Below are positions 1-64,000 of a stretch of DNA of 64,000 nt, piece after piece; positions within the stretch are counted from its first letter, which is position 1; every line of letters starts with the position of its first letter. The stretch comes from Candidatus Zambryskiibacteriota bacterium (GTDB lineage Bacteria > Patescibacteriota > Minisyncoccia > Phycocordibacterales > WO2-35-19). A model generated the notes under the pieces. That model had not been told where the DNA came from. It did no database searches and saw only the letters and a program-made list of their open reading frames with translations. Both the position numbers and the translations under genes were made by a program. Where the stretch lies: NCBI GenBank assembly GCA_963840745.1, contig CAWJAC010000005.1, positions 17,615 to 81,614 on the forward strand. Reading direction: 5' to 3'.

Positions 1-185
1 GTGGCAGGATTCCCACAAACCAAAGTAACCCGCCAAAGCCGTGCCACTGTAAAAGGTCCACGGCTTTAACTTTTTTAGGCCCAAACAAGACCTTTGTTTT
101 TGTCTTGAATCAAAGCTATTATTTTGCTCCACTCATATAATTCCTCTATAATCTGGTTCCAATAGAATCCTAGGAAGTCCACAAA

Positions 186-1160
186 TTATCTCCTCCTTAA
201 AGTCTGAGAGACGAGATGGAAGAGAAACTCTTTGATATTGCCGCCGGCAGCTTCTAGAGATTTTATGAAAGAAGAATGGTGTGTTAGTTCGGGTAAAGTG
301 TTGACTTCCAACACAAAGAGGCCGCGCTTGGGGTGGAGAATAAAATCAGAACGGGAATAATGCCTTAAGCCCAGAGCTTTATGTATTAAAGCAGCTGCTT
401 CCTCAATTTTTATTTTTTCATCTTCTTTAAAATTGCCGGGCACTTTATATTTCGATTCCAAATCAACATATTTTGAATCGTAATCATGAAAATTTTTATT
501 TTTATTACGAGCCACTTCAACCGGCAAAAGAGTGTAAAAATCTTTGCCCCGGAAACTTTCAATCACGCCACACGTCACCTCTTTGCCGTTTATATATTCT
601 TCCACCATTAGTTTGGGGCAGTGGCTAAAAGATTTTTTTAGAGCATTTTTTATATCTCCAATTTTATTGACAAAAGAAATACCGATGGAAGAACCGGAGT
701 TGATAGGTTTTATTATAATAGGGAACGGCAGACTTTCGTTTATTTTATTTACTAAATCATTCTCATCTTTGTTTATTATTATGTGCTTAGGAGTTTTGAG
801 ACCGTAATTATTAAAAATATTTTTGGACATCACTTTATTCATACCAAGAGCCGAAGCTATTGAGTCCGAACCGGTGAAAGGAATGCCAAAACCTTCAAGA
901 AGTTTTTGGAGAGTGCCATCTTCTCCGTAACTGCCATGCAAAGCGTTTACAGCCATATCAATTGTTTTCAAAATATCGTAAGGCTCTTTTTGAATACCGC
1001 TCATGTGCCATGCACCTTCTTTGGAAATAAAAATATCCAGCGGCTCGTATTCCTCCGGCATGTTGGCAAGAATGGTGGCTCCGGTTTTGAGTGACACATC
1101 ATATTCCGGCGAAGGCCCGCCGCGCAAAACTCCCACCCTTACTTTATGAGAAAAAGACAT
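186..1160 (-). CDS. ddl: D-alanine--D-alanine ligase
   Basis: 324 aa ORF. N-terminal 'KVRVGVLRGGPSPEYDVSL' and ATP-grasp motifs are typical of Ddl. Confidence 0.9.
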   Translation of the reverse strand: MSFSHKVRVGVLRGGPSPEYDVSLKTGATILANMPEEYEPLDIFISKEGAWHMSGIQKEPYDILKTIDMAVNALHGSYGEDGTLQKLLEGFGIPFTGSDSIASALGMNKVMSKNIFNNYGLKTPKHIIINKDENDLVNKINESLPFPIIIKPINSGSSIGISFVNKIGDIKNALKKSFSHCPKLMVEEYINGKEVTCGVIESFRGKDFYTLLPVEVARNKNKNFHDYDSKYVDLESKYKVPGNFKEDEKIKIEEAAALIHKALGLRHYSRSDFILHPKRGLFVLEVNTLPELTHHSSFIKSLEAAGGNIKEFLFHLVSQTLRRR

Positions 1161-1205
1161 GCGTTTATTATAACACTGAGGTTGTTTTTATGGTAAAGTA
1201 AATGT

Positions 1206-2264
1206 ATGGAACTCGCGTTATACCGTAAATACAGACCGAGCAAATTTAGTGAAATAAAAGGCCAAGATCACATTGTTTCGGTTTTAGAAAATGAGGCCAA
1301 GACAGGCAAATTCGCTCATGCTTATCTTTTTTCCGGCAGCAGAGGAACGGGTAAGACAAGCGTGGCCCGCATATTTGCTAAATCTTTGGGAGTAAATGCC
1401 GAGGATATTTACGAAATAGACGCCGCTTCAAACCGCGGCATAGATGAAATAAGGGCCATCAGGGACGCAGTGCACACTTACCCTTACTCTTCAAAATACA
1501 AAGTTTATATAGTAGACGAAGTACACATGCTCACCAAAGAGGCCTGGAATGCCTTCCTCAAAACTTTGGAAGAGCCGCCCGAGCACGTCATCTTCATAAT
1601 GGCCACTACTGAGCAACATAAATTGCTCGACACTGTCATCTCCCGCTGTGAATGCTTTGCTTTCAAAAAGCCAGCTCACAGTGTTTTGGTTGAATCCATT
1701 CTCAAAATTGCCAAAGAAGAAAAATATGAAATAGAAAAAAAATCGGCATCTCTTATTGCAACACTTGCCGACGGTTCTTTTCGAGATGCTTTTTCCATTT
1801 TGCAAAAAGCCATGCATTCATCAGCCGCCTCCGCTCCCGCTTCGGCGAGCCAAAGCAAAAAACTTTCACATGAGGAAATTGAAAAAGTTTTGGGCGCACC
1901 CAAAGAATCTTTGGTTTTGGAAGTATTAGAAGGGGTGGCAGAGCAGAATACAGAAAAGGGGATCGAGGCAGTGCGCAAAGCAAGTGAGGAAAATGCTGAT
2001 ATGCAGGTTTTTTTGAAAATGATTTTGCGTTCACTGCGTTTTGTTTTGCTTCTCCGCTTCGCTCCCGATATGAAAAATTTAGTGACAGGCGAGACGGGTG
2101 AAGAAGAATTTGAAAAGCTCTCTACACTTGCTAAAACCGCCAAAAATATTAACTCCAAAACTTTGCTCGCATTTCTTGAAGCCTACTCACGCCAAACTTA
2201 CGCTTCCATCCCCGAGCTTCCCATTGAACTTGCTATTATCGATTCCTGCGGCGGAGAAAAATAA
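1206..2264 (+). CDS. dnaX: DNA polymerase III subunit gamma/tau (short form, AAA+ clamp loader)
   Basis: 352 aa. 'YRPSKFSEIKGQDHIV', Walker A 'GSRGTGKTS' and the 'SRC' motif. Confidence 0.9.
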   Translation: MELALYRKYRPSKFSEIKGQDHIVSVLENEAKTGKFAHAYLFSGSRGTGKTSVARIFAKSLGVNAEDIYEIDAASNRGIDEIRAIRDAVHTYPYSSKYKVYIVDEVHMLTKEAWNAFLKTLEEPPEHVIFIMATTEQHKLLDTVISRCECFAFKKPAHSVLVESILKIAKEEKYEIEKKSASLIATLADGSFRDAFSILQKAMHSSAASAPASASQSKKLSHEEIEKVLGAPKESLVLEVLEGVAEQNTEKGIEAVRKASEENADMQVFLKMILRSLRFVLLLRFAPDMKNLVTGETGEEEFEKLSTLAKTAKNINSKTLLAFLEAYSRQTYASIPELPIELAIIDSCGGEK

Positions 2265-2277
2265 CTTTTTAAAAATT

Positions 2278-2664
2278 ATGCGAAAAGATTTTGATAATTG
2301 GAATAAAAAGAAAAAGACAATTCACAATAATGGTGAAAATAAGCTTTACCATACAAGGGAATTATGGTGGTGTTCATTGGGGGTAAATATTGGATCAGAA
2401 CAAGATGGTTCTGGGGAGAAATATGATCGCCCAGTTTTGATTCTAAAAGGGTTGAGTAAACAAACTTGCATTGTTTTACCACTCACATCTTCGGGAGAAT
2501 TACATAAAATGAGGATTCCAATAGGAGAAGTTCAGGGCGAAAAAGCGTCAGTAATAATTTCCCAAATACGAACTGTGGATACGAAGAGGTTGATATACAA
2601 GATAGGATTTTTAGACAAAGATATCTTTATCGAAATAACAAAAACCATCAAGAGTTTATTTTGA
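2278..2664 (+). CDS. MazF/PemK/EndoA-family toxin-fold protein (mRNA interferase-like), orphan
   Basis: 129 aa counted from the ATG at 2278; the track ORF 2098.. overlaps the dnaX 3' end. 'GSEQDG...RPVLIL' and 'SQIRTVDTKRLIYKIGFLD' align to B. subtilis EndoA/YdcE motifs 'GSEQGG..RPVLVI' and 'EQIRTIDKQRLTDKITHLD'. Confidence 0.75.
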   Translation: MRKDFDNWNKKKKTIHNNGENKLYHTRELWWCSLGVNIGSEQDGSGEKYDRPVLILKGLSKQTCIVLPLTSSGELHKMRIPIGEVQGEKASVIISQIRTVDTKRLIYKIGFLDKDIFIEITKTIKSLF

Positions 2665-2787
2665 TGGTTTTCGTCTTTTTGCCCCCTTGCGGAGGCGAGC
2701 CCGAAGGCACTTGTACAGATAGTATAGCAAATCCAAAATAAAAGTCAAGAGGTCTGTGGATATGAATTGAGTATTAAAAAATAAATT

Positions 2788-3294
2788 ATGAATAACGAAA
2801 AAATTATAGTCATTCCCGGAGCGTTTCAATACGCAAAAAATTATGGCAATTATGATGGTCTTGATATTTGGCTAAAGGGAAAATTAGAAGAGGAAAAAAT
2901 TAAAAATGCAGATTTCGTTGTGGCTCATAGTTTAGGGACAAATTATGTTTTTTCTTTTCCTGTTTCCAACAATCAAAAATTTATTTTAGTAAACCCATCA
3001 ATCAAGAAAAGAGGATTTGTGAACCTTGTTATGAGAGATTTTAGATATCTTCTTTCAAAAATAGATAGTGTAAAGATGGGCAAGATTGTTCCTGTCTTAC
3101 ATTGGCCATCTGCATTTTATAAAGCATATAAACTTTCTAAAATTGATATTCTCTCGGTTCTTAAAAAAATTCCTAAAGAAAATATTTTTATAATAAGAGG
3201 CAAAAGAGACAGATTCTTTTGCGATGATGAAGTTGTCAATCTTATAAAAAAAGAAAATTTGCCATTGATTGAAGTTGATGCTGGACATGATTAG
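2788..3294 (+). CDS. small alpha/beta serine hydrolase (YdeN/RBBP9-like)
   Basis: 168 aa. Nucleophile elbow 'AHSLG' and a C-terminal 'DAGHD' with Asp/His candidates. Confidence 0.55.
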   Translation: MNNEKIIVIPGAFQYAKNYGNYDGLDIWLKGKLEEEKIKNADFVVAHSLGTNYVFSFPVSNNQKFILVNPSIKKRGFVNLVMRDFRYLLSKIDSVKMGKIVPVLHWPSAFYKAYKLSKIDILSVLKKIPKENIFIIRGKRDRFFCDDEVVNLIKKENLPLIEVDAGHD

Positions 3295-3334
3295 AACCAA
3301 AATATAGCTGAGGCTGTCAATAAAATAATTTCAA

Positions 3335-3841
3335 ATGAATCCTAAAATATCAAAAAATAACTATTCCAAAATTGAAAAAGTTTTGTACCAGATTTTTGAG
3401 TTTGGAATTCTTATAAAATTTTTTAACAGTGTCTGGGAAATAACAAGCGGACTGCTTATTTTGTATTTCGGCAAAGAAGCGATAACTAAGGTGTTTTATT
3501 TTTTGGCCGGCAGTGAGCTTTTGGAAAATCCGCGTGATTTCATTATTAATATTTCATTTGGATTTCTACAGAATTTATCACATAGCACTCAAATTTTTAT
3601 CGTTATCTATCTCTTAGTTCACGGTTTTATGAATTTGTTTTTAGCTATACAACTTTATAGAGACAAAATTTGGGCTTATTTGGCTACCATTATTATTATG
3701 GTTGTTTTTATGTTTTATCAAATACATCGTATTATTCTCTATCACTCACCGATTTTAATCGTCATTACTATTTTTGATATTTTATTTATTATCCTCACCT
3801 GGCACGAATATAACCGCAAGAAACTTATGAGAATGTTATAA
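3335..3841 (+). CDS. DUF2127-family integral membrane protein
   Basis: 168 aa, 4 predicted TM helices, 'ELLENPRD' motif. Confidence 0.5.
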   Translation: MNPKISKNNYSKIEKVLYQIFEFGILIKFFNSVWEITSGLLILYFGKEAITKVFYFLAGSELLENPRDFIINISFGFLQNLSHSTQIFIVIYLLVHGFMNLFLAIQLYRDKIWAYLATIIIMVVFMFYQIHRIILYHSPILIVITIFDILFIILTWHEYNRKKLMRML

Positions 3842-3848
3842 TATTTCC

Positions 3849-4439
3849 ATGCAACAATGGCTCATTTCAATATACGCGGCACACCATTATGAAATTTACG
3901 CTCTCATAATGATAATCGGCCTTTTTGAAGGACCTTTTATATCCATGGTTTGCGGAGCTATTCTGGCTTTAGGATATCTGAGTTTTTGGCCGGTTTATAT
4001 CGTGCTTATGCTTGGCGATTTAATTGGTGATGTCATTTTGTATTTCTTGGGCTATCGCTTTGGCGAAAAATTCATAAAAAGGTTTGGGAAATATTTCAAA
4101 ATCACCGAAGACCACATTTTAAATGTCAAAAATCTTTTTCATAGGCATAAAAATCCTCTGCTTTTTCTCTCCAAAATAACCAATGGTATGGGTTTTGCTG
4201 TTGCCGTTCTCTTCACAGCGGGCATGTCAAGGATTCCGTTTGGCAGATTTATGAGTATTAATGTTATTGGCCAGCTTATCTGGTCCGGAGGACTCATTGC
4301 TGTAGGATTCCTTTTTGGTGATTTGTACTTGAGCATAAACAGTGTGGCTGGCAAAATATCTATCTTGCTGCTGTTTGTGGTTGTTATTTTTGCCGTCAAC
4401 AGATATATTAAATATTTGCAAGAAAGAATAAATTCATAA
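3849..4439 (+). CDS. DedA/VTT-family membrane protein
   Basis: 196 aa. 'GPFISMVCGAILALGYLSFWPV...LGDLIGDVILYFLGYRFG' is a VTT-domain signature. Confidence 0.75.
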   Translation: MQQWLISIYAAHHYEIYALIMIIGLFEGPFISMVCGAILALGYLSFWPVYIVLMLGDLIGDVILYFLGYRFGEKFIKRFGKYFKITEDHILNVKNLFHRHKNPLLFLSKITNGMGFAVAVLFTAGMSRIPFGRFMSINVIGQLIWSGGLIAVGFLFGDLYLSINSVAGKISILLLFVVVIFAVNRYIKYLQERINS

Positions 4440-4441
4440 TC

Positions 4442-5167
4442 ATGAAAATAAGTATTGTTATACCGGTATGTAATGAAGAGAAAGATATTGAGAGACTAAT
4501 AGATTGTCTTTTGAATTTGTCCATAGAGAAAGAGATTATCGTTACTGACGATGCCAGTACCGACAAAACCCTGCAGGTGCTTGAAAAATATCAAGACAAA
4601 ATAAGGATACTTACCCATGAACACAGAAACAAATCCATTGCAGCAAACAGAAATGCCGGCGCCAAATACGCAAGCGGTGAATTTTTGGTTTTTATGGACG
4701 GCACCACTTACCTCAAAAATCCAAATGATTTTTTCAGTCGAGCTCTGGCAATATTTGAAAAAGATAAAGATTTGGTCGCTGTAACAGGTAAATTAAAGGT
4801 ACTGCCAGAGTTTGAGACAGTGGCTGATAAGATAATGCATTTTATTTTCAATTTCACGGTAATGATCAAGGATAATTATCTCGGGTTAACCGAAGCTTCT
4901 GGCAAATTTGAAATGATTAGAAGACTGGCCTTTGAAAAAGTGGGTGGCTTTGACGAAAAATTAATCACCAGAGAAGACGCCGATATGTTCTGGAGATTAT
5001 CCAAAATCGGCAAGACCAGATATGCGAGAGAATTGGAGGTTCTTTACACCGGCCGCAGAGCCCATATTTTGGGTTGGCCAAGACTGCTTTTTATATGGAT
5101 GACAGAAACTCTCTGGGTGATGGTATTTGGCAGAGCCAGGACAAAAGTATGGACGGTCGTAAGATAA
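4442..5167 (+). CDS. family 2 glycosyltransferase
   Basis: 241 aa. 'ISIVIPVCNEE...DDASTD' is a GT-A fold DxD-type signature. Confidence 0.8.
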   Translation: MKISIVIPVCNEEKDIERLIDCLLNLSIEKEIIVTDDASTDKTLQVLEKYQDKIRILTHEHRNKSIAANRNAGAKYASGEFLVFMDGTTYLKNPNDFFSRALAIFEKDKDLVAVTGKLKVLPEFETVADKIMHFIFNFTVMIKDNYLGLTEASGKFEMIRRLAFEKVGGFDEKLITREDADMFWRLSKIGKTRYARELEVLYTGRRAHILGWPRLLFIWMTETLWVMVFGRARTKVWTVVR

Positions 5168-5173
5168 TAAAAT

Positions 5174-5893
5174 ATGAAAATAAGTTTGGTCATACCAAGT
5201 TTCAATGAGGAAAAATATATAGGCGAATGTCTGAAAAATGCCCTGCAAAATGGCAAGGAACTTTTTGAGATAATAGTGGTTAATAATGCCAGCACCGATA
5301 ATACTGAAAGTGTAGCTAAATTTTTTTCAAATAATTATTCAAATATAAAAATCGTAAATGAGCCGAGAAAAGGCTTAACTAAGGCCCGCCAAAGAGGACT
5401 GCTAGAAGCGAGAGGGAATATAATCGCTTACACTGATGCTGATACTAAAATGCCAAACGATTGGGTAAAAAAAATTAACAAATATTTTGAAAAAGATGGA
5501 AAAACGGTGTGTGTCAGCGGGCCTTATATTTATTATGATCAATCATTTATTGGAAAAATATTGGTCTGGATTTATTGGCTTTTCGCTTATATAATGTATT
5601 TCTTGGTAGGATATATGGCGGTTGGAGGAAATTTTGCCGTGAGGAAAGAGGCTCTTCTGAAAATCGGCGGGTTTGACCAAAATATAAGTTTCTACGGAGA
5701 AGACACCGATATAGCCAGAAGGCTGTCCAAGGTCGGCAAAGTCAAATTCTTCCTGAATCTATATATGTACACTTCTGCCAGGCGTTTAAAGAATGAGGGA
5801 ATGGTAAAAATGACAATAAAATATCTGATTAATTTTATTTCTGAAGTATTTTTTAAAAAACCCATTACGGACGAATATAAAGACATAAGATAA
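5174..5893 (+). CDS. family 2 glycosyltransferase
   Basis: 239 aa. 'ISLVIPSFNEE...VVNNASTDNT', 'DADT'. Paralogous to the upstream GT2 gene. Confidence 0.8.
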   Translation: MKISLVIPSFNEEKYIGECLKNALQNGKELFEIIVVNNASTDNTESVAKFFSNNYSNIKIVNEPRKGLTKARQRGLLEARGNIIAYTDADTKMPNDWVKKINKYFEKDGKTVCVSGPYIYYDQSFIGKILVWIYWLFAYIMYFLVGYMAVGGNFAVRKEALLKIGGFDQNISFYGEDTDIARRLSKVGKVKFFLNLYMYTSARRLKNEGMVKMTIKYLINFISEVFFKKPITDEYKDIR

Positions 5894-6531
5894 TGGAAAA
5901 AATCAAAGCAAAATATAAGATCCATTTTGGCAGCAGAGATTTTTTGATATCTTTGTTGGTTTCTTTTTTTATACTTGGTGTGGCATTGGTGGCCAATCAT
6001 TATGCCGGTATTTACGTCACAGAAAAAGCCAGCAACCCGGTCACGGATATAGTCTTGGACAATACAAGAGTTTATGATGTAGATGCCATTTTTGTTTACG
6101 GGCCGGTTCTTATGTGGATATTTGTCGCCGGTTTGCTTGCTATCCATCCACAACGTATTCCTTTCCTTATAAAAAGTACCGGTCTGTTTTACCTGATCCG
6201 TTCTGTTTTTATAAGCCTTACTCACATAGCTCCGCCCGCAATGCATGCTGTTATACCATCAACCGGATTATTTGGTTATCTTGGTTCGGGAGCCGACTTG
6301 TTTTTTTCTGCGCATACGGGCTTTCCATTTTTGCTAGCTCTTATGTTTTGGGAAAATAAGAGTTTACGTATTTTCTTTATTATTCTTTCTTTGGTTTTTG
6401 GGGTTGTGGTTTTGCTTGGGCATTTACACTATTCCATCGACGTGTTGTCCGCCTTCTTTATTTCATACGGCATTTACCGCATAACCGAAATAATTTTTCC
6501 AAAAGACAGGGAGAGATTCCTATCCGCATAA
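5893..6531 (+). CDS. PAP2_C-like lipid phosphotransferase/phosphatase membrane protein
   Basis: 212 aa polytopic. 'FFSAHTG' and 'GHLHYSIDVLSAF' match the PAP2_C / sphingomyelin-synthase-like (F)SGHT and HYTxDV motifs. Confidence 0.5.
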   Translation: MEKIKAKYKIHFGSRDFLISLLVSFFILGVALVANHYAGIYVTEKASNPVTDIVLDNTRVYDVDAIFVYGPVLMWIFVAGLLAIHPQRIPFLIKSTGLFYLIRSVFISLTHIAPPAMHAVIPSTGLFGYLGSGADLFFSAHTGFPFLLALMFWENKSLRIFFIILSLVFGVVVLLGHLHYSIDVLSAFFISYGIYRITEIIFPKDRERFLSA

Positions 6532-6551
6532 TAATCGGATAACAATAAAAA

Positions 6552-8402
6552 ATGCGACTTATAATAAAAACAGCTAAATTTGATATCGTTCTTTCTTTAT
6601 TGATAGTTCTAGCTATAGCGCTACATTTCAGCGGTTTTGGAAAAACTCAAATAGCTTCTTATTTTTTGATCGCCATCGCCATAATCGGCACGTTGCCGGT
6701 CGCAATAAGTGCTGTCCGCCAGATATTTAAAAAAGAAATTTCAATGGACCTTCTGGCTTCTGTTGCTTTAATTTTTTCTCTTTTAAGTGCAGAGTGGGTG
6801 GGAGCTTCATTTATCGCCCTTATGATAACCGCCGCCCGCATTTTAAAATCAGTCACTGAGAGTCAGACAGAAAGAAGCATAAAAAGCCTTTTCAAATTAC
6901 GCCCTAAAAAAGCCAGAGTAATAAAAAATAATGATATTGAAGAAATACCCATAGAAAAATTAAAAATGGGAGATGTTGTGATAGTTGATTTGGGAGACAG
7001 AGTGCCGGTAGACGGGAAGGTGGTTTCGGGCACTTTTAGTATTGACGAATCGTCTCTCACCGGAGAATCCATGCCAGTCGATAAAAATACTGGCGACAAA
7101 GTTTTCAGCTCTACTATTGTTGTTTCCGGAAGCGGTCATATTTTGGTGGAAAAAATAGGCAGCAATACCACTTTGGAAAAAATTATATCTCTGCTTGAGT
7201 CTTCTGGAAAATTCAAGCCGCGCTTCCAAACCATTGGAGAAAAATTCGGCAAGATTTATTTAATGGGAATTTTTATAGTTTCTTTCCTGTCCCTTTATAT
7301 TACCCACAACACTAGTCTAGTTTTATCAATTTTGCTTGTCATTTGCGCCGATGACGTGGCCGTGGCAGTGCCGCTGGCTTATCTTTCGGCCACTAGACGA
7401 GCCGCCAAAATTGGCACCATTATAAAAGGCAGCAGTTACTTGGAAGCTTTGGGAAAAGTTGATACGGTTGTTTTTGACAAAACCGGAACCTTGACCAAAG
7501 GTCATTTGCAGGTAAGCGAAATAAAATCTTTTTCACAATATAGTGACAAGGAATTGCTTTCTTTTTGCGGTTCTCTCATGGAACAATCCAGCCACCCCGT
7601 TTCCAAAACAATTTTTAATTATGCTAAAGATCAAAAAGTTCATTTGGAATTGGTGGAAAACGTAGAGGAGATCGGCGGCATGGGATTAACTGGCAAATTT
7701 GAAAACAAACAGATTCTTTTTGGCCGAAAAGCTTTTTTAGTATCACGTAAAATAGATATTAGCGAAGAAGCTTCGGCAGAAATATCACGTCTTGAAAATG
7801 ACGGCAAGAGCAATTCTTTCGTGGTGGTAGACGGTAAGCTCGCCGGCATTATAGCCCTGACAGATGAAGTGCGTGAGGAAGCCAAAGAAGCCATTAGCCG
7901 CATAAAAAAACTGGGCATTAAAAAAGTTGTGATGCTTACCGGCGATAATGAAAAAGTGGCCGGAAGGATCGCCAGAGAAGTTGGCATAACCGAATTTCAT
8001 GCCAACCTTTTCCCCGAACAAAAAGTTGCTTACATTAAAAAATATATCGATGCCAAAGAAAATGTGGCCATGGTGGGGGATGGGGTCAATGACGCCGCGG
8101 CAATGCGCATAGCCACCGTCGGCATTGCTATGGGAGCCATCGGTTATGACACCGCCATCGAATCGGCCGACATAGTGCTTATGAGAGATGACATTTCAAA
8201 AATTGCCGAGGTTATGAAATTGGCCAGATTTACCGAACATGTATCTATCCAGGATTTTTGGATTTGGGGATTTTCCAATGTCTTGGGTCTTTCCCTCGTC
8301 TTTATCGGTGCGGTTGGCCCGACCGGCGCCGCCGCTTACAATTTCCTGACCGACTTTTTCCCTCTCTTTAATTCCCTAAGAGCCGGTAAAACTAGACAAT
8401 AA
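6552..8402 (+). CDS. P-type (P1B-like) cation-transporting ATPase lacking an N-terminal metal-binding domain
   Basis: 616 aa. Phosphorylation motif 'DKTGTLT', 'TGDN' and 'GDGVNDAAAM' hinge. The TM helix upstream reads 'ICADDVAVAVP', aligning to CopA 'CPCALGLATP'. Confidence 0.85.
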   Translation: MRLIIKTAKFDIVLSLLIVLAIALHFSGFGKTQIASYFLIAIAIIGTLPVAISAVRQIFKKEISMDLLASVALIFSLLSAEWVGASFIALMITAARILKSVTESQTERSIKSLFKLRPKKARVIKNNDIEEIPIEKLKMGDVVIVDLGDRVPVDGKVVSGTFSIDESSLTGESMPVDKNTGDKVFSSTIVVSGSGHILVEKIGSNTTLEKIISLLESSGKFKPRFQTIGEKFGKIYLMGIFIVSFLSLYITHNTSLVLSILLVICADDVAVAVPLAYLSATRRAAKIGTIIKGSSYLEALGKVDTVVFDKTGTLTKGHLQVSEIKSFSQYSDKELLSFCGSLMEQSSHPVSKTIFNYAKDQKVHLELVENVEEIGGMGLTGKFENKQILFGRKAFLVSRKIDISEEASAEISRLENDGKSNSFVVVDGKLAGIIALTDEVREEAKEAISRIKKLGIKKVVMLTGDNEKVAGRIAREVGITEFHANLFPEQKVAYIKKYIDAKENVAMVGDGVNDAAAMRIATVGIAMGAIGYDTAIESADIVLMRDDISKIAEVMKLARFTEHVSIQDFWIWGFSNVLGLSLVFIGAVGPTGAAAYNFLTDFFPLFNSLRAGKTRQ

Positions 8403-8403
8403 A

Positions 8404-8998
8404 ATGGAAGATAAAATATTACAAAATAAAACAGATAAGACTGACCAGGAATTCGTCAAAGTGGCCCTTAAGGACCGGCATGCTTTTTCGGAAATTGTGC
8501 ATCGCTATGAAGCAGCTATCCGCCGCTATGTGAAGCGTCTCGGCTGTAAAAATGAGAACGACGTAGATGATGTTTTGCAAGAAATTTTCATAAAAGTATT
8601 CATTAATCTCAATGACTATGATCCAAATCTGAAGTTTTCTTCATGGCTCTATCGCATTGCTCACAACGAAACCATCTCTTTTTTTAGAAAGAGAAATGTT
8701 CAGCCCAAACGTATTAGACATTGAAGATATCGAAGGATTTTTTGAAAATTTGGTTGACGATACCGATTTTACAGAACTTGCCAAAGAGCGGTATGACGCT
8801 AAAATTGTGCAGGAAGTCCTTTCTACTCTTAATCAAAAGTACAATGAAATACTTGTACTCCGCTTTCTTGAAGAAAAAAGTTATACTGAAATAAGCGACA
8901 TTTTGAAAATACCGGAAGGCACCGTGGCCACGCTCATCAGTCGGGGCAAAAAAGAATTAAAAATCGCATTGGAAGAGAGGGGTATTAAAAATATATGA
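8404..8998 (+). CDS. ECF-type sigma-70 family RNA polymerase sigma factor, interrupted by a +1 frameshift at a T7 run (8679-8685)
   Basis: ORFs 8404..8724 (region 2, 'DVLQEIFIKVF...YRIAHNETISFFRK') and 8657..8998 (region 4 HTH, 'ILVLRFLEEKSYTEISDILKIPEGTVATLISRGKKEL') are in adjacent frames. Removing one T restores a ~197 aa protein. Confidence 0.7.
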
Positions 8999-9687
8999 AT
9001 GACGAGTTATCAAATAAAATTATAGAGCAAATCGATGCAGAAAAAATTTCGCCGAGGCCGTATTGGTACTTTGTCTCTCTACGGGTGATTTTTTGGATTT
9101 TTGCCTTTCTTTCAGTAATTGTCGGCAGTCTTGCTGTCGGAGCAATGCTTTTTCTATTTGTTGATTATCACGCCCACGGTCTTTCGATAATTCCGCATGA
9201 TTTGACCGAGTTTTTGCTTCTTATACCGTACATTTGGCTTATTGTGTTTGTCTTGTTCATTATAATAGGCCGGGAAAGCATAAAACACACCAAAAGAGGA
9301 TACAAATACCGTTTATACGCCATAGTTTCGGTGAGTGTATTTTTGAGTTTTATATTCGGCTCCATTTTTAATTTTATAGGAGGCGGTAAAACAGTTCACG
9401 AGTCTTTAAGCAGAGTCCCGCTTTATGCTTATGTAACCTATGATTCAAGAGACGCCTGGGATCAGCCGGGCATAGGAAGACTGGCGGGAATTGTCACATT
9501 TATAAAAGACAAAAATGATTTCTCTATAATTGATTTCAACGGACACATCTGGCAGGTTAGGCTTGCCGCTTCCACCAATAGCAATAACTTCACTGTGGAA
9601 GCAAGTTCAACTGTTAGAATATCCGGTTTTCTTGATCCTTTATCGAACACATTTATTGCAAAATCTATAGTTGAGTGGGAAGAATAG
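8995..9687 (+). CDS. membrane protein, putative anti-sigma factor
   Basis: 230 aa. Start overlaps the sigma stop by 4 nt. Short cytoplasmic N-terminus 'IEQIDAEKISPRP', then TM helices and an extracytoplasmic C-terminal domain. Confidence 0.45.
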   Translation: MNDELSNKIIEQIDAEKISPRPYWYFVSLRVIFWIFAFLSVIVGSLAVGAMLFLFVDYHAHGLSIIPHDLTEFLLLIPYIWLIVFVLFIIIGRESIKHTKRGYKYRLYAIVSVSVFLSFIFGSIFNFIGGGKTVHESLSRVPLYAYVTYDSRDAWDQPGIGRLAGIVTFIKDKNDFSIIDFNGHIWQVRLAASTNSNNFTVEASSTVRISGFLDPLSNTFIAKSIVEWEE

Positions 9688-9764
9688 TTTTTGAAAGAAA
9701 TCTTTTATGCAGACGTATAAATAAGTGTGGGTCGATAATTAATCGATAAAAACTATGAACTTTT

Positions 9765-9797
9765 ACAAAAGAGGCCACTAGGGTCTCTTTTGTTATC
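9765..9797 (+). terminator. rho-independent terminator-like hairpin
   Basis: Perfect 9-bp inverted repeat ACAAAAGAG/CTCTTTTGT with an 11-nt loop, followed by a T-rich tract. Confidence 0.5.
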
Positions 9798-9920
9798 TAT
9801 GAAAGATTTACGCGTATTGAAATGTATTATCTAATGAAGCGGCCTGCAACTAATTGCTTCCGCTTCTCGTATATATCATAAAGGTTCATAGGTTATTAAT
9901 TACATAATCTTAAATTACAA

Positions 9921-10667
9921 ATGAAAAATAAAATTGGAATAATTGTAATCAGCTCTGCTATGCTTGGCCCTCTCCTTATAGGAAGTGTCGCGTTTGCGGC
10001 TGATTATGGTCTTGGAAATAGCGGTATAGGAAGTCGTGCTCCGGGTATTTTCGGTACTGTTTCTGTAATAAACGGTACAAATCTCACGGTAACTAGCAAA
10101 GGTTTCGGCCAAAATACGACTCAGACCACTTACACCGTTGATGCAACAAATGCAACTGTTACTAAAAACGGTACCACTTCAACTATTGGAAATGTAGTTG
10201 TGGGTGACACGGTATCTGTGCAGGGTACGGTTAATGGGACAAATGTTACCGCAACAACAATTCGCGATGGTGTGATTGGCCGTAAAGGTATGCGAGGAGG
10301 GCAGAATAATGTGCCAAAAACACCGATTATTCAAGGAAATGGCCAGCCGGTTGTCGGCGGTACCATAGCTTCCATAAGCGGGACAACTTTGACGGTGACT
10401 AACGCCAGCAATGTTACGTATACAGTTGACGCCTCTTCGGCCACTATTGTAAAAGGTAACGCCACATCAACAATCTCAAACATAAGTGTTGGCGATAGAG
10501 TTGTAGTACAAGGTACAGTAAATAGCACTTCTATTACCGCTTCTTCAGTCATTGACCAGGGAGTCGCGCCAAGCAATACAAATTCAACAGGTTCTTCTAA
10601 TCAAAATGGGGGAGGTTTCTTTGGAGCTGTCAGAGGATTCTTCCATAGAATGTTCGGGTTCTTCTAG
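9921..10667 (+). CDS. secreted DUF5666-like repeat protein (two ~45-aa internal repeats)
   Basis: 248 aa with a signal peptide. Repeats 'TYTVDATNATVTKNGTTSTIGNVVVGDTVSVQGTVNGTNVTATTI' and 'TYTVDASSATIVKGNATSTISNISVGDRVVVQGTVNSTSITASSV'. Gly/Phe-rich C-terminus. Confidence 0.6.
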   Translation: MKNKIGIIVISSAMLGPLLIGSVAFAADYGLGNSGIGSRAPGIFGTVSVINGTNLTVTSKGFGQNTTQTTYTVDATNATVTKNGTTSTIGNVVVGDTVSVQGTVNGTNVTATTIRDGVIGRKGMRGGQNNVPKTPIIQGNGQPVVGGTIASISGTTLTVTNASNVTYTVDASSATIVKGNATSTISNISVGDRVVVQGTVNSTSITASSVIDQGVAPSNTNSTGSSNQNGGGFFGAVRGFFHRMFGFF

Positions 10668-10947
10668 TAACAATAATCTTTTGAAAGAAGTCTCTATTAG
10701 TGTACGTACAAATAAGTAGAGGTCGAGGATTATAAATAATATTCTGAGGCTAAAAGCTATATTGATTGGTGAGTGAACGAAATTTAATCAATTATAAATA
10801 TAGTCAGCGGACATTAAGCATCTTCAAGTTTGTTGTATCTAATACGGCTCGCTTGTTAGACAGCTCGTTCTAAGACTTAAAGGTTCGTCAAAATTCAACC
10901 AGTTAATTAAGCCAAAAAAAATAACATGTGATTGAATACATGATTTT

Positions 10948-10983
10948 ACAAAAGAAGCTTCTCCCGAGGCTTCTTTTGTTATG
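10948..10983 (+). terminator. terminator-like hairpin, paralogous to 9765-9797
   Basis: 11-bp inverted repeat ACAAAAGAAGC/GCTTCTTTTGT with a 10-nt loop, then a T-rich tract. Stem changes relative to the copy at 9765 are compensatory. Confidence 0.45.
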
Positions 10984-11030
10984 TGTAATTTTTACTAAAT
11001 TAAAAAAATATGTTAGTCTTGTGTTGTAAT

Positions 11031-11101
11031 TGGGAGGTCGTCTAACGGTAGGACAACAGCCTTTGAAGCTGTGTATGAAGGTCCGATTCCTTCCCTCCCA
11101 G
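11031..11101 (+). tRNA. tRNA-Gln (anticodon UUG)
   Basis: Manual fold. Acceptor TGGGAGG/CCTCCCA. D-arm GTCT/GGAC. Anticodon stem ACAGC/GCTGT with loop CTTTGAA (anticodon TTG). 4-nt variable loop. T-arm GAAGG-TCCGATT-CCTTC. Discriminator G. CCA is not encoded. Confidence 0.85.
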
Positions 11102-12550
11102 CATTTGAGATAAAGTGCCATTTTTGGGTGCTTTATACATCACATCAAACGGAGTTTTAAGTTTAATTTGAGCCACATTTTTATCTTTGAAAGAAAGGTT
11201 CCAACATAGATTTTCTACAATATTTCTTTTTTTGAAATCATCAGCATCTAAAAATTCTTTCATGGCTCTGTTGCCTTGTAGAAAAGCATTTTTAGTCGGT
11301 TCCAACATAGAAGCTGGTTGTCTGTTTTTTAATTCTTGGATCTGCTTGTCTAGAGATATTCTGTCATTGTGAATACCCAACATTTTTTGGTCGTATATTT
11401 CCTTTGAAATCTGATCAGCAAGGAAAGTATCGAGTAATTTGTTTTCTTTCGTTTTAAGCGATTCTAGTGAGCTTTGGAGGGTAGCTAAGGCAGTGTCAAA
11501 GTATTCGGTATCTAAGCCTGCTTTCTCTTTGGCCGCTTTGTACATAAGTTCAATTTTACGTTCAGAGAAAGCCAAATTACCGAGAATATTGGCAAAAATA
11601 CTATAAAGATAAGTTTCTCTCATATAGCTTTTATGTTCTTCGCATTTCTCTTTTCTGTTGGTGCAGTAGTAATAATGATGTCCTTTTTTAAGAGAAGAGG
11701 TTAAAGCACAACCGCAATTTTCACACTTTAGGAATCCTCTTAAGGGGAAGAATAATCTTTTGGTTTTTGGTCTTGATTTATCGGCTAACAATTCTTGAGC
11801 TTTGTCATAATCAGATTTTGAAATTAATGGTTCGTGATTGCCGTTATAATATTTTCCATCTCTAACCATAATACCTGCGTAAAAAGGGGACGATAAAATT
11901 CGGCTGATGTGGCTTATCAAAACTTTCTTTCCCGATTTTGTTCGCAATCCTTCGTCAAACAAAATTCTGGCAACATCTCTGTATCCATAACTGCCAGTCA
12001 AATATAATTCATAAGCTCTTTTTACATACTTGGAACGGACAGGGTCAATGATTATTGTTTTTTTAGCTTTGTCATTCAAATATCCGAACGGAGCTTGATT
12101 AGGCCATTCACCACGAGCAAGTTTTTCTCTGTTTCCTCGTTTAACATTTACACTTAAATCTCTGATATATTGGTTTGCCATTGCTTGCTCAATGCTCATA
12201 AGCAAAACATTGTCGTTTGGATAATATGATTTTTCAAAAGTTCTAATGCATTTAATTTTATTATTTTGCAGTAGCCACTGAATTTGTCCGCCATCAACGG
12301 GATTTCTGGTTAAGCGATCAATTTTCCAACAGAGAATAGCGTCAGCTTTACCGGCAGAAAGCATTTTTATCATTTCGTTAAAAATGGGGCGACCGGGCTC
12401 TTTGGCAGATTTGCTTTCTCTTAATATTTTTACTATCTCAAAATTTTCTTTTTGAGCTATTTCTTTAAGTTCGTTTTCTTGTGAATCCAAGGACAAAACC
12501 TGTTTGTCTTCTGTATCAGTAGATTTCCGGCAATAGATTAGATATTTCAT
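11042..12550 (-). CDS. large serine recombinase (integrase)
   Basis: 502 aa. N-terminal resolvase catalytic domain 'YCRKSTDTEDKQVLSLDSQ', recombinase domain, zinc ribbon 'CENCGCALTS...YYYC', C-terminal coiled coil. The 3' end of the ORF runs antisense through tRNA-Gln. Confidence 0.85.
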   Translation of the reverse strand: MKYLIYCRKSTDTEDKQVLSLDSQENELKEIAQKENFEIVKILRESKSAKEPGRPIFNEMIKMLSAGKADAILCWKIDRLTRNPVDGGQIQWLLQNNKIKCIRTFEKSYYPNDNVLLMSIEQAMANQYIRDLSVNVKRGNREKLARGEWPNQAPFGYLNDKAKKTIIIDPVRSKYVKRAYELYLTGSYGYRDVARILFDEGLRTKSGKKVLISHISRILSSPFYAGIMVRDGKYYNGNHEPLISKSDYDKAQELLADKSRPKTKRLFFPLRGFLKCENCGCALTSSLKKGHHYYYCTNRKEKCEEHKSYMRETYLYSIFANILGNLAFSERKIELMYKAAKEKAGLDTEYFDTALATLQSSLESLKTKENKLLDTFLADQISKEIYDQKMLGIHNDRISLDKQIQELKNRQPASMLEPTKNAFLQGNRAMKEFLDADDFKKRNIVENLCWNLSFKDKNVAQIKLKTPFDVMYKAPKNGTLSQMLGGKESDLHTQLQRLLSYR

Positions 12551-13371
12551 GTTAGATAACTTTTATTAATAAACCCTATCACATCTTCCTTTAAATCAGA
12601 AAGTTCGGAAAGGTTCATAACTTCATATTGAATTTTACCCTGATAATCTGTATCAATTTCCTTACTGAATTCTGGCTTTATATTATTAAGTTTTTCCTCA
12701 ATTTTGGAAGCTAAAACTTCATCTCTTATAACAATCGGTCGGAAAAGATTTCTACTAGGAAAATATCTTTTATGCCCCTCAAGTCTTGGATCAATGAAAT
12801 CTTTGGACATATACTTAGTCATGTATAATCCGATATTTCTAACTTGCTCAATATTGCGTATTTTTATAAATCCATGCTCCCAAATTTTGGCTAATTCATC
12901 TTTATCAAACCAATGCAAATTAAAATATACTGAATGAAAATGTTCAGCTCCTCTTTTCTGAAATTCTGGGTTAGTAACATATTTTAAATGATTTGTTTTT
13001 TCTCCAGTCAGATAATAATTAAATCTTTTCAAAAAATTTGTATACATTTTATTTCCTTGCTCTAAATCAGTTATGTTTTCTGCAAAAGTTAAAGTTATAA
13101 ATTTTGGCTGATAAATTTTACCATCCGGATCAGACCACTGTCTTGCATTAGCATTAATGAGACGCGTCAGATTTTTTCTTGTCCTGTACAAAGATCTAGC
13201 TTTCATTAAATCCTTTTCCTCTTGAGTTTTAACCCTGTCGGAATCAGAATGTTTTTCCGGAGCTTCAAAACCATAAAAAACCGGCTCCTCATATTTGTAA
13301 GTTTCTACAATATCACCGGATATAACCACTTTAATTTTTGTCCTCATCGTATTAAGTGTGATATTAATCAA
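12547..13371 (-). CDS. HUH-superfamily rolling-circle replication initiator (phiX174/Microviridae gpA-like Rep)
   Basis: 274 aa. Motif I 'FITLTF', motif II 'HFHSVYF', motif III with two Tyr 'LYMTKYMSK' (compare phiX174 'YVAKYVNK'). Confidence 0.75.
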   Translation of the reverse strand: MINITLNTMRTKIKVVISGDIVETYKYEEPVFYGFEAPEKHSDSDRVKTQEEKDLMKARSLYRTRKNLTRLINANARQWSDPDGKIYQPKFITLTFAENITDLEQGNKMYTNFLKRFNYYLTGEKTNHLKYVTNPEFQKRGAEHFHSVYFNLHWFDKDELAKIWEHGFIKIRNIEQVRNIGLYMTKYMSKDFIDPRLEGHKRYFPSRNLFRPIVIRDEVLASKIEEKLNNIKPEFSKEIDTDYQGKIQYEVMNLSELSDLKEDVIGFINKSYLT

Positions 13372-13373
13372 GT

Positions 13374-13661
13374 CTAAAGAGGCGGCTCATTTTGTCGCGG
13401 GGCTTTAATGCCCGCTCCAAAATCCGCCGCCGACTTTTTACCCGAGTATGCCAAAAACAAACCAGCCAAAGAATTTAAATATTCTTCGGCTTGTTCTAGA
13501 GACAAATCTAAATTATCTTCTTCCTTGAAGACTTTAATTGTTTCGTCTATAAGTTCCTTGGAGAATGTGGCATTTAGAATATCTCCCTTATCGAGAGATA
13601 AAGATTGCCTTAAATTTTTTGGCAAGGACATCTGATTGGCCCATGCCCACACTAAATGCAA
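13374..13661 (-). CDS. hypothetical protein (mobile-element associated)
   Basis: 95 aa ORF co-oriented with and abutting the Rep gene. No recognisable motifs. Confidence 0.35.
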   Translation of the reverse strand: MHLVWAWANQMSLPKNLRQSLSLDKGDILNATFSKELIDETIKVFKEEDNLDLSLEQAEEYLNSLAGLFLAYSGKKSAADFGAGIKAPRQNEPPL

Positions 13662-13813
13662 CTACAACAGATTAAATTGTATTACGCTGAAAAAAGTTTG
13701 CAAGTTTACTGCACACGAAAATGATGCCGTGATATTCAATAAAAAAATAGAAAATTTTGCCTTAAAAATACATTTGTTTTAATTCGTGTCATATGTGATA
13801 CTTATGATTATTA

Positions 13814-14646
13814 ATGCCAATATCTACTTTAAACAAACCAATGGTAAAAATTAACAGGATTTCAAAACCATATTTTCATCATGATGGCAGAATTGCTATT
13901 TACAACGATGATATTTTAAAATTTACAAAAATACCAGATGGTTCCGTTGATCTGATCATTACATCACCACCTTACAATGTGGACATTCACTATAACTCAC
14001 ATGCAGATAATTTGAGCTATGAAGACTATTTGGAGTTCACGACAAAATGGATTAAAAGATGTTTTGAGTTAACTAAAAATGAGGGTCGTCTTTGTTTGAA
14101 TATTCCACTTGATAAAAATAAAGGCGGACAAAAATCTGTCGGTGCAGATATTACAAAAATTGCAAAAGATGTCGGCTGGAAATACCACTCAACAATTATT
14201 TGGAATGAGGGAAACATATCCCGCCGAACGGCTTGGGGTTCGTTTATGTCTGCCTCTGCCCCATATGTTATCGCACCTGTGGAATTGATTTTAATTTTAT
14301 ATAAAGATAGCTGGAAGAAAAATGGTGGGAGTAGAAAAAATGACATAACGAAACAGGAATTTATGGACTGGACTAATGGAGTTTGGACATTCAATGGCCA
14401 AAGCAAAAAAGGAGCTGGTGGACATCCGGCGGCTTTTCCAATTGAATTACCTAGGCGTTGTATCAAATTATTTAGTTTTATTGATGATATTGTGTTTGAC
14501 CCGTTTCTGGGGAGTGGTTCACTCTTATTGCTTCATATTTGAATAATCGCAAAGGTATGGGTGTTGATATTGATAAAGAATATTGCGATATTGCTATAAG
14601 TCGTTTAAAAGAGGAGGGTAAAATTAATCAGCCAATATTAATGTAA
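13814..14646 (+). CDS. beta-class N6-adenine/N4-cytosine DNA methyltransferase with a -1 frameshift near 14519-14521
   Basis: Motif IV 'DLIITSPPY' precedes motif I 'DPFLGSGS'. The ORF stops at 14542, but the neighbouring frame continues 'TLIASYLNNRKGMGVDIDKEYCDIAISRL...' to 14646, the expected MTase C-terminus. One nucleotide appears to be missing. Confidence 0.75.
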
Positions 14647-14651
14647 TTATC

Positions 14652-15254
14652 ATGAAAAAGAAAAATGAGAAGAAAGATAATAATGTTCAAAAAAATCTCA
14701 TAGTTGAGTTTTTCAAGAAAAATCCAAACAGAGATATAAAACATCCAGAGGTTGTTGACTGGGTTGTCGCAACATATAAAAAACGAACTGGTAATGTATT
14801 CCGAGACCCAGATAGAGCAGTTCGCAGTCTGGCACAAAAAGGATTTTTAATAAAAGTTGCTAAAGGAATTTATCGCTATGACCCCGAAAAAGAATTTCTA
14901 CGAGAATTACAAGATTTTACATCGGCACAAAAAGAAGAAATTTTAAAAAGAGACGGGTATAAATGTGTAATATGTGGTAGAGGAAAAGCAGACGGGATGG
15001 AACTTCATGTTGACCATATAAAACCAAAAGATTTTGGAGGTGAAGCAACAATTGAAAACGGCCAAACATTATGCTCACAACATAATTTTATAAAGAAAAA
15101 TCTCAAACAAACGGAAACAGGAAAGAAAATGTTTATCCGTTTATATGAATTGGCAAAAAGCGAAAATAACCCCGAGTTGGTAAAATTTTGTGCTGATGTA
15201 TTGGAGACCTATGAAAAACACAACATAAACGGGCATATTGTTTGGAATAAATAA
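14652..15254 (+). CDS. HNH endonuclease (putative Type II restriction endonuclease partner of the methyltransferase)
   Basis: 200 aa. 'CVICGRG...HVDHIKPKDFGG...NGQTLCSQHN' HNH motif with an N-terminal DNA-binding-like domain. Lies 6 nt downstream of the MTase frame end. Confidence 0.7.
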   Translation: MKKKNEKKDNNVQKNLIVEFFKKNPNRDIKHPEVVDWVVATYKKRTGNVFRDPDRAVRSLAQKGFLIKVAKGIYRYDPEKEFLRELQDFTSAQKEEILKRDGYKCVICGRGKADGMELHVDHIKPKDFGGEATIENGQTLCSQHNFIKKNLKQTETGKKMFIRLYELAKSENNPELVKFCADVLETYEKHNINGHIVWNK

Positions 15255-15541
15255 TTATGAAATAGAAATAAAATTTTGTTTGGAAATTTAAATAGTTATT
15301 ATGCAAACCACAACAATTTTAGATTTAATAAGAATACTGCTTTCTTGGCCACCCGTTGGAGCAATTGTTTTTTTCTTTTTTGTTTATAAGTTTGGGGGTT
15401 CAATTAAGATTTTTCTTGAAACACATGAACTAACAGGGGGCAGGACCGGTTAATGTTCAACAAAAACAGCCTAACCATTCTTCAGAAAGAGATTCAAATA
15501 ATGATTCTGTTATAGAAAATCCCGAATTAGAAAAAGAGAAA

Positions 15542-15907
15542 TTGAAAAAAGAAATAGATGACCTAAAAATAAAGGTTGAGAATGAGTCTAGGGGTAAAAA
15601 AAATCTAGAAGAACTTTTTGGTGTACAGCAAAGACTAACTGAAATAAATGAATTTTCATATCTAGCTTTATTTTTTGTTGATCAAACAAAGAGAGTTTTA
15701 AAATGGTTTTATGATTCAAAAAGTAATCAAACCATCACCAAAGAATCATTTAACCAATTATGGTTGCCATTTATTACAGATTTGAACCAAAGAGAGGTTA
15801 TTTTTACTCTTTTAAATGCTTACGGAATGATATCAGGTGTTCTTGGGGGAGCATTTGTTATTACAGAAAAAGGTGAACGATTTTTAAAATCTATAAATTT
15901 TATTTAA
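15542..15907 (+). CDS. hypothetical protein
   Basis: 121 aa ORF with a TTG start. The reading frame is open further upstream with no in-frame ATG. No motifs. Confidence 0.3.
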   Translation: MKKEIDDLKIKVENESRGKKNLEELFGVQQRLTEINEFSYLALFFVDQTKRVLKWFYDSKSNQTITKESFNQLWLPFITDLNQREVIFTLLNAYGMISGVLGGAFVITEKGERFLKSINFI

Positions 15908-16101
15908 TTAAACAGGTTCCAACTTCGTACCAGACGGCCAGCCACAGTCAGCGAGGTGTAGAGCAGACCGGAGAGCCTTATTTTGAGCAATATTTCTAGA
16001 ACTACTAAAATTCGTCCATGATGGGTAGAAATTACTAAAATGCAAAATGTGTTTCAAAATAAAGAAAAAGCGAGATTCGATTCCTAGAAACATAAAATGC
16101 T

Positions 16102-17139
16102 ATGATTGAAGATATGAAAAACCAACACAGTAAGGTCTGGACGTGGACGCTCATCGTACTCGCACTACTTGTCGTCGGCGGGGGAGTATATTTTCTCATC
16201 CACCAGCAAACATATTCGCCAGCAGACACTGCTACAACTACTTCGCCCGTAACAGCCAACACCTATGGGATGGTCCAATACACCGATCCGGATTTCAATT
16301 TCAGCTTCTGGTACCCAAGCTCTTGGCAAATTCTTCCGACGACCACGAAGAATACGACGTCGTTTCCAGGTGGCACCTTGGTAAAGACATTGCAGATTGG
16401 TTCGGCAGGCGGTGTCACAATCAGCATCGTCAATTCTCCAAACCAAACAATCACCGATGAGCCAAACATCCACGCAAGCCCGATTGCTCAGACGAAATAT
16501 TTCTATGACTCAGCGTCGAAACAATGGATGGTCGCATATCCCGAGGGAACAAATTCGGGGACGGAGGCCACGACCACTGCAAATATTTCGAATACAACGA
16601 TAGCAGGTCTCGTTATGCTTCCAAGCGGTCGTCGTTTTGATACAAGCATAATTCCCTTAAGCACAACGAACTTTCTCGTCGTGAGTGATGGAGGAGGAAG
16701 CAATGCTACGGTTCTCGCAAAAACTATTTCATTTGCGGGAAGCTCTGTCAGTTCTTCAGTCCTATCCGCTACATTACAGACGGAAGCGAATACCTATACA
16801 GACACAAGTACCGCTTCCAACATTCAGCAACTGAATGCGCCTGGAAGCGTATCGCTCCAACAAGGCGGCATCGCTGAAATTCGAAACAAAAGTTTTTACT
16901 TCACTCTACAAAGCCTCTCATCGTCTTTAGCCACAATCCAAATCACGCCAGTCGGATGCTGGAATTCCTTCCCGTCGGACACGCCGCCTAAGATTCGTTG
17001 TATGATCGCTGTCATGCCTATACCGCCGCAAACGCTTTCTGTCGGCCAAACGTATAGTGCCGCGAACTATAGCATTACACTCACGCAAATTAGCAACGGC
17101 ACGGCAACATTTTCAGTGGGTGCGCCATCGGCGATTTAG
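16102..17139 (+). CDS. secreted/membrane-anchored Thr/Ser-rich protein of unknown function (GC-rich, likely horizontally acquired)
   Basis: 345 aa, N-terminal TM helix. Local GC ~50% against a ~38% background, producing many spurious overlapping ORFs on both strands. Confidence 0.55.
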   Translation: MIEDMKNQHSKVWTWTLIVLALLVVGGGVYFLIHQQTYSPADTATTTSPVTANTYGMVQYTDPDFNFSFWYPSSWQILPTTTKNTTSFPGGTLVKTLQIGSAGGVTISIVNSPNQTITDEPNIHASPIAQTKYFYDSASKQWMVAYPEGTNSGTEATTTANISNTTIAGLVMLPSGRRFDTSIIPLSTTNFLVVSDGGGSNATVLAKTISFAGSSVSSSVLSATLQTEANTYTDTSTASNIQQLNAPGSVSLQQGGIAEIRNKSFYFTLQSLSSSLATIQITPVGCWNSFPSDTPPKIRCMIAVMPIPPQTLSVGQTYSAANYSITLTQISNGTATFSVGAPSAI

Positions 17140-17185
17140 TAAGGAAGAATAAGGAAAAGATGGGTCTTTTTTAATTGAATATCAT

Positions 17186-18190
17186 ATGAACAACTTAAAA
17201 AAAATAGGCGTTGCATTTCTGATTCTTGTTATCCTTGTAAGCATAGCATTTTCACTCCCCAAAATACTTATATTTACAATACAGCAGGAACAGAAGCAGA
17301 TTGTTTCCGAATCGACCCAGCAATTTCCCATCACTGTTGACCCAAAAAATAAAACTATCGTCCAAAATAAACAGGTAGATGCTTTCCTTTCAAATAATCA
17401 TTCTCTTTTTGAAGCGGCGGCGGCAAATACCGGAGACGCTTTGTGGAAGATGTTTGAACAAATCGCGATAGCTATTTCAAAAATTCCCTGGTATCAAAAT
17501 ACCGCTAGTGTTGGTGGCCAGTTCGTTGAAATCAAACCCGGCCTACGCAAAGAGCAGGTGGCAAATGTCTTCGCAGCAACACTCGGATGGAATAGCAAAC
17601 AAAAGCAGGAATTTGTTACATCTTCAAGCAATTCATTATCTCTGTTATCCGAAGGATCATTATCACCGGGTGTTTATTTCGTGCCATTAGGTATGAAGCC
17701 CAAAGAAGTGCAAGCAATGATCGGTGAACGCTTCTCCAAAGATGTCCTTTCTCATTATGGAACTTCGACTCAGGAAATATTACCGTTAAATGATGCTCTC
17801 ATTATAGCCTCACTCATTCAACGCGAAACAATAGGAACAAATGATATGCGGCTCATCTCCGGCATCATGTGGAACAGACTTTTTGCCAACATGAATCTTC
17901 AAATAGATGCGACCCTTCAATACGCGAAGGCCAATAAAACTAAAACTGGAAACTGGTGGCCAACAATCGTACCCGCGGATAAATTTATTAAATCGCCTTA
18001 CAACACTTATATGAATCCCGGTTTGCCTCCGGCTCCAATCGCAAGCCCCGGAGTGGCTGCAGTGTTAGCGGCTCTCAATCCGATAAAAACTTCTTGCTTA
18101 TTTTATTTCAGTGATAAGGCAGGAGGGCTTCATTGTAGTGCAACTTATGCCGAACATGTAAAGCTTTTGAAACAATATTACGGAAACTAA
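17186..18190 (+). CDS. YceG/MltG-family endolytic transglycosylase-like protein (paralog 1)
   Basis: 334 aa, N-terminal TM helix. 'YNTYMNPGLPPAPIASPGVAAVLAALNP' matches the MltG signature. Paralogous to 49436..50520. Confidence 0.7.
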   Translation: MNNLKKIGVAFLILVILVSIAFSLPKILIFTIQQEQKQIVSESTQQFPITVDPKNKTIVQNKQVDAFLSNNHSLFEAAAANTGDALWKMFEQIAIAISKIPWYQNTASVGGQFVEIKPGLRKEQVANVFAATLGWNSKQKQEFVTSSSNSLSLLSEGSLSPGVYFVPLGMKPKEVQAMIGERFSKDVLSHYGTSTQEILPLNDALIIASLIQRETIGTNDMRLISGIMWNRLFANMNLQIDATLQYAKANKTKTGNWWPTIVPADKFIKSPYNTYMNPGLPPAPIASPGVAAVLAALNPIKTSCLFYFSDKAGGLHCSATYAEHVKLLKQYYGN

Positions 18191-18201
18191 AATATGATAT
18201 A

Positions 18202-18408
18202 ATGGCTGAAAGGTCAATTTACTTAATTAACTTCAATTATAAAAATATGATAAAAGGAAATTTTATTGGTGCGGCGATTGTTGCAATAATCTACACGATT
18301 TATATTTTAATGAATCCTAGCGCAATGCACTCGAAAACAGCATTTGTATTAGCGTTAGTGATTCTTAACGCTTTGACTATCGTGCTCATGTCTTTTGCGT
18401 TCAAATGA
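18202..18408 (+). CDS. small membrane protein (hypothetical)
   Basis: 68 aa with two hydrophobic helices. Confidence 0.3.
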   Translation: MAERSIYLINFNYKNMIKGNFIGAAIVAIIYTIYILMNPSAMHSKTAFVLALVILNALTIVLMSFAFK

Positions 18409-18426
18409 TACAAAGTTGAAAAATGT

Positions 18427-18660
18427 TTATGCGATGTTTATGTTTCGGGGGAGCCAATCCATCACTTTTTTTCTGTGCTGATCAAGCGACCATGTGCCGC
18501 TTTTTCGGAATAAAATTTCATGTTCTTTTTTGAATATTAAGAGCTCCTCTTCGGATACTTGTGGAAAATTAGCAGGCATATTCTGATTGAATGATTTCAA
18601 AAATTCAGGAAGAGAAAGTGGTATTTCATTCAGTTTGAGTTCTTTTGGGTTGTTCTTCAT
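18427..18660 (-). CDS. hypothetical protein
   Basis: 77 aa ORF filling the gap between flanking genes. No motifs. Confidence 0.3.
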   Translation of the reverse strand: MKNNPKELKLNEIPLSLPEFLKSFNQNMPANFPQVSEEELLIFKKEHEILFRKSGTWSLDQHRKKVMDWLPRNINIA

Positions 18661-18721
18661 AACTTACATAATATCATAATTTTATAAAAATTCAAGGTTT
18701 TGTTATTATTATTTTATAATA

Positions 18722-19390
18722 TTGTATGATATGGAAAGTCGAAATTACAATAATACATTAAAAAATATGGAAAATAATGAAAATAAATCTTCGTCAAAAT
18801 ATTATTTATTGGGCGCCTTAGTTTTAATTGTGGTTATAGTGATAATAGTGTTATCAGTAGGGAAATCGAAACCCGCAGAACAGAATTCTCAAGCACTAAA
18901 TACCGTTAATACACCAGAAGTAAATGCCGCGGCGGCAACGGTAGCAAATCCGGCTTCAACTAATGATTTTGTAGGAACTTGGATTTCAGCTACCCAAAGC
19001 AAAGGAATGCAAGGATCCGGCAAGGTTACAACTCCTCGCACCTCGACTGAAATAACTGTGACCGGTGACGTCAAACTTGTCATCCAAAAAATAGAAAACA
19101 ATACGGCTATTGGCACATTATCTTATAGCAATCTTTGTTATGTGATAGCTACTTCGATTTCCGGAAAGGCTGCCGTAGCAAAACCGGCACAATGTACAAA
19201 TACTGGAGAAGTGGCTGCCCGCTTAAAAGTAGATGGCAATAAGATAAGCTACGATGGGCAGACTGCGCTCAGTTCTGATGTTTCTTTTGAAGGAACTCTG
19301 AATGGCGACAGTTTAACAGGAACATTCACAAGAACGGGAACTTACGGAAAAATTAATGGGACACTCAATCTCGTGCGCGCAAAAAACTAA
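18722..19390 (+). CDS. secreted hypothetical protein with N-terminal TM anchor
   Basis: 222 aa. One TM helix, then a Thr/Ser/Gly-rich beta-type domain. Confidence 0.45.
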   Translation: MYDMESRNYNNTLKNMENNENKSSSKYYLLGALVLIVVIVIIVLSVGKSKPAEQNSQALNTVNTPEVNAAAATVANPASTNDFVGTWISATQSKGMQGSGKVTTPRTSTEITVTGDVKLVIQKIENNTAIGTLSYSNLCYVIATSISGKAAVAKPAQCTNTGEVAARLKVDGNKISYDGQTALSSDVSFEGTLNGDSLTGTFTRTGTYGKINGTLNLVRAKN

Positions 19391-19398
19391 GTGCGTTA

Positions 19399-20001
19399 CT
19401 ACTTAAATATTTTTTTTGTTATCCTATTTGCAATTAAAATTGCTACTATTACAGTACCCAAAACAATCAGCCAACTGAATATACCAATAGTGTTATAAAG
19501 CGACTGCCAACTTGCAGCAAAAAAATAACCTATGCTTGAATAAAAAACAATTTGCAGTATATCTCCGATAATCGCGTATAATACAAAACGTTTAAATTTA
19601 ATGTTTCCCAATCCGGCAATAGCATTTATTACAGCGGTAGCCTGGTCTTGAAAGCGGCTGGCAATAATAGCTGCGGCTGAATAACTATTTTCAGCCTTTT
19701 CTACATATTTTAGCGGTTTTGATTCAACTAATTTTCCTAAACGAAACCAGTACAATATTTTTTTGCCATATTTTTTAGAAAGAATATACATAGAGATATC
19801 TCCTAAAATATTACCGGAAGTGCCCGTAATAAGTACGGCGAATATATTAAGGTATCCTTGGCTCGCAAAAGCTGCTGATGCTACGGTGCTTGATCCGGCC
19901 GGCAGTGGAACACCAAGAGAAGAAAGAAAAGCGACTAAAAATAATGTTATGTATTTGTAAACAAGCAGTAATCCAAGGATATTTTGAAATAATAAACTCA
20001 T
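19399..20001 (-). CDS. DedA/VTT-family membrane protein (paralog 2)
   Basis: 200 aa. 'LGVPLPAGSSTVASAAFASQGYLN...GNILGDISMYILSKKYG'. Confidence 0.7.
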   Translation of the reverse strand: MSLLFQNILGLLLVYKYITLFLVAFLSSLGVPLPAGSSTVASAAFASQGYLNIFAVLITGTSGNILGDISMYILSKKYGKKILYWFRLGKLVESKPLKYVEKAENSYSAAAIIASRFQDQATAVINAIAGLGNIKFKRFVLYAIIGDILQIVFYSSIGYFFAASWQSLYNTIGIFSWLIVLGTVIVAILIANRITKKIFK

Positions 20002-20415
20002 TTATTGATTGCTCTTTGTATACTGAGCAACGGAGTCCTGAACTGTTTTTAAGAAATTAGCAGTATTGAAACCTTTTGTTTTTGCATATTGATCAATATT
20101 TAAATTAGGATAACGACTATCTTGAACAGCCAAAGATTCTGACAGATAATTTAGAGGCAAACTAAAAATATAATTTATGTAAGAAAAAGTCATCCACCCC
20201 TGAATTTGATCAGGAGTCAATGTTTGCCTGTATATATGACTTCTGTTAAATCCTCTCGTGGGTCTCAATCTGCCTGTCTGATATAAGTCTCTCAAATCAA
20301 CAATAAACCAAATCATCAAACCTATTACAATGAGCAATAAGATTGTAAAAATAATACGCCAAAAATTTTTATGTAATTTCATACTAATCAGTTCATTATA
20401 AAATAAATAGCTCAT
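20002..20415 (-). CDS. membrane-anchored hypothetical protein
   Basis: 137 aa, abuts the DedA gene. One N-terminal TM helix. Confidence 0.4.
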   Translation of the reverse strand: MSYLFYNELISMKLHKNFWRIIFTILLLIVIGLMIWFIVDLRDLYQTGRLRPTRGFNRSHIYRQTLTPDQIQGWMTFSYINYIFSLPLNYLSESLAVQDSRYPNLNIDQYAKTKGFNTANFLKTVQDSVAQYTKSNQ

Positions 20416-20482
20416 TAATACAATGGTTTCTGTAAATCTAACAGTTCGTAAATTTGCTATATTTGTGCTAAGATAGAATTAT

Positions 20483-21385
20483 ATGAAAAAACTCATTGTC
20501 GGTATTGTGGTTGTTTTAGTAATTATTAGCGCCTATTTTATAACTAAGAGTTTGTCGAATAATGCTAGCGTAACAAATAATCAAACGAACAATATAACCC
20601 CGCGGGCAAACGCAACAAGTACTACAGACCAAAAGAATGCGGCTGAAACTGTTATTGGTAAATCTGTCCAGGGCCGCGATATCACAGCATATCACTATGG
20701 CACCGGGAGCACAGAACTTATGTTTGTTGGCGGTATTCATGGCGGATATGAATGGAATACAGTGCTTGTTGCTTATCAATTGATGGATTATTTAAAGCAA
20801 AATCCCAGTATTATTCCCAATAATATAAAAGTAACGGTCATTCCTGTATTAAATCCTGACGGCCTTTATAAAATTGTCGGCACTACTACAGAAAATTTCA
20901 CGCAAGCAAATGTGCCGGCGCAATTAAGCGATACGGTACCCGGACGCTTCAACGCAAATAACGTTGACCTTAATCGTAACTTTGACTGTGATTGGCAAAC
21001 TAACGGCACATGGCAAAATAAAACCGTGAGCGGCGGCAGTAGTGTATTTTCCGAACCGGAAAGTCAGGGCCTAAAAAATTATGTAGAAACAAACAAGCCA
21101 AGTGCGGTCGTGGTTTGGTATAGTTCCGCCGGCGGTGTTTACGCCTCAAGTTGCCACAATGGCGTCTCTGCAGAAACCAATACAATCACCAAAACTTACG
21201 CTGACGCTTCAGGATATCCTGCCTACGCAAGTTTCGATTTCTATGCAACAACAGGTGATATGGTAAATTGGCTGGCCAAAAGCAATATACCGGCAATTAG
21301 TGTACTTCTTACCAATCACACCGATACTGAATGGACTAAAAATCAGAAAGGTGTCGAGGCGCTGCTTAAATATTATTCTAAATAA
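20483..21385 (+). CDS. secreted M14-like zinc carboxypeptidase-fold protein (paralog A; predicted third zinc ligand His replaced by Tyr)
   Basis: 300 aa. 'GGIHGGYEWN', 'LNPDG', 'VDLNRNF'. Has 'WYSSAG' where paralog B has 'WHSQSG'. Confidence 0.6.
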   Translation: MKKLIVGIVVVLVIISAYFITKSLSNNASVTNNQTNNITPRANATSTTDQKNAAETVIGKSVQGRDITAYHYGTGSTELMFVGGIHGGYEWNTVLVAYQLMDYLKQNPSIIPNNIKVTVIPVLNPDGLYKIVGTTTENFTQANVPAQLSDTVPGRFNANNVDLNRNFDCDWQTNGTWQNKTVSGGSSVFSEPESQGLKNYVETNKPSAVVVWYSSAGGVYASSCHNGVSAETNTITKTYADASGYPAYASFDFYATTGDMVNWLAKSNIPAISVLLTNHTDTEWTKNQKGVEALLKYYSK

Positions 21386-22296
21386 TGCGGTTTATATTTA
21401 AGAGACCGGTTGTTATAACTGTTATTATTCTTGCAGTACTTAGCGTTGGCGTCTTTGTATTTTTTAGTTCGCAAAAACCGCCGGAAGTAAAACCAACTCC
21501 TAATTCCAATAATATTGGCCCGGTATATAAGGTAATAGGCGCATCTGTGCAAGGGCGCAAGATTGAAAGCTATACTTATGGAAATGGGATAAAACATCTT
21601 GTATTTGTCGGTGGCATACATGGCGGATATGAATGGAATAGTGTGCTCTTGGCGTATCAATTTATAGATTATTTAGATAAAAATCCTGGATTCATTCCGG
21701 GCGGCTTGACTGTTACCGTAATTCCAGATGTTAATCCTGATGGAGTATTTGAGGTAACTCACAAAGTTGGCCGTTTTAATGACACGGATGTATCAACCAG
21801 CACTAAAATACTTGCGGCTGGGCGTTTCAACGCAGATGGAGTTGATCTTAATCGCAACTTTGACTGCAAATGGCAAGCGACAAGTACCTGGCAATCAAAA
21901 ATAGTCAGCGCCGGTTCAAAACCCTTCTCTGAGCCGGAAGATTTGGCTATTAAAAATTTTATTTTAGAAAATAATACTAATAATAATATTAAGGCAGTTA
22001 TATTTTGGCATAGTCAGTCAGGCAGCGTATATGCGTCACAGTGCCATGCCGGCATTCTTCCCGAGACTTTGGATATCATGAACACTTATGCTAAGGCTGC
22101 GAATTATACGCCGGTCAAAGTATTTAATGCTTATGCCACCTCCGGTGCTGCCGATGACTGGCTGGCTTCCATAAATATTCCGGCAATTACAGTAGAACTT
22201 AAAACCCATAATGCGACGGAATGGCAACAAAACCTCGCTGGTATCAAAGCCCTTTTTGAATACTACGGTCAGAAAAAATATTATGAGCCGCGTTAA
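21385..22296 (+). CDS. secreted M14-like zinc carboxypeptidase (paralog B)
   Basis: 303 aa. 'GGIHGGYEWN', 'VNPDG', 'VDLNRNF', 'FWHSQSGSVYAS' (M14 'HSYSQ'-like). Confidence 0.65.
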   Translation: MRFIFKRPVVITVIILAVLSVGVFVFFSSQKPPEVKPTPNSNNIGPVYKVIGASVQGRKIESYTYGNGIKHLVFVGGIHGGYEWNSVLLAYQFIDYLDKNPGFIPGGLTVTVIPDVNPDGVFEVTHKVGRFNDTDVSTSTKILAAGRFNADGVDLNRNFDCKWQATSTWQSKIVSAGSKPFSEPEDLAIKNFILENNTNNNIKAVIFWHSQSGSVYASQCHAGILPETLDIMNTYAKAANYTPVKVFNAYATSGAADDWLASINIPAITVELKTHNATEWQQNLAGIKALFEYYGQKKYYEPR

Positions 22297-22474
22297 AATT
22301 ATTATTTTTATATTTGCAGTACTGGTGATCCTTTTTCTTATAAATTTCACGGTATATAAAGCAGTGCTTTTGGTTTTAGGAATTTCCGAACATTCGTTTT
22401 TGGTAATTGTCATCTTAGGCGCTCTGACAGCAAGCATAATAGCGTCACTTATTTTAGGTATGCGCTCATTATAA
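22282..22474 (+). CDS. small membrane protein (hypothetical)
   Basis: ~64 aa from an internal ATG. Two TM helices. Confidence 0.3.
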
Positions 22475-22505
22475 TTTATTTACCAGAATTTATTATCTTC
22501 TATCC

Positions 22506-23379
22506 ATGGTCTGGATGGGATTTCTGGGATACTTTTTTATTGCTTCTGTTTTATTCTTAATATTTCAAAAATTTACTGACGGCTTCTCCAAAGTTTTTGG
22601 TCTAGCGCTTTTTGGAGTCGCAATTGTATTAGGAATTTACGGTCTAATTCATGCAAACAGAATTATTGTCAAAAAAGTCAATATAAAATTGGAGAGACTT
22701 CCGGAAATATGGCGAGGTAAAAAAGCTGTATGGATAAGTGATCTGCACTTGGGTCAGATATACGGCATAAAGATATATAGACAGGGTGGTCAGAAAAATA
22801 CAAAATATTTCGCCAGATATAGTTTTTATAGGCGGGGATATATTTGACGGCTCAAAATCACCCGAAATTTTAAAATTTACATCTCCACTTCGAGAGCTAT
22901 CAGCCCCTTTGGGAATTTATTCTATAACCGGAAATCACGAAGAATTTGGAGATAGCAGTGACTTTGTCGCGGCTGTAAAAATGGCAAACATACACATACT
23001 GCGGAATGAAATGATCAATATAGGCGAGCTGCAAATTATAGGGGTTGATTATAGAAATGCCTCTAATAAAGAACGCTTTCAAAAAATTCTTTCTGATTTA
23101 CAAATAGATAAAAATAAAGCGTCTATTTTACTAAAACACGAGCCAAAAGATATAGATGTGGCACAAAAAGAGGGCGTCTCGCTTCAAATTTCTGGACACA
23201 CCCACGGCGCCCAACAGTGGCCATTTGGATATTTGGCAAAACTTATTTACGGGCAATTCGCTTACGGACTAAATAGAATAGGGGACACGCAAGTTTATAC
23301 TTCAAGCGGAATGGGCACATGGGGACCGCCGATACGAGTGGGAACAGATAGTGAGATAGTAGTTTTCACTTTCTTGTAA
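22506..23379 (+). CDS. membrane-anchored calcineurin-like metallophosphoesterase, +1 frameshift in an (AT)n run (22771-22779)
   Basis: ORF 22506..22847 ('ISDLHLGQIYG') and ORF 22786..23379 ('DIVFIGGDIFDG...GNHE...SGHTHG') are adjacent frames of a single YkuE-like phosphoesterase. Confidence 0.7.
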
Positions 23380-23618
23380 GATTTTGTGCTATACTTTTAT
23401 ATATGGCAAAAAGAGAAGCAACAAATACCAAGAGGAAAACGTCGCGTTCGAGAAAAACTAAAAAAAGACTCGAGACTAAGCGCTTGAGGAATCTTGCACA
23501 TCCAAGACGCAAATAAATAATAAAATTTTTAATAGAAGCTAATAAATTTTTATGGCAAAAGGAGACGGACATAAAAAAGAAAAAAAGAAACCTAAGAAAA
23601 TAAAAACCCAGTAGCCCG

Positions 23619-23996
23619 ATGAAAATCGAATGGAACAAGGTGACCAGATTATCTCAGATTGTTGCAATCGTACTTTTTGTTGTGGTGTTTATCGTCGCTT
23701 TTCAGATTGGCAGAACTTTTGAAAAGCAATTTATTTTAGGCAAACCAATAACCGGCTTTATAAAATTCGTCTGTGCCGACAACAAAACCATAGATGCGGA
23801 ATTTTACAAGAATTTCGTGCATATCGAATTTGGCTGGCAAAAAACTTTATACTTGCCGCAGACTATCTCGGCTTCGGGAGCCCGCTATGCAAATTCTGAC
23901 GAGTCTGTGGTCTTTTGGAACAAAGGTAATACAGCTTTCATCACCGAAGGCAATCCGAACAATGTAACCTACAAAGATTGTGTGATCACTCCATAA
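23619..23996 (+). CDS. MliC-family protein (membrane-bound lysozyme inhibitor of C-type lysozyme-like)
   Basis: 125 aa with a TM/signal sequence. 'SASGARYANSDESVVFWNKGNTAFI' matches MliC 'SGAxY...W.KG.eA'. Confidence 0.55.
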   Translation: MKIEWNKVTRLSQIVAIVLFVVVFIVAFQIGRTFEKQFILGKPITGFIKFVCADNKTIDAEFYKNFVHIEFGWQKTLYLPQTISASGARYANSDESVVFWNKGNTAFITEGNPNNVTYKDCVITP

Positions 23997-24006
23997 TATT
24001 ACAGCT

Positions 24007-24582
24007 GTGACTCTTCACCAAATAATACAATTTTTTGCAAAATACAAATATGAAGCAATTTTTCCGGTCGCAGTCGCCGAGGGTCCCATAATAACAGTTA
24101 TTTGCGGTTTTTTGACATCACGCGGAAGTTTAGATATTTTACCGGCTCTTATGGTTGTGTTCTCGGGAGATGCTATTTCAGACTTTCTATTTTATATAAT
24201 GGGCAGAGGTGGGAGACATGTGATTCAATATCTGAAATTCATACACATTTCCGATGAAAAAATACAAGAGCTGGAAAATCGGTTTAAATTATCACCATGG
24301 AGGACAATGATAATAGCTAAAATATCTTACGGATTGGGCAGTGTTTTTATGGTTGCAAGCGGCGCTTCGAAGATGTCATGGAAACGTTTTCTCGAATATA
24401 CATTGAGTCTGGATTTTATCAGATCATACATATTATTTTCAATCGGTTTTTATTTTGGCAGAATTGCCCTGCGGGTAGGACCAACATATTTAAAATATTA
24501 TGCAACGGCTGTGATCATATTAGTCCCTATAGGATACTTCTTATACCGCAAAAGACTCAAAAATCCCAGTGAAAGGAACTGA
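24007..24582 (+). CDS. DedA/VTT-family membrane protein (paralog 3)
   Basis: 191 aa, GTG start. 'AEGPIITVICGFL...FSGDAISDFLFYIMGRGG'. Confidence 0.65.
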   Translation: MTLHQIIQFFAKYKYEAIFPVAVAEGPIITVICGFLTSRGSLDILPALMVVFSGDAISDFLFYIMGRGGRHVIQYLKFIHISDEKIQELENRFKLSPWRTMIIAKISYGLGSVFMVASGASKMSWKRFLEYTLSLDFIRSYILFSIGFYFGRIALRVGPTYLKYYATAVIILVPIGYFLYRKRLKNPSERN

Positions 24583-24628
24583 TCATTTTGACGTAATAAT
24601 ATGACACAGAAGCTTAATTTATTAAAAA

Positions 24629-25234
24629 ATGAAAAAAACCATCGTATCATTTTCTTTCATATTTGCATTTGTTGTATATAGTTTATATCAGTATTTTGGG
24701 ATGTCACAGACATTAACATTTGTAGCGGCCAATAATACACCGGGCACAAAAGTCACATTGGAGACATCGCAGCCGATTATTACTACAAAAAATACCGTCT
24801 CCAAAGCGTCTCCAAATAAAGCTGTGACCCAAACCCAGTCAGGCCAGCCGGTTCCAATTCCGACCCCAACTCCGATCCCAGTGCCAACACCAACGCCAAT
24901 TCCAGCACCAGTAGCAGTATCGGCACCGGCGCCAGTGGTCAAAAATATGTACAACGACGGCAATTACACCGGAAGCATTGCTGATGCTTATTATGGTAAT
25001 ATTCAAGTGCAAGCAACCATTCAAAACGGTAAAATTGTCGATGTTCAATTCTTACAATATCCAAGTGATAGAAGCAGATCTGTCAGTATAAACACCAGAG
25101 CTATGCCTATTTTGAAAAGCGAGGCTATCTCTAGCCAAAGCGCCAATGTTGATATTGTCTCCGGCGCCACTGATTCAAGCCAGGCTTTTGTGCAGTCGCT
25201 TAGTTCGGCTCTTGCTCAGGCTTTAAATTCCTAA
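24629..25234 (+). CDS. secreted FMN-binding (FMN_bind) domain protein with flavinylation motif
   Basis: 201 aa. Signal/TM sequence, Pro-rich (PIPTPTP) linker, then an FMN_bind domain ending 'DIVSGATDSS' ([ST]GA[TS] ApbE target motif). Confidence 0.75.
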   Translation: MKKTIVSFSFIFAFVVYSLYQYFGMSQTLTFVAANNTPGTKVTLETSQPIITTKNTVSKASPNKAVTQTQSGQPVPIPTPTPIPVPTPTPIPAPVAVSAPAPVVKNMYNDGNYTGSIADAYYGNIQVQATIQNGKIVDVQFLQYPSDRSRSVSINTRAMPILKSEAISSQSANVDIVSGATDSSQAFVQSLSSALAQALNS

Positions 25235-25238
25235 ACCT

Positions 25239-26000
25239 ATGAAAAAAACTGAGTGGATCATGGGCATGCCAATAACGGTCTGCATTGCGGACCAATTTGA
25301 AACAGAAAAAGTCAAAGAAGCGGCAACCAAAAAAGTGTTCGAATATTTTCATTATGTGGATGAAAAATTCAGCACTTACAAAGAGGGAAGTGAGATAAGT
25401 AAAATAAACAGGAAAGAAATAAAAGAAAGCGATTGGAGTGGAGATATGAAAACAGTCTTTGCACTTTCTGAAAAAACAAAAATGGAAACGAACGGCTATT
25501 TCAATATACTGACACCCGAAGGTTTGTTTGATCCGTCCGGATTGGTTAAAGGCTGGTCAATCTATAATGCGGCAAACATTCTTGCTGAATTAGGGTTTAA
25601 AAATTTCTACGTGGATGCCGGTGGTGATATTGAAACGAAGGGGAAAAACGAAAATGGGGAAGTTTGGAGTGTCGGTATCCGCGATCCATTTGTCAATGAT
25701 AAAAGCCACATTATAAAAACAGTTTTTATAAGTAATTGTGGCATGGCCACTTCCGGCACCTATGAACGAGGCCAGCATATCTACAATCCGCATGTTGGCC
25801 GCGTCCCTCTCAATGATATCGTGAGCATCACGGTCATTGGTCCAAACGTTTATGAAGCCGATCGATTCGCCACCGCCGCCTTTGCCATGGGAAATGAAGG
25901 AATAAATTTTATTGAACGATTAGATGGTTTTGAAGGTTATTCTGTAGATAAAAACGGCATCGCCACCGAAACTTCCGAATTTAATAAATTTACAAAATAA
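25239..26000 (+). CDS. apbE: FAD:protein FMN transferase (ApbE family)
   Basis: 253 aa. 'FDPSGLVKGW', 'MATSGTYERG' ApbE signatures. Confidence 0.8.
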   Translation: MKKTEWIMGMPITVCIADQFETEKVKEAATKKVFEYFHYVDEKFSTYKEGSEISKINRKEIKESDWSGDMKTVFALSEKTKMETNGYFNILTPEGLFDPSGLVKGWSIYNAANILAELGFKNFYVDAGGDIETKGKNENGEVWSVGIRDPFVNDKSHIIKTVFISNCGMATSGTYERGQHIYNPHVGRVPLNDIVSITVIGPNVYEADRFATAAFAMGNEGINFIERLDGFEGYSVDKNGIATETSEFNKFTK

Positions 26001-26003
26001 AGG

Positions 26004-27488
26004 ATGAAAACAATAGACAACATTTTAAATAGAATAACCATGTACCGAATCGTCTTATATGAACTTATAGGCCTTTTGGTGGCAGCTGGTATTTTGGGAT
26101 TTTTTGGCATATTGCCATACACGCCAATCAGCATATTTTTTTCGTCTGTTTATATATTAGCCATCTGCTTAGTAGTCAACAAAATATTTGCCTGGGCCTA
26201 TAATGCGCCAACCAATCCTGAATCAACATATATCACAGCTTTGATTTTGGCTTTGATTATTTCTCCGGCGCTTTCCTTGGATGATTCAAATTTTCTTGCA
26301 CTTGCTTTTTGGGCCTCCAGTTTGGCGATAGCTTCAAAATATATTTTAGCCATCGGCAAAAAACACATTTTCAATCCGGCGGCCATCGCGGTAGTAATTA
26401 CTGCTTTTGTTTTGAATCAATCGGCAAGCTGGTGGGTTGGCACTTCCTCTATGTTGCCAGTTGTTTTAATTGGCGGATTTTTGGTGGCCCGCAAAATCCA
26501 ACGCCTTGATTTGGTTTGGTCAGCAATAATTGCTAGCCTTGTCGCTATATTAGGATTTTCTTTTATAAAAGGCGGCAGTATTTTTGCACTCGGATGGAGT
26601 GTGCTTGTTTCTACTCCTCTCATATTTTTCGCTACGATAATGCTTACAGAACCATTGACTACACCAGGAACTAAACCGATGCGTATTACTTATGGACTAC
26701 TCACTGGAATTTTGTTTGCGCCATTTATTCATATTGGTTCTATTTATTCAACACCGGAGCTGGCTTTGGTTGTTGGAAACATTTTTTCATACTTAGTAAG
26801 TTCTAAGAAAAAATTAACTCTGGTTTTGGACAATATAGAAAAAATTTCAGTTGATTCGTATGATTTTATTTTTACTCCAGAAGAGCGGCTATCTTATCAC
26901 CCCGGACAATATATGGAGTGGACACTGGCGCATAATGGATCAGACGACCGCGGCATACGAAGATATTTTACTTTGGCATCGTCTCCAACCGAAGAAGAAT
27001 TGCGGCTCGGAGTTAAATTTCACGACAAAGGAAGCAGCTTCAAGAAAAAACTATTATCTATGAAAAGGGGAGACAGTATTGTTGCCTCTGGACTTGCTGG
27101 GGATTTCGTTTTGCCAAAAAATAAAAATGAGAAATTGGTTTTTTTGGCGGGCGGCATAGGCATTACACCATTCCGAAGCATGATTCAATATTTAATTGAT
27201 ACAAAAGACAAAAGGTCAGTTACTCTTTTGTATAGTAATAAAACCGCAAACGATGTAGTGTACAGAGAAGTCTTCGAAGAGGCACGGCGCTTGCTCGGTA
27301 TTAAAACTTTTTATGCTTTAGCCAGAATAGATGCAAAAACCATAACAGAACAAGTGCCTGATTATAAAGACAGAATTTTTTATCTCTCGGGTCCGCGCAG
27401 CATGGTAGTCGGTTTTGAAAAACTACTGGAGTCTATGGGGGTTAAAGAAAGTAATATCAAGACAGACTTTTTCCCGGGATTTGCTTAA
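26004..27488 (+). CDS. membrane oxidoreductase: polytopic N-terminal domain fused to FNR-type FAD/NAD(P)-binding domain
   Basis: 494 aa. ~7 TM helices ('KHIFNPAAIAVV'), then 'RRYFTLASS' (RxYS FAD motif) and 'LAGGIGITPFRSM' (NAD(P) motif). Confidence 0.7.
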   Translation: MKTIDNILNRITMYRIVLYELIGLLVAAGILGFFGILPYTPISIFFSSVYILAICLVVNKIFAWAYNAPTNPESTYITALILALIISPALSLDDSNFLALAFWASSLAIASKYILAIGKKHIFNPAAIAVVITAFVLNQSASWWVGTSSMLPVVLIGGFLVARKIQRLDLVWSAIIASLVAILGFSFIKGGSIFALGWSVLVSTPLIFFATIMLTEPLTTPGTKPMRITYGLLTGILFAPFIHIGSIYSTPELALVVGNIFSYLVSSKKKLTLVLDNIEKISVDSYDFIFTPEERLSYHPGQYMEWTLAHNGSDDRGIRRYFTLASSPTEEELRLGVKFHDKGSSFKKKLLSMKRGDSIVASGLAGDFVLPKNKNEKLVFLAGGIGITPFRSMIQYLIDTKDKRSVTLLYSNKTANDVVYREVFEEARRLLGIKTFYALARIDAKTITEQVPDYKDRIFYLSGPRSMVVGFEKLLESMGVKESNIKTDFFPGFA

Positions 27489-27495
27489 AGATTAT

Positions 27496-28338
27496 ATGAA
27501 AAACAAACCAATTAAAAAAATAAGTTTTTACTTACGGGAAGATAATAAGATATCTAAAAATTGGCAATCAAAAATAGAATCGTGGCTGAAAGATAAGCAT
27601 CCGAATATCAAAATTTCTAGCGATAAACCTGAAGCCATATTGGTTTTGGGGGGAGACGGCACTATCATGGAGGCCGCTAAAAAATACGCCAACAGCAAAG
27701 TTATAATTTTGGGAATAAATTTGGGCCATTTGGGTTTTTTGGCTTCTATAAATAATTCTGACGATTTCCCTCTTATGCTGGATAAGTTTTTAAAAGGTGA
27801 TTTTGAGACTGGCCCAGGAATGATTATTAAGGCGACAGTGATGCGCAACAAAAGGGAGGTTTTTGCCGCTGATGCATTTAATGAAATCGTCGTTCAAAAT
27901 CCTTTGGGCATGGTTGAGGTTGATGTTGGCATCGGCGGAGAAATGATTGAGAAGATACGCGGCAGTGGTGTTCTGGTAGCTACCCCGTCCGGATCAACGG
28001 CTTATAATCTTTCGGCCCATGGACCCATCGTCTCGCCGGACATTGAATGCTTAATAGTAACTGAACTTTTTGATCATGATCTGCCAACACCGAGTTTGGT
28101 GGTACCCACGACTGAAGTGATAAAGTTAATTGTCAGAAATTTCCGCGAACACAAATTTTTAAAAATCACATCTACAGGCGAAAAATTTGATGTTTTGTTT
28201 ATTGCCGATGGTGTGGCTTTATTTGTCCTAAAAAGCGGGGATGAAATCAACATAACTCGCACTAATAGCGCTTTTAAACTGGCTATACTCAAGCCAAATC
28301 ATTTCTATAAAAATCTGCATTCCAAATTCAGCTTTTAA
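27496..28338 (+). CDS. nadK: NAD+ kinase
   Basis: 'LVLGGDGTIMEAA', 'GINLGHLGFL', 'ATPSGSTAYNLSA'. Start taken at the ATG after the upstream stop. Confidence 0.85.
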   Translation: MKNKPIKKISFYLREDNKISKNWQSKIESWLKDKHPNIKISSDKPEAILVLGGDGTIMEAAKKYANSKVIILGINLGHLGFLASINNSDDFPLMLDKFLKGDFETGPGMIIKATVMRNKREVFAADAFNEIVVQNPLGMVEVDVGIGGEMIEKIRGSGVLVATPSGSTAYNLSAHGPIVSPDIECLIVTELFDHDLPTPSLVVPTTEVIKLIVRNFREHKFLKITSTGEKFDVLFIADGVALFVLKSGDEINITRTNSAFKLAILKPNHFYKNLHSKFSF

Positions 28339-28346
28339 ACATTAAA

Positions 28347-28375
28347 TTGATTTAAAATTGCAGATAGGCTATAAT
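28347..28375 (+). promoter_or_regulatory. sigma70-like promoter (TTGATT-N17-TATAAT) with long 5' UTR ahead of csp
   Basis: Hexamers read directly. ~75-nt leader before the cold-shock protein start. Confidence 0.4.
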
Positions 28376-28452
28376 GAAGAAGTATTAGAAGAATACAAAA
28401 ATAAAGTCGAGTTTCTATCTATACTATAATAAATAACAAAAAAAATAATTTC

Positions 28453-28659
28453 ATGACAGGAACAATCAAGAAGCTTAATGAAAGAGGATTTGGATTCATT
28501 GAACAGACTGGTCAAACCGGGGATCTTTTCTTTCACAAAAGCGCTCTCGTTGGTGTCACTTTTGAAGAATTGAAAGAAGGCGATAGCGTCACTTTCGAAA
28601 TCAAACCGGGCGAAGAAGGCGGCAAGGGCCCTTCCGCCGTAAACGTTTCTCGCGCTTAA
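28453..28659 (+). CDS. cold-shock protein (CspA family)
   Basis: 68 aa. 'GTIKKLNERGFGFIEQ...DLFFHKSAL' RNP motifs. Confidence 0.9.
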   Translation: MTGTIKKLNERGFGFIEQTGQTGDLFFHKSALVGVTFEELKEGDSVTFEIKPGEEGGKGPSAVNVSRA

Positions 28660-28692
28660 TAATTGCATTAGTATTTATTAATAATAAAAAAT

Positions 28693-28947
28693 ATGGCTAA
28701 AACAAATTCGGCTTTTATGAAGCCGATGACAGTGAGTTCTGAGTTGGCGGCCGTTGTGGGCAATGGTCCAATGCCCAGATCAGAAGTTGTTAAAAAACTT
28801 TGGGTTTACATCAAAGGCAAGAAACTTCAGGATCCGACAAACAAGCGAAATATCAATGCTGATGAAAATTTGAAGAAAGTTTTTGGCGGCAAAGCGGTAG
28901 TAAATATGTTTGAAATGACTAAACTTGTTTCTAAACATTTGTCTTAA
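28693..28947 (+). CDS. SWIB/MDM2 domain protein
   Basis: 84 aa. 'LAAVVGNGPMPRSEVVKKLWVYIKGKKLQDPTNKRNINADENLKKVFG'. Confidence 0.75.
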   Translation: MAKTNSAFMKPMTVSSELAAVVGNGPMPRSEVVKKLWVYIKGKKLQDPTNKRNINADENLKKVFGGKAVVNMFEMTKLVSKHLS

Positions 28948-28989
28948 TTAGGTAGCAATAAAGCTAAAAAATCAGTCTTATAATATGCT

Positions 28990-29532
28990 ATGAAAAATAA
29001 AGAAGTAGCGGTGTTTGGTGGTGGCTGTTTTTGGTGCACTGAAGCGGTTTTCAAAATGATAAAAGGGGTTACTCTGGTAAAACCCGGCTATGCTGGCGGT
29101 AAAACCGAAAACCCGACATATATAGAAGTAAGCTCGGGAAAGACCGGGCATGCCGAGGTTATATATATTGAATATGATCCGTTACAGGTTGATTACAAAG
29201 ATTTACTGACTATATTTTTTGGCAGTTATGACCCAACCGCTTTAAACAGGCAGGGTGCCGATGTGGGAACTCAGTACCGTTCTGTTATTTTTTATTCAAC
29301 AGAAAAACAAAAAGAAGAAGCGTTAAATTTTATAAAAGAAATTAATAATTCAAATAAGGAAGGCAAGCCGGTAATCACAGAAGTTACACCGCTTGATAAA
29401 TTTTATGATGCTGAAAATTATCACAAAAATTATTTTGAAAATCATAAAAAAAATCCGTATTGTGAGCTTGTTATAAATCCAAAATTGGAAAAGATTCAAA
29501 AAAATTTTGCCAACCTGTTAAAAACCATATAA
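28990..29532 (+). CDS. msrA: peptide-methionine (S)-S-oxide reductase
   Basis: 'GGGCFWCTEAVF', 'GYAGG'. Confidence 0.9.
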   Translation: MKNKEVAVFGGGCFWCTEAVFKMIKGVTLVKPGYAGGKTENPTYIEVSSGKTGHAEVIYIEYDPLQVDYKDLLTIFFGSYDPTALNRQGADVGTQYRSVIFYSTEKQKEEALNFIKEINNSNKEGKPVITEVTPLDKFYDAENYHKNYFENHKKNPYCELVINPKLEKIQKNFANLLKTI

Positions 29533-29536
29533 AAAT

Positions 29537-29935
29537 ATGAAAAAAGAACCAATGCCAAAAACAGAAGAAGAATGGAAAAAGGTTCTGACCCCGGAACAAT
29601 ATGAAATTCTTAGGGAGAGGGGGACAGAAGCTCCATTTTCAGGTAAATTGTTGAAGTCAGATAAAGATGGCGTTTTTGTCTGCGCCGCTTGCGGCAACCC
29701 TCTTTTTTCATCCGAAGCAAAATTTGAATCAGGCACTGGCTGGCCGAGTTTTGATGAAACCCTGCCGGGGGCGGTGGAGGAGAGATTAGACAATTCTCTC
29801 GGTATGGCAAGAACAGAGGTGGTTTGTTCCAGATGCGGTTCGCACTTGGGGCATTTGTTTGACGATGGACCAACTAAAACAGGCAAAAGATATTGTTTGA
29901 ATTCCGTTTGTCTAGACCTTGAGGAAAAAACATAA
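29537..29935 (+). CDS. msrB: peptide-methionine (R)-S-oxide reductase
   Basis: 'CAACGNPLF', 'GWPSF', 'RCGSHLGHLFDDGP'. Confidence 0.9.
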   Translation: MKKEPMPKTEEEWKKVLTPEQYEILRERGTEAPFSGKLLKSDKDGVFVCAACGNPLFSSEAKFESGTGWPSFDETLPGAVEERLDNSLGMARTEVVCSRCGSHLGHLFDDGPTKTGKRYCLNSVCLDLEEKT

Positions 29936-29953
29936 ACGGGTCATAATTAAATA

Positions 29954-30460
29954 ATGGATGAAAAAAGCGATATTGAAATAATCGTAAAGCAATATTTAAA
30001 GTCGGTCTATAATTTTGTCTTTCGCATTGTTGGCAATGAAAACGAAGCTAGCGACATCACTCAAGAAGTCTTTATAAAAGTTTGGAAAAATTTAAGTAAA
30101 ATTGACGAGAGTAAAAATTTCAAAACTTGGATTTTTGCTATTGCCAGAAATACAACCATAGATTGGCTTAGAAAAAGAAAAAATATTTCTTTTTCTAAAA
30201 TCGAATCCGAGGATAATTATTTTGAAGAAAACATAGAGGATATTGAACCTCTTCCGGATGAAATTTTTATTAAAAAAGAATTGGCAAAGGAAGTTGAAGA
30301 GGCTCTTACCAAAATAAGGCCCGATTTTAGGGAAATAATTTTGTTGCGTTATGTTGAAGATCTTACTTTTGAAGAAATCTCAGAAATTGTCGATAAACCT
30401 CTTAACACCGTCAAATCCCACCACCTCCGCGCCCTCTCCGCTTTGAGAAAATTTTTTTAA
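29954..30460 (+). CDS. ECF-type sigma-70 family sigma factor
   Basis: 168 aa. Region 2 'DITQEVFIKVWKNL...WIFAIARNTTIDWLRKRK' and region 4 'IILLRYVEDLTFEEISEIVDKPLNTVKSHHLRAL'. Confidence 0.85.
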   Translation: MDEKSDIEIIVKQYLKSVYNFVFRIVGNENEASDITQEVFIKVWKNLSKIDESKNFKTWIFAIARNTTIDWLRKRKNISFSKIESEDNYFEENIEDIEPLPDEIFIKKELAKEVEEALTKIRPDFREIILLRYVEDLTFEEISEIVDKPLNTVKSHHLRALSALRKFF

Positions 30461-30496
30461 GGTAAAAATGCTTTAAAATAAGGGTTAAAATGGTGA

Positions 30497-30952
30497 GTGC
30501 AACTAAATGGGAGTGAGGTACGTATTATAGATATGAAGATGGAAGAAAAATACAAAAAACTATTAGGTTCTATTAATTTTATAGAACCGCCCAAAGGACT
30601 TGGGACCAGAATTTTAGAGCGGGTAAATGCGGAAAAGGAAAGGCTGATGAGAATCAGGACTTGGGTTTTTGGAAGCGGTACGGTGGCTTCCTTTGGTCTT
30701 TCTTTGTGGGCAGTAATTTATTTGATAAAAAGCGCTCAAGAGAGCGGCTTTGTCCAATATCTCTCTTTAATTTTTTCTGAAAATGGAGTAATGCTTACGT
30801 ATTGGCGCGAGCTGTCTTTGTCTTTAGTTGAATCACTGCCAATCGTCAGCCTCATAATTTTCCTATCGGCAATTGGATTTTTTATATGGTCGTTTACAAA
30901 AATGATTTCAAACGTGCATGACAGAAATGTAGTATTATTTAGTTTTAACTAA
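30497..30952 (+). CDS. membrane protein, putative anti-sigma factor
   Basis: 151 aa (possibly starting at internal Met 30530). 'ILERVNAEKERL', then 2-3 TM helices. Positioned after the ECF sigma gene as in the 8.4-9.7 kb locus. Confidence 0.45.
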   Translation: MQLNGSEVRIIDMKMEEKYKKLLGSINFIEPPKGLGTRILERVNAEKERLMRIRTWVFGSGTVASFGLSLWAVIYLIKSAQESGFVQYLSLIFSENGVMLTYWRELSLSLVESLPIVSLIIFLSAIGFFIWSFTKMISNVHDRNVVLFSFN

Positions 30953-30957
30953 AAAAC

Positions 30958-31416
30958 ATGAAACTGGAAGACATACACGAATCAAAAATAATCCGAGACA
31001 TCATTATTATAATTGGAATAGTTATAGTTGTTCTTAGCATTTTGTTTATCGGTATAAATATAGGTGAGCGCCGAGCCAGATTTGCCGGACAGTATGGGGA
31101 TAATTTTGAAAGAAATTTTGTAGGGACAAGAAATGGAATGATGGGTGGATATTTTGGCCAAATGCTGCCGAGTGGGCACGGAGCAGTCGGAAATATTGTG
31201 AGCATCAGCTTGCCTCAAATAATTATTACCGGACCGGATAATTTAGAAAAAACTATTTTGGTTGGAACGAGCACTATAGTACGACAATTTCAGCAAAACA
31301 TTCAGAGTTCCGATTTAAAAACCGGGGATTCTGTGGTTGTCATAGGAAATCCAAATAACAGCGGTCAAATAGAGGCTGCTCTCATAAGAGTTATGCCGCA
31401 ACCTCCGCAACCTTAA
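30958..31416 (+). CDS. secreted DUF5666-like protein
   Basis: 152 aa with an N-terminal TM helix. 'GNIVSISLPQIIITGP...LKTGDSVVVIGNPNNSGQIEAALIRV' resembles the repeat unit at 9921..10667. Confidence 0.5.
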   Translation: MKLEDIHESKIIRDIIIIIGIVIVVLSILFIGINIGERRARFAGQYGDNFERNFVGTRNGMMGGYFGQMLPSGHGAVGNIVSISLPQIIITGPDNLEKTILVGTSTIVRQFQQNIQSSDLKTGDSVVVIGNPNNSGQIEAALIRVMPQPPQP

Positions 31417-31443
31417 TTCTTTAATTAATATAATCATAAAACA

Positions 31444-33093
31444 ATGTCTGATAAATTCAGTAAAATAAAAAATTGGATTATTTCGCACAAAAAGACCAGC
31501 GCGGTTTTAGCTTTGGTTATTATTTTTTTAGGATATAAAATATACCAAAACTATACCAGCACCAGCAACGACCCTAAATATATATTAACTACCGTCCAAA
31601 AAGGAGCGGTCGTGACGGCTATTACCGGCACCGGCCAAGTATCAGCCGATAATCAAGTAGACATAACGAGCAAAGCCTCCGGCAATATCACCAAGGTTTA
31701 CGTAACCGCAGGCCAGTCGGTTACAGCCGGTACTCTTTTGGCTCAGGTTGATTTCACCGACGCCGCTTTAACATTGCAATCGGCCCAGGTGGCTTATAAT
31801 AAATTTGTGGAGCCGGCTAAACCTCAAGATATAAAAGCGGCTCAAGACAGTGTCAGCTCCGCATACAATAACGGGTGGAACGCCGCTTCTTCCGCTTTTA
31901 CTGATTATCCCAACATCATAACCGGCATGGATGATTTATTTTATTCTTCAAACGGCTATTTCAGAACTTCAAGCATTAAACAAGGAAATAGTATATCCAA
32001 TTCACATATCCAAAATGCCGGATTAATTTATGACCAGGCCAAAAATCAATACACAACTGTCTTGGCAGAATATAATTCACTTAATCGCGGAAGCACTACC
32101 ACTAGCATAGATAATCTTATGAATGACACAGCTAAAATGCTGCAGACTATGGCTAATGCCTTAAAAAATACACAAAACACTGTTTCTTATATTGTACAAA
32201 ACCAGTCAGACACCAGCCCTGCCGCCACCACAGCAGCAAATAATGTTAATTCATGGCTTAGTACAATCAATACTGATTTATCCAACGTTATTTCGACTCA
32301 AACTAGCATAGTAAATTCACAAAATACACTAAATAATCTGGTGGTTGGGCCAGATCCGCTTGATGTCCAGGCCCAACAAATCTCTCTCCAAAAGGCGCAA
32401 TCAGCTTATCAGAATTATTTTATAAGAGCTCCGTTTGACGGAACTATAGCTAGAGTGCAAGCTAGCATCGGCAATCCGGCGGGTACAGTGGCAACCATAG
32501 TCAGCAACAGCAAAATCGCCACCATATCATTAAATGAAGTTGATGTGGCCAAAATACAAGTCGGCGATAAAGTTAATCTCACTTTTGATGCTATTGATGG
32601 TCTCAACATTGCTGGACAGGTGGCTGAAATAGATCAGGTGGGTACGGTCAGCCAAGGCGTCGTTAGTTATAACGTTCAAATAAGTTTCGATACTCAAGAT
32701 GACAGAGTCAAATCTGGCATGAGCGTCAACTCCTCCGTCATAACAGAGAGCAAACAAGATGTTTTGGTAGTGCCGAGCTCTGCCATTAAAACCCAAGGTA
32801 ATATTTCTTATGTCAATTATTTTGATCAGAAATATACGGATGCGCAGGCAAGCGCCGGTGTAGTTTCTGCCATAGCACCTCTTTCCAAACAAGTGGAAAT
32901 CGGCATCTCCGATGACACCAACACTGAAATTGTTTCCGGGCTTAATGAAGGTGATCAGATAGTATTGAGAACAGTAACTGGAACCACGGCAACAACGAGT
33001 GCTGCTCCAAGCATCTTTGGCGCAGCTACAGGCGGCCGAACAACCGGCGGAGGCAGCGGAGCAGCAGGCACCATCAGAAGAATTGGAGGATAA
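31444..33093 (+). CDS. efflux transporter periplasmic adaptor (HlyD/MacA-family membrane fusion protein)
   Basis: 549 aa. N-terminal TM helix, long coiled-coil, lipoyl/beta-barrel 'KIQVGDKVNLTFDAIDGLNIAGQVAEID'. Confidence 0.75.
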   Translation: MSDKFSKIKNWIISHKKTSAVLALVIIFLGYKIYQNYTSTSNDPKYILTTVQKGAVVTAITGTGQVSADNQVDITSKASGNITKVYVTAGQSVTAGTLLAQVDFTDAALTLQSAQVAYNKFVEPAKPQDIKAAQDSVSSAYNNGWNAASSAFTDYPNIITGMDDLFYSSNGYFRTSSIKQGNSISNSHIQNAGLIYDQAKNQYTTVLAEYNSLNRGSTTTSIDNLMNDTAKMLQTMANALKNTQNTVSYIVQNQSDTSPAATTAANNVNSWLSTINTDLSNVISTQTSIVNSQNTLNNLVVGPDPLDVQAQQISLQKAQSAYQNYFIRAPFDGTIARVQASIGNPAGTVATIVSNSKIATISLNEVDVAKIQVGDKVNLTFDAIDGLNIAGQVAEIDQVGTVSQGVVSYNVQISFDTQDDRVKSGMSVNSSVITESKQDVLVVPSSAIKTQGNISYVNYFDQKYTDAQASAGVVSAIAPLSKQVEIGISDDTNTEIVSGLNEGDQIVLRTVTGTTATTSAAPSIFGAATGGRTTGGGSGAAGTIRRIGG

Positions 33094-33121
33094 AAATTAC
33101 TTGTGGTGAATTTATTGAACC

Positions 33122-33826
33122 ATGATAGAAGTTAAAGACATAAGAAAAACCTATAACAGCGGAGAAAATTCCTTTGAAGCTCTCAAAGGAGTTTCTTTCA
33201 GTATAAAAGATGGAGAATTTATAGCCATTATGGGACCAAGCGGTTCCGGTAAATCAACTCTTATGCACATTCTCGGATGCCTAGATACGCCGACTTCCGG
33301 AAAATATTTTTTGGACGAAAAAGACGTGTCCACCTTAAGCGATGATCAGCTGGCAGAAATAAGAAGAGATAAAATTGGCTTTGTTTTCCAGTCTTTCAAT
33401 CTTCTTCCTAGGACTACCGTGTTGCGCAACGCCATGCTTCCTCTCATATATACAGGAGTACAAGGAGAAGAAAGGGAAAGAAGAGCTAAAGAATCTCTCT
33501 TGCATGCGGGTTTAGAAGAAAGCCATTTTGATCATCTTTCAAATCAGCTTTCTGGAGGCCAAATTCAAAGAGTGGCTATTGCGAGAGCTCTAGTAAACAA
33601 TCCTTCCCTTATACTTGCCGACGAGCCGACTGGAAATCTTGATACTAAAACCGGCGATATTGTCCTTGGCACTTTCCAAAGATTGAACGAGGAACAAGGC
33701 AGAACAATAGTGCTTATCACTCATGAGCCTGATGTGGCCGAGCATGCCGATCGAATTATTCACATCCGTGACGGCGTAATAGTAGAAGACAGCAAGAGAC
33801 ATTTAAAAAAGCGTATTAAAATTTAA
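33122..33826 (+). CDS. ABC transporter ATP-binding protein (MacB/LolD-like)
   Basis: Walker A 'GPSGSGKST', signature 'LSGGQIQRVAIARAL', Walker B 'ILADEPTGNLD'. Confidence 0.9.
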   Translation: MIEVKDIRKTYNSGENSFEALKGVSFSIKDGEFIAIMGPSGSGKSTLMHILGCLDTPTSGKYFLDEKDVSTLSDDQLAEIRRDKIGFVFQSFNLLPRTTVLRNAMLPLIYTGVQGEERERRAKESLLHAGLEESHFDHLSNQLSGGQIQRVAIARALVNNPSLILADEPTGNLDTKTGDIVLGTFQRLNEEQGRTIVLITHEPDVAEHADRIIHIRDGVIVEDSKRHLKKRIKI

Positions 33827-33828
33827 TT

Positions 33829-35052
33829 ATGAAAACTTTAGATATTTTAGAAGAAACATATTCGGCCCTTTTTTCAAACAAAGTGAGATCCGGACTCACT
33901 ATGCTGGGTATTGTTATCGGCATAAGTTCTGTCATAGCGCTCATTTCGGTCGGTCAAGGAGCTCAGAATTCTATACAAGCAAATATTCAATCAATCGGCT
34001 CCAATCTGGTTTTGGTCATGCCGGGCGCTCAAAGAGGCGTGGGAGTTTCTGTCAGCGCCGGCCGAGGCTCGGCTCAATCTTTAACTTTAGCTGACTCTCA
34101 AGCCATTGCCGGACTGACTAACGTGTTGGCGGTAGCTCCAGAAGTTGACGGTAGAGACCAAATCACAACTAAAGGACAAAATACCAATACATCAGTCATC
34201 GGAACAACAAGCAGCTATCCTGCCGTCCGCAACGTGCAAATAGCCGATGGTTCTTTTATTAGCGATCAAAATATAACCGACCTCTCTAAAGTAGCCGTCT
34301 TGGGTCCAACCGCTCGAGATGATCTTTTTGGAGTAGGCGCGACTAATGTGATAGGTCAAGATATTCGTATCAAAGGAGATGTGTTTAAAATCATAGGCAT
34401 AACGGTCGCCAAAGGAGGCAGCGGGTTTGGCAGCCAGGATGATATGATTTTCGTACCGCTATCGAGCGCCCAAAAATTTTTGGTGGGCAATGACTATCTA
34501 AGCAGTATCAGTGTTGAAGCCCAAAGTGCAGATGTTATGACAACTTTGCAAAGCGATATTACCACTCTCTTGCTTGGACGCCACAATATAAAAAATGCGG
34601 CTCAAGCTGATTTTAGCACTTTGAATGAGGCCGACATTGTGGCCACTGCTTCATCTGTCACCAGCACCTTTACAATACTACTTGGCGCTGTAGCTGGCAT
34701 ATCACTCCTCGTTGGCGGCATCGGCATTATGAATATGATGCTAACAACAGTCACGGAAAGAACGAGAGAAATCGGTTTACGCAAAGCTATCGGCGCCAAA
34801 GCTTCCGACATCAGCAAACAATTTTTGATAGAAGCGGTTATGCTAACTCTGATTGGTGGGCTGGTCGGAGTAGTTTTGGGTTGGTCGGTTTCTTTCATTG
34901 TCACTTACTTCAAAATTCTGGAAACTCAGGTTTCTATCTCTTCAATTCTTTTGGCTTTTGGAGTATCAACGCTCATTGGTATCATATTTGGATATTACCC
35001 GGCCCGCCGAGCCGCTGGGCTTAATCCAATAGATGCACTAAGATACGAGTAA
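33829..35052 (+). CDS. ABC transporter permease (FtsX/MacB family)
   Basis: 407 aa. N-terminal TM helix, large periplasmic domain, C-terminal FtsX-like 3-TM bundle. Confidence 0.8.
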   Translation: MKTLDILEETYSALFSNKVRSGLTMLGIVIGISSVIALISVGQGAQNSIQANIQSIGSNLVLVMPGAQRGVGVSVSAGRGSAQSLTLADSQAIAGLTNVLAVAPEVDGRDQITTKGQNTNTSVIGTTSSYPAVRNVQIADGSFISDQNITDLSKVAVLGPTARDDLFGVGATNVIGQDIRIKGDVFKIIGITVAKGGSGFGSQDDMIFVPLSSAQKFLVGNDYLSSISVEAQSADVMTTLQSDITTLLLGRHNIKNAAQADFSTLNEADIVATASSVTSTFTILLGAVAGISLLVGGIGIMNMMLTTVTERTREIGLRKAIGAKASDISKQFLIEAVMLTLIGGLVGVVLGWSVSFIVTYFKILETQVSISSILLAFGVSTLIGIIFGYYPARRAAGLNPIDALRYE

Positions 35053-35079
35053 TAAATATTAATTATAAAAATAAAAAAC

Positions 35080-35484
35080 ATGAACAAAAATAAAAAAATA
35101 ATTGGGGTGGTAGTTATCGTGATCGCTTTGGGTTTGTCATTTTATTCAGGCATGAGATATGATCAAAGCAACGCAGCGGCGGCTGCTGCAGCCAGGGGAG
35201 CTAATTTCCGAACTGGTGGCATAGGAGCCAGCGGAGTGCGCGGCGGAGGTACTGGAGGAGCTGGCGGCGGCACGGCGGGGGATATAATATCAAAAGATGC
35301 CACGAGTATTACTGTCAGTTTGCGGGCTGGTGGCTCAAAAATAGTTTTCTTTAGTCCATCAACTCCTATATCTGCCATTGCTTCCGGTACTCCAGCAGAT
35401 CTTATCTCCGGCAAACAAGTAGTGGTCCAAGGAACCACTAACACCGACGGCAGCGTGAGCGCCACCAGCATCCAAGTAAGATAA
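35080..35484 (+). CDS. secreted DUF5666-like protein with Gly-rich segment
   Basis: 134 aa. 'ISKDATSITVSLRAGGSKIVFFSPSTPI...GKQVVVQGTTNTDGSVSATSIQV'. Confidence 0.5.
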   Translation: MNKNKKIIGVVVIVIALGLSFYSGMRYDQSNAAAAAAARGANFRTGGIGASGVRGGGTGGAGGGTAGDIISKDATSITVSLRAGGSKIVFFSPSTPISAIASGTPADLISGKQVVVQGTTNTDGSVSATSIQVR

Positions 35485-35499
35485 ATTTTGTGATATAAT

Positions 35500-36045
35500 T
35501 TGTGTATGAAAAAAATCATATACATAATTATAGGTTTGGCAGTTATTGCTGTTTTGGTGTTGACAGTAAGGTTTGTTTTTGGCGGCCCGGAAGATAATTG
35601 GATTTGCCAGGACGGAGTTTGGGTAAAGCACGGCAATCCAAGTTTTCCTGAACCAGTATCTGGTTGTGGCAATCAAGGCAAGACAGACGATACAACAACA
35701 TCCACATCAACCGATGGGTATATATATAAAGACCTTATCAAAATAGATTCGCCGATTCAAAATCAAAAAATAAATTCTCCTGTCAGCATAAAAGGAGAGG
35801 CGCGGGGCAATTGGTATTTTGAAGCTTCTTTTCCTGTTCAAGTTTTAGATGAAGATGGAACTGTTATTGGTCGGGGTACCGGTCAAGCGCAAGGAGAATG
35901 GACAACGACAAATTTTGTGCCATTTATCGGAGAAATTAATTTCAGCAAACCAAAAGGCAAAACCGGCAGTATTGTATTCAAAAAAGACAATCCTTCTGGC
36001 CTGCCAGCAAATGACGATTCTGTTTCTATCCCAATCAATTTTTAA
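35500..36045 (+). CDS. secreted Gmad2 immunoglobulin-like domain protein
   Basis: 181 aa. 'SPVSIKGEARGNWYFEASFPVQVLDEDGTVIG...KDNPSGLPANDDSVSIPINF'. Confidence 0.6.
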   Translation: MCMKKIIYIIIGLAVIAVLVLTVRFVFGGPEDNWICQDGVWVKHGNPSFPEPVSGCGNQGKTDDTTTSTSTDGYIYKDLIKIDSPIQNQKINSPVSIKGEARGNWYFEASFPVQVLDEDGTVIGRGTGQAQGEWTTTNFVPFIGEINFSKPKGKTGSIVFKKDNPSGLPANDDSVSIPINF

Positions 36046-36155
36046 TCTGTTTCGTTCCCTGTTGTAAGGGGGAGAATAATTTGTTTTGTTGAAGCAGATG
36101 ATGTATAGTAAAATAAATTCCCTAGCGGGATTTTTAATTATTCAATTTTAACAGG

Positions 36156-37940
36156 ATGGAGATCAGAAATATTGCAATCATAGCCCACGTAGACCACGGC
36201 AAGACAGCGCTGACTGACGCTATTTTGAGGCAGACCGGTTTTGAGGAAGAAGGATTTTCGATGGATTCAAATGCGCTGGAGAAAGAACGCGGCATTACTA
36301 TTTATTCAAAAAATGCCTCAGTAATTTATAAAGGCACAAAAATAAATATAGTTGATACCCCGGGCCACGCAGACTTCGGCTCTGAAGTAGAGCGAATCTT
36401 GCGTTCCATTGATTCGGTTTTACTTGTGGTAGACGCACAGGAAGGACCTATGCCTCAGACGCGCTTTGTTTTGAAAAAGTCATTAGAGATCGGACACAAA
36501 CCGATTGTAGTTTTAAATAAAATTGATCGTCCCGGTGCCGACATTGACAAGATTAAAACAACCCATGATGAAATTTTTGAATTATTTTTTGATTTGGGTG
36601 CAAGCAATGAGCAACTTAATTTCACTACTATTTATGCCATTGCCAAAAACGGAGTGGCTATTAAAAATTTGGGTGATGAGAGTGATAATATAAAACCTCT
36701 GCTCGATGTTATTTTGGAAAAGGTGCCACCGGCAAAAAACAATAAAGAATTGCCTTTGCGCGCTCAGCCTTTCAATTTAGCTTACGATAATTTTTTAGGA
36801 AGAATGGCTATCGCTAGAATTTATGAAGGCACTTTAAAAAACGGCCAAAAAGTTTTTATTAAAAAAGAAGGTAAAAATGAGGAGGGCAAAATAACAAAAA
36901 TATTTAATTTTGAGGGGATAAACAGAAAAGAGATCAGCGAAGCCGAAGCGGGAGATATAGTGATGATTGCCGGCCTGCCTAATATTTATATAGGCGACAC
37001 TATTACGGATAATCCGGAAACAGAAAGTTTGCCAGCAATCAAGGTAGATGAGCCGACGATTGCGGTAAATTTTTTAGTCAATGATTCACCTTTTGGCGGC
37101 AGGGAGGGCAAGTATGTCAACAGCCGACAGATCAGAGAACGTCTGGAAAAAGAATTGGAGGTGAATGTCGGACTCAAAGTTGATTTCGAAGGGGATCAAA
37201 TGAAAGTTTATGGGCGAGGTGAGCTTCATATAGCTATACTACTGGAGAACATGAGAAGGGAAGGATTTGAAATGCAAGTCTCACAACCACAGGTCATTAT
37301 AAAAGAAATTGATGAAGCAAAAAGTGAACCATTTGAAGAAGTGACTATAGATATTCCCAAAGAGATGCAGGGAGTTATCATAGAAAAGTTGGGCAAGCGG
37401 GGCGCCATAATGACAAACACCAAACATCACGGCAATCACTTGCGCCTGATTTTTGAAGGACCGACCAGGGGACTGCTCGGCTATCGCAATCAATTTGTCA
37501 TTGATACCAAAGGTGAAGGAATTTTTGGCAGCCGGGTAGTGGGTTTTAGGCCATATGCAGGAGAAATAGAGAAAAAAGCTACCGGCTCACAGACATCAAT
37601 GGCAAACGGCAAGGCTTTGGCTTTCGCTTTAGACAACTTACAAACTAGAGGCACTTTATATATAGGTCCGACAACTGAAGTTTATGAAGGTATGGTCATA
37701 GGCAACACGGCCAAAGGCGACGAGCTTTCAGTCAATCCAACCAAAGGCAAACAACTCACCAACATGAGAGCCTCCGGTTCTGATGACAAAATTTATTTAG
37801 CTCCACCGGTGCCAATCACCATTGAAAGTGGACTTGAAATAATGGCCGAAGATGAATATCTGGAGATCACTCCCAAATCAGTGCGTCTGCGCAAAAAACT
37901 TTTGACTGAACTCGAACGTGTGAAAGCAGGAAAAAAATGA
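36156..37940 (+). CDS. typA: translational GTPase TypA/BipA
   Basis: 594 aa. '[17 protein letters not shown]', 'DTPGHADFG', 'NKIDR'. Confidence 0.9.
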
Positions 37941-37942
37941 AG

Positions 37943-38989
37943 TTATTTTTGGTTTAAATAAGCTTCGGCAAGCTCTTTGATAAAGCCGGGGCCGCTCCAA
38001 ATCATGCCGGTTATGAGAGCGACCAGGTCGGAGCCAGCTTCGAATTTTTCTTTCATATTTTGAACAGACATGACGCCGCCACAGCCGATGATGGTAAATC
38101 TTTTGCCATAAGCGGCCCTGGTCTGCTTGATCAGTTTATTTGATAACTCAAAGCATGGTTTGCCGGAGAGTCCGCCTTTGTATTCTTTGGGCGCTTCATC
38201 TTTAAAATCCAGAGAATTATAATCTTTGTTTAAATTGCCAATAACTACACCCTTTATTATTTCAAATTTTTCTGAAATTTTTAAAAGTTCATCAAACTTT
38301 GACCATTCTAAATTTATAGGCATTTTTACATAAACAGGCTTCTTACATTTAACTTCAGAAATTTTTGAAAGCAATCGCGAAAGCAGTGTCGGATTGGCAA
38401 AAGTTTCGCCACCAAAAGCATTGGGGCAGGAAATATTGAGAGTGTAGTAATCGCCAACATTTTCTTCGTTCAATCTTTTAAAACTATAAAAATAATCTTC
38501 GATGCCCGCTTCCACTGAAGCAGATTTTTCATCATTAGTGCGAGCGATAGAAATTCCCACAACAAAACCGTCACGCTTCTTGAAATTTTTTAGCCGTTTA
38601 ATAATAGTTTCCACTCCATCGTTGCGCAAACCTTTGTTGACTAAAATGCTCTGTGATTTGGGCAAGCGCGCCATACGCGGCCTATTGTTACCGGTACAAC
38701 TTCTAGCTGTGACAGAGCCAATCTCGACTCCACCAAAAGAAACTTCGGGCAAAATATTTATAAGGCGGCCATTGTAGTCAAATCCGGCCGAAAGCAAAAA
38801 AGGAGTTCGGTAAGTCAGCCCATCAACTTTTTTTGAAATACTAATGCCTCTGTATTTATAGAAAACAGCAGTAAATTTTTTAAGCAGTGAACTTTTGCCC
38901 AAAAACTGGCCAATAGCGATAAACCAGTTATGTACATCTTCCGGATCAAATTTGAAAAGTATGGGTTTTAAGACCTTTTGATATAACAT
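37943..38989 (-). CDS. pyrD: dihydroorotate dehydrogenase (class 2, quinone-dependent type)
   Basis: 'GFDYNG', 'NISCPN', 'IIGCGGVMSVQNMKEKFEAGSDLVALITGMIWSGP'. Start taken at internal Met 'MLYQKVLKPILFKFDPEDVH'; the track ORF extends to 39052. Confidence 0.8.
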   Translation of the reverse strand: MLYQKVLKPILFKFDPEDVHNWFIAIGQFLGKSSLLKKFTAVFYKYRGISISKKVDGLTYRTPFLLSAGFDYNGRLINILPEVSFGGVEIGSVTARSCTGNNRPRMARLPKSQSILVNKGLRNDGVETIIKRLKNFKKRDGFVVGISIARTNDEKSASVEAGIEDYFYSFKRLNEENVGDYYTLNISCPNAFGGETFANPTLLSRLLSKISEVKCKKPVYVKMPINLEWSKFDELLKISEKFEIIKGVVIGNLNKDYNSLDFKDEAPKEYKGGLSGKPCFELSNKLIKQTRAAYGKRFTIIGCGGVMSVQNMKEKFEAGSDLVALITGMIWSGPGFIKELAEAYLNQK

Positions 38990-39023
38990 ATTTGAACTGT
39001 GATTATAGTATAATTTAAGAGAA

Positions 39024-39734
39024 ATGAAAATAGAAATTAAAAAACTAAACACCCCACGAAAGGTGCAGGATTTTTTGGATAAGGTGCCTTTTAATTTTGA
39101 AAAGAAAGGGGAAACTTATTGGCCGCCTAAAAAAGCGATCGAAATGGGCAGAATGCACTGCTTTGAGGGAGCAGTCTTCGCCTGCCTCTCTCTGCAAAAG
39201 CATCATATCGAAAATTATTTGGTTGACCTGAAAGTCAAAAATTTAAAAAAAGACAGCGATCATACTTTGTGCATTTTCAGAATTAATAAATATTGGGGAG
39301 CTATAAGCAAAACCAATCATTCTGTATTGCGTTGGCGCGATCCCATTTACAAAAGCGTTCGCGAGCTGGCTCTTTCTTATTTCCATGAATATTTTTTGGA
39401 TTCTGGTGAAAAAACCTTGCTCTCTTTCTCCAAGCCATTTGATATCTGGAAAAGATTTGGAGCTAAATGGACCGAAGGAGAAAAAGATCTGGATAAAATA
39501 GCCGAAGCGCTCGACAAATCGCCGCATATAAAATTTGTGCCAAAAGCAAATAAAAAATTCATAAGATCTGCTAGCAAGACTGAAATAAAAGGAGCGAGTG
39601 TGGTAGAATACAAGAGCATGAAAGAGTTGGATTATATATCCCGAAGTAGGAATAATTTTGGCTCTTCTGGTAATTTTCGGGTGGAATTTTTATATGAACA
39701 TGCCAGTTACACCAGCAGTCGGACCGGGCGGTAG
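39024..39734 (+). CDS. transglutaminase-like (Cys-His-Asp) domain protein, possibly the N-terminal part of a frameshifted fusion with 39658..40125
   Basis: 236 aa. 'MHCFEGAVFACLSL...H...D' resembles a transglutaminase-like cysteine protease core. Confidence 0.4.
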   Translation: MKIEIKKLNTPRKVQDFLDKVPFNFEKKGETYWPPKKAIEMGRMHCFEGAVFACLSLQKHHIENYLVDLKVKNLKKDSDHTLCIFRINKYWGAISKTNHSVLRWRDPIYKSVRELALSYFHEYFLDSGEKTLLSFSKPFDIWKRFGAKWTEGEKDLDKIAEALDKSPHIKFVPKANKKFIRSASKTEIKGASVVEYKSMKELDYISRSRNNFGSSGNFRVEFLYEHASYTSSRTGR

Positions 39735-40125
39735 CATAAGCGGCAATTATAGTATTGAAAGTATTGAAAAACTCGGCAAGCCCTATGAATGCAGCTTTTC
39801 AAAATCTGACGGATCTTCTGAAGTTTCAGGAACATTGCAGATGGCAGAAGGTAAATTGCGCGGTAATTTTAACATAAGCGCCGCCACAAGTTTTACCAGC
39901 CATTTTATAATAATAAGCGACACCACTTACACCTGGACATCTCTCGGAGCTGTCGGATACAAAAGTCCCGTTGCTAAAAGCGCATCAAAAAATGCTTCAC
40001 CGATAGAGCAAGCTCAAATAGTCGGCACCGAAGATAAAGAAGATTACAATTGCTCACCTTGGAATATTGATCCTACAGTATTTGAACTTCCTTCCGGCAT
40101 TAATTTCTTGGAATTAAAAAATTAA
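39658..40125 (+). CDS. extracytoplasmic hypothetical protein (TM/signal-like N-terminus)
   Basis: 155 aa from a TTG start. The frame is open from 39622 and encodes TM helix 'VGIILALLVIFGWNFY'. Confidence 0.4.
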   Translation: MALLVIFGWNFYMNMPVTPAVGPGGSISGNYSIESIEKLGKPYECSFSKSDGSSEVSGTLQMAEGKLRGNFNISAATSFTSHFIIISDTTYTWTSLGAVGYKSPVAKSASKNASPIEQAQIVGTEDKEDYNCSPWNIDPTVFELPSGINFLELKN

Positions 40126-40145
40126 TATCCCCAGTTTTTGCTTGT

Positions 40146-40173
40146 TTGACTTTTTGTTTTAAAAGTTTATTAT
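40146..40173 (+). promoter_or_regulatory. sigma70-like promoter (TTGACT-N16/17-TATTAT)
   Basis: Hexamers read directly. Sits at the 5' edge of a GC-rich non-coding block. Confidence 0.4.
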
Positions 40174-40184
40174 TTGTGTTTAGA

Positions 40185-40442
40185 AGTATTTATTCCACCT
40201 CTGGAGAAGAAATTGGTTCAAGCACGGTTAACAAGAAGAACGGGCAACCGCCCCAAGTTGGCTCATGCAGCTCCTAAAATTGCCCAAAGGAAAAACGGGA
40301 ATCTGGAGCTAAAACAGCCGGAAATTGGGTTTCGTATCAAAGCATTTTTGCGGACGCATTACCCTTCTTTGAGAGAGGGGGTGATCATCTAGCTATGTTT
40401 GAGAGGCCGCTGTGTGAGTTTTCCACAGCGGCCTTTTGTTTG
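40185..40442 (+). ncRNA. candidate structured ncRNA or cis-regulatory leader, class undetermined
   Basis: ~250-nt GC-rich block between promoter and terminator with no credible ORF. A long-range helix (CCUCU-GG-AGAAG at ~40196-40207 / CUUCU-UUGAG-AGAGG at ~40363-40377) and several local hairpins are visible by eye. Confidence 0.4.
40404..40442 (+). terminator. rho-independent terminator
   Basis: 11-bp GC-rich stem AGGCCGCTGTG/CACAGCGGCCT with a 9-nt loop, followed by TTTTGTTTG. Confidence 0.7.
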
Positions 40443-40455
40443 ATATAATGTTTAT

Positions 40456-41451
40456 ATGGAGAAATTTAAAAATTCCAAGTTTATTTTTGTGGTCGGTATA
40501 GGTGGTTCTGATTTGGCATCAAAAGCTGTTTGGAATGCTTTAACTTTGCACAAACCAGATGTGGATAAAAAAATATTTTTCCTTGAGTCCCCGGATGCGC
40601 GCGAATATGAGGAAGTGGCGGATTTTGTTAAAGATGAGATAGCAAGTTTGAAAGAAATTGTTTTAATTGTCGTGAGCAAATCAGGTCAAACAGCCGAAAC
40701 TTTGGAGACCTTCCACAAAACATTTGACATTTTGTCTGAAAAATTCGGAGAGCCAATAACAAAAAGAGTACTGGTCATCTCGTCAAAAGACACTCCCCTC
40801 TGGAAATTGGCAGAAGAAAAAAATATAGAAAAATTGGAATGGGAAGGCAATGTCGGCGGGCGCTTCAGCGCTTTTACTGTCGCCCATACTACAATTCTTT
40901 CTATAGCCGGCTGCGATACCGATGCATACACCGTCGGTAAAAAAGAGATGGAGGAAAAATGTGGGGAAGGAGCAGAAAACAATCCAGCCTTGCATCTGGC
41001 AAAAAATATTTTTGAAAATTATAAAAGAGGTTTCAATATTTTGGACTTTTTTATTTTTAATTCAGAGCTTGAAGATTTGGGTAAATGGTGCCGTCAGCTT
41101 ATAGCCGAAAGTTTGGCTATGATCACACCTACAGTTTCGATCGGCCCGACCGATTTGCATTCTATGTTGGAGCTTTATTTGGGCGGACCAAAAAACAGAT
41201 TTACTATTTTTATACAATCCCTCAATGAAATTAAAAACAGCGTTAACGAATCCGCCTATGAAAATGTCACCAGTGCATACAAGGAAGCGGAATTGCCTTT
41301 TATAAAATACGAGATGGAAAAAATAAACGAAAAGGAGTTGGGAAGCTTCATGGCTTACATGATAGCCACAACTATCGAGTTGGCTAAACTCTTGGAAGTG
41401 AATCCTTATGATCAGCCGGTAGTGGAAGAATATAAAAAAAATTTATTATGA
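40456..41451 (+). CDS. pgi: glucose-6-phosphate isomerase (short archaeal/CPR-type)
   Basis: 331 aa. 'VVGIGGSDLASKAV', 'VVSKSGQTAETLETF'. Confidence 0.7.
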   Translation: MEKFKNSKFIFVVGIGGSDLASKAVWNALTLHKPDVDKKIFFLESPDAREYEEVADFVKDEIASLKEIVLIVVSKSGQTAETLETFHKTFDILSEKFGEPITKRVLVISSKDTPLWKLAEEKNIEKLEWEGNVGGRFSAFTVAHTTILSIAGCDTDAYTVGKKEMEEKCGEGAENNPALHLAKNIFENYKRGFNILDFFIFNSELEDLGKWCRQLIAESLAMITPTVSIGPTDLHSMLELYLGGPKNRFTIFIQSLNEIKNSVNESAYENVTSAYKEAELPFIKYEMEKINEKELGSFMAYMIATTIELAKLLEVNPYDQPVVEEYKKNLL

Positions 41452-42227
41452 ATTCAATTTTGTTTGACATCGGAGCGACAAAGACAAGAATGGCATATTC
41501 GGCAGATGGAGAAATATTTGAGGAGCCAAAAGTTTTTGAAACTCCCCAAAATTACGAAGAAATTTTGAATTTATTTAAAGAAACAGCCAAAGAACTTGCG
41601 GGCGAAAGGATAATAAAAACGATCGTCGGCGGCATGAGCAGAAGCGTTCCAGGACTAACTGAAGAAAAATTTAAAAAGGACCTGACAGAAATATTTGGCG
41701 TAGCCGCGCTTATAGAAAATGATGCTGCCATGGTGGGATTGGGAGAGGCTAATTGGGGAGCCGGCAGAAGTTTTGAGATCGTAGCTTATATCACTGTTTC
41801 CACCGGTGTCGGCGGAGCCAGGATAGTGAACGGTAAAATTGACGAGCGAGCAGTCGGCTTTGAACCAGGCAAGCAAATTATGGATATTGATACAGGAAAA
41901 ACTTTGGAAGATATGATCTCAGGCAAATCTCTGGAGAAAAAAATGGGCAAACATCCAAAAGATATAACCGATCCAGCGGTTTGGGATACGCATGCCTGGC
42001 TCCTTTCAATCGGGCTTAACAATATAATAGTAGAGTGGTCTCCAGACTGCGTGGTTCTCGGCGGCTCAATGATTACTGGCAATCCTGCCATACCTTTAGA
42101 TAAAACAGAGGCTCATCTGAAAGAAATTCTAAAAATTTTCCCCAAATTGCCAGTTTTAAGAAAAGCAGAACTGGGAGACTTCGGTGGCCTTTATGGTGCA
42201 TTGGCTTATTTAAAAAATTTAAAATAA
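41448..42227 (+). CDS. ROK-family sugar kinase (glucokinase-like)
   Basis: 259 aa. 'LFDIGATKTRMA', 'LIENDAAMVGLGE', 'VSTGVGGARIVNGKI'. Start overlaps the pgi stop. Confidence 0.65.
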   Translation: MNSILFDIGATKTRMAYSADGEIFEEPKVFETPQNYEEILNLFKETAKELAGERIIKTIVGGMSRSVPGLTEEKFKKDLTEIFGVAALIENDAAMVGLGEANWGAGRSFEIVAYITVSTGVGGARIVNGKIDERAVGFEPGKQIMDIDTGKTLEDMISGKSLEKKMGKHPKDITDPAVWDTHAWLLSIGLNNIIVEWSPDCVVLGGSMITGNPAIPLDKTEAHLKEILKIFPKLPVLRKAELGDFGGLYGALAYLKNLK

Positions 42228-42236
42228 TTAAACCTT

Positions 42237-42656
42237 ATGGAAACATACGCTTGGATAAAAGAATACGGTGTCGGGGTCAAAGAAATTGACGGTCAGCATC
42301 AACATTACTTTGAGATTACCAATGAAATTACCAAAATGACAGGGCAGGAAAACATCGCCACCGAGGAACTTTTGGTAAAAATAAATGAGCTTGTAAATTA
42401 CGCGATTTATCATTTCGCGACTGAAGAAAATTTTTTTAAGCATTACGGTTATCGAGAAATTGAACCGCATATGGATGCCCACCAGAGCTATCATGAAAAA
42501 ATGGACAAATTCCTGGCCGAAGCTGAAAACAAAAATGCGGACACCAAAGCCACCGCTCTTAAGATGGCCGAATTTGCCGGTAGCTGGCTCATAAACCATA
42601 TTATGGATATGGACCAAAAATATATAGATTTCATGCGCTCAAACGGTATAAATTAG
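42237..42656 (+). CDS. hemerythrin-like (bacteriohemerythrin) protein
   Basis: 139 aa. 'WIKEYGVGVKEIDGQHQHYF' plus the His/Glu ligands 'HFATEENFFKHYGY...H...H'. Confidence 0.7.
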   Translation: METYAWIKEYGVGVKEIDGQHQHYFEITNEITKMTGQENIATEELLVKINELVNYAIYHFATEENFFKHYGYREIEPHMDAHQSYHEKMDKFLAEAENKNADTKATALKMAEFAGSWLINHIMDMDQKYIDFMRSNGIN

Positions 42657-42695
42657 CGGCTTTCTTTTTGTCTGAATTTTGATTAAACTAGTCAC

Positions 42696-43694
42696 ATGAA
42701 TATTTCAGTAGGAATCGTGGGCCTCCCTAACGTAGGCAAAAGTACGCTTTTTAACGCGCTAACCAAAAAGAATGTGCCAGCTGAGAATTATCCATTTTGC
42801 ACCATTGACCCGTCGGTCGGCATTATTGCTGTGCCAGATGAGAGGTTAGACAAGCTTGACGCTTTTTCGAAGTCAAAAAAGAAAATCCCGGCCGTAGTTG
42901 AATTCGTTGACATTGCCGGACTGGTGCGAGGAGCTTCAAAAGGGGAGGGCAAAGGCAACGCATTTTTGGCGGCCATCAGAGAATGCGACGCCATCGCCGA
43001 AGTAGTGCGCGTCTTTGACGATCCCGAAATTTTGCATGTCGAGGGTGGAGTTGATCCGCTTTCTGATATTGAGACAATAAACTTGGAATTGATACTCGCA
43101 GATTTGCAAACCGTAGAGAAACGTCTTGGCAGTCTGCAAAAAGAATTTAAAGCCGGGAAGAAAGAGGCAATAATCGAAGAGCAAGAATTGCAAGAGGCAA
43201 AAAAAATTCTAGAGGATGGTAAGCTTTTGGGTCCATCTTTCAAACTTTCAAATCTGCACCTTTTGACTCAAAAACCGATTTTGTATGTTTTAAATACTTC
43301 AGAGGCCGCAAACCAAGTGCCGCAGGCCAAAGAAATTTTGGAAGGCAAAAATAATGTGGTTGGAAATAATTTTGTAGTCATTGACCCAATCTTTGAAAAA
43401 GGTTTGAATGACTTAATTAAAAAAGCTTACGAAACTTTGGATTTGATCACATATTTCACCACCGGCGAAGATGAGACTCGCGGCTGGACCATAAAAAAGA
43501 ACTCGACTGCACCGGTGGCCGGCACCGCTATCCACACCGATTTCCACGACAAATTTATACGAGCCGAAGTGATCGAGTGGAATAAACTTCTAGAAGCTGG
43601 CAGTTACGCCGCTGCCCGCGAAAAAGGCCTGCTCCGTACCGAGGGTAAAGAATATATCGTCAAAGATGGGAATGTCGTAGAGTTTAAGATATAG
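42696..43694 (+). CDS. ychF: redox-regulated ATPase YchF (Obg-like)
   Basis: 'VGIVGLPNVGKSTLFNALT', C-terminal TGS domain. Confidence 0.9.
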   Translation: MNISVGIVGLPNVGKSTLFNALTKKNVPAENYPFCTIDPSVGIIAVPDERLDKLDAFSKSKKKIPAVVEFVDIAGLVRGASKGEGKGNAFLAAIRECDAIAEVVRVFDDPEILHVEGGVDPLSDIETINLELILADLQTVEKRLGSLQKEFKAGKKEAIIEEQELQEAKKILEDGKLLGPSFKLSNLHLLTQKPILYVLNTSEAANQVPQAKEILEGKNNVVGNNFVVIDPIFEKGLNDLIKKAYETLDLITYFTTGEDETRGWTIKKNSTAPVAGTAIHTDFHDKFIRAEVIEWNKLLEAGSYAAAREKGLLRTEGKEYIVKDGNVVEFKI

Positions 43695-43701
43695 CAATTT
43701 G

Positions 43702-43710
43702 TGGTATAAT
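43702..43710 (+). promoter_or_regulatory. extended -10 promoter element TGGTATAAT
   Basis: Read directly, 27 nt upstream of the 43737 start. Confidence 0.35.
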
Positions 43711-43736
43711 TAGGTCGTTAAAATTAACCTATTATT

Positions 43737-44684
43737 ATGGAACAAAAAACTTCTGCTAAAGATTTCTTTTTGAATCTCGGAGCCATTGTGGCACTTTATA
43801 CAACAGTGGTCAGTTTATTAAACCTGCTATTTACAGTTATCAATAACGCTTATCCGCAGATAAATTCCGGATACTATTATATAGGCAGTCAATCTATAAG
43901 CATGCCTGTTGCCACCATAATTATTTTCTTTCCTGTTTTTATTCTGCTTATGTGGCTGCTGGAGAAAAGTTATGTGATAGAACCGGAGAAGAAAAATCTG
44001 GGAGTCCGCAAGTGGCTGACCTACATTACTCTTTTTATAGCTGGAATAGTTTTAGCAGGGGATTTGGTGACGGTGCTTTATTACTTTTTGGACGGGCAAG
44101 AATTGACAGCCGGATTTATTTTGAAAATTATTTCAGTTTTGATAGTCATAATAGCCGTCTTCATTTATTACATTTCTGACATTCGCAATAAATTAACTAG
44201 AGCATCGAGAAAAATATGGCTTGGCATATCTGCCGTCTTGGTACTCGGCTCTATTATCTGGGGATTTGCTGTTTTGGGTTCGCCTTGGACACAACAAATG
44301 ATTAAATACGACAATCAAAAAGTTTCAGACCTTCAAAATATTCAGCAGCAAGTTATAAGCTACTGGCAGACGAACGGTATGATTCCGACGAGTCTCTCTG
44401 ACATAAGTTCAAGCCAGCCGTACAACATCATCCCCAAAGATCCGCAATCAAAAACAACTTACGAATACGACAAAACCGGAGTAATGACTTTTGATTTATG
44501 CGCCGAATTCAATAAAGAAAACGTGAATCAAAATCAGTATCCACCAGCTTTGGTAACAACCCCAATCGGTTATCCGGTAAAAGGAATCGTTATTCAAAAC
44601 GACAATTGGAATCATCCTGCCGGCCATCAATGCTTCTCCCTCGTCATTGACCCGATAGCCTATCCGACGCAGGTGAAAGGATAA
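43737..44684 (+). CDS. DUF5671-like integral membrane protein
   Basis: 315 aa. 4-5 TM helices, then an extracytoplasmic C-terminal domain. Confidence 0.5.
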   Translation: MEQKTSAKDFFLNLGAIVALYTTVVSLLNLLFTVINNAYPQINSGYYYIGSQSISMPVATIIIFFPVFILLMWLLEKSYVIEPEKKNLGVRKWLTYITLFIAGIVLAGDLVTVLYYFLDGQELTAGFILKIISVLIVIIAVFIYYISDIRNKLTRASRKIWLGISAVLVLGSIIWGFAVLGSPWTQQMIKYDNQKVSDLQNIQQQVISYWQTNGMIPTSLSDISSSQPYNIIPKDPQSKTTYEYDKTGVMTFDLCAEFNKENVNQNQYPPALVTTPIGYPVKGIVIQNDNWNHPAGHQCFSLVIDPIAYPTQVKG

Positions 44685-44690
44685 AAACTC

Positions 44691-47012
44691 ATGCAGGAAA
44701 AATACGATCATAAAGAAATAGAGAAAAAATGGCAGAAGTTTTGGAAAGAAAACAAGCTTTACGAAACTCTAGATCAGGACGGCAACAAACCTAACTTCTA
44801 CACGCTGGTGGAGTTTCCTTATCCGTCGGGTAATCTGCACATCGGCCATTGGTACGCTTTTGCCGTGCCTGATATTTTTGCAAGGACAAAAAGAATGCAA
44901 GGATACAATGTAATGTTTCCGATCGGCTTTGATGCGTTCGGATTGCCGGCCGAAAATGCCGCCATCAAACATGGCGTGGATCCGCGCAAATGGACTTACG
45001 AAAATATTTCTTATATGGAAAAGCAATTACAAAGTATGGGCAACTCTTTCGACTGGTCGCGTAAAGTTATTACCTCCGACCCAGAATATTATAAATGGAC
45101 ACAGTGGCTTTTTTTGAAATTATACGAGAAAGGTTTGGCTTATAAAAAGAAAGCGTCCGTCAACTGGTGTCCCAAAGACAATACCGTGCTGGCCAACGAA
45201 CAGGTCATTGGCGGCAAGTGTGAGAGGTGCGGCACCGAAGTTGTCCAAAAAGATTTGGAACAATGGTTTTTCAAAATTACCGATTACGCCGAGCGCCTGC
45301 TCTCAGATTTGGATAATTTAAAATGGCCTGAAGCCATCAAAGAAGCGCAGAGGAATTGGATTGGGAAGTCGGAGGGGACGGAATTGGAGTTTGGAATAAA
45401 GGATTTTGGGGGGGTGATATCGGTTTTCACTACCCGAGCAGACACTTTATTTGGCGTGACTTATCTTGTCGTCGCCCCGGAACACGAAATAATTGAAAAT
45501 TTTAAATTAAAAATCAAAAATTGGAGCGAAGTACAAAATTATATAAAAGAAACGAAAAGCAAAACAGAAATAGAAAGGACTGATGCCAAAAAAGAAAAAA
45601 CCGGGGTGAAATTGGAAGGAGTTGTTGCTATAAACCCGGCAATTTCGGGAGCGGGACGAGAAGTGCCAATTTTCGTGGCTGATTATGTTTTGGGTAATTA
45701 CGGCACTGGTGCAATAATGGCGGTACCATCGCATGATGAAAGAGATTTGGAGTTTGCTCAAAAATATAATCTGCCTATAAAAAAAATTACTCCGGATTGG
45801 AGTTTGGAAAAATTCGGCAAGAAAGTGACTAAATATAAATTAAGAGATTGGCTCTTGAGCAGACAGAGATATTGGGGATGCCCTATACCGATAGTTTATG
45901 ATCCTGAAGGCAAGCCGCACCCTGTGCCAGAAGAAAATTTACCATGGCTTCTACCGGAGGACGTGAGAGATTTTGCTCCAAAAGGGCAGTCGCCTTTGGC
46001 CGCCTCAAAGGAACTCAGTGATAGAGTAGAAAAAATATTTGGCAAGGGCTGGACTCCGGAGTTTGATACTATGGATACTTTCGTTGATTCATCTTGGTAT
46101 TTCAACCGCTACACCGACCCTCATAATAATAAAGAATTTGCAAGCAAAGAAAAATTAAAAAAATGGATGCCGGTCAAAAGATATTCCGGCGGGGCCGAAC
46201 ACACCACCATGCATGCTCTTTATGCAAGATTTTTCCATAAAGCACTTTTTGATTTGGGATTAGTAAATGAATCGGAACCTTTTATTGAGAGAATGAACCG
46301 TGGACTTATTATCGGTCCTGATGGACAAAAAATGAGCAAGAGCAAAGGCAATGTAGTTGATCCGGATGAAGAGGTTCTTAAAGTTGGTTCTGATACTGTC
46401 AAAATGTATTTGGCTTTCATCGGTCCCTACAACGAAGTGGGGCAGTATCCGTGGGATTTGGGCGGGATAGTTGGAATAAGAAGATTTTTGGAGAGAGTTT
46501 GGAGATTTGGAACGAGAGAGGGGAAGTTGGAGATAGAAAATTCTAAACTCGAGAGTTTATTGCATAAAACAATAAAAAAAGTAACCGAAGATATTGAAAA
46601 TTATAAATTCAATACGGCTATTTCGGCTATGATGATTTTCTTAAATGAACTAGAACACACTAATCAAGAAGAACCAGTGTCAAAGACTGCCTTTGACACT
46701 TTCCTCAAGTTACTGGCGCCTTTTGCTCCCCACATGATAGAGGAAATTTGGCATAATTTGGGACGCAAGACTTCTATACATCTGGAAAAATGGCCAAAAT
46801 ATGACAAGTCAAAAATAAAAGAAGAAAAAGCAATCATTGTTGTTCAAATAAATGGCAAGGTTAGAACTCAATTTGAAGCTGAAGCCGGAATATCCGAAAA
46901 TATGGCTAAAGAGAAGGCTATTTCCATGTCAGAAGTTAAAAAATGGCTCTCCCAAAAGGAAGTCAAAAAAGTAATTTTTGTCCCCAACAAAATCATCAAT
47001 TTTGTTGTTTAG
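44691..47012 (+). CDS. leuS: leucine--tRNA ligase
   Basis: 773 aa. 'PYPSGNLHIGHWYAFAVPD' (HIGH), 'KMSKSKGN' (KMSKS). Confidence 0.9.
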   Translation: MQEKYDHKEIEKKWQKFWKENKLYETLDQDGNKPNFYTLVEFPYPSGNLHIGHWYAFAVPDIFARTKRMQGYNVMFPIGFDAFGLPAENAAIKHGVDPRKWTYENISYMEKQLQSMGNSFDWSRKVITSDPEYYKWTQWLFLKLYEKGLAYKKKASVNWCPKDNTVLANEQVIGGKCERCGTEVVQKDLEQWFFKITDYAERLLSDLDNLKWPEAIKEAQRNWIGKSEGTELEFGIKDFGGVISVFTTRADTLFGVTYLVVAPEHEIIENFKLKIKNWSEVQNYIKETKSKTEIERTDAKKEKTGVKLEGVVAINPAISGAGREVPIFVADYVLGNYGTGAIMAVPSHDERDLEFAQKYNLPIKKITPDWSLEKFGKKVTKYKLRDWLLSRQRYWGCPIPIVYDPEGKPHPVPEENLPWLLPEDVRDFAPKGQSPLAASKELSDRVEKIFGKGWTPEFDTMDTFVDSSWYFNRYTDPHNNKEFASKEKLKKWMPVKRYSGGAEHTTMHALYARFFHKALFDLGLVNESEPFIERMNRGLIIGPDGQKMSKSKGNVVDPDEEVLKVGSDTVKMYLAFIGPYNEVGQYPWDLGGIVGIRRFLERVWRFGTREGKLEIENSKLESLLHKTIKKVTEDIENYKFNTAISAMMIFLNELEHTNQEEPVSKTAFDTFLKLLAPFAPHMIEEIWHNLGRKTSIHLEKWPKYDKSKIKEEKAIIVVQINGKVRTQFEAEAGISENMAKEKAISMSEVKKWLSQKEVKKVIFVPNKIINFVV

Positions 47013-47084
47013 TCCCGCTTAACGTGGTTTTAGTAACAATATTTGACAAAAAACCTGTCTATGATACTGTAAGAGTATTAAATG

Positions 47085-47093
47085 TGGTATAAT
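47085..47093 (+). promoter_or_regulatory. extended -10 promoter element TGGTATAAT
   Basis: The same TGTGGTATAAT motif as at 43701, 21 nt upstream of the 47114 start. Confidence 0.35.
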
Positions 47094-47113
47094 TAACTAT
47101 TTAAAAATAAACT

Positions 47114-48169
47114 ATGAAAAAAGAAGCCGTCAAGAACAAAATTTTCGTGCTTTCGTTCAATCCTAAGCAGGTTGTTAAAAGACTTTTGAGTTCTCTGCCT
47201 GATAGGGCCCAGGACGTTATCATGGGCCGATTTGGATTTAATGCACAAGGGGAGGAAATGACTCTTGAATCAATCGGCAAAAAATACGGCATTACCAGAG
47301 AGAGAGTCAGACAGATAGAAAATTATGCCATCAACCACATTCGAAAAGCCGACACTTACGAAAAAGAAATGGCTGTTTTTGAAGAGCTTAAAAACACTAT
47401 CAAACAAATGGGCGGAGTGATAGCTGAAGAGGATTTGCTCGATAGCTTAGGCAAAGATGCGGTCACCAAAAAATATATCCATTTCCTTTTGGTGGTTGGT
47501 GATGATTTTAATAAAATAAAAGAAGATATCGAATTTAAGCATCGTTGGCACATTGACGGAGCATTGGCCGAAAAAATCCACGAGGCTTTGCGCAAACTTT
47601 ATATTGGACTCGGTGATGATGAAATTATTCCGGAATCAGAAATTGTTTCTTCTTTCTTGAAACATTTGGAAGATGTCTCTGATGAATACAAACAAGATGA
47701 GATATTAACCCGCTGGCTTTCTATTTCCAAAAACATCGCCAAAAACCCCTTGGGCGAATGGGGCAAGTCAAAATCTTCCAACATAAAAACCAAAGGAGTG
47801 CGCGATTACGCTTACCTCATCTTGCGCAAACACGGCTCGCCGATACATTTTCGCGAAGTGGCCAAACTCATAAGCGAAGTTTTCAATAAAAAAGCCCATG
47901 TCGCCACTACTCACAATGAACTAATTAAAGATCCGAGATTTGTTTTAGTCGGGCGCGGACTTTATGCTCTCAAAGAGTGGGGTTATTCGACCGGCGTGGT
48001 CAGAGATGTTATTCAAGATATTCTAAAAAAGAACGGTCCGCTGCCGAAAGAAGCTGTTCTGGAAAAAGTGCTCAAAGAGCGATACGTCAAACCCAATACC
48101 GTCATGGTCAACCTCCAAAATCCCAAGTATTTCAAAAAAAACAAACAGGGAATGTACACAATAGTTTAA
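47114..48169 (+). CDS. sigma-70 region-4-like HTH domain protein (function unknown)
   Basis: 351 aa. N-terminal 'MTLESIGKKYGITRERVRQIENYAINHIRK' resembles a sigma70_r4 HTH. The remainder has no motifs. Confidence 0.5.
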   Translation: MKKEAVKNKIFVLSFNPKQVVKRLLSSLPDRAQDVIMGRFGFNAQGEEMTLESIGKKYGITRERVRQIENYAINHIRKADTYEKEMAVFEELKNTIKQMGGVIAEEDLLDSLGKDAVTKKYIHFLLVVGDDFNKIKEDIEFKHRWHIDGALAEKIHEALRKLYIGLGDDEIIPESEIVSSFLKHLEDVSDEYKQDEILTRWLSISKNIAKNPLGEWGKSKSSNIKTKGVRDYAYLILRKHGSPIHFREVAKLISEVFNKKAHVATTHNELIKDPRFVLVGRGLYALKEWGYSTGVVRDVIQDILKKNGPLPKEAVLEKVLKERYVKPNTVMVNLQNPKYFKKNKQGMYTIV

Positions 48170-48191
48170 ATTCCTGTGCTATAATTAGGGT

Positions 48192-49427
48192 ATGGTTTTT
48201 GGTTTTATACCACCTGAAATTTGGAATGGTCTTTTGTTGGCATTTAAATATGTCTATGTAGCATTGCCCGTCTGGCTTCCGGCAATTTTTTTGGTGGTGT
48301 TATTTAACGCTCATCTTTATTACAAAAGGACAAAATTTTGGCAAAAAGAAGGTTCGGTACTCTTGGAAATAAAATTGCCGAGAGAAATAATGAAATCTCC
48401 TTTGGCTATGGAAGTAGTCTTGGGAGTTTTTTCCCAGGGTGGAGGCGAGGGTACTTGGATAAATAGGATATGGGAAGGCAAAACCAGATCTTGGTTTTCA
48501 TTGGAGATTATTTCAGTCGGGGGTAAAATAAGATTTTTCATTTGGACCCAACCAAAGTACAGAAATGTGATTGAAGCGCAGATATACTCTCAATATCCAG
48601 GCATAGAAATTTACGAGGCCGAAGATTACACTAAATCTTTTTATTACAATCCCGACATAAATAATATTTGGGCTTGTGAATTTGCTCTGACAAAACCCGA
48701 TCCGTATCCAATCAAAACTTATGTAGATTACGGGCTTGATAAAGACCCAAAAGAAGAATTTAAAACTGATCCCATGACTCCTATGATAGAATTTTTGGGT
48801 TCAATCACAGAAGGACACAATATTTGGATTCAGATGATAATCCGGGCCCACAAAAAAAGACGTCTATTTGATGTCTTTGGAGAAAGAGAAGATTCATGGA
48901 AAGATGAGTCCAAAGAAGAGATAGAAAAAGTTGTGGAAAAGTTTAGACCAAAGGACAAAGAAAAACCCGGCAGACCCGGAACAAAAGGAGAAACCGAAAT
49001 AATAACGGCTTTGGAACGCAGTGTGTCAAAAATACCATTTGATTGTGGTATTAGGGGAATTTATATCGCAGACAAAGATAAATTTAATCCGGCAAATATA
49101 GGCGGTATAGCAGGTTCTTTTAAACAATACGGATCCGGAGACCTAAACGGCTTCAAACCAGCCGGCTGGTTTACTATTTTTGATTATCCTTGGCAGGAAT
49201 GGGGAGGCTTAAAAGAACAATTGAAAACGAGAGTGTTGGAAGAATACAAACTCCGCCGATATTTTTATTCGCCATGGAGAGGCAAGAAGTTTTACAGCAA
49301 ACCCTTTGTTTTAAATGCCGAAGAGCTTGCCACTATTTATCACTTCCCGGGCTCTGTCTCCAACACTCCAACATTCGAAAGAATACCTTCACTTAAATCT
49401 AAAGCTCCAGCAAATCTGCCTATCTAA
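48192..49427 (+). CDS. membrane-anchored hypothetical protein
   Basis: 411 aa. One N-terminal TM helix, no recognisable motifs. Confidence 0.4.
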   Translation: MVFGFIPPEIWNGLLLAFKYVYVALPVWLPAIFLVVLFNAHLYYKRTKFWQKEGSVLLEIKLPREIMKSPLAMEVVLGVFSQGGGEGTWINRIWEGKTRSWFSLEIISVGGKIRFFIWTQPKYRNVIEAQIYSQYPGIEIYEAEDYTKSFYYNPDINNIWACEFALTKPDPYPIKTYVDYGLDKDPKEEFKTDPMTPMIEFLGSITEGHNIWIQMIIRAHKKRRLFDVFGEREDSWKDESKEEIEKVVEKFRPKDKEKPGRPGTKGETEIITALERSVSKIPFDCGIRGIYIADKDKFNPANIGGIAGSFKQYGSGDLNGFKPAGWFTIFDYPWQEWGGLKEQLKTRVLEEYKLRRYFYSPWRGKKFYSKPFVLNAEELATIYHFPGSVSNTPTFERIPSLKSKAPANLPI

Positions 49428-49435
49428 CAATCTCA

Positions 49436-50520
49436 TGAAAAAATTAATTAAATTAAAAGAGCTGCTGCTCCAGAAATTAGAAAATTTTAGACTCAAGATA
49501 GCTACAAATCCTAAGTTTATGCTTTGGCGCCTGCGACTTTTTGGCGTCAATCCTTCTTTAAGCAAACATATATTCAAAATAATAACTGCTATCATCGCCC
49601 TTTTATTGATTTTCGGAATATTTTACACCGTGAGCTGGAGAGCACCGAGACCATTCCCGGATCAGGCGCTTGTCACTATCGAAAGAGGCGAGTCTTTGAC
49701 ACAAGCGGCCACTTCTCTTAAAGAAAAAGGAGTTATTCGTTCGGCTTTTTGGCTTAAAGTTTTCATAACAATCATGGGCGGAGAGAAAAGGGTCATCGCC
49801 GGTGATTATTATTTTCCCAGCGCAGTAAGTGTTTTTAAAGTGGCAAAAATGATTCACGATGGAGAGTTTGGTTTGATCGCCATTAAAGTCACCATTCCCG
49901 AAGGTACTTCTTCAATAGAGATAGCAAAAATTTTAGAAAAACAATTTCCTGCTTTTAATTCCAAAGATTTTGCCAAAGAGGTTGCTGACAACAATTATGA
50001 AGGCTTTTTGTTCCCAGATACTTATTTCTTCATGCCAAACACCAAAGCTCTCGATGTCATATCAATGATGCGGGAAAATTTTGCCAGACAAATAAAACCG
50101 TATGAGGATGATATTTCGAAATCCAAAAAGTCTATGAACGATATCGTCACTATGGCTTCAATAATAGAAGAAGAGGCTGACGGCTCTCTGGAATCAAAAA
50201 GAATTGTTTCCGGAATTTTATGGAAAAGATTGAGTCTCAAAATGCCGCTGCAGGTTGATTCGCCATTTGTCTATTACAACGGCAAAAATTCCTACACTTT
50301 GACTAAAGAAGATCTGACTGAAGTAGAGCCTTACAATACCTATGTGAATAAAGGGTTACCCCCGACTGCCATTGGTAATCCTGGTATTGATTCTCTGAGA
50401 GCCGCTATCGCGCCCACCAACACTGATTATTTGTACTTTCTTTCCGATAAAAAAGGCAATGTTTATTACGCCAAAACTTTCGAGGATCATCAGACAAATA
50501 GACAGCTGCATTTGAATTAA
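49436..50520 (+). CDS. mltG: endolytic murein transglycosylase MltG/YceG (paralog 2)
   Basis: 'YNTYVNKGLPPTAIGNPGIDSLRAAIAP', N-terminal TM helix. Start taken at the ATG at 49436; the track ORF starts at 49315. Confidence 0.75.
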
Positions 50521-50533
50521 AAAGTAAGCAATT

Positions 50534-51646
50534 ATGAAAAGAAAACAAAAAGCTTGCACTGAGCGAAGTCTAAGGGTTTTTGTTGGAATCTCTGGAGGCG
50601 TTGACAGTGCTGTGAGTGTCGCTTTATTAAAAAAGGAAGGCTATGATGTCACTGGGGTTTTCATTAAGGCCTGGACCCCAGAGGGTTATCCTTGCACTTG
50701 GAAAGAGGACAGGCGAAGCGCCATGAGAGTGGCAGCGGTTTTGGATATTCCATTTATTACTCTTGACCTGGAAAAAGAATACAAAAAAGAAGTGGTTGAT
50801 TATATGATACGTGAGTACAAAATCGGCAGGACTCCCAATCCTGATGTAATGTGCAACAAAGAAATAAAATTCGGGCATTTTTTGAGGTTTGCATTAAAAA
50901 ACGGCGCTGATTTTGTAGCAACAGGACATTACGCGCAAAATAAAAAGGAGGGAGGATTGCAAATCTTGAGCGAAGCGAAGGACAAAAACAAAGACCAATC
51001 ATATTTCCTCTGGACCCTAACTCAAGACCAGCTCAAGCATATTCTTTTTCCCATAGGACATTTGCAAAAATCAGAAGTCAGAAAACTGGCGACAAAGTTT
51101 GGCCTGCCCCAGGCGACACGCAAAGACAGCCAGGGGCTTTGTTTTTTGGGGCAAGTTCACATGAAAGAATTTTTGTCTAGATACATTCCACAGAAGAGGG
51201 GGGGTGTTTTAGATTTGGAAGGCAAAATAATCGGCCACCACAATGGAGCGTTGTTTTTCACCATAGGCGAAAGGCATGGTTTTACCATCACCAAAAAATC
51301 AGACAGAGAAGCACCTCTATATGTGGTTGCCAAAAATATTAAAAAAAATACAATAACAGTTGCTACGAAAAATGCTTTTCAAAAAGTCCTCGGGTCGCCT
51401 TTGCAGAGCTCAACCAGACTTTCTTCAAAGCATTTTTCTACGCAACCCGCTCATGGCAAAAAGTTATCTTGCCGCATCAGATACAAACAAGAAAAAGTTG
51501 GATGTAAAATTGAAGTTAGGAAAAACGAAACGAGAGTAATTTTTGAAAAGCCGCAATTTGGAGTTTCCCCCGGCCAGTCTTTGGTTTTATATGATAATGA
51601 AATTTGCCTCGGAGGAGGTATAATAGATTCGACAAGCTCACTATAA
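50534..51646 (+). CDS. mnmA: tRNA 2-thiouridine(34) synthase
   Basis: PP-loop 'VGISGGVDSAVSV', 'CNKEIKFG', 'ATGHYA'. Confidence 0.9.
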   Translation: MKRKQKACTERSLRVFVGISGGVDSAVSVALLKKEGYDVTGVFIKAWTPEGYPCTWKEDRRSAMRVAAVLDIPFITLDLEKEYKKEVVDYMIREYKIGRTPNPDVMCNKEIKFGHFLRFALKNGADFVATGHYAQNKKEGGLQILSEAKDKNKDQSYFLWTLTQDQLKHILFPIGHLQKSEVRKLATKFGLPQATRKDSQGLCFLGQVHMKEFLSRYIPQKRGGVLDLEGKIIGHHNGALFFTIGERHGFTITKKSDREAPLYVVAKNIKKNTITVATKNAFQKVLGSPLQSSTRLSSKHFSTQPAHGKKLSCRIRYKQEKVGCKIEVRKNETRVIFEKPQFGVSPGQSLVLYDNEICLGGGIIDSTSSL

Positions 51647-51654
51647 ATAAATTA

Positions 51655-52488
51655 ATGAATAATAAATACATAATAAAAGCGACGGGTGAGAGGGAGGAGT
51701 TTAATGCACAGAAATTGCGAGATTCTTTATTGCGGGCCGGAGCCAGTCCGGAAATTGCCGACAAAATTGTGAATCAAGTAGAGAAAGAGCTAAAAGACAA
51801 TGCCAGCACCAAAGATATTTATAATCACGCTTTTGAACTTTTAAAAAAAGAAGAAAGTCCGGCCACATCCAGATATTCACTTAGGAGAGCGGTGATGGAG
51901 CTTGGACCAACCGGTTTTCCTTTTGAAAAATTCGTCGCTGAAATTTTCCACACCAAAGGATTTGAGACTACTACTGACTTTATTGCCAAAGGCGAGTGCG
52001 CCAACCATGAAATAGATATCGTGGCTTGGAAAGAAAAAGAACTTATTTTTGTAGAAGCTAAATTTCATAATGAGCTTGGCATAAAATCAGATTTAAAAAT
52101 TGCACTTTATATAAAAGCCAGATGGGAAGATTTGGCAAATCAAGAATTTGAAGAGTTCGGTCCAAAGAAAAAAATGAGCGAAGGCTGGCTTATCACCAAC
52201 ACTAAATTTTCGGAGTCGGCCATCAAATATGCAAAATGCCGAAATATGAAATTGGTCGGCTGGAATTATCCTGAAGTTGGCAATCTGCAAGACCTTATTG
52301 AAGAAACTCACTTGCACCCCATTACTTGCCTCAACTCCAGTACCCCAAGCGATGAGAGACTTTTGATGGAATTTGGCATTGTTCTTTGCAAACAAGCGCT
52401 TGATAATCCTGATATATTGGTGCAAGCTGGTTTAAGCAAAGATAAGATTGATAAAATGATCGCAGAGATAAAACTAATTTCTAATTAA
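51655..52488 (+). CDS. ATP-cone domain fused to Mrr/restriction-endonuclease-like PD-(D/E)XK domain
   Basis: ~277 aa from the ATG at 51655. N-terminal ATP-cone-like 'IIKATGEREEFNAQKLRDSLLRAG', then 'HEIDIVAWKEKELIFVEAKF' (D...E.K). Confidence 0.55.
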   Translation: MNNKYIIKATGEREEFNAQKLRDSLLRAGASPEIADKIVNQVEKELKDNASTKDIYNHAFELLKKEESPATSRYSLRRAVMELGPTGFPFEKFVAEIFHTKGFETTTDFIAKGECANHEIDIVAWKEKELIFVEAKFHNELGIKSDLKIALYIKARWEDLANQEFEEFGPKKKMSEGWLITNTKFSESAIKYAKCRNMKLVGWNYPEVGNLQDLIEETHLHPITCLNSSTPSDERLLMEFGIVLCKQALDNPDILVQAGLSKDKIDKMIAEIKLISN

Positions 52489-52504
52489 CCTAATTGACCT
52501 AATA

Positions 52505-53245
52505 ATGGCGTTTTACAGAAAAAAATTATATGACCCGAAAGCAGAGGAGGCTTTCAAAATAAGCCGAAGTAAAATTGATTTGTTTGTGGAGTGCCCGAGA
52601 TGTTTTTATCTGGACCGCCGGCTCGGCGTCTCGCGGCCCCAGGGATTTCCATTTAACTTAAACAGCGCTGTCGATACATTGCTCAAAAAAGAATTTGATA
52701 TTCACCGCAAGCAAAAAACTCCACATCCACTTATGGAAAGTTATGGTATAGACGCTGTGCCATTTTTAGACGCTCGGATGGAAAAGTGGCGGGAAAATTT
52801 CGCCGGTGTGGAAGTATTTCATGAGCCGACAAATTTTGTTGTTTTTGGCGCTGTAGACGATATTTGGGTAGATAAAAAGGGGGAACTGATGGTGGTTGAT
52901 TATAAAGCAACAAGTAAAACCGAGGAGGTAAATTTGGACGCCGAGTGGCAAGATGGTTATAAAAGACAAATGGAAGTTTATCAATGGCTCTTGCGGCACA
53001 ATGATTTGAAAGTCTCCGACACCGGATATTTTGTTTATGCAAACGGCAAGCGAGACAGGGAAGCATTTGACGGCAAATTGGAATTTGATATAAAACTCAT
53101 TCCTTATACCGGCAAAGATGATTGGATCGAAAAAACTCTTTTGGATATGAAAAAATGTTTGGACTCTGATGGAATTCCAAAATCTTCCCCCAATTGTGAG
53201 TATTGTAAATATATTAATTCAGTGAATAATGCGAACACAAAATAA
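52505..53245 (+). CDS. PD-(D/E)XK nuclease family protein (Cas4/RecB-like with Cys cluster)
   Basis: 246 aa. N-terminal 'CPRCF', 'GAVDDIWVD...VVDYK' (D...D.K), C-terminal 'CEYCKY'. Confidence 0.55.
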   Translation: MAFYRKKLYDPKAEEAFKISRSKIDLFVECPRCFYLDRRLGVSRPQGFPFNLNSAVDTLLKKEFDIHRKQKTPHPLMESYGIDAVPFLDARMEKWRENFAGVEVFHEPTNFVVFGAVDDIWVDKKGELMVVDYKATSKTEEVNLDAEWQDGYKRQMEVYQWLLRHNDLKVSDTGYFVYANGKRDREAFDGKLEFDIKLIPYTGKDDWIEKTLLDMKKCLDSDGIPKSSPNCEYCKYINSVNNANTK

Positions 53246-53849
53246 AATGAAAAATAAAGATGAGCGAAAAGAATTGATGCGGAAAATAAAAGATGAGGTG
53301 GTGGCGCTCAAGGAGTCGCCGCTTTATGAATTTAGGATTGAAAATAAAAATTTACCGGTCATAGGCGAGGGTAGCCACTTTGCCAAAATAATGTTTATAG
53401 GCGAAGCGCCGGGCCGCAACGAAGCCAAAACCGGCCGGCCTTTTTGCGGAGCGGCGGGCAAGATTTTAGATAAACTCCTTGAAAGCGCCGACATTCCCAG
53501 AGAAGAAATTTACATAACAAACATTGTCAAAGATCGCCCGCCCCAAAACAGAGACCCTCTGCCCGAAGAAATAAAAATCTACGGGCCGTTCCTCGACAGA
53601 CAGATTGAAATTATTCAACCAAAAGTCATCGCCACTCTCGGCCGCTACGCCATGGGTTATGTTATGAATAAGCTGGGTTTGGAACTGGAACTTGATGTTA
53701 TAAGCAAAATGCACGGCCGGACTTTTGATACTGAGACCAGCTACGGCAAAATAAAAGTTGTGCCGCTCTACCATCCGGCCGTCGCCGTCTACAATTCCCA
53801 TACCCTAGACCAGCTTAAAAAAGATTTCCAAATTTTGAAAGATTTGTAA
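53229..53849 (+). CDS. uracil-DNA glycosylase, family 4-type
   Basis: 'GEAPGRNEAKTGRPFCGAAGKIL'; Cys ligands in 'FCGAAG'. Confidence 0.8.
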   Translation: MRTQNKMKNKDERKELMRKIKDEVVALKESPLYEFRIENKNLPVIGEGSHFAKIMFIGEAPGRNEAKTGRPFCGAAGKILDKLLESADIPREEIYITNIVKDRPPQNRDPLPEEIKIYGPFLDRQIEIIQPKVIATLGRYAMGYVMNKLGLELELDVISKMHGRTFDTETSYGKIKVVPLYHPAVAVYNSHTLDQLKKDFQILKDL

Positions 53850-53872
53850 ATTTAAGGTAGTATTGCAAGACT

Positions 53873-55639
53873 ATGAAATACAAAACTGAGTGGGATTTAA
53901 CTCATATATATAAGAGCGACCCAAAAAGAGGGGTGGTAAAAGATTGCACCCAAATAAAAAAACTCTATCTGGCCTTTGCTAAAAAATACAAAAAAAACAA
54001 AGAACATTTGAAAAGCGCCAAAGCTTTGGCTAAAGCTATTTTGGAATATGAGAATCTATCCAAAAGCCCGGCAGGCGAAAGGCCTGGCGCTTATTTCTCG
54101 CACCGCACATCATTAAATGCTCAGGACAACGAGGCTCGCGCCGAGATTGCTAAACTTTCTGATTTTTATGCAAACCTCGGAAACGAGATGGAATTTTTCT
54201 TTTTGGAAATCGGCAAGATTCCAAAAGAATTGCAAAACAAATTTTTGAAATCAAAAGAACTCGCGCCTTTCAAATATTTCCTTAAAAAACTTTTTGAAAA
54301 CGCCAAGTATCACCTCTCCGAAGCAGAAGAGAAGATAATGAATCTCAAAGGCACACCGGCTCATAGCATGTGGGTTTCCGGATTCAGCAAACTTCTGAGT
54401 AAACAAACGGTCAGATTTGAAGGCAAAGATATGCCAATTGCCGAAGCTTTTGCCAAAATTCCGACACTAAAAACAAATAAAAGGCGCTCTCTTCACATGG
54501 AAGCGATGAGAACCTTAGAAAAAATCAGCGACTTTTGCGAAAGCGAGATAAATGCGGTAGTCACAAACAAAAAAATAAACGACAAACTTCGCGGATTTAA
54601 AACACCCTACGAAGCAACGGTGAAAGGTTATGAAAACGATTCAAAAACCGTTAAAGATTTGGTGGAGACAGTGACCAAAAACTTCAGCATCGCCCACAAA
54701 TTTTACAAAATAAAAGCAGAGATGCTTGGAGAAAAGAAACTCTCTTATGCCGACAGGGGAGCCAAGGTTGGTAAAACGGAAATAAAAATTGCTTTTGAAG
54801 AAGCGGTAAACAAAGTTATAAAAACTTTCAATGAAGCCGACCCTGACTTTGGAAATTTTGTTAAAGAAATGTTTGATGATGGTCTGGTGGACGTATTCCC
54901 CAAAATAGGCAAGCATGGCGGAGCTTTTTGCTCAAGCGGTACAGGTGTTCCGACTTACATTTTGCTCAACCACATTCCAGATTTCAAATCGATGACAACG
55001 TTGGCACACGAAATGGGTCATGGTATTCACGCCAAATATTCAAAGAAACAGAGACCTTTATACGAAAGCCACACCATAGCTACCGCAGAAACAGCCAGCA
55101 CATTTTTTGAAAATTTAGTTTTTGAAGAAGCCTTGCAAAACATATCACCCAAGGAAAAAATAATTCTGCTGCACGACAAAATCGCAGATGATATTTCTAC
55201 CATCTTCCGCCAGATTGCCTGCTTTAACTTTGAAAATGAATTGCACCTGACAATAAGGAAAGAGGGATTTTTGGAGAAAGAAAAAATAGTCACATTGATG
55301 AATAAGCATATGCAAAGTTATTTGGGGCCGGTATTTGAGTTGGTGCCGGAGGACGGTTACTTCTTCGTCAATTGGTCGCACATTCGCAACTTCTTCTACG
55401 TTTATTCTTACGCCTTTGGTCAACTCATATCAGATGCACTTTATGAAAGATATAAAGAAGATAAAACCAAAATAAAAGATGTAATTCAATTTCTTTCTGC
55501 CGGATGCTCCGATTCACCAGAAAACATTTTCAAAAAAATAGGCATTAATCCTAGTAAAAAACTGTTTGAAACCGGCCTAAACCGCATTAAAACAGACATC
55601 GACGAATTAGAAAAGCTCTGGGAGACAAATAAGAAATAA
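53873..55639 (+). CDS. pepF: M3B-family oligoendopeptidase (PepF-like)
   Basis: 588 aa. Zinc motif 'HEMGHGIH' (HExxH). Confidence 0.8.
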   Translation: MKYKTEWDLTHIYKSDPKRGVVKDCTQIKKLYLAFAKKYKKNKEHLKSAKALAKAILEYENLSKSPAGERPGAYFSHRTSLNAQDNEARAEIAKLSDFYANLGNEMEFFFLEIGKIPKELQNKFLKSKELAPFKYFLKKLFENAKYHLSEAEEKIMNLKGTPAHSMWVSGFSKLLSKQTVRFEGKDMPIAEAFAKIPTLKTNKRRSLHMEAMRTLEKISDFCESEINAVVTNKKINDKLRGFKTPYEATVKGYENDSKTVKDLVETVTKNFSIAHKFYKIKAEMLGEKKLSYADRGAKVGKTEIKIAFEEAVNKVIKTFNEADPDFGNFVKEMFDDGLVDVFPKIGKHGGAFCSSGTGVPTYILLNHIPDFKSMTTLAHEMGHGIHAKYSKKQRPLYESHTIATAETASTFFENLVFEEALQNISPKEKIILLHDKIADDISTIFRQIACFNFENELHLTIRKEGFLEKEKIVTLMNKHMQSYLGPVFELVPEDGYFFVNWSHIRNFFYVYSYAFGQLISDALYERYKEDKTKIKDVIQFLSAGCSDSPENIFKKIGINPSKKLFETGLNRIKTDIDELEKLWETNKK

Positions 55640-55665
55640 TCGTCTTTTTGTTGTAAAATGGAAAC

Positions 55666-57345
55666 ATGACATCGGTGGAAATCAGAAAAAAATATTTGGA
55701 ATTTTTTGAAAGCAAAGGACATAAAATAATCCCGTCGGCTTCCTTGGTACCCGAAAACGATCCTTCAGTGCTTTTCACGACAGCGGGAATGCAACAATTT
55801 AAACCCTATTATATCGGCAAGAAAAATGCAGAGGAGAATTTTGGCACATTAAATACCGTTTCCGTTCAAAAATGCGTCCGCACTTCGGATATTGATGAGG
55901 TGGGAGATGAAAGTCACCTGACATTTTTTGAAATGCTCGGCAATTTTTCGTTTGGCGGATATTGGAAAGAGGAAGCTATAAAATACGCCCACGAATTTAT
56001 AACCAGTCCAAAGTGGATGAATTTGAAGATAGATTATGTTTCTGTTTTCGCCGGCGAAGAAGGTGTGCCTGCCGATACGGAGTCGGAAAAAATTTGGAAA
56101 AGTATTGATTCAAAAATAGAAGTAAAGAAATCAGGAAGAGCCGATAACTTTTGGGGACCCACCGGAGAAGAGGGTCCTTGCGGCCCTACCACCGAAATTT
56201 ACGTTGATGGAATTGAGATTTGGAATATTGTTTTCAACGAATTTTATCAAAATAAAGATAAAACTTTGCGACCACTCGAAATCAAAGGCATTGATACCGG
56301 TATGGGCTTGGAGCGCCTGACCAAAGTTGTCCAAAAAGTAATGACTGTTTTTGATACGGATTTGTTTGTACCAATATTAGAAACTTTGTCTAAAGTAGAG
56401 AACGTTCATATCAAACGAATTGTGGCTGATCATGTTCGTGCTTCGGTATTTATGATTGCTGACGGAATAATGCCTTCGAACAAAGAAAGGGGATATGTTT
56501 TGCGACGTTTAATACGGAGAATTATTGCTCATGAACGTACACAAAACAAAAACTTCTCTTCATATGACGTTGTTAGTTCCGTTATCAATACATATAGTGA
56601 TATAGATAGAAATATAAAAGAAAATAAAATATTAGAAGTATTTATGGATGAGGCAAAAGATTTTTCCAGTACATTAGAAAAAGGATTGAAAGAGTTTGAA
56701 AGAGGTGTTGATCCGTTCACCCTTTTCACTTCTTACGGATTTCCGCTTGAATTAACGAAAGAGCTAGCCAAAGAAAAGGGGATTGAGATAGATGAAAATA
56801 AATTTAATGAAGAAATGAAGAAGCACCAAGAGATTTCAAAAGCAGGAATGGAGCAAAAGTTTAAGGGGGGATTGGGAGGACACAGCGAAATGGAAATAAA
56901 ATATCACACAGCCACTCATCTTTTAAGGCAAGCGCTGGAAATAGTTTTGGGAGAAAAGATTATGCAGAAAGGAAGTAACATAACGGCCGAGAGATTGAGG
57001 TTTGATTTTAATCACGATACCAAAATGACAGATGAGGAAAAGAAAAAAGTGGAGGATTTGGTAAACCAAAAAATTTCTGAAAATTTGCCGGTTAATAAAG
57101 TAGTAATGAATAGGGAAGAAGCCGAAAAAACCGGTGCCGCTCATGCTTTTGGCGACAAATATGGTGACGAAGTTAGCATTTATATAATCGGTCCAAACCC
57201 TTCGGCGGGCTCAGGATCTCCTTTCAGTCGAGAATTTTGCGGCGGACCCCACGTTTCCAATACTTCTGAACTCGGCCATTTCAAAATCACCAAGGAAGAG
57301 TCCGTCTCCGCCGGCGTCCGCCGCATTAAGGCAGTTTTGGAATAA
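55666..57345 (+). CDS. alaS: alanine--tRNA ligase, minimal form (catalytic plus editing core, no C-Ala domain)
   Basis: 559 aa. N-terminal class II catalytic 'LFTTAGMQQFKPYY', 'FFEMLGNFSFG'. Editing-domain 'HTATHLL' and 'CGGPHV'. Confidence 0.8.
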   Translation: MTSVEIRKKYLEFFESKGHKIIPSASLVPENDPSVLFTTAGMQQFKPYYIGKKNAEENFGTLNTVSVQKCVRTSDIDEVGDESHLTFFEMLGNFSFGGYWKEEAIKYAHEFITSPKWMNLKIDYVSVFAGEEGVPADTESEKIWKSIDSKIEVKKSGRADNFWGPTGEEGPCGPTTEIYVDGIEIWNIVFNEFYQNKDKTLRPLEIKGIDTGMGLERLTKVVQKVMTVFDTDLFVPILETLSKVENVHIKRIVADHVRASVFMIADGIMPSNKERGYVLRRLIRRIIAHERTQNKNFSSYDVVSSVINTYSDIDRNIKENKILEVFMDEAKDFSSTLEKGLKEFERGVDPFTLFTSYGFPLELTKELAKEKGIEIDENKFNEEMKKHQEISKAGMEQKFKGGLGGHSEMEIKYHTATHLLRQALEIVLGEKIMQKGSNITAERLRFDFNHDTKMTDEEKKKVEDLVNQKISENLPVNKVVMNREEAEKTGAAHAFGDKYGDEVSIYIIGPNPSAGSGSPFSREFCGGPHVSNTSELGHFKITKEESVSAGVRRIKAVLE

Positions 57346-57406
57346 ATAAAACATTTTTCCACTTTTTTGTTGCACACAAAATAAAATAAAGGTCTATAAT
57401 GTAGAC

Positions 57407-58828
57407 ATGCCAAGAATACAATTTAGCGATGTTACTCCTCCAGAGAATAGGAGAAGCATTAGGGATATACCAATTCCAAACGGCGGCAAGAGGAAAGTGC
57501 CGATTGTTATAAAACCGGAAAAAACAGCAGTTCAAGAAACAGAGCCTGTTGCTTTTGATAGACCATCTTCTGATTTTAATTCCAAAATGTCCGAGATAAC
57601 AGAAAAGAAAGAGGGAGGTGCTTATGAATATTATTATCCCAAAAACGATCAGGAACTGCAGAAAGCCGGTAAACATTTAAATAAATCGAGAAAGAAGCAG
57701 TGGATATTTGGGACTATAATAGCTGTTTTAATCGGCATTTTTATCGTGAGTATGATGACTGTGTTTGCTTCAGCTACCGTATCCATCACACCCAAAAGCC
57801 AAGATATCGATGTGGATATGAAAATAACCGGCACAGTAGGGAAGACGGCGGGTACAGTTAGATATGAAGTTGTAAAACTTTCAGAATCAAAAACAGCCTC
57901 TGTCCCGGCAACAGGCGAGACGGCGGCCGAAATAAAAGCTTCCGGCAAAATTGTCATTTATAATGATTTCTCCACTGATCCCCAAAGACTTATCGTCCGC
58001 ACCAGATTTGAAACCCCGAATGGCCTTATATATAGAATACCGGAGTCGGTTGTCGTCCCGGGCAAAACAGTCAAAAACGGGGTAGATACGCCAGGCAACA
58101 TAGAAACAACGATTTTTGCCGATGAAGCTGGAGATAAATACAATATTAAAAAATCTGACTTTACTATTCCCGGATTTAAAAGCGACGCCAATCGTTATAA
58201 AAATATTTATGCCAGATCGTCGACCGACATTACCGGCGGTTTTGTAGGCAAAGTCAAAACAGTTTCCGATACTGATAAACAAACCGCTTTGCAAAACATC
58301 GATTCGCAAGCGCAAACTGAATTGGAAAAAAATCTTGAGTCAAAAATACCGGAAGAGCTGACTTTAATATCGGGTTCCATAGTATACAAATCAGAAGAAT
58401 TGGCCCCCCAAGAAGAATCTTCCTCCGTTACTTTAGAGAAGAACGTAACGGCTTATGCCATAATGCTTAACAAGCAAGATTTATCAGACCAAATAACAAA
58501 TGAATATACCGCCAGCTCTTCAGATTGGAGTAATATCAAATCAATCATTAAAGATTTTTCCCTTTTGAAAATGATTACTCCACCGGACAATTTAGATACC
58601 GGTAATAATTTAAGTCTGCAAATTAACGGCAAGGCAAAGGTTTTAGCGGATATCGATACAAATATTATAGGCCAAAGGCTCTTGGGTGCTCCCAAAGGAG
58701 ATGTGGCCAAACTTATGGATGAATTTGCCGGCATCTCAAATATAAGGAGCGCCATAAGACCCATCTGGAAGCAAACTTTCCCGTCAAATTCTTCAAAAAT
58801 ATACGTCCTAATAACCGATGGTAACTAA
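57407..58828 (+). CDS. membrane-anchored hypothetical protein
   Basis: 473 aa. Basic N-terminus, one TM helix, large extracytoplasmic domain. Confidence 0.4.
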   Translation: MPRIQFSDVTPPENRRSIRDIPIPNGGKRKVPIVIKPEKTAVQETEPVAFDRPSSDFNSKMSEITEKKEGGAYEYYYPKNDQELQKAGKHLNKSRKKQWIFGTIIAVLIGIFIVSMMTVFASATVSITPKSQDIDVDMKITGTVGKTAGTVRYEVVKLSESKTASVPATGETAAEIKASGKIVIYNDFSTDPQRLIVRTRFETPNGLIYRIPESVVVPGKTVKNGVDTPGNIETTIFADEAGDKYNIKKSDFTIPGFKSDANRYKNIYARSSTDITGGFVGKVKTVSDTDKQTALQNIDSQAQTELEKNLESKIPEELTLISGSIVYKSEELAPQEESSSVTLEKNVTAYAIMLNKQDLSDQITNEYTASSSDWSNIKSIIKDFSLLKMITPPDNLDTGNNLSLQINGKAKVLADIDTNIIGQRLLGAPKGDVAKLMDEFAGISNIRSAIRPIWKQTFPSNSSKIYVLITDGN

Positions 58829-58875
58829 ACTTGACACTAAGTAGGCTAATATGCTAACCTTTTGCTATTCTTCAA

Positions 58876-59106
58876 ATGACAGATAAAGAAAGGTTGGAGA
58901 CGAAAATTGGTATGATAACGGAAGCGCTTCCGAATGCGTTTTTCCGTGTCAAATTACAAGAAGGAGAATTGCTTGCATATTTATCGGGTAAAATGAGACT
59001 TAACAGAATTAAAGTCATCATTGGCGATTCTGTTGAAGTTGTGCTTGATCCCTATGGGGGAAAGGGCAGAATTGTGCGCAGACTTGATAGTAGACGAGCC
59101 ATTTAA
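58876..59106 (+). CDS. infA: translation initiation factor IF-1
   Basis: 'GMITEALPNAFFRVKLQEGELLAYLSGKMRLNRIKVIIGDSVEV' S1-like fold. Confidence 0.9.
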   Translation: MTDKERLETKIGMITEALPNAFFRVKLQEGELLAYLSGKMRLNRIKVIIGDSVEVVLDPYGGKGRIVRRLDSRRAI

Positions 59107-59118
59107 TAGGGAATGGGA

Positions 59119-59235
59119 ATGAAAGTAAAAGCTTCAATAAAGAAAATGTGCCCAAAATGTAAGTTAGTTCGCCGAGGAGGCGTTTTGTTTGTGGTTTGCA
59201 AAGCAAATCCGAAACATAAACAAAGACAAGGATAA
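59119..59235 (+). CDS. rpmJ: 50S ribosomal protein L36
   Basis: 38 aa '[38 protein letters not shown]', translated by hand. Absent from the ORF track because it is under 60 aa. Confidence 0.85.
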
Positions 59236-59240
59236 AAATT

Positions 59241-59621
59241 ATGAGAATTTTAGGAATTACAATACCAGAGACCAAAAGACTTGAGATAGGGCTAACCACC
59301 CTTTTTGGAGTCGGTAGACCTCAGGCTCATAAAATTTTAGATAAAGCCAAAGTAGATTGGGGAACCACAGCCAAAGAATTGAGTCCGGAAAAAGAAAACG
59401 AAATAAAAAAAATAATAGAAGGCCTAAAAATCGAAGGTGATTTAAAAAGAGAAATTTCCGGAAATATAAAAAGATTAAAAGATATTAAATGTTATAGAGG
59501 CATAAGGCATAACAAGTCACTCCCGGTCAGGGGCCAACGAACAAAAACCAATTCCCGCACCCGAAGGGGTAACACCCGAAAGACCATGGGTACCGGAAGA
59601 AGAGCAGTCGAAAAGAAATAA
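59241..59621 (+). CDS. rpsM: 30S ribosomal protein S13
   Basis: 'RILGITIPETKRLEIGLTTLFGVGR'. Confidence 0.9.
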   Translation: MRILGITIPETKRLEIGLTTLFGVGRPQAHKILDKAKVDWGTTAKELSPEKENEIKKIIEGLKIEGDLKREISGNIKRLKDIKCYRGIRHNKSLPVRGQRTKTNSRTRRGNTRKTMGTGRRAVEKK

Positions 59622-59653
59622 AGGAGGAGTTATAAATACAAACAAAAATTAAA

Positions 59654-60094
59654 ATGGGAAAGAAAAGAATTGTAAAAACGGATGAGGAATCTGCCGAAAA
59701 TAAAAATGACGCAAAAACAAGTGTGTCAGAGGTTTCCAGTAAAAAAAGAGTTGAGGCTGGTATACTTTTTGTGCGATCAACATACAACAATACTGAGCTG
59801 GTACTGACAGACAAGAAAGGCAATGTTATCGCTTTTGAATCAAGCGGCAAGTTGGGATTCAAAGGAGCCAAAAAGGGCACTCCCTTTGCCGCCGCCAAAG
59901 TGGGCGAGGTTTTGGGAACTAAAGCGGTAGCCTTAGGAGTAAAAGAAATTGCGGTTGTAGTCAAAGGAGTCGGTTCAGGCCGGGAATCAGGCATAAGGGG
60001 TTTTATATCAAAAGGCATAAATATAACCTCTATAAAAGATGCCACTCCGGTGCCTCATAACGGCCCCAAACCCAAAAAACCAAGGAGAGTATAA
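59654..60094 (+). CDS. rpsK: 30S ribosomal protein S11
   Basis: 'GILFVRSTYNNTELVLTDKKGNVIAFESSG'. Confidence 0.9.
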   Translation: MGKKRIVKTDEESAENKNDAKTSVSEVSSKKRVEAGILFVRSTYNNTELVLTDKKGNVIAFESSGKLGFKGAKKGTPFAAAKVGEVLGTKAVALGVKEIAVVVKGVGSGRESGIRGFISKGINITSIKDATPVPHNGPKPKKPRRV

Positions 60095-60103
60095 ATAAAA
60101 AAT

Positions 60104-60712
60104 ATGATAATAGGTCCAAAATACAAAATAGCTCGCCGACTCAAGGCTCCAATTTTTGAGAAAACCCAAACTCAAAAATATAGCTTGCGAGAAGAGCGCA
60201 AAAATAAGAAAAAATCTTTTAGCAGGCCAAGGACTGATTTTGGCATTCAATTAAATGAAAAACAAAAAGCCAGAATGTTTTACTGCATTACCGAAAAACA
60301 ATTCGCTAAGTATGTGAATCAGGCCTTGGCCAAAAAAACCAGTTCGCCGTTGGTTAATCTTCTAAAATTTCTGGAGCATCGTTTGGATAATGTGGTTTGG
60401 AGAGCGGGCATTTTGCCAACTCACCTTTCCGCCAGACAAGGCGTTTCGCACGGGCACTTTTTGGTGAATGGTAAAAAAGTTTATGTGCCATCTTATGCGG
60501 TGAGAGAAGGAGACAAAATCAGCATTCGACAAGGGAGCCGGGACAGCAAGCTTTTCAACGAATTGGAAAATAAAATGATAGAAACAAAAACGCCCGACTG
60601 GATGTCTTGGGATAGTAAGACAAAAGAGCTTTCCATAAAAAGCGGATCTTTCGCCGATAAATCTGATTTATTGTTTGATCTCGGTCAAGTCATTGAATAT
60701 TACCAAAGGTAA
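60104..60712 (+). CDS. rpsD: 30S ribosomal protein S4
   Basis: 'GPKYKIARRLKAPIFEKTQ', S4 domain 'RLDNVVWRAG'. Confidence 0.9.
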   Translation: MIIGPKYKIARRLKAPIFEKTQTQKYSLREERKNKKKSFSRPRTDFGIQLNEKQKARMFYCITEKQFAKYVNQALAKKTSSPLVNLLKFLEHRLDNVVWRAGILPTHLSARQGVSHGHFLVNGKKVYVPSYAVREGDKISIRQGSRDSKLFNELENKMIETKTPDWMSWDSKTKELSIKSGSFADKSDLLFDLGQVIEYYQR

Positions 60713-60751
60713 AATATAATAATATTTTGTTTAATCTTAATTTTTAATATT

Positions 60752-61744
60752 ATGACAATGGATAATTTTGATAAAGCGGTCATATTGCCATCGAAACCGA
60801 AGGTGATTTCCGAAGACAATACCAAAGGTGTTTATGAGATCAATGGATTTTATCCGGGTTTTGGCTTTACCATTGGCAACAGCCTGCGACGCATTATTCT
60901 GTCTAGTTTGCCCGGAGCGGCCATCACTTCAATAAAAATAGCCGGCGTTGAACATGAATTTTCTTCTATAAATGGAGTCAAGGAGGACGTAGTGATGATA
61001 ATGATTAATATTAAAAAAATCAGAGTCAAAATGCTCTCAAACGAACCCCAAACTATCACCATAAAAGCCAAAGGAGTAAAAACCGTGACTGCTAAAGACA
61101 TCGAAGCTCCCGGACAAGTGGAAATTATAAATCCGGAACTGGTTATCGCCACCCTCACCGACAAAGATTCGGATCTTAATATAGAAATGACTGTGGAGAA
61201 AGGCCTCGGTTTCGTCACTCGCGACAGCCTCGGTAAAAACAAAGTCGATATTGGCACCATTGTTTTGGATGCAAATTTCACTCCGATCAGGAGAGTTAGT
61301 TATGAGGTTGAAAATATGCGAGTCAGCGACCGCACTGATTTTAATCGGCTGAGAATATTTATTGAAACCGACGGTAGCATCACCCCCAAAGAATCTCTTG
61401 AAAAATCAATCAATATTATGATTGAACAATTGAAAGCCATTACCGGTTTTGAGGAAAAAGATTCTTTGTTAGATGAAAATATTCCAGACGATAATGACAA
61501 AAATTTGAGTGAATCGGCCGACAGCAGAAGCCAAAAAATGGATCCGGAATTCCTGAAAACCCGCATTGAGAATTTGAATCTTTCGGTCAGAACCTTAAAC
61601 GCACTTTCAAGCGCCAACATCAGAACAATCGGCGGCTTAGCCAGAAAGAAAGAAAAAGATATTTTGGAGGTGGAAGGGCTTGGAGCTAAAGGTGTTGCTG
61701 AAATCAAAAGAGTTTTGGCCGACCATGGCATTATCTTAAAATAA
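60752..61744 (+). CDS. rpoA: DNA-directed RNA polymerase subunit alpha
   Basis: 330 aa. NTD 'GFGFTIGNSLRRILLSSLPGAA', CTD 'LNLSVRTLNAL'. Confidence 0.9.
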   Translation: MTMDNFDKAVILPSKPKVISEDNTKGVYEINGFYPGFGFTIGNSLRRIILSSLPGAAITSIKIAGVEHEFSSINGVKEDVVMIMINIKKIRVKMLSNEPQTITIKAKGVKTVTAKDIEAPGQVEIINPELVIATLTDKDSDLNIEMTVEKGLGFVTRDSLGKNKVDIGTIVLDANFTPIRRVSYEVENMRVSDRTDFNRLRIFIETDGSITPKESLEKSINIMIEQLKAITGFEEKDSLLDENIPDDNDKNLSESADSRSQKMDPEFLKTRIENLNLSVRTLNALSSANIRTIGGLARKKEKDILEVEGLGAKGVAEIKRVLADHGIILK

Positions 61745-62095
61745 ATGAGACATCACAACACAAACAGAAAACTTAGTAGGGTGCGCAAAGTGAGAAAGGC
61801 TTTGATTAATTCTCTTGCCAGATCTTTAGTTTTGCATCAGAAAATACAGACCACTGAACCCAAAGCAAAAGAGCTTCGACCTTTCGTTGAAAAACTTATA
61901 ACCAAAGGCAAACTGAAAAACGTTGCTGCCAGAAGAGCAATCAATGAGAAGTTGGGACCAAAAGCCACCAAAATATTGGTTGACACGCTTTCCAAAAAAT
62001 ACGAAAACCGAAATGGGGGATTTACCAGAATCATCAAATCTCAAAGAAGGCCTTCAGATGGCAGCAAAATGGCAATAATAGAGTTTGTAAAGTAA
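61745..62095 (+). CDS. rplQ: 50S ribosomal protein L17
   Basis: 'MRHHNTNRKLSRVRKVRKAL'. Confidence 0.9.
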   Translation: MRHHNTNRKLSRVRKVRKALINSLARSLVLHQKIQTTEPKAKELRPFVEKLITKGKLKNVAARRAINEKLGPKATKILVDTLSKKYENRNGGFTRIIKSQRRPSDGSKMAIIEFVK

Positions 62096-62100
62096 AAAAT

Positions 62101-62445
62101 ATGGAATACACAATAGACGCACAAGGGAAAAAGTTGGGCCGGATCGCTTCTGAAGCGGCGGTTATTTTAATGGGCAAAAACCGAACTGATTTCGTCCGCA
62201 ACGCCATCCCGAATGTAAAATTGAAAATAACAAACTCTTCAAAAATATTCACCACCAACAAAAAAATGCTGCAGAAAGTTTACAAAAACTATTCCGGCTA
62301 TCCGGGAGGGCTGCGGGAGAGAAGCATGAAAAAAGTTGTTCAGGATGGCGGTATGAAAGAAGCTTTGAGAATTGCTGTTAAGGGCATGTTGCCTAAAAAT
62401 AAATTGAGAGATAGGATGATGAAAAATTTAATAATTACCAAATAA
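62101..62445 (+). CDS. rplM: 50S ribosomal protein L13
   Basis: 'IDAQGKKLGRIASEAAVILMGK'. Confidence 0.9.
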   Translation: MEYTIDAQGKKLGRIASEAAVILMGKNRTDFVRNAIPNVKLKITNSSKIFTTNKKMLQKVYKNYSGYPGGLRERSMKKVVQDGGMKEALRIAVKGMLPKNKLRDRMMKNLIITK

Positions 62446-62446
62446 A

Positions 62447-62860
62447 ATGCCAGCCATCAAAGAAAAAACAGTAGAAAAATACACCGAAGCGATCGGTAGA
62501 AGGAAAACATCAACAGCTCGAGTACGCATTACTCCCGCTGCTAAAAACACTTTTAAAATAAACGATCGCGATTTGGCTTCATATTTCCCGACCGAAGAGC
62601 TTCGTAAGATAGTTGAGGAAGCCCAAAATAAAGCAAAGGCCGGCAATTTTAATATTTCGGCACACATTAAGGGCGGGGGAGTTCATTCTCAAGCCGAAGC
62701 TCTACGGCACGGCATAACCAGAGCTCTAGTTAAATACGACGAAACTTTTAAAGCTAAACTTAAGAGCGCCGGTTTCTTAAAGCGAGATCCACGCGCCAAA
62801 GAACGCCGCAAATTCGGCCTCAAAAAAGCCAGGAAGGCACCACAATGGAGCAAGCGATAG
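62447..62860 (+). CDS. rpsI: 30S ribosomal protein S9
   Basis: 'GRRKTSTARV', C-terminal 'KRDPRAKERRKFGLKKARKAPQWSKR'. Confidence 0.9.
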   Translation: MPAIKEKTVEKYTEAIGRRKTSTARVRITPAAKNTFKINDRDLASYFPTEELRKIVEEAQNKAKAGNFNISAHIKGGGVHSQAEALRHGITRALVKYDETFKAKLKSAGFLKRDPRAKERRKFGLKKARKAPQWSKR

Positions 62861-62883
62861 GCAACCTCCCACAATTTTCAACC

Positions 62884-62919
62884 AATCGGCTCATTTCTTA
62901 ACACTTGAGCCGATTTTCG
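62884..62919 (+). terminator. rho-independent terminator after the rplM-rpsI operon
   Basis: 10-bp stem AATCGGCTCA/TGAGCCGATT with a 12-nt loop, followed by TTTCGT. Confidence 0.5.
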
Positions 62920-62957
62920 TGGTAAAATATAAAAAATTATTACTCTAATAAAATTTT

Positions 62958-63359
62958 ATGCTCAAAGAATTCAAACAATTTTTGCTAAGGGGGAACGTGG
63001 TTGATTTGGCGGTCGGTGTTGTCATTGGCGCCGCATTTGGCTCGGTGGTTACGGCTTTGGTGTCAGATATACTAACTCCGCTTATAGCCGCCATAGCCAA
63101 AGTGCCGGACTTTGGCGGATTAATCTTTACCATTAACGGCAGCAAGTTTATGTACGGCCATTTTATAAATGCCGTTATTTCATTTTTGCTTGTGGCTTCC
63201 GCTATATTTTTCTTTGTAATCAAGCCCATAAATGCCCTCATTGCCCGCTCGCATAAAGAGCCTCCGGCCGACCCCACCACCAAAAAATGCCCCGAATGCC
63301 AGAGCGAAATTCCCCTGGGTGCCCGCCGCTGCTCCCACTGCACCCAAGTGGTTGTATAA
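62958..63359 (+). CDS. mscL: large-conductance mechanosensitive channel MscL with C-terminal Cys4 zinc-ribbon extension
   Basis: 'LLRGNVVDLAVGVVIGAAFGSVVTALVSDILTPLI', then C-terminal 'CPECQSEIPLGARRCSHC'. Confidence 0.85.
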   Translation: MLKEFKQFLLRGNVVDLAVGVVIGAAFGSVVTALVSDILTPLIAAIAKVPDFGGLIFTINGSKFMYGHFINAVISFLLVASAIFFFVIKPINALIARSHKEPPADPTTKKCPECQSEIPLGARRCSHCTQVVV

Positions 63360-63376
63360 AATATTAAGATAGGATT

Positions 63377-63967
63377 ATGAAAAAGCGGGTAATAATCATT
63401 GTAACAATCGCGGTTGTTGCCGTATCATTTATTGTTATCAGCAGGAACAAAAAGTCGACACTTTCTCCGGTACCGAATATTAACATAACAAGTATGGAAA
63501 CTTTAAAAATTACGAGCGGTGCATTTGAGGAAAACGGACTCATACCTTCAAAATACACTTGCGACGGCCAGAATATTAATCCGCCGCTTGAAATTGGCGG
63601 CATGCCAAGCGAAGCCAAATCCCTTGCCTTAATTATGTACGACCCGGATATTCCGGAGGCGGCCAAAAAATCTTTGGGCGTTGATATCTTCGTCCACTGG
63701 ATTAAATTTAATATTCCGGCAACCACCACTGCAATAAAAGAGGGGCAAGAGCCCGGCGGCACTCTAGGCAAAGGTGGCAGCGGCAAATTAATTTACGTCG
63801 GCCCTTGTCCACCGGATAGGGAACATCGATACTTTTTCCAAATTTACGCGCTTGACTCAAAGCTTAATCTGCCCGAAGGCTCTAGCAAAGAAGAACTTGA
63901 GCAAGCAATGGAAGGCCACATCTTAGCCTGGGGAGAGTTGGTGGGGAGATATAACAGGACAAAGTGA
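63377..63967 (+). CDS. YbhB/YbcL-family PEBP (Raf kinase inhibitor-like) protein, secreted/membrane-anchored
   Basis: 196 aa. N-terminal TM helix; 'DPDIP', 'HRYFFQIYAL' PEBP motifs. Confidence 0.75.
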   Translation: MKKRVIIIVTIAVVAVSFIVISRNKKSTLSPVPNINITSMETLKITSGAFEENGLIPSKYTCDGQNINPPLEIGGMPSEAKSLALIMYDPDIPEAAKKSLGVDIFVHWIKFNIPATTTAIKEGQEPGGTLGKGGSGKLIYVGPCPPDREHRYFFQIYALDSKLNLPEGSSKEELEQAMEGHILAWGELVGRYNRTK

Positions 63968-64000
63968 TTAATATGTAGTATAATGCAAGTATTATTAATA

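Follow-up and report, generated by a model that had tools for sequence, protein, structure and literature searches.

Based on the anatomy of its attachment sites, an empty site in a relative, an independent contig holding the element alone and a large family of relatives that includes circular forms, we conclude that a mobile element is integrated at tRNA-Gln in the window (the whole 64,000-nt stretch of DNA analyzed, with coordinates counted from its first letter). The stretch at about 11103–15942 is very probably an integrated copy of a small integrative rolling-circle plasmid (4.84 kb) with its attP inside the 3' end of the integrase gene (Table 1), and we infer that this copy can be excised, replicated and transferred. 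It belongs to a large and widespread family of mini integrative plasmids in the ultra-small CPR/Patescibacteria that apparently has no earlier description. To our knowledge, the mobile elements of these bacteria have hardly been catalogued, and few genetic tools exist for such organisms. The initial annotation had proposed an integrated element at this tRNA in a CPR genome, in which a serine integrase is paired with a rolling-circle Rep and structural genes are lacking. Integration is borne out by the att anatomy, the relative with the empty site (L178), the element-only contig (L180) and the circular relatives, and the gene combination by Pfam and PHROG matches; the features it listed (tRNA-Gln, serine recombinase, HUH Rep, small ORF, divergent methyltransferase and HNH genes, high-GC gene) were each found in place.

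Table 1 Features of the integrated element and its flanks, in window coordinates
Feature	Position	Strand	Basis or remark
tRNA-Gln(UUG), host	11031–11102	+	ARAGORN; Rfam RF00005, 61.8 bits
Large serine integrase (502 aa in the integrated form)	11042–12550	-	PF00239, PF07508, PF13408 (Resolvase, Recombinase, Zn_ribbon_recom)
attL crossover region CCAGC	11098–11102	.	Last tRNA bases plus one more; sequence reading, register analysis
HUH rolling-circle replication initiator (Rep)	12547–13371	-	PF23343, E=1e-20; PHROG 3419/3584
Small conserved ORF (orfS)	13374–13661	-	Lies just upstream of Rep; probable ATG start at 13631
Beta-class N4/N6 DNA methyltransferase (MTase)	13814–14646	+	PF01555, 2e-35; -1 frameshift near 14520
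HNH-domain nuclease, 200 aa	14652–15254	+	PF01844, 6e-10
Two cargo ORFs, 50 aa (hydrophobic) and 121 aa	15301–15907	+	ORF list
Detached integrase 3' 'tail exon' L-AVWYEVGTCLIK*, P arm of attP	15900–15941	-	In-frame; conserved P-arm DNA motif
Family DNA motif GGTTCCAACTTCGTACCAGAC	15915–15935	- (within tail exon)	Single occurrence in window; chance expectation 0.00
attR crossover region CCAGC	15938–15942	.	Followed by CCA, then host spacer
Host spacer (B' side)	15943–16101	+	Homology to L178

The right boundary was fixed by the empty site of L178, a check that the initial annotation had suggested and that succeeded in this distant relative (49% GC). There, dnaX is followed by a tRNA-Gln homologous to that of the window (9786–9857), a homologous spacer and a homologue of window gene 16102–17139 (71% identical), and from about 15945 (CAGTC...) the window spacer is homologous to the 143 nt directly 3' of the L178 tRNA. 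The element had been thought to reach ~17150 and to include this gene because of its composition. The gene is indeed the GC-richest 1-kb stretch of the window (48.6% GC versus 39.5% in the rest), but it directly follows tRNA-Gln in the element-free L178 and has hundreds of homologues in Paceibacteria; with the right boundary at ~15942 it is syntenic host DNA, not cargo, and the longer extent is refuted. The element itself has a GC content of 33.2%, about 5 s.d. under 4.84-kb background windows, and its tetranucleotide profile deviates more than that of any other part of the window. L180, a separate 4,823-bp contig, consists of the element alone: it aligns to window positions 11100–15919 only, is 100% identical to the window element across the core and ends 19 nt before attR without a terminal overlap, so that it may owe its ends to a break in the assembly and not be a circle. 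For the exact strain, neither a circular junction nor an empty site was found. The same Rep–integrase–tRNA–host junction was present in an independent assembly (L001), so the window is not a chimera.

The integrase (PF00239, E=3e-23; PHROG 95 integrase match, 2e-89) is encoded by the element over residues 1–483/484 (11099/11102–12550), while its last ~18 residues and stop codon (11042–11098) are read from the tRNA in antisense, making the last 61 nt of the ORF antisense to the tRNA. This overlap could in principle be a coincidence of ORF calling. Across the family, however, 87 of 116 related loci have a tRNA (11 amino-acid specificities in all) that ends in one register, at codon 483/484 of the integrase, and 57 of the 59 genome-scan loci with a junction tRNA that were scored for offset (among the 87) share a single one, which shows that the overlap is not chance. 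An explanation that takes the overlap as coincidental, or the element as reaching ~17150, is therefore extremely unlikely.

Integration leaves the tRNA-Gln gene, the sole Rfam match within 10–18.5 kb, intact through its discriminator base, with the acceptor/T-arm at its 3' end serving as the B arm of the attachment site. CCAGC is the only block of identity common to attL and attR. Imperfect attL/attR repeats had been expected, and none exist, because serine integrase sites share few nucleotides (here 5); short att sites without long direct repeats are typical of the 2-bp crossover of these enzymes. No displaced piece of the tRNA turned up in searches for direct and inverted repeats or when the tRNA region was aligned locally with the remaining window sequence, as follows from a 5-nt crossover. 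At the far end of the element lie the natural last 12 codons of the integrase, AVWYEVGTCLIK*, and the predicted attP contains ...CCAGACGGCCAGCATTTGAGAT.... This tail region is identical to the far end of one relative (L013) at 27 of 27 nt and to that of another (L012) at 90% over 42 nt, with both identities breaking off at 15942–15945. Conservation of the tail peptide extends to its four-fold degenerate sites, which argues against protein-level selection alone and for constraint on the DNA site.

The position of the crossover is defined to ~5 nt only, because the relative with the empty site is distant and the two junctions differ by a 3-nt CCA. We rejected a crossover at the CA just past the discriminator base, which would give an attB form identical to L178, because it would add a residue to the constant 8-residue spacing of free-form tails and also misfits the far end of L012. 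A GC-rich stretch at 15908–15990 was likewise rejected as an RNA gene; it is the att site and has no Rfam match. No credible decayed older integrase was detected by tblastn or HMM searches in the sequence to the right of attR.

The catalytic residues of both the integrase and Rep are intact on alignment (118 and 120 homologues, respectively). The integrase has R8, S10, D78, R79 and R82, which vary little or not at all among the homologues, the zinc-ribbon residues C276, C279 and C296 are invariant and C303 is nearly invariant, and every residue invariant in the 118 homologues is found in the window protein. AF2 models contain long paired helices at 330–410, as expected for the coiled-coil insertion. 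The window integrase was modeled with a mean pLDDT of 84.3, its tRNA-derived tail reaching 45–53, and the free-form tail of a relative was predicted as a confident helix (pLDDT 84–89). When the modeled structure of P0376, which belongs to the family and is 59% identical, was searched with Foldseek, the best matches were 9y66 and 9dxh (E about 1e-22), and Bxb1, PhiC31 and 4kis were matched as well; these are serine integrase–att complexes.

Rep probably starts at the ATG at 13347 (266 aa), and its end overlaps the start of the integrase by 4 nt (ATGA). Motifs I–III are intact and invariant (FITLTF; H136-F-H138; Y175..K178-Y179, or YxxKY), and the motif H, Y and K are invariant in 120/120 homologues. 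The gene forms one operon with orfS and the integrase, and the MTase and HNH genes are transcribed divergently from Rep and integrase. At least 10 related elements have an orfS homologue in the corresponding place, regardless of Rep type; with a weak AbrB/MazE-like Pfam match only, orfS is a candidate regulator or directionality factor.

Because the Rep families PF23343 and PF05144 are common to inoviruses and plectroviruses, we considered whether the element is a defective prophage or satellite of an ssDNA phage (inovirus- or microvirus-like), with a gene II-type Rep and packaging by a helper. Its PHROG matches and lack of transfer genes of its own would fit: domain searches of the element and the family cargo found no relaxase/oriT, type IV secretion or FtsK-like translocase. 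Yet Pfam and PHROG detected no phage structural or morphogenesis gene (pI/Zot ATPase, coat, capsid, terminase) within the element, pI/Zot, coat and capsid genes are equally absent from 29 bounded relatives, and structural or morphogenesis families are missing from the 25 most frequent Pfam families of 145 cargo proteins (bounded elements plus the circular contig L011). The closest characterized Reps come from small plasmids, the window Rep being 35–39% identical over ~90% of its length to those of 1.5–8 kb Firmicute plasmids. Viral contigs and phage collections gave almost no matches: single-protein scans of viral contigs returned one weak match for Rep and none for the integrase, and the MTase was the only protein matched in the phage collection. 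The proposed viral and plasmid search thus found kin for Rep among plasmids but next to none among viruses, and a phage origin is distinctly improbable compared with an integrative plasmid.

The initial annotation described the cargo as a Type II R-M pair. Both genes are present, but the MTase is not intact as assembled and the HNH protein, its presumed restriction partner, has no match to a characterized restriction enzyme: it matched no PADLOC model at 1e-5, and its PDB sequence matches were weak, with no informative relative. The first-frame MTase ORF spans 13814–14542, and two-frame translation places the C-terminal 41 codons in another frame, continuing to 14646. L180 carries an extra A exactly at 14520, so the frameshift may be an assembly indel. 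The 50-aa and 121-aa ORFs have no Pfam or PHROG match and are 100% conserved in L180. A second frameshifted gene, encoding a sigma factor, lies nearby (8404–8998).

The MTase frameshift and the non-native, low-confidence integrase tail mean that the window copy could be inactive. On this explanation, the element arrived as described and is now a fixed, decaying remnant, immobile through loss of the native integrase tail and with degenerating cargo. The predicted disorder of the integrated tail, relative to the modeled free-form helix, is consistent with such decay, as are exact searches for the predicted attB in genome contigs and for attP in metagenome and viral contigs, which gave 0 matches. 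Against this, the integrase, Rep and orfS are full-length, both enzymes keep all their invariant residues, neither att half-site is damaged and each matches those of close relatives, and a core-identical variant exists as the separate contig L180. The frameshifted sigma factor gene also suggests assembly indels instead of decay. We therefore regard a remnant as unlikely and retain the reading of an integrative plasmid.

The family of CPR integrase–Rep elements is defined in the present analysis. The window element shares its fixed tRNA register, its detached tail exon with P-arm motif and its orfS–Rep–integrase operon. Across 2.05 Mb, the strict tail motif occurred 73 times on the integrase strand versus 3 times on the other. 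The 29 bounded elements range from 3.3 to 9.3 kb, and in the family the integrase is adjoined by Rep or by an inovirus-type G2P initiator. Three relatives (L011, L173/L174 and L175; 4.4–5.9 kb) are circular contigs in which the tail is fused to the integrase and no tRNA is present. Since terminal overlaps were found in 0 of 80 metagenome loci, circularity in the family rests on these three. Family cargo often includes anti-phage defense genes.

In the mechanism that we propose, orfS, the HUH Rep and the large serine integrase form the core, and the remainder (here MTase/HNH) is exchangeable cargo. The integrase would act on attP and the very 3' end of tRNA-Gln, crossing over within CCAG(C) at tRNA positions ~70–74. 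Integration spares the tRNA and severs the last 12 integrase codons, leaving them at attR, 4.8 kb off, and the integrated gene instead reads on into the tRNA antisense. Excision would rebuild the full integrase gene on the circle, which Rep would then replicate by the rolling-circle mode. There are no transfer or capsid genes, and our guesses for movement between cells are uptake by transformation or a helper.

A more doubtful extension of this mechanism joins two ideas, namely that integration-dependent remodeling of the integrase is functional and that arrays at occupied sites act as a cassette store. The native C-terminal helix, encoded across attP, exists solely on the circle; its loss upon integration could alter the activity or direction of the integrase, as a switch replacing or supplementing a separate directionality factor. 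Incoming elements appear able to use an occupied site, which would build up arrays next to the tRNA, made of short cargo units that are each flanked by a near-identical core and P-arm site (L015 and L014). Such arrays could represent a store of cassettes resembling an integron, with a serine integrase as the driver.

These results define a compact and abundant element family, with hundreds of loci in many candidate CPR lineages and readable rules: one integrase is combined with one Rep, attP is short and can be predicted, integration is targeted to tRNA 3' ends, the tRNA chosen depends on the lineage, and the cargo is rich in defense genes. Defense genes may spread by these elements among streamlined episymbionts. 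The elements also offer a natural chassis for integrative or replicative CPR vectors, and a collection of serine integrases that seem to follow the tRNA acceptor end in their specificity.

Several known systems share parts of this organization. The pSAM2-type integrative plasmids of actinomycetes (AICEs) combine rolling-circle replication with site-specific integration at a tRNA 3' end, using a tyrosine integrase with Xis, an extended stretch of identity by which the tRNA is restored and an FtsK-like transfer gene; the window element has none of these. Weak Pfam RepSA matches are an added basis for this comparison. In SSV1-type archaeal integration and mycobacteriophage integration-dependent immunity, attP lies in a coding gene of the element and integration changes the product. 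The likeness is that attP again falls within a coding gene, here that of the integrase; those systems use tyrosine recombinases, and SSV1 splits its integrase near the N-terminus, whereas the gene cut in mycobacteriophages is the repressor. Small Firmicute rolling-circle plasmids (NC_004938, Brevibacillus, 1.8 kb; NC_022994, Geobacillus, 1.5 kb) encode a homologous Rep, but they lack an integrase, and integration is not known for them. Tycheposons of Prochlorococcus are also small tRNA-targeting elements in streamlined genomes, but differ in their primase/helicase/polymerase replication modules and in size, at 10–20 kb (bioRxiv 10.1101/2020.12.28.424599).

The closest analogue is the Dehalococcoides ssrA islands, which insert at the 3' portion of a gene for a small RNA, occur in tandem arrays and differ in their cargo, and whose serine recombinase DsiB adjoins attL with its 3' end overlapping the target RNA gene in antisense (McMurdie et al. 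2011, PMC3146451). The same authors speculated that the recombinase gene is complete only on the circle (PMC3146451); with that earlier passing mention, the present family adds a further serine-recombinase case of attP within the integrase gene. The ssrA islands are much larger, occur in a different phylum, target tmRNA through a 20-bp direct repeat and use a DsiA/DsiB pair (Ccr-like) without replication genes (PMC3146451), whereas the CPR elements target tRNAs, share 5 nt of identity, combine a single integrase with a rolling-circle Rep and span 3–9 kb.

The element (window 11103-15942, 4.84 kb) is most likely an integrative rolling-circle plasmid; we observed its anatomy and boundaries, circular relatives and intact motifs. 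All features listed in the initial annotation, namely the tRNA, the antisense integrase, the Rep, the small ORF, the divergent methyltransferase and HNH genes and a high-GC gene, are present, confirming that observation. The final 61 nt of the integrase ORF are antisense to the tRNA, and the ORF matches PHROG 95 'integrase' (2e-89). Domains and conserved residues mark the protein as a genuine large serine integrase. The fold was compared on P0376, a family integrase 59% identical to the window protein and used as its stand-in, for which the top Foldseek matches were 9y66, 9dxh, Bxb1, PhiC31 and 4kis. The Rep motifs FITLTF, H-F-H and YxxKY sit in alignment columns invariant across 120 homologues, and the closest characterised relatives of this protein are Reps of 1.5- to 8-kb Firmicute plasmids (35-39% identity). 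Domain and PHROG searches of the element gave no gene for a capsid, morphogenesis, a relaxase or a translocase, and none appeared among the 25 most frequent Pfam families in the cargo of its relatives.

Features of the element and its attachment sites, in window coordinates
Feature	Position	Strand	Details
tRNA-Gln(UUG), only tRNA gene of the window	11031-11102	+	Rfam 61.8 bits
Serine integrase ORF, 502 aa	11042-12550	opposite to tRNA	Resolvase, Recombinase and Zn_ribbon_recom domains
Rep, family PF23343	12547-13371		directly upstream of integrase, 4-nt ATGA overlap
Small ORF	13374-13661		after Rep
Divergent intergenic region, 150 nt	13662-13813, between small ORF and methyltransferase
N4/N6 methyltransferase	from 13814		last 41 codons in other frame, to 14646
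HNH protein	14652-15254
Two ORFs without assigned function	15301-15907
CCAGC crossover block, attL	11098-11102
CCAGC crossover block, attR	15938-15942
Native integrase tail			…SQML-AVWYEVGTCLIK
Predicted attP			...CTTCGTACCAGACGGCCAGCATTTGAGATAAAGTGCC...
Predicted attB			...GATTCCTTCCCTCCCAGCCACAGTCAGCGAGG...
Family P-arm motif			TGGnACGAnGTTGGAAC

The methyltransferase ORF is broken by a frameshift near 14520. An ECF-type sigma factor gene at 8404-8998 is seemingly frameshift-split as well (overlapping ORFs 8404-8724 and 8657-8998), and the two cases together hint at assembly indel errors, which, given this second frameshifted gene nearby, are a live explanation of the methyltransferase defect. 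Within the methyltransferase gene, window 14148-14476 has 70% nucleotide identity to the N4/N6 methylase of Sulfolobus monocaudavirus SMV3, the sole phage-collection match of the whole element.

Repeat and local alignment searches found no displaced tRNA fragment anywhere in the window. Instead of the imperfect attL/attR repeats proposed initially, the 5-nt CCAGC is all that attL (…CCCTC CCAGC ATTTGAG…) and attR (…GACGG CCAGC CACAGTC…) have in common. The ends could be located from the integrase tails of relatives. The integrase family is conserved to residue ~483 (…KAPKNGTLSQM), beyond which the tails split into a majority class of translated antisense tRNA T-arms (…DSNPD, …ESNQD, …DSNLR) and a minority class reading xVW(Y/D)(E/D)VGT…. 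At the far end of the element, the minus strand of window 15941-15900 (CTG GCC GTC TGG TAC GAA GTT GGA ACC TGT TTA ATT AAA TAA) encodes L-AVWYEVGTCLIK followed by a stop, and placing this tail exon after …SQM gives a tail of the second class, at the spacing that is constant throughout the family. The P-arm motif GGTTCCAACnTCGTmCCAGAC has a single occurrence in the window, at 15915-15935 (0.00 expected by chance). The nucleotide-level match with the two closest elements at their far ends breaks off at 15942-15945; far-end identity is 27/27 nt for related locus L013 and 90% over 42 nt for L012. This att anatomy and these alignments put the right end at ~15942, rather than near 17150 as initially proposed.

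Three independent comparisons bear on these boundaries. The empty tRNA-Gln site that the initial annotation suggested seeking in related genomes exists in L178 (GCA_009712145.1), a distant relative (49% GC), where dnaX is followed by tRNA-Gln(UUG), a 143-nt spacer and a 71%-identical homologue of the protein encoded at 16102-17139. The spacer aligns with window 15945-16101 through the common blocks CAGTC…, TCGTCCAnGAnGGGT and AAAATGCTATGATTGAnGATATGAAAAA, and the joint differs solely by CCA, present in the window, so the crossover is placed only to within about 5 nt. Contig L180 (ERZ25039512 contig_94150, 4,823 bp) aligns only with window 11100-15919, starting at the predicted left crossover and ending 19 nt before the right one; its ends may mark assembly breaks instead of a circle. 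Finally, L001, from a separate assembly, has the same Rep-integrase-tRNA-host junction, and the window is therefore not a chimera. L180 is itself a mosaic: it matches window 11500-13700 and 15300-15919 (the N-terminal two-thirds of the integrase, Rep, the small ORF and the right-end ORFs) with 100% identity but is ~15% divergent in the C-terminal third of the integrase (~130 residues) and the methyltransferase-HNH module, a pattern that suggests module exchange among co-occurring variants. It also has the A that the window lacks at 14520.

Composition sets the element apart, with 33.2% GC compared with 39.6 ± 1.3% in same-size background windows and a tetranucleotide distance larger than anywhere else in the window. 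The gene at 16102-17139 reaches 48.6% GC (the highest other 1-kb stretch has 46.4%); it encodes a T/S-rich membrane-anchored protein. Although initially counted as part of the mobile element, this gene is, on these boundaries, host DNA and not cargo, and it lies next to tRNA-Gln in the element-free L178. Its homologues number hundreds in Paceibacteria, and in relatives the gene is syntenic with tRNA-Gln; the homologues in L177 and L178 are likewise GC-rich, and the gene's own GC comes near that of homologues in relatives with 46-49% GC genomes.

On the other side of the tRNA, about 8.8 kb (2265-11030) lies between dnaX and tRNA-Gln, encoding a MazF-like toxin, membrane proteins, two GT2 glycosyltransferases, PAP2, a P-type ATPase, a sigma/anti-sigma pair and a T/S-rich protein. 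L178 is without this stretch in that interval, its dnaX being 34 nt from the tRNA, and in five further loci (L012-L014, L019 and L021) no more than ~0.5-1.3 kb separates the dnaX homologue from the tRNA. The composition of the stretch deviates in part, and no integrase was seen in it.

Scans of species-representative genomes and JGI metagenomes each returned >550 related stretches. Among the best 160 loci, which we analysed, titled records were almost all Patescibacteria (Zambryski-, Azam-, Nomura-, Taylor-, Campbell-, Kaiser-, Yonath-, Komeili-, Morani- and Buchananbacteria; Paceibacteria). An opposite-strand tRNA ended at integrase codon 483/484 in 87/116 anchored non-redundant loci, with one tRNA offset in 57 of the 59 tRNA-bearing loci scored (genome scan only). 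Targets were tRNA-Gln (48), Ser (16), Trp, Lys, Leu, Tyr, Arg, Ile, Gly, Asn and Val, and codon 484 appears to track tRNA type: L predominates at tRNA-Gln and R at tRNA-Ser and -Trp, and C goes with Lys, Leu, Tyr and Gly. Across 2.05 Mb, the strict tail motif occurred 73 times on the integrase strand and three times on the other; it lay 2.5-10 kb upstream in 21/37 integrated loci with enough sequence, and bounded elements (n = 29) measured 3.3-9.3 kb. A PF23343 Rep adjoins the integrase in about 50 loci, a PF05144 (gene II-type) initiator of ~345 aa takes its position in at least seven of the remainder, and the small ORF is kept upstream of both. The circular relatives are L011 (4.4 kb, 121-nt terminal overlap), L173/L174 (4.6 kb, mutual circular permutations from two samples) and L175 (5.9 kb, 30-nt overlap); all three have the fused tail and are without a tRNA.

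Defence functions are prominent among 145 cargo proteins (methyltransferases; CfrBI-, Mrr- and MTES-type nucleases; ThsB-TIR, SMODS, Shedu SduA, AAA_15, DUF2726 and DUF559), alongside Fic, NUDIX and transporters. Cargo can be wholly different among relatives: circular L011 carries a ThsB-TIR and Trypco2 pair (1897-2755), and the tRNA-Lys element of L005 an SDH-type protease, an HTH protein and a 209-aa ORF (7394-9741), with four T4SS-pilin-like genes just beyond its far end.

In the mechanism we propose, attP would lie across the integrase gene's end, with …KAPKN…M/L encoded by the P' arm and the tail by the P arm. The integrase would recombine attP with the final bases of the tRNA gene, sparing the tRNA and displacing the last ~12 codons of the integrase gene to the far end; on excision the full gene would be restored, and Rep would then replicate the circle. 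In AF2 models, the free-form tail of P0376 (from circle L175) forms a helix at 480-494 (pLDDT 84-89), whereas the tRNA-encoded tail of the window integrase falls to 45-53. Four-fold degenerate sites of the tail codons are conserved (GTT 63/70, GGA 68/70, NAC 65/70), which points to constraint on the DNA as a probable integrase binding site. Because these two observations pull in opposite ways, we treat a tail-dependent switch of the integrase as a hypothesis and not a finding.

In L012, the far-end tail exon forms an in-frame extension of a second, unrelated large serine recombinase (631 aa, 31% identity; 3278-5173). Such a fusion is what insertion of an incoming element between the tRNA and an earlier occupant would be expected to produce, and it indicates probable tandem integration at an already occupied tRNA-Gln. 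L015 has nine tail-exon sites within 11 kb (array interval 1-5600), seven with a near-identical ~30-nt core plus P-arm sequence (for example, GCTGGGGGTCTGGTACGATGTTGGAACC), and L014 has six (300-6500). These sites are spaced by unique 0.3- to 1.4-kb segments of small, mostly unannotated ORFs, with no integrase or Rep in the array segments. The arrays could be accreted remnants or cassette-like units, and resemble Dehalococcoides ssrA tandem islands and cis-mobilisable remnants.

Full-text literature searches found no description of this CPR integrase-Rep family. Plasmids of the pSAM2 type likewise combine rolling-circle replication with tRNA integration, but their integrase is of the tyrosine type and they carry a transfer gene. 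Tycheposons are similar in lifestyle and differ in recombinase type and replication modules, with tyrosine recombinases in 910/937 elements of that dataset (bioRxiv 10.1101/2020.12.28.424599). The nearest known parallel is found in the Dehalococcoides ssrA islands, which differ in target, size, a 20-bp repeat, two recombinases and the lack of replication genes. There, the gene of the serine recombinase DsiB likewise runs antisense into its target RNA gene, and the authors raised the question of whether only the circle carries a complete recombinase gene (PMC3146451).

Follow-up and report, generated by a model that had tools for sequence, protein, structure and literature searches.

What kind of genetic element encodes a replication initiator with phiX174-like catalytic motifs next to a serine integrase? 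The question arises in a 64,000-nucleotide stretch of DNA (the window, meaning the whole stretch that was analysed) from a Zambryskibacteria-like member of the Patescibacteria, whose TypA protein shares 85-87% identity with proteins assigned to Candidatus Zambryskibacteria. A first-pass annotation described a phiX174/Microviridae-type two-tyrosine HUH Rep and suggested that it belongs to a rolling-circle plasmid or satellite that integrates, not to a microvirus prophage. The present analysis upholds that suggestion: attachment sites can be defined, they delimit 4,840 bp that hold no structural genes, and a relative of the element exists as a circle. It is likely that window positions 11103-15942 form a chromosomal integrative rolling-circle replicon of 4,840 bp. 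In other words, the element is an integrated mini-plasmid. It may in addition be mobilisable, or a satellite of an inovirus.

The element lies at the last bases of a tRNA-Gln(UUG) gene, and its GC content is 33.2% compared to 39-40% in the flanks. Its backbone consists of a small ORF, the Rep gene, and a large serine integrase gene, in that order on the minus strand, and the three genes probably form one operon. The stop codon of Rep and the ATG of the integrase share bases (ATGA). Exchangeable cargo makes up the other 2.3 kb: genes for a type II methyltransferase and an HNH nuclease, plus one gene without a family match. Promoter and terminator scans gave no more matches than shuffled sequence predicts. 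The features are listed in Table 1.

Table 1. Features of the integrated element and its target (window coordinates; a slash in the nick motif marks the predicted nick).
Feature	Position	Strand	Evidence or remark
tRNA-Gln(UUG), integration target	11031..11102	+	ARAGORN; Rfam RF00005, 61.8 bits
Large serine integrase	11042..12550	-	502 aa as integrated; Pfam, PHROG
attL common core CCAGC	11098..11102	.	Final bases of tRNA gene
HUH two-tyrosine rolling-circle Rep (by sequence)	12547..13347	-	266 aa; Pfam, PHROG, conserved catalytic residues, AlphaFold model
Candidate double-strand-origin nick motif GACTTG/ATTAATATCACAC	13356..13374	-	Conservation in relatives, phiX174 match
Conserved small ORF upstream of Rep	13374..13631	-	Core of ~47 aa (...FSKELI...LSLEQAEEYLNSLAGLFLAY)
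GC-rich extended hairpin directly 5' of nick motif	13382..13430	-	Overlaps small-ORF 3' end
Cargo: type II N4/N6 DNA methyltransferase	13814..14646	+	PF01555 2e-35; PADLOC MTase_II 1.2e-82
Cargo: HNH nuclease with N-terminal DNA-binding-like region	14652..15254	+	PF01844 6e-10; weak PADLOC REase_II 1.5e-5
Cargo: ORF50 + ORF121	15301..15907	+	Three-frame translation; ORF50 has one hydrophobic segment
Orphan integrase 3' end = P' arm of attP	15900..15937	-	Encodes ...A-V-W-Y-E-V-G-T-C-L-I-K-stop
attR common core CCAGC, then CACAGTC	15938..15942	.	Junction comparison, reconstruction

The Rep protein and its candidate origin

Judged by its sequence, the ORF at 12547-13347 on the minus strand is an HUH rolling-circle replication protein of the PF23343/pHT926 type. 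The first-pass annotation correctly recognised the ORF and all three of its motifs (I, FITLTF; II, HFH in HFHSVYF; III, YMTKY in YMTKYMSK), but it extended the ORF to a TTG at 13371. This TTG falls within a conserved non-coding origin motif. The true start is the ATG at 13347; the 266-aa product is identical to a database protein (P0001). The proposed HUH assignment was borne out by profile searches. The Pfam family PF23343 (REP_ORF2-G2P) matches Rep with 74.1 bits (cut-off 27.8; E 1.2e-20) in an alignment that spans profile positions 2-98 of 99, and PHROG 3419 and PHROG 3584, both rolling-circle initiators, match at about 1e-20. Pfam also gave a faint match to PF20199, which relates to RepSA, the rolling-circle Rep of pSAM2-type elements. 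An exhaustive phmmer search returned 3,217 representative homologues, 1,723 of them with E<=1e-10. Residues F83, T87, H136, H138, Y175, K178, and Y179 are invariant in an alignment of 24 sequences that are 33-54% identical.

Further evidence comes from structure prediction. The AlphaFold2 model of Rep (pLDDT 89.4, pTM 0.87) points to an HUH nuclease fold, as HUH nucleases rank highest among its PDB matches (E about 4e-3): SIRV1 ORF119, the Reps of AAV, PCV2, and TYLCV, and a Helitron transposase. The viral models that most resemble it are rolling-circle Reps (281 at E<=1e-3, TM up to 0.64). Comparison of the Rep sequence with PDB chains gave chance matches only.

How close is Rep to the Microviridae? 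The label given at first holds at the superfamily level. Rep and phiX174 gpA share motif I, the HUH motif, and a Y-x-x-K-Y two-tyrosine active site. The two align over all three motifs in hhalign (E 2e-4, probability 47%), pairing FITLTF with FDTLTL, HFHSVYF with HFHAVHF, and GLYMTKYMSK with GFYVAKYVNK, which places the HFH and YxxKY residues on the catalytic positions of gpA as the annotation had expected. gpA also scores above the PF23343 threshold (33.5 bits). Below the superfamily level the label does not hold. Rep has no match at E<=1 to PF05840 (Phage_GPA), the family of gpA, which gpA itself matches at 4.8e-62. A one-sequence BLASTP search finds the two proteins only marginally similar (E 0.001), and gpA is a 513-aa protein in which ~40 additional residues separate motif II from motif III. 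The nearest characterised relatives are the Reps of the plasmids pHT926 and pGTG5 (5e-54), followed by inovirus Reps (1e-28) and microvirus Reps (about 1e-7).

These comparisons bear on the idea that the locus is a degenerate prophage of a phiX174/gokushovirus-like microvirus. Such an origin would fit the phiX174-like catalytic motifs and origin sequence, and some Microviridae Reps are detectable at about 1e-7, or about 1e-8 by predicted fold. However, the Phage_GPA family is not matched, and the plasmid and inovirus Reps are far closer. Moreover, capsid, scaffold, pilot, and lysis genes are absent, and other genes fill all 4,840 bp. The first-pass annotation had seen no capsid or scaffold gene nearby. 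Indeed, neither of these nor Zot turned up in the element and its flanks when the main ORFs were searched with Pfam and PHROG, ORF50 with PADLOC, and the window with tblastn for Zot. Among the relatives examined, none has a microvirus capsid gene beside a serine integrase. The microvirus explanation is refuted for practical purposes.

The first-pass annotation had proposed a search for an origin hairpin with a nick site at 13.37-13.81 kb. A candidate was found at 13356-13430, overlapping the start of the ORF as first drawn, and not in the intergenic region at 13.66-13.81 kb. It consists of a nick motif and a hairpin. In most of the 89 loci surveyed, pHT926 and the tiny plasmids among them, the motif is conserved at a distance of 25-60 nt on the 5' side of the Rep start codon, and it matches the annotated phiX174 origin CAACTTGATATTAATAACAC. 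phiX174 and the element have in common the core ACTTGAT, which runs into an AT-rich stretch and then CAC. By analogy with phiX174, the nick is predicted between 13369 and 13368 on the minus strand. The Rep-strand stretch that holds the motif reads ACTTGATTAATATCACAC, GACTTGATTAATATCACAC. The adjoining hairpin has a DNA folding energy of -19 kcal/mol (z -3.8), which none of 200 shuffled sequences equalled, and relatives have equivalent hairpins of differing sequence with z down to -8.8. Its putative role in initiation is likewise drawn by analogy, and it could merely terminate the small ORF. Another phiX-like string, GTGATATTCAATAA (13727-13740, plus strand), was rejected as an origin; it is not kept in relatives.

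Homologues of the small ORF are found at the corresponding place in 15 more loci with a linked integrase. Its lone Pfam match is a sub-threshold hit to MazE/AbrB in the N-terminal extension. The small ORF may act in regulation or as an accessory factor, and by its position it is a candidate recombination directionality factor. No such factor was recognised in the element.

The integrase, the tRNA gene, and the attachment sites

The integrase carries the Pfam domains Resolvase (PF00239, 2.9e-23), Recombinase (PF07508, 3.2e-16), and Zn_ribbon_recom (PF13408, 6.8e-7), and it is matched by the PHROG 95 integrase family at 2e-89. Its gene runs into the tRNA-Gln gene such that the antisense strand of the tRNA encodes the last 20 integrase codons (11042-11102). 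The tRNA gene itself is intact, its end now reading ...CCCAG-CAT as opposed to an inferred native ...CCCAG-CCA. The missing native end appears at the other side of the element, where CCAGC followed by CACAGTC corresponds to the tRNA end G-CCA plus its downstream flank. In related genomes the tRNA-Gln flank would be predicted to continue as ...CCACAGTCAGCG. CCAGC is the longest string common to the attL and attR junctions, and five other loci display the same geometry. attL and attR have dissimilar arms and share only a short core, 5 bp here and 5-9 bp in relatives, whose spacing from the conserved P' arm is constant. No long direct tRNA repeats were found at the far end of the island, which the 5-bp core, typical of serine integrases, explains. 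Rfam gave no match besides the tRNA.

The P' arm is an orphan piece of integrase coding sequence. It encodes an integrase tail and contains the conserved GTTGGAAC, and 10 distinct loci have a conserved W[DY][DE]VGT remnant 3.3-6.8 kb upstream of the point where the integrase gene ends. In a circular contig of 4.4 kb (L008) the corresponding tail is in frame with the integrase, and the tail reconstructed for our element is homologous to it. In other words, attP lies inside the 3' end of the integrase gene, a geometry seen in at least nine other loci in addition to the circular contig. Since attP is located ~12 codons before the integrase stop, integration swaps the C-terminal tail of the integrase. 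The excised integrase, as reconstructed, would have 496 aa and end in ...SQMLAVWYEVGTCLIK. The functional meaning of the swap is suggested by analogy, and the conservation of GTTGGAAC may stem from integrase binding at attP rather than from coding constraint.

The reconstructed junctions read ...TCAAATGCTGGCCGTCTGGTACGAAGTTGGAACC... / ...CTTTATCTCAAATGCTGGCCGTCTGGTACGAAGTTGGAACCTGTTTAA... for attP and ...CCCTCCCAGCCACAGTC... / ...GATTCCTTCCCTCCCAGCCACAGTCAGCGAGG... for the empty attB. An exact 21-mer scan of metagenome contigs for an empty attB gave one unrelated chance match (L153). Nor did synteny around MltG homologues reveal one; the closest relatives lie on short contigs with different neighbours.

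How would such an element move and replicate? In the model we propose, the serine integrase would recombine attL with attR to release a 4.84-kb circle, and the tRNA-Gln gene would regain its encoded CCA end. On the circle the integrase would regain its own 3' end, with the tail ...MLAVWYEVGTCLIK in place of the tRNA-antisense tail ...MLGGKESDLHTQLQRLLSYR. Rep would then bind just upstream of its own gene, at the hairpin and nick motif, and cleave ACTTG/AT by means of one of its two tyrosines and an HUH-bound metal. The cleaved end would prime leading-strand synthesis by a host polymerase, and the second tyrosine would close the displaced strand, as in phiX174 gpA and pC194-type plasmids. Re-integration would target the terminal bases of a tRNA gene.

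Cargo, integrity, and relatives

The linkage of Rep to a serine integrase and an R-M system, which had been reported at first, stands: the integrase abuts Rep, and the methyltransferase and HNH genes follow. The methyltransferase reads as frameshifted. In the three-frame translation its called ORF stops at 14542, and the C-terminal part continues to 14646 in another frame, with the shift near 14520. The HNH nuclease is the putative restriction partner of the methyltransferase. A close homologue of it adjoins a C5 methyltransferase, a different methyltransferase type, in a related element (L013). ORF50 (15301-15453) and ORF121 are probably a single gene split by an indel at a run of five G at 15436-15440. 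They had no family match in Pfam, PHROG, and PADLOC, with ORF50 screened in PADLOC only.

The two apparent frameshifts in cargo genes may mean decay, and the element could then be an immobilised remnant that no longer excises or replicates. The tRNA-antisense-encoded tail of the integrated integrase could be read in the same way. We consider this explanation very unlikely. A host sigma-factor gene (8404-8998), outside the element, is split like the methyltransferase and ORF50/ORF121, so the cargo frameshifts look like sequencing or assembly error. The tail swap is family-wide and not a lesion, and Rep, integrase, small ORF, nick motif, and both att arms are intact. Further evidence against a remnant comes from an ENA contig from a separate assembly (L089; 4,823 bp) that corresponds to window 15919..11100 at 92.8% identity. 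The ends of this contig are 2 and 19 nt off the predicted element junctions. The contig could also be a second integrated copy whose assembly broke at repeat boundaries.

The integrated mini-plasmid belongs to a widespread family. A serine integrase lies directly 3' of Rep in 45 of 89 loci, and in 36 of the 39 contigs that continue beyond it an antisense tRNA gene is found at the integrase end or within a few hundred bases of it, mostly overlapping. These integrase-linked relatives form two groups, namely capsid-less elements with defence cargo, to which the window element belongs, and Zot-bearing inovirus prophages. The circular contig mentioned above is an example of the first group. Its 121-bp terminal overlap closes a 4,407-bp circle that carries a small ORF, Rep, integrase, and TIR/Trypco2 cargo. 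Literature searches that did not extend to most subscription journals found no description of this element family in Patescibacteria, so an earlier description is possible.

Patescibacteria (Candidate Phyla Radiation) account for much of the diversity of bacteria and have few described mobile elements and few genetic tools. A 3-7 kb element with a Rep and candidate origin, a serine integrase, attP/attB sites in tRNA genes, and an exchangeable cargo slot comes close to a ready-made plan for a shuttle or integration vector. The family also illustrates the traffic of defence genes (restriction-modification, TIR, OLD-like ATPases) in bacteria with reduced genomes, and one Rep and origin module connects tiny plasmids, integrative elements, and filamentous phages. 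In addition, an integrase C-terminus that varies with the integration state offers a testable case for directionality control.

Comparison with known systems

The closest characterised replicons are two free plasmids of Firmicutes. The Reps of pHT926 (Brevibacillus borstelensis, NC_004938, 1,786 bp) and pGTG5 (Geobacillus, NC_022994, 1,540 bp) are 39% and 37% identical to the window Rep over near-full length and share the PF23343 core, which the pHT926 Rep matches with 78.7 bits. Both plasmids resemble the element in having an origin motif TAACTTGATTATAG..CAC after a GC-rich hairpin just upstream of rep. Unlike the element, they have no integrase, att site, or cargo. To their plan the element adds a large serine integrase, the small ORF, defence cargo, and residence in a tRNA gene of a Patescibacterium.

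Filamentous phages are a second point of comparison. The Zot-bearing prophages with the Rep-serine integrase-tRNA layout (L048-L082 and, from IMG/VR, L101-L105) have the same Rep family and nick motif as the element, and they encode Zot (PF05707) and a large pIII-like protein. The element lacks Zot/pI and a pIII-like gene, and no coat gene was recognised in it, ORF50 having one hydrophobic segment but no family match; a search for the pIII-like protein gave no match in it. RS1, the replication-only partner of the filamentous phage CTXphi, integrates at dif through the host XerCD. The plasmid pDolos, the replication-only partner of the filamentous Shewanella phage Dolos (bioRxiv 10.1101/2023.11.28.569023), does not integrate.

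These parallels raise the possibility that the element is a capsid-less derivative of filamentous prophages. A helper inovirus in the same cell would, after the element has excised and replicated by rolling circle, package and export its single-stranded DNA, as in the pairs RS1/CTXphi and pDolos/Dolos. The layout shared with the Zot-bearing prophages is consistent with this, inoviruses are the best Rep matches among phage records (bajarodino virus 41, for one, has a Zot gene), and packaging of a rolling-circle plasmid by an inovirus has been demonstrated experimentally (bioRxiv 10.1101/2023.11.28.569023). Several observations argue against it. Three Zot queries that do find Zot in the related IntB loci detected none in the 64-kb window (best tblastn E 0.14), and the element showed no identifiable packaging signal. 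In the Zot group, integrases are only ~30% identical to that of the element, and Reps fall mostly into a separate clade of a rough NJ tree. The age and diversity of the capsid-less group also speak against a derivative formed by recent deletion. On balance, a satellite is possible but somewhat unlikely. This reading concerns dissemination and is compatible with an integrative plasmid.

Streptococcal integrative mobilisable elements (IMEs) pair a tyrosine or serine integrase with Rep-like proteins that have a PHA00330 domain. This domain is listed among those previously exclusive to viral and plasmid rolling-circle initiators, with pHT926 cited, and the proteins were proposed as relaxases (Coluzzi 2017, PMC5357655; Guedon 2017, PMC5704250). 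Like the element, these IMEs combine an integrase and an initiator-like protein without virion genes, integrate site-specifically, often at tRNA 3' ends, and bring adaptive cargo that includes restriction-modification (PMC5357655, PMC5704250). In the published table of these IMEs, those that target tRNA genes all use tyrosine integrases, in contrast to the large serine integrase at the tRNA terminus of the element. The coupling protein TcpA is recorded in 19 of 21 PHA00330 IMEs, so the published family includes members that lack it, as the element does (PMC5357655, PMC5704250). In this comparison by description, the paper gives no report of an attP within the integrase gene in streptococcal IMEs, a trait that the element has.

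By this precedent, Rep might also work as a non-canonical relaxase, with the nick motif as its oriT and transfer of the excised element through a type IV secretion system (T4SS) of the host or of another element. An integrase, att sites, and an initiator-like protein are all present, and in a set of relatives (L002-L007) the element adjoins four T4SS_pilin genes. We regard this explanation as quite unlikely for the window element. Neither TcpA nor VirD4 is encoded in it, Pfam found no type IV secretion family in ten of the largest other ORFs of the window, and the relaxase role of this Rep family is only putative. The pilin genes of the relatives lie outside the element and are possibly coincidental. 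A joint reading goes further. It holds that capsid-less Rep and serine-integrase elements are major unrecognised carriers of defence genes in Patescibacteria, that they move as inovirus satellites or via a relaxase-less T4SS for which Rep is the missing relaxase, and that the exchange of integrase tails is a built-in directionality switch that needs no separate directionality factor. This combination is speculative and, in our view, rather unlikely.

The integrated mini-plasmid also has counterparts in more distant systems. Elements of the pSAM2 type in actinomycetes resemble it in having an integrase, a rolling-circle Rep (RepSA), and tRNA integration. pSAM2 is larger, encodes a Tra protein, and uses a tyrosine integrase with Xis. 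In archaeal SSV1-type elements attP lies in the integrase ORF, so that the gene is partitioned upon integration. SSV-type integrases are tyrosine recombinases and are split into two large parts, whereas the serine integrase of the element loses just its last ~12 codons.

Rep and its candidate origin

The replication protein (Rep) was annotated at first pass as a two-tyrosine HUH Rep of the phiX174/Microviridae type. FITLTF, HFHSVYF and YMTKYMSK are present in the ORF at 12547..13371 (-), and Rep matched PF23343 (REP_ORF2-G2P) in a Pfam profile search at 74.1 bits (E 1.2e-20; cut-off 27.8 bits) and two PHROG rolling-circle initiator families at ~1e-20. A word-indexed search retrieved 447 homologues, and exhaustive phmmer against 1.84 billion representatives retrieved 3,217 (1,723 with E<=1e-10). 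F83 and T87 of motif I, H136, H138, Y175, Y179 and the lysine between the tyrosines were invariant in an alignment of 24 homologues that were 33-54% identical. The profile matches and the invariant catalytic residues confirm a two-tyrosine HUH Rep carrying motifs I-III. The AlphaFold2 model was confident (pLDDT 89.4, pTM 0.87). Its top PDB matches, at only E ~4e-3, were HUH nuclease domains (SIRV1 ORF119, AAV Rep, PCV2 Rep, TYLCV Rep and Helitron transposase). It also matched 281 predicted viral structures at E<=1e-3, and the named entries among the top ones were rolling-circle Reps, microvirus Reps included. While the ORF and its motifs stood, the TTG start at 13371 did not: the eight codons upstream of the ATG at 13347 are a conserved non-coding DNA motif, and the ATG yields 266 aa, as in database protein P0001.

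How close is Rep to phiX174 gpA? All three motifs align in a profile-sequence alignment (probability 47%, E 2e-4), pairing FITLTF with FDTLTL, HFHSVYF with HFHAVHF, and GLYMTKYMSK with GFYVAKYVNK, and gpA itself exceeds the PF23343 threshold (33.5 bits). The residue assignment made at first pass is therefore right, as HFH and YxxKY fall on the catalytic positions of gpA. However, gpA matches PF05840 (Phage_GPA) at 4.8e-62, a family that the window Rep did not match in the Pfam search, and plasmid and inovirus Reps are closer. The nearest annotated relatives are Reps of pHT926 (Brevibacillus borstelensis, 1,786 bp; 39% identical, E 5e-54), Geobacillus pGTG5 (1,540 bp) and other small Firmicutes plasmids. 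Among phage records, inoviruses matched best (bajarodino virus 41, E 1e-28), and Microviridae Reps reached ~1e-7 at best.

On its own strand, 25-60 nt ahead of the ATG, Rep is preceded by a motif (consensus TAACTTGATTATA..CACAC.TAA..GAAA) that most of the 89 loci surveyed have in common. Several 1-2 kb plasmid contigs are among these, as is pHT926, in whose GenBank record the circle has been opened precisely at this motif. The annotated phiX174 origin, around rep_origin 4306, reads CAACTTGATATTAATAACAC and was compared with the window motif; gpA cuts it between G and A. The nick site in the window is predicted by analogy. The adjoining hairpin reached -19 kcal/mol as DNA (z -3.8; 0/200 shuffles as stable) and -28.2 kcal/mol with RNA parameters (z -5.5). 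Hairpins at this position are also found in relatives, where their sequence differs and z falls as low as -8.8; in 60% of integrase-linked loci, z < -2. Motif and hairpin have the anatomy expected of a double-strand origin, with cleavage presumably at the motif. The first-pass annotation had pointed to 13.37-13.81 kb for a hairpin with a nick site, and this candidate (13356-13430) lies at the edge of that range.

Features of the integrated element and its surroundings (window positions)
Feature	Position	Strand	Remark
Split host ECF sigma-70 gene	8404-8998	+	ORFs 8404..8724 (region 2) and 8657..8998 (region 4-like)
tRNA-Gln(UUG)	11031-11102	+	integration target
Serine integrase ORF	11042..12550	-	extends 61 nt into tRNA-Gln, antisense
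attL core CCAGC (5 bp)	11098-11102
Rep stop/integrase start overlap (ATGA)	12547-12550
Rep	12547..13347	-
Origin motif	13374-13356	-	reads GACTTGATTAATATCACAC
Predicted nick site	between 13369 and 13368	-
Extended GC-rich hairpin	13382-13430		immediately 5' of nick motif
Methyltransferase frame switch	14515-14545		just after motif I (DPFLGSGS / TLIASYLNNRKGMGVDIDKEY...)
ORF50/ORF121 overlap	15433-15453		different frames; G5 run 15436-15440
Orphan integrase tail	15900-15937	-
attR core CCAGC (5 bp)	15938-15942

A discrete low-GC unit at tRNA-Gln

Rep belongs to an element (11103-15942) whose GC content is 33.2% vs 39-40% on either side. The rest of the window carries housekeeping genes; the host is a Patescibacterium whose TypA is 85-87% identical to Candidatus Zambryskibacteria proteins. 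From the left junction (attL), the order is integrase, Rep, origin, a small ORF (conserved core ~47 aa, also upstream of Rep in 15 other integrase-linked loci), a 150-bp intergenic region, and cargo on the other strand. The integrase has Resolvase, Recombinase and Zn_ribbon_recom domains (Pfam). Its start overlaps the Rep stop, an arrangement suggestive of translational coupling between the replication and integration functions. The cargo includes a type II N4/N6 methyltransferase (PADLOC 1.2e-82) and an HNH nuclease (PF01844; REase_II match weak), in line with the reported linkage of Rep to a serine integrase and restriction-modification genes. Also part of the cargo are ORF121, which matched no family in Pfam, PHROG and PADLOC, and ORF50, which matched none in PADLOC. 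As the first pass had noted for capsid and scaffold genes, Pfam, PHROG and Zot/pIII searches found no capsid, scaffold, Zot or pIII-like gene in the element. For practical purposes, a microvirus prophage can be dismissed.

In the methyltransferase gene a frameshift is apparent near 14520, and the G5 run seems to divide a single gene into ORF50 and ORF121. These could be real pseudogenisation or homopolymer errors. The split of the host sigma-factor gene also suggests a frameshift; since it is split the same way, an assembly error is no less probable than decay, and the three cases together point to indel errors in the assembly.

Evidence for the ends comes from the junctions. CACAGTC directly follows the attR core, and the uninterrupted tRNA gene would therefore end ...CCCAG-CCA, with an encoded CCA that is missing from the integrated copy. 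The att core of relatives is 5-9 bp; in 5/7 loci compared, its start coincides with the tRNA 3' end or precedes it by one base, and the distance to the P' arm (the attP half left at attR) is fixed. Counting the window, 10 distinct integrated loci have an orphan integrase tail, TGG GAY GAN GTT GGA AC (W-D-D/E-V-G-T), located 3.3-6.8 kb upstream of where the integrase ends; the estimated chance expectation is ~0.007 per locus. Joining the halves reconstructs a 4,840-bp circle on which the integrase has 496 aa and ends ...SQMLAVWYEVGTCLIK; as integrated, it has 502 aa and ends ...SQMLGGKESDLHTQLQRLLSYR. The conservation of GTTGGAAC could reflect an integrase-binding site rather than codons, and the tail exchange may have a regulatory meaning.

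Further evidence comes from relatives. L089, an independent 4,823-bp ENA contig, has the same genes in the same order and aligns to window 15919..11100 at 92.8% identity, which places its ends 19 and 2 nt away from the junctions as predicted. It supports a discrete element assembled apart from the chromosome, though not necessarily a free circle. L008, with a small ORF, Rep, integrase and ThsB-TIR/Trypco2 cargo, has a 121-bp terminal overlap and is therefore a 4,407-bp circle; its integrase ends ...MWTLWDDVGTNLILLGFH, a tail equivalent to the orphan of the integrated loci. In 45/89 loci, Rep is followed directly by a serine integrase gene on its own strand. The contig continues past the integrase in 39 of these, and in 36 of the 39 an antisense tRNA gene sits at the integrase end or no more than a few hundred bases away, in most cases overlapping it. 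The target is most often Gln, and also Lys, Gly, Ser, Trp, Ile, Asn, Asp or Glu.

Relatives with and without filamentous phage genes

The integrase-linked relatives form two groups. Members of Group A share a common backbone, with integrases 39-58% identical to that of the window, no detectable Zot, and sizes of 3.3-6.8 kb where both ends are mappable. Their cargo includes a C5 methyltransferase with a homologue of the window HNH protein, a type I-like methyltransferase with a specificity subunit, an AAA_15/OLD-like ATPase, TIR with Trypco2, an SPFH protein, a trypsin-like protease and a DUF559 protein. Group B integrases are ~30% identical, and the group includes IMG/VR loci L101-L105. Immediately upstream of Rep, many members also encode Zot (PF05707) together with a large pIII-like protein, as would be expected of genuine inovirus prophages. 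In a rough neighbour-joining tree of the Rep core, drawn without support values, the window is placed among Group A elements, separate clusters contain the tiny plasmids and most of the Group B prophages, and a few Zot-bearing lineages nest near Group A.

Several observations concern individual relatives. The inovirus-like prophages (L101-L105 and a subset of L048-L082) have Zot, a 440-590 aa pIII-like protein, small pilin-like ORFs and a serine integrase, and are inserted at tRNA-Gln, Asn, Ser or Trp; L102 also has a LexA-like repressor at the left end of its contig. Several are binned as 'Gammaproteobacteria' or 'Bdellovibrionales' yet resemble Patescibacteria elements, and these bins may be wrong. 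Five contigs (L066, L067, L073, L076, L079), all 1,796 bp with the same nick-motif region and a pHT926-like Rep, cluster tightly in the tree; the assemblies they come from belong to unrelated genera (Streptomyces, Microbacterium, Herminiimonas) and share 'NPDC' naming, and the likely explanation is a contaminant plasmid from a common laboratory or reagent source, not a resident replicon. In a Saccharibacteria MAG (L030, CAYVMF010000002.1), the P'-arm/orphan tail (LWDEVGT) occurs three times (1216, 3218, 4006) upstream of a single Rep-integrase module at tRNA-Ser, a pattern suggestive of either a tandem array or what is left of repeated insertions into the same site. Upstream of their small ORF, several capsid-less elements encode one more conserved backbone protein (209-263 aa; L002 9112-9741; L016 3598-4317; L028 3157-3948) with the C-terminal signature KYYxAC...NSSxxGxVKINPKYL; Pfam gives no match for it, and the window element does not have it. 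In L002-L007, where the related element occupies tRNA-Lys, attR is bordered on its outer side by three or four T4SS_pilin (PF18895) genes (~4826-6874), either by chance or perhaps because of a link to type IV secretion.

Replication, spread and known systems

The best-supported reading, which the first pass had favoured over a microvirus prophage, is an integrative rolling-circle plasmid. The serine integrase would catalyse excision and re-integration at the extreme 3' end of tRNA-Gln, and Rep would drive replication of the excised circle from the ACTTG/AT origin; the window copy is presumably active. How could it move between cells? One candidate route is packaging by a helper filamentous phage, which would make the element an inovirus satellite. 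Group B prophages have the Rep, origin and integrase module in common with it, and pDolos with phage Dolos provides a precedent (bioRxiv 10.1101/2023.11.28.569023), but the window offers no direct support and contains no Zot gene. Another is mobilisation with Rep doubling as relaxase, for which streptococcal elements with PHA00330-type proteins are a precedent (PMC5357655, PMC5704250); known relaxases are largely missing from patescibacterial type IV secretion systems (PMC12102498). Direct support in the window is again lacking, as the element has no coupling protein, and Pfam searches of ten of the largest window ORFs outside it gave no type IV secretion family.

The components of this integrative plasmid are known singly: pHT926-type Reps, phiX/pC194-type origins and large serine integrases, as are integrative elements pairing an integrase with a rolling-circle initiator. 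Their combination appears to be undescribed in the literature searched: a compact Patescibacterial family that has its attP within the serine-integrase gene, crosses over in the final 5-9 nt of a tRNA gene and offers a slot for defence-gene cargo. This family is also sister to tRNA-integrating inoviruses.

What the first reader, a model, noticed from the sequence alone, without database searches (positions are those of the whole stretch)
24629..27488. Extracytosolic flavinylation / transmembrane electron-transfer module
Three adjacent genes form the module. The first is a secreted FMN_bind protein with the ApbE target motif 'DIVSGAT' after a Pro-rich linker. The second is an ApbE FAD:protein FMN transferase. 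The third is a polytopic membrane protein fused to an FNR-type FAD ('RRYFTLAS') and NAD(P) ('GGIGITPF') binding domain. Together they look like a minimal NAD(P)H-to-extracellular-flavoprotein electron conduit. This is analogous to flavin-based extracellular electron transfer systems and is uncharacterised in CPR organisms that lack respiratory chains.
Basis: partly seen in the sequence, partly recalled or inferred. Interest (0 to 1): 0.7.

Follow-up and report, generated by a model that had tools for sequence, protein, structure and literature searches.

The report
Known NQR/RNF-like flavin electron-transfer operon
Three tightly packed genes encode a membrane-anchored flavin-carrying protein, the enzyme that attaches its flavin, and a membrane protein fused to an NAD(P)H-oxidising domain; this matches the published, still untested, 'NQR/RNF-like' system thought to pass electrons from NAD(P)H out of the cell, so it is a typical member of a known kind.

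Summary

Méheust et al. 2021 (eLife) defined this architecture as the 'NQR/RNF-like system', found mainly in Actinobacteria and CPR. Huang et al. 2024 modelled it with AlphaFold-multimer. I found no biochemical characterisation.

The gene order FMN_bind-ApbE-fusion holds in 64 of 80 related loci. At least 594 species-representative genomes encode the fusion. No acceptor gene and no other Rnf/Nqr subunit is linked.

- The RnfD loop that carries the flavinylated Thr is deleted, in agreement with Huang 2024.
- The ApbE belongs to a compact (~250 aa) clade with no signal peptide, so it is predicted to be cytoplasmic, while its substrate's domain is predicted to be outside. This contradiction is unresolved, and the two papers that describe the system do not discuss it.

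Verdict: a new member of a known kind, of moderate-to-low interest.

The parts
24629..25234 (+). Gene 1: RnfG/NqrC-like FMN_bind protein (201 aa). It has an N-terminal anchor, a Pro-rich linker and a C-terminal FMN-binding domain.
   Evidence: Pfam FMN_bind 7.3e-9 over aa 121-195. Best solved relative is 8p2a_A, a single FMN-binding domain, at 8e-12 with the DxxSGAT motif aligned. The gene lies upstream of the fusion gene in 75 of 80 related loci.
24641..24697 (+). N-terminal hydrophobic anchor (aa 5-23), preceded by Lys2-Lys3.
   Evidence: It is the only 19-aa window in the protein with Kyte-Doolittle score >= 1.6. The sequence pattern 'MKKxxLSxxVIxxFxxY' is conserved across 79 homologues. 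The N-tail holds more K/R than the C-flank in 53 of 79 and fewer in 6.
24845..24934 (+). Pro-rich low-complexity linker (aa 73-102, QPVPIPTPTPIPVPTPTPIPAPVAVSAPAP).
   Evidence: Read directly from the translation. In homologues the linker varies in length and is S/T/P/N-rich.
25151..25171 (+). ApbE target motif DIVSGAT (aa 175-181). The predicted FMN-phosphoester acceptor is Thr181 (codon 25169-25171).
   Evidence: Motif located. [ST]GA[ST] is present in 77 of 79 homologues, 18-21 residues from the C-terminus. It aligns with DAVSGAT of 8p2a_A.
25239..26000 (+). Gene 2: compact, signal-less ApbE-family FAD:protein FMN transferase (253 aa).
   Evidence: Pfam ApbE 9.7e-40. PDB hits are V. cholerae ApbE 8e-18, E. 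coli ApbE and Listeria FmnB. Invariant motifs are listed. The AF2 model has pLDDT 94 with TM-score 0.81-0.90 to FmnB, ApbE and Ftp. There is no hydrophobic segment, and an in-frame stop at 25224 blocks any upstream extension.
26004..26807 (+). Gene 3, N-terminal half: RnfD/NqrB-like membrane domain (aa 1-268) with 10 TM helices, N-in/C-in.
26415..26453 (+). Short outward loop between TM5 and TM6 (aa 138-150, NQSASWWVGTSSM). It replaces the ~80-residue RnfD loop that carries the flavinylated Thr.
   Evidence: The global profile alignment to E. coli RsxD puts RsxD residues ~137-222, including GISQAT187PLD, into one gap between aa 140 and 141. Position 142 is S/T in 20 of 24 sequences and N or L in the other 4, so it is not a conserved acceptor.
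26811..27488 (+). Gene 3, C-terminal half: FNR/NqrF-type FAD + NAD(P)H-binding reductase domain (aa 270-494), cytoplasmic, with no Fe-S domain.
26958..26981 (+). FAD-binding motif RRYFTLAS (aa 319-326).
   Evidence: Located. R319, R320, F322, T323, A325 and S326 are invariant in 24 homologues.
27150..27173 (+). NAD(P)H pyrophosphate-binding motif GGIGITPF (aa 383-390).
   Evidence: Located. G383, G384, I385, G386, T388, P389 and F390 are invariant.
27496..28338 (+). Neighbour, not a conserved part of the module: NAD kinase, whose ATG lies 7 nt after the stop codon of gene 3.
   Evidence: Pfam NAD_kinase and NAD_kinase_C. The start matches database protein P0122. No NAD kinase lies beside the module in any of the 80 related loci.

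Best explanation
This is a three-gene 'NQR/RNF-like' flavin-based transmembrane electron-transfer module.

Proposed pathway:
1. NAD(P)H is oxidised by FAD in the cytoplasmic FNR-type domain of the 494-aa protein.
2. Electrons enter the fused 10-helix RnfD/NqrB-like membrane domain. The likely entry point is a non-covalent flavin held near the cytoplasmic face, as riboflavin is in RnfD/NqrB.
3. They cross to the outer face, where the loop that carries covalent FMN in RnfD/NqrB has been deleted.
4. That position is served instead by FMN covalently attached to Thr181 of the separately encoded, membrane-anchored FMN_bind (RnfG/NqrC-like) subunit.
5. This subunit sits on a long flexible Pro-rich tether and passes electrons to an external acceptor that the operon does not encode.
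6. The ApbE enzyme installs the FMN from FAD.

In a fermentative CPR cell, the net effect would be NAD(P)+ regeneration or reduction of an extracellular substrate such as iron.

Shown here: domain identities and folds, topology of the fusion protein, motif conservation, operon conservation, loss of the RnfD flavinylation loop, and absence of other Rnf/Nqr subunits.

Inferred: cofactor content, direction of electron flow, the intramembrane flavin, the acceptor, and where flavinylation takes place.
For: Domains and motifs.

Topology: 10 TM helices, with K+R of 8.5 inside against 0.75 outside. This places the FNR domain in the cytoplasm and the TM5/6 loop outside.

FMN_bind subunit: conserved KK + TM anchor with an N-in charge bias. 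The [ST]GA[ST] acceptor motif is present in 77 of 79 homologues.

ApbE: catalytic motifs are invariant and the fold is intact.

Synteny: FMN_bind-ApbE-fusion in 64 of 80 loci across CPR, Chloroflexota and MAGs labelled Actinomycetota.

Family size: the family is large. At least 594 species-representative genomes encode a relative. The membrane domain alone finds 361 clusters (50% identity) at E <= 1e-30, most of them ~500-aa fusions.

Not a canonical complex: the RnfD flavinylated loop is deleted, and there are no RnfA/B/C/E homologues in the window or in the 80 loci.

Literature:
- The same architecture and the same proposed function are published (PMC8238504 section 13; PMC10979944 section 8).
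- In RnfD/NqrB, riboflavin sits nearer the cytoplasmic side and covalent FMN nearer the periplasmic side, ~8 Å apart, and RnfG/NqrC is an N-terminally anchored extracytosolic shuttle (PMC12174285).
Against: The ApbE has no signal peptide or any hydrophobic segment. This is a trait of the whole clade:
- 36 of 68 neighbouring ApbE genes have fewer than 15 open codons upstream of the aligned N-terminus.
- The 120 closest homologues are 235-304 aa.

A cytoplasmic ApbE cannot act on an already exported domain, so one step of the model is missing.

Other gaps:
- No acceptor or partner gene is conserved nearby; the best neighbour clusters reach 13 of 80 loci, and the best adjacent same-strand gene reaches 4 of 80.
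- The intramembrane flavin is inferred only from homology.
- Sequence similarity of the membrane domain to RnfD is weak (E 0.042 by phmmer), so cofactor sites may differ.
- I found no experimental data for any member.
Confidence: 0.72

Rival explanations
1. Inward-facing 'mini-NQR'. The FMN_bind domain is cytoplasmic (anchor N-out) and is flavinylated there by the cytoplasmic ApbE. It relays electrons from the FNR FAD to the RnfD-like domain, which reduces a membrane or internal acceptor such as a quinone. Nothing extracellular is involved.
For: This removes the ApbE localisation paradox, since ApbE is signal-less throughout the clade. Cytoplasmic ApbEs acting on cytoplasmic FMN_bind domains are known, for example with K. 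pneumoniae fumarate reductase (PMC12052999). The charge bias of the anchor is modest in absolute terms, typically 2 K/R against 1.
Against: The KK N-tail favours N-in in 53 of 79 homologues and opposes it in 6. Homologous RnfG/NqrC anchors are N-in with the domain outside (PMC12174285). The long S/T/P-rich linkers look extracellular. The published AlphaFold-multimer model docks the domain on the extracytosolic face, at the vacated FMN pocket (PMC10979944 section 8). It is general knowledge, not tested here, that CPR organisms generally lack quinones.
Confidence: 0.1
2. Same electron path, but energy-coupled. The RnfD/NqrB-like domain retains the cation pathway proposed for NqrB/RnfD, so the module acts as a minimal redox-driven Na+/H+ pump. 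It would energise the membrane of organisms that lack respiratory chains.
Against: In RNF/NQR, coupling is thought to need the RnfA/E (NqrD/E) 2Fe-2S switch and large RnfG/NqrC movements between two docking sites (PMC12174285). RnfA/E are absent here, and so is the covalent FMN of RnfD. I did not test any ion-binding residues.
Confidence: 0.08
3. The cluster ApbE is not the flavinylating enzyme for the exported subunit. It would act as a cytoplasmic FAD pyrophosphatase or flavin-trafficking enzyme that loads the fusion protein. A second, secreted ApbE elsewhere in the genome would modify Thr181.
For: ApbE/Ftp family members can have FAD pyrophosphatase activity; PDB entry 4xdr is titled a bifunctional FMN transferase/FAD pyrophosphatase. 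The signal-less state fits a cytoplasmic role.
Against: No second ApbE lies in the 64-kb window. The tight, conserved placement of ApbE between the substrate gene and the partner gene in 64 of 80 loci argues for a direct role. The catalytic His and the Mg-binding D...T are conserved as in transferases. Small CPR genomes are unlikely to keep two ApbE genes; that point is an inference.
Confidence: 0.08

Closest known systems
NQR/RNF-like flavinylation-associated system (Méheust et al. 2021, eLife, PMC8238504; Huang et al. 2024, PMC10979944)
   Same: The architecture is identical: a PF03116 membrane domain fused to PF00175, next to FMN_bind and ApbE genes. The taxonomic range is the same (CPR, Actinobacteria, and Ktedonobacteria as the modelled example). 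The NqrB/RnfD-like subunit has lost its flavinylated Thr in the same way. The proposed one-way NAD(P)H-to-outside electron path is the same.
   Different: Nothing differs in kind. This locus adds a downstream NAD kinase, which is not conserved. My data show that the cluster ApbE belongs to a compact, signal-less clade; the text of the two papers does not mention this. The published count of 127 genomes is far below the >= 594 species representatives found here.
Rnf and Na+-NQR complexes (RnfD/NqrB + RnfG/NqrC core)
   Different: RnfA/E (NqrD/E) and RnfB/C (NqrA) are absent, and there is no 2Fe-2S ferredoxin domain on the NqrF-like part. The ~80-residue loop with the covalent-FMN Thr is deleted. 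The reductase is fused directly to the D/B-like subunit. The complex would run a single one-way path rather than the semicircular path of Rnf/NQR, and there is no evidence for ion pumping.
Listeria-type flavin-based extracellular electron transfer (Ndh2, DMK, EetA/B, PplA, FmnB)
   Same: Cytosolic NADH is the electron source. An ApbE-family enzyme flavinylates a surface-tethered FMN_bind protein that hands electrons to external acceptors. The organisms are fermentative.
   Different: The membrane step is unrelated: type II NADH dehydrogenase plus demethylmenaquinone and EetA/B there, an RnfD-like domain fused to an FNR domain here. No quinone is needed here. FmnB and PplA are lipoproteins, whereas this ApbE has no export signal.
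NOX/FRE-type reductases (e.g. SpNOX: 6-TM di-heme domain + FNR-type dehydrogenase domain)
   Different: The membrane domain is not a ferric-reductase heme domain; it has the RnfD/NqrB fold and is presumably flavin-based. The outer redox centre sits on a separate flavinylated subunit.
Cytoplasmic ApbE of Klebsiella pneumoniae (flavinylates a soluble fumarate reductase; reviewed in PMC12052999)
   Same: It is an ApbE without a signal peptide that acts in the cytoplasm.
   Different: Its substrate is a soluble cytoplasmic enzyme. Here the adjacent substrate carries an N-terminal membrane anchor that is predicted to place the FMN_bind domain outside the cell.

Membership tests
NQR/RNF-like system (Méheust 2021 operational definition) | One protein with an N-terminal NqrB/RnfD-homologous membrane domain (PF03116) and a C-terminal NqrF-like NAD-binding domain (PF00175) | tested here: met
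NQR/RNF-like system (Méheust 2021 operational definition) | Encoded within five genes of an ApbE or FMN_bind gene (a flavinylation-associated cluster) | tested here: met
   ApbE and FMN_bind lie immediately upstream, separated by 3-nt and 4-nt gaps. The order is conserved in 64 of 80 loci.
NQR/RNF-like system (Méheust 2021 operational definition) | [quoted passage not shown] | tested here: inconclusive
   SignalP was not available. FMN_bind has a KK + 19-aa hydrophobic N-terminus, which could be a signal anchor or a signal peptide. ApbE has neither.
NQR/RNF-like system (Huang 2024 description) | The NqrB/RnfD-like subunit lacks the conserved flavinylated Thr | tested here: met
   The RsxD loop 137-222, which contains T187, falls in a single gap. 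The residual S/T at position 142 is not conserved (20 of 24).
Canonical Rnf / Na+-NQR complex | Covalent-FMN Thr in the RnfD/NqrB subunit | tested here: not met
   The loop is deleted.
Canonical Rnf / Na+-NQR complex | RnfA/E (NqrD/E) and RnfB/C (NqrA/F with 2Fe-2S) subunits encoded together with D and G | tested here: not met
   E. coli RsxA, B, C and E probes find nothing in the window or in the 80 loci. No Fe-S domain was detected in the fusion protein.
ApbE FAD:protein FMN transferase (PF02424) | Family profile match and ApbE fold | tested here: met
   Pfam 9.7e-40. AF2 pLDDT 94, with TM-score 0.81-0.90 to FmnB, V. cholerae ApbE and T. pallidum Ftp.
ApbE FAD:protein FMN transferase (PF02424) | Catalytic and cofactor motifs: ATSG.Y, the His aligned with V. 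cholerae His257 (entry 6nxj is the H257G mutant), the Mg-binding D...T, GGD and KGW | tested here: met
   The motifs align to 6nxi, 4xgw and 7esa. All are invariant in 24 clade members.
ApbE FAD:protein FMN transferase (PF02424) | N-terminal lipoprotein or secretion signal (typical, not universal) | tested here: not met
   There is no hydrophobic segment, and a stop at 25224 blocks extension. The same holds across the clade.
ApbE substrate FMN_bind domain (PF04205; RnfG/NqrC/PplA type) | FMN_bind domain carrying the D-x-x-[ST]-G-A-[ST] acceptor motif | tested here: met
   Pfam 7.3e-9. DIVSGAT lies at aa 175-181. The motif is present in 77 of 79 homologues.
ApbE substrate FMN_bind domain (PF04205; RnfG/NqrC/PplA type) | FMN actually attached covalently to the Thr | not testable with these tools
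   This needs UV fluorescence on SDS-PAGE or mass spectrometry of the expressed protein.
FNR-type reductase (FAD_binding_6 / NAD_binding_1) | R-x-[YF]-[ST] FAD motif, G-G-x-G-x-x-P nucleotide motif, and a C-terminal aromatic residue | tested here: met
Listeria-type flavin-based EET locus | Ndh2-type NADH dehydrogenase, EetA/EetB, DMK synthesis genes, and lipoproteins PplA and FmnB | tested here: not met
   The only membrane component in or next to the module is the RnfD-like fusion protein. ApbE is not a lipoprotein. Ndh2, EetA/B and DMK genes were not searched for directly.

The most novel reading that the evidence does not exclude
The dedicated, compact, signal-less ApbE clade flavinylates the membrane-anchored FMN_bind subunit inside the cell, before or during export of its C-terminal domain. 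This would be a route to covalently flavinylated surface proteins that needs no FAD export, which would be useful to flavin-scavenging, minimal-genome CPR cells. The resulting two-subunit complex may be their main, possibly ion-coupled, membrane redox device.
Probability: 0.25. Interest if true: 0.65.

Novelty: new member of a known kind. Interest (0 to 1): 0.33.

Why it matters
CPR/Patescibacteria are thought to lack respiratory chains. A conserved, self-contained device that moves electrons from NAD(P)H across the membrane would be one of their few membrane redox systems. It could explain how they regenerate NAD+, acquire iron or interact with hosts.

That idea is already in the literature, so this locus mainly adds another example.

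What this analysis adds:
- A scale estimate: at least 594 species-representative genomes, and 361 clusters (50% identity) at E <= 1e-30.
- Confirmation that the module stands alone, with no linked acceptor gene.
- The observation that its ApbE is predicted to be cytoplasmic throughout the clade. This poses a concrete, testable question about where flavinylation of an exported protein takes place.

Tried and rejected
1. Stop-codon readthrough or frameshift producing an FMN_bind-ApbE fusion that would carry ApbE outside. Rejected. In the window the two genes are in different frames, and only 5 nt separate the ApbE-frame stop (25224) from the FMN_bind stop (25232). In about 15 loci listed, the FMN_bind stop directly precedes the ApbE frame in the same frame; I counted these by eye from the coordinates. 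That is below the one-third expected by chance.

2. NAD kinase as a conserved partner that would imply NADPH use. Rejected. No NAD kinase lies beside the module in any of the 80 loci.

3. A conserved acceptor or fourth operon gene. None was found. Among genes within 4 kb, the best clusters are a response regulator and an ABC transporter (13 of 80 loci each), a histidine kinase (12 of 80), and an HlyD-like protein and an ECF-type sigma factor (10 of 80 each). Among immediately adjacent same-strand genes, the best is 4 of 80.

4. A second ApbE or FMN_bind gene in the window. None.

6. The supplementary table of Méheust 2021 is truncated in the held copy, so its SignalP column for NQR/RNF-like clusters could not be read.

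7. The look-up of encoding contigs with P0001 found nothing. The window holds no rRNA gene. The CPR assignment therefore rests on the names of homologues.

8. My first motif regex was wrong and reported 'none' for most homologues. It was corrected.

9. NADH versus NADPH preference. The 'SNKTANDVVY' segment resembles the NADH-type cytochrome b5 reductase pattern, but only from memory. It was not tested and is not claimed.
Full report

Yes. The ORF listing gives three co-directional ORFs at exactly the stated coordinates: 24629-25234 (201 aa), 25239-26000 (253 aa) and 26004-27488 (494 aa). They are separated by 4 and 3 nt.

All quoted motifs are present: DIVSGAT at aa 175-181 of protein 1, and RRYFTLAS (aa 319-326) and GGIGITPF (aa 383-390) of protein 3. 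The Pro-rich linker spans aa 73-102 of protein 1.

Every Pfam match is above its gathering score:
- FMN_bind, 7.3e-9
- ApbE, 9.7e-40
- NQR2_RnfD_RnfE, 3.6e-7
- FAD_binding_6, 2.8e-4
- NAD_binding_1, 1.5e-10

The opposite-strand ORFs across the region are short and overlap these genes, with nothing to support them.

**2. What the three proteins are**

*Protein 3.* The AlphaFold2 model built on 24 homologues has pLDDT 82 and pTM 0.71. It shows ten transmembrane helices followed by a β/α reductase domain.
- Foldseek found only the reductase half.
- Averaged over 24 sequences, the loops predicted to face inward carry 8.5 K+R and the outward loops 0.75. The topology is therefore N-in/C-in, with the reductase domain in the cytoplasm.
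- A global profile alignment to E. coli RsxD runs end to end and pairs the conserved motifs: ES·YIT·LIL with NSALLTGLLL, KHIFNPAA with QNPFNPAM, and MLTEPLTTP with ILTDPVTAS. RsxD residues ~137-222, the outward loop that carries the flavinylated Thr187, fall in a single gap.
- The short replacement loop (aa 138-150) has S/T at position 142 in only 20 of 24 sequences.

The membrane domain is thus a minimal RnfD/NqrB core that has lost its own covalent-FMN site. The FNR motifs and the C-terminal aromatic residue are invariant. No Fe-S domain is present.

*Protein 1.* It consists of Lys2-Lys3, one hydrophobic helix (aa 5-23), a low-complexity linker and a C-terminal FMN_bind domain.
- Its best solved relative is a single flavinylated FMN-binding domain (8p2a_A, 8e-12), with the acceptor motif aligned.
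- Across 79 homologues next to related fusion genes, the N-terminal pattern 'MKKxxLSxxVIxxFxxY' is conserved. The N-tail holds more K/R than the C-flank in 53 and fewer in 6.
- [ST]GA[ST] is present in 77 of 79, always 18-21 residues from the C-terminus.
- Sequence conservation inside the helix suggests a retained anchor that packs against a partner, like the anchors of RnfG/NqrC, rather than a cleaved signal peptide. That is an inference.

*Protein 2.* It is an ApbE.
- It aligns to V. cholerae ApbE, E. coli ApbE and Listeria FmnB with the motifs FSTY..SEIS..N, KGW, AGGD, ATSG.Y, the His of 'QHIYNP' (aligned to the His of 'SHIIDP') and EAD.FAT.
- All of these are invariant in 24 clade members.
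- It lacks about 50 internal residues compared with canonical ApbEs. It still folds confidently (pLDDT 94) and superposes on FmnB, ApbE and Ftp with TM-scores of 0.81-0.90.

**3. Is it a unit, and how widespread is it?**

The best 80 span many CPR lineages, Chloroflexota (including cultured Ktedonospora and Dictyobacter) and MAGs labelled Actinomycetota.
- The order FMN_bind-ApbE-fusion holds in 64 of 80 loci. Two more have an extra FMN_bind gene, and nine have FMN_bind-fusion without ApbE.
- The membrane domain alone finds 1,528 clusters (50% identity) at E <= 1e-3 and 361 at E <= 1e-30, most of them ~500-aa fusions.
- No other gene is consistently linked. The best neighbour clusters reach 13 of 80 loci, and the best immediately adjacent same-strand gene reaches 4 of 80.
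- E. coli RsxA/B/C/E probes find nothing in the window or the loci.
- The NAD kinase that starts 7 nt downstream here is not a conserved neighbour.

The module is therefore a self-contained three-gene unit, not a fragment of an Rnf or Nqr operon.

**4. Comparison with what is known**

This architecture has been published.
- Méheust et al. 2021 defined the 'NQR/RNF-like system' by exactly this PF03116+PF00175 fusion in a flavinylation gene cluster. [quoted passage not shown] - Huang et al. 2024 modelled the Ktedonobacter complex with AlphaFold-multimer. They noted that the NqrB/RnfD-like subunit has lost its flavinylated Thr. They suggested that the flavin on the RnfG-like subunit occupies the corresponding site (PMC10979944, section 8).
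- My independent tests agree on every point.
- Three full-text searches found no biochemical study of any member.

**5. Most likely mechanism**

RnfD/NqrB holds a riboflavin near the cytoplasmic face and a covalent FMN near the outer face, about 8 Å apart. RnfG/NqrC is an N-terminally anchored outer shuttle (PMC12174285).

By homology, I propose this path: NAD(P)H → FAD in the fused FNR domain, which takes the place of RnfC on the inner face → a non-covalent flavin in the membrane domain → the FMN on Thr181 of protein 1, docked at the vacated outer pocket → an external acceptor.

The long flexible linker would let the flavodomain swing between the dock and distant acceptors.

Shown: folds, topology, motifs, synteny, loss of the loop. 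Inferred: cofactors, direction of flow, acceptor.

**6. What does not fit**

The ApbE has no hydrophobic segment at all, and an in-frame stop at 25224 rules out a longer N-terminus. This is not a local defect:
- 36 of 68 neighbouring ApbE genes have fewer than 15 open codons upstream of the aligned start. The remainder show no Met or signal-like stretch.
- The clade consensus begins 'MKxTxxxMGMPITV'.
- The 120 closest homologues are 235-304 aa, although several sources name them 'lipoprotein'.

A cytoplasmic transferase next to a substrate whose domain is predicted to be outside is a contradiction, and the text of the two papers does not address it.

I rejected readthrough or frameshift fusion; see the tried-and-rejected section. 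The remaining options are:
- flavinylation before or during export;
- an inward-facing FMN_bind domain (the mini-NQR rival);
- an unrecognised export route;
- a second ApbE elsewhere in the genome.

Cytoplasmic ApbEs do exist, but for cytoplasmic substrates (PMC12052999).

**7. Organism**

The window carries housekeeping genes: LeuRS, a short AlaRS, BipA, RpoA and a P-type ATPase. It has about 39% G+C and no rRNA gene. Where sources name the homologues of both proteins, the names include Patescibacteria, Parcubacteria and Taylorbacteria. A CPR origin is likely but is not proven from the window alone. 'Lacks respiratory chains' cannot be tested on 64 kb.

**8. Verdict**

The locus is a typical new member of a known, bioinformatically defined but biochemically untested system. 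Interest is moderate to low (0.33). The signal-less ApbE clade is the one feature that could lead somewhere new.

Noticed in passing
window 27415-28338; locus L082 1437-3631; protein P0121: In a Logan assembly (ERR10755942), the reductase gene runs on into the NAD kinase as a single 765-aa product (…IKTDFYRDLLKDYMKNKP…). In the window the NAD kinase frame is open from 27415 and overlaps the end of gene 3, so one indel near 27470 fuses the two. This is probably an assembly or strain indel rather than a real fusion.
   Followed up: partly
window 26004 and 25239, compared with proteins P0001 and P0274: Database gene calls start the fusion protein 12 aa late (482 aa) and ApbE 7 aa late (246 aa). 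The conserved N-termini of homologues (MKxIDNxLNRITMYR and MKxTxxxMGMPITV) support the longer starts used here.
   Followed up: yes
window 28990-29935; loci L037, L051, L064: A cytoplasmic MsrA-MsrB pair (PMSR 1e-61, SelR 8e-49) lies 1.5 kb downstream. L037 and L051 have the MsrA-MsrB pair, and L064 has MsrB alone, within a few kb of the module. The link is weak (window plus 3 of 80 loci), and its meaning is unknown.
   Followed up: partly
window 29954-35052: An ECF-type sigma factor, a probable membrane anti-sigma, an HlyD-like adaptor, an ABC ATPase and a MacB/FtsX permease follow the module. HlyD-like and ECF-type sigma genes each recur near the module in 10 of 80 loci, and a MacB-like permease in 7. 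This may reflect conserved CPR gene order rather than shared function.
   Followed up: partly
window 20483-22296: Two tandem paralogous M14 zinc carboxypeptidase genes (300 and 303 aa; Pfam 1e-18 and 1e-22). Each has an N-terminal hydrophobic anchor, and the stop of the first overlaps the start of the second.
   Followed up: partly
window 22211-23379: A membrane-anchored calcineurin-like phosphoesterase appears to be split across overlapping ORFs in different frames: 22506-22847, which contains 'WISDLHLG', and 22786-23379, which matches Metallophos at 1e-10. This is a probable frameshift, either a pseudogene or a sequencing error.
   Followed up: no
window 19399-20001 (-) and 24007-24582 (+): Two DedA/VTT-domain membrane proteins lie within 5 kb. 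One sits 46 nt upstream of the module. DedA homologues appear in the flanks of only 5 of 80 related loci.
   Followed up: partly
loci L004 and L065 (same MAG, DAIDHK01); L073; L079: One Levyibacteriota MAG carries two copies of the module, one with ApbE and two FMN_bind genes and one without ApbE. L073 and L079 have two FMN_bind genes and no adjacent ApbE. A single ApbE may therefore serve several substrates.
   Followed up: no
window 55666-57345 and 57407-58828: The AlaRS is short (559 aa) and ends at the tRNA_SAD domain. The next ORF (473 aa) has no Pfam match at E <= 1e-5.
   Followed up: no
proteins P0275, P0280, P0367 and others: Public annotations call these ~250-aa signal-less ApbEs 'thiamine biosynthesis lipoprotein' or 'ApbE family lipoprotein'. 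This is a propagated misnomer for this clade.
   Followed up: yes
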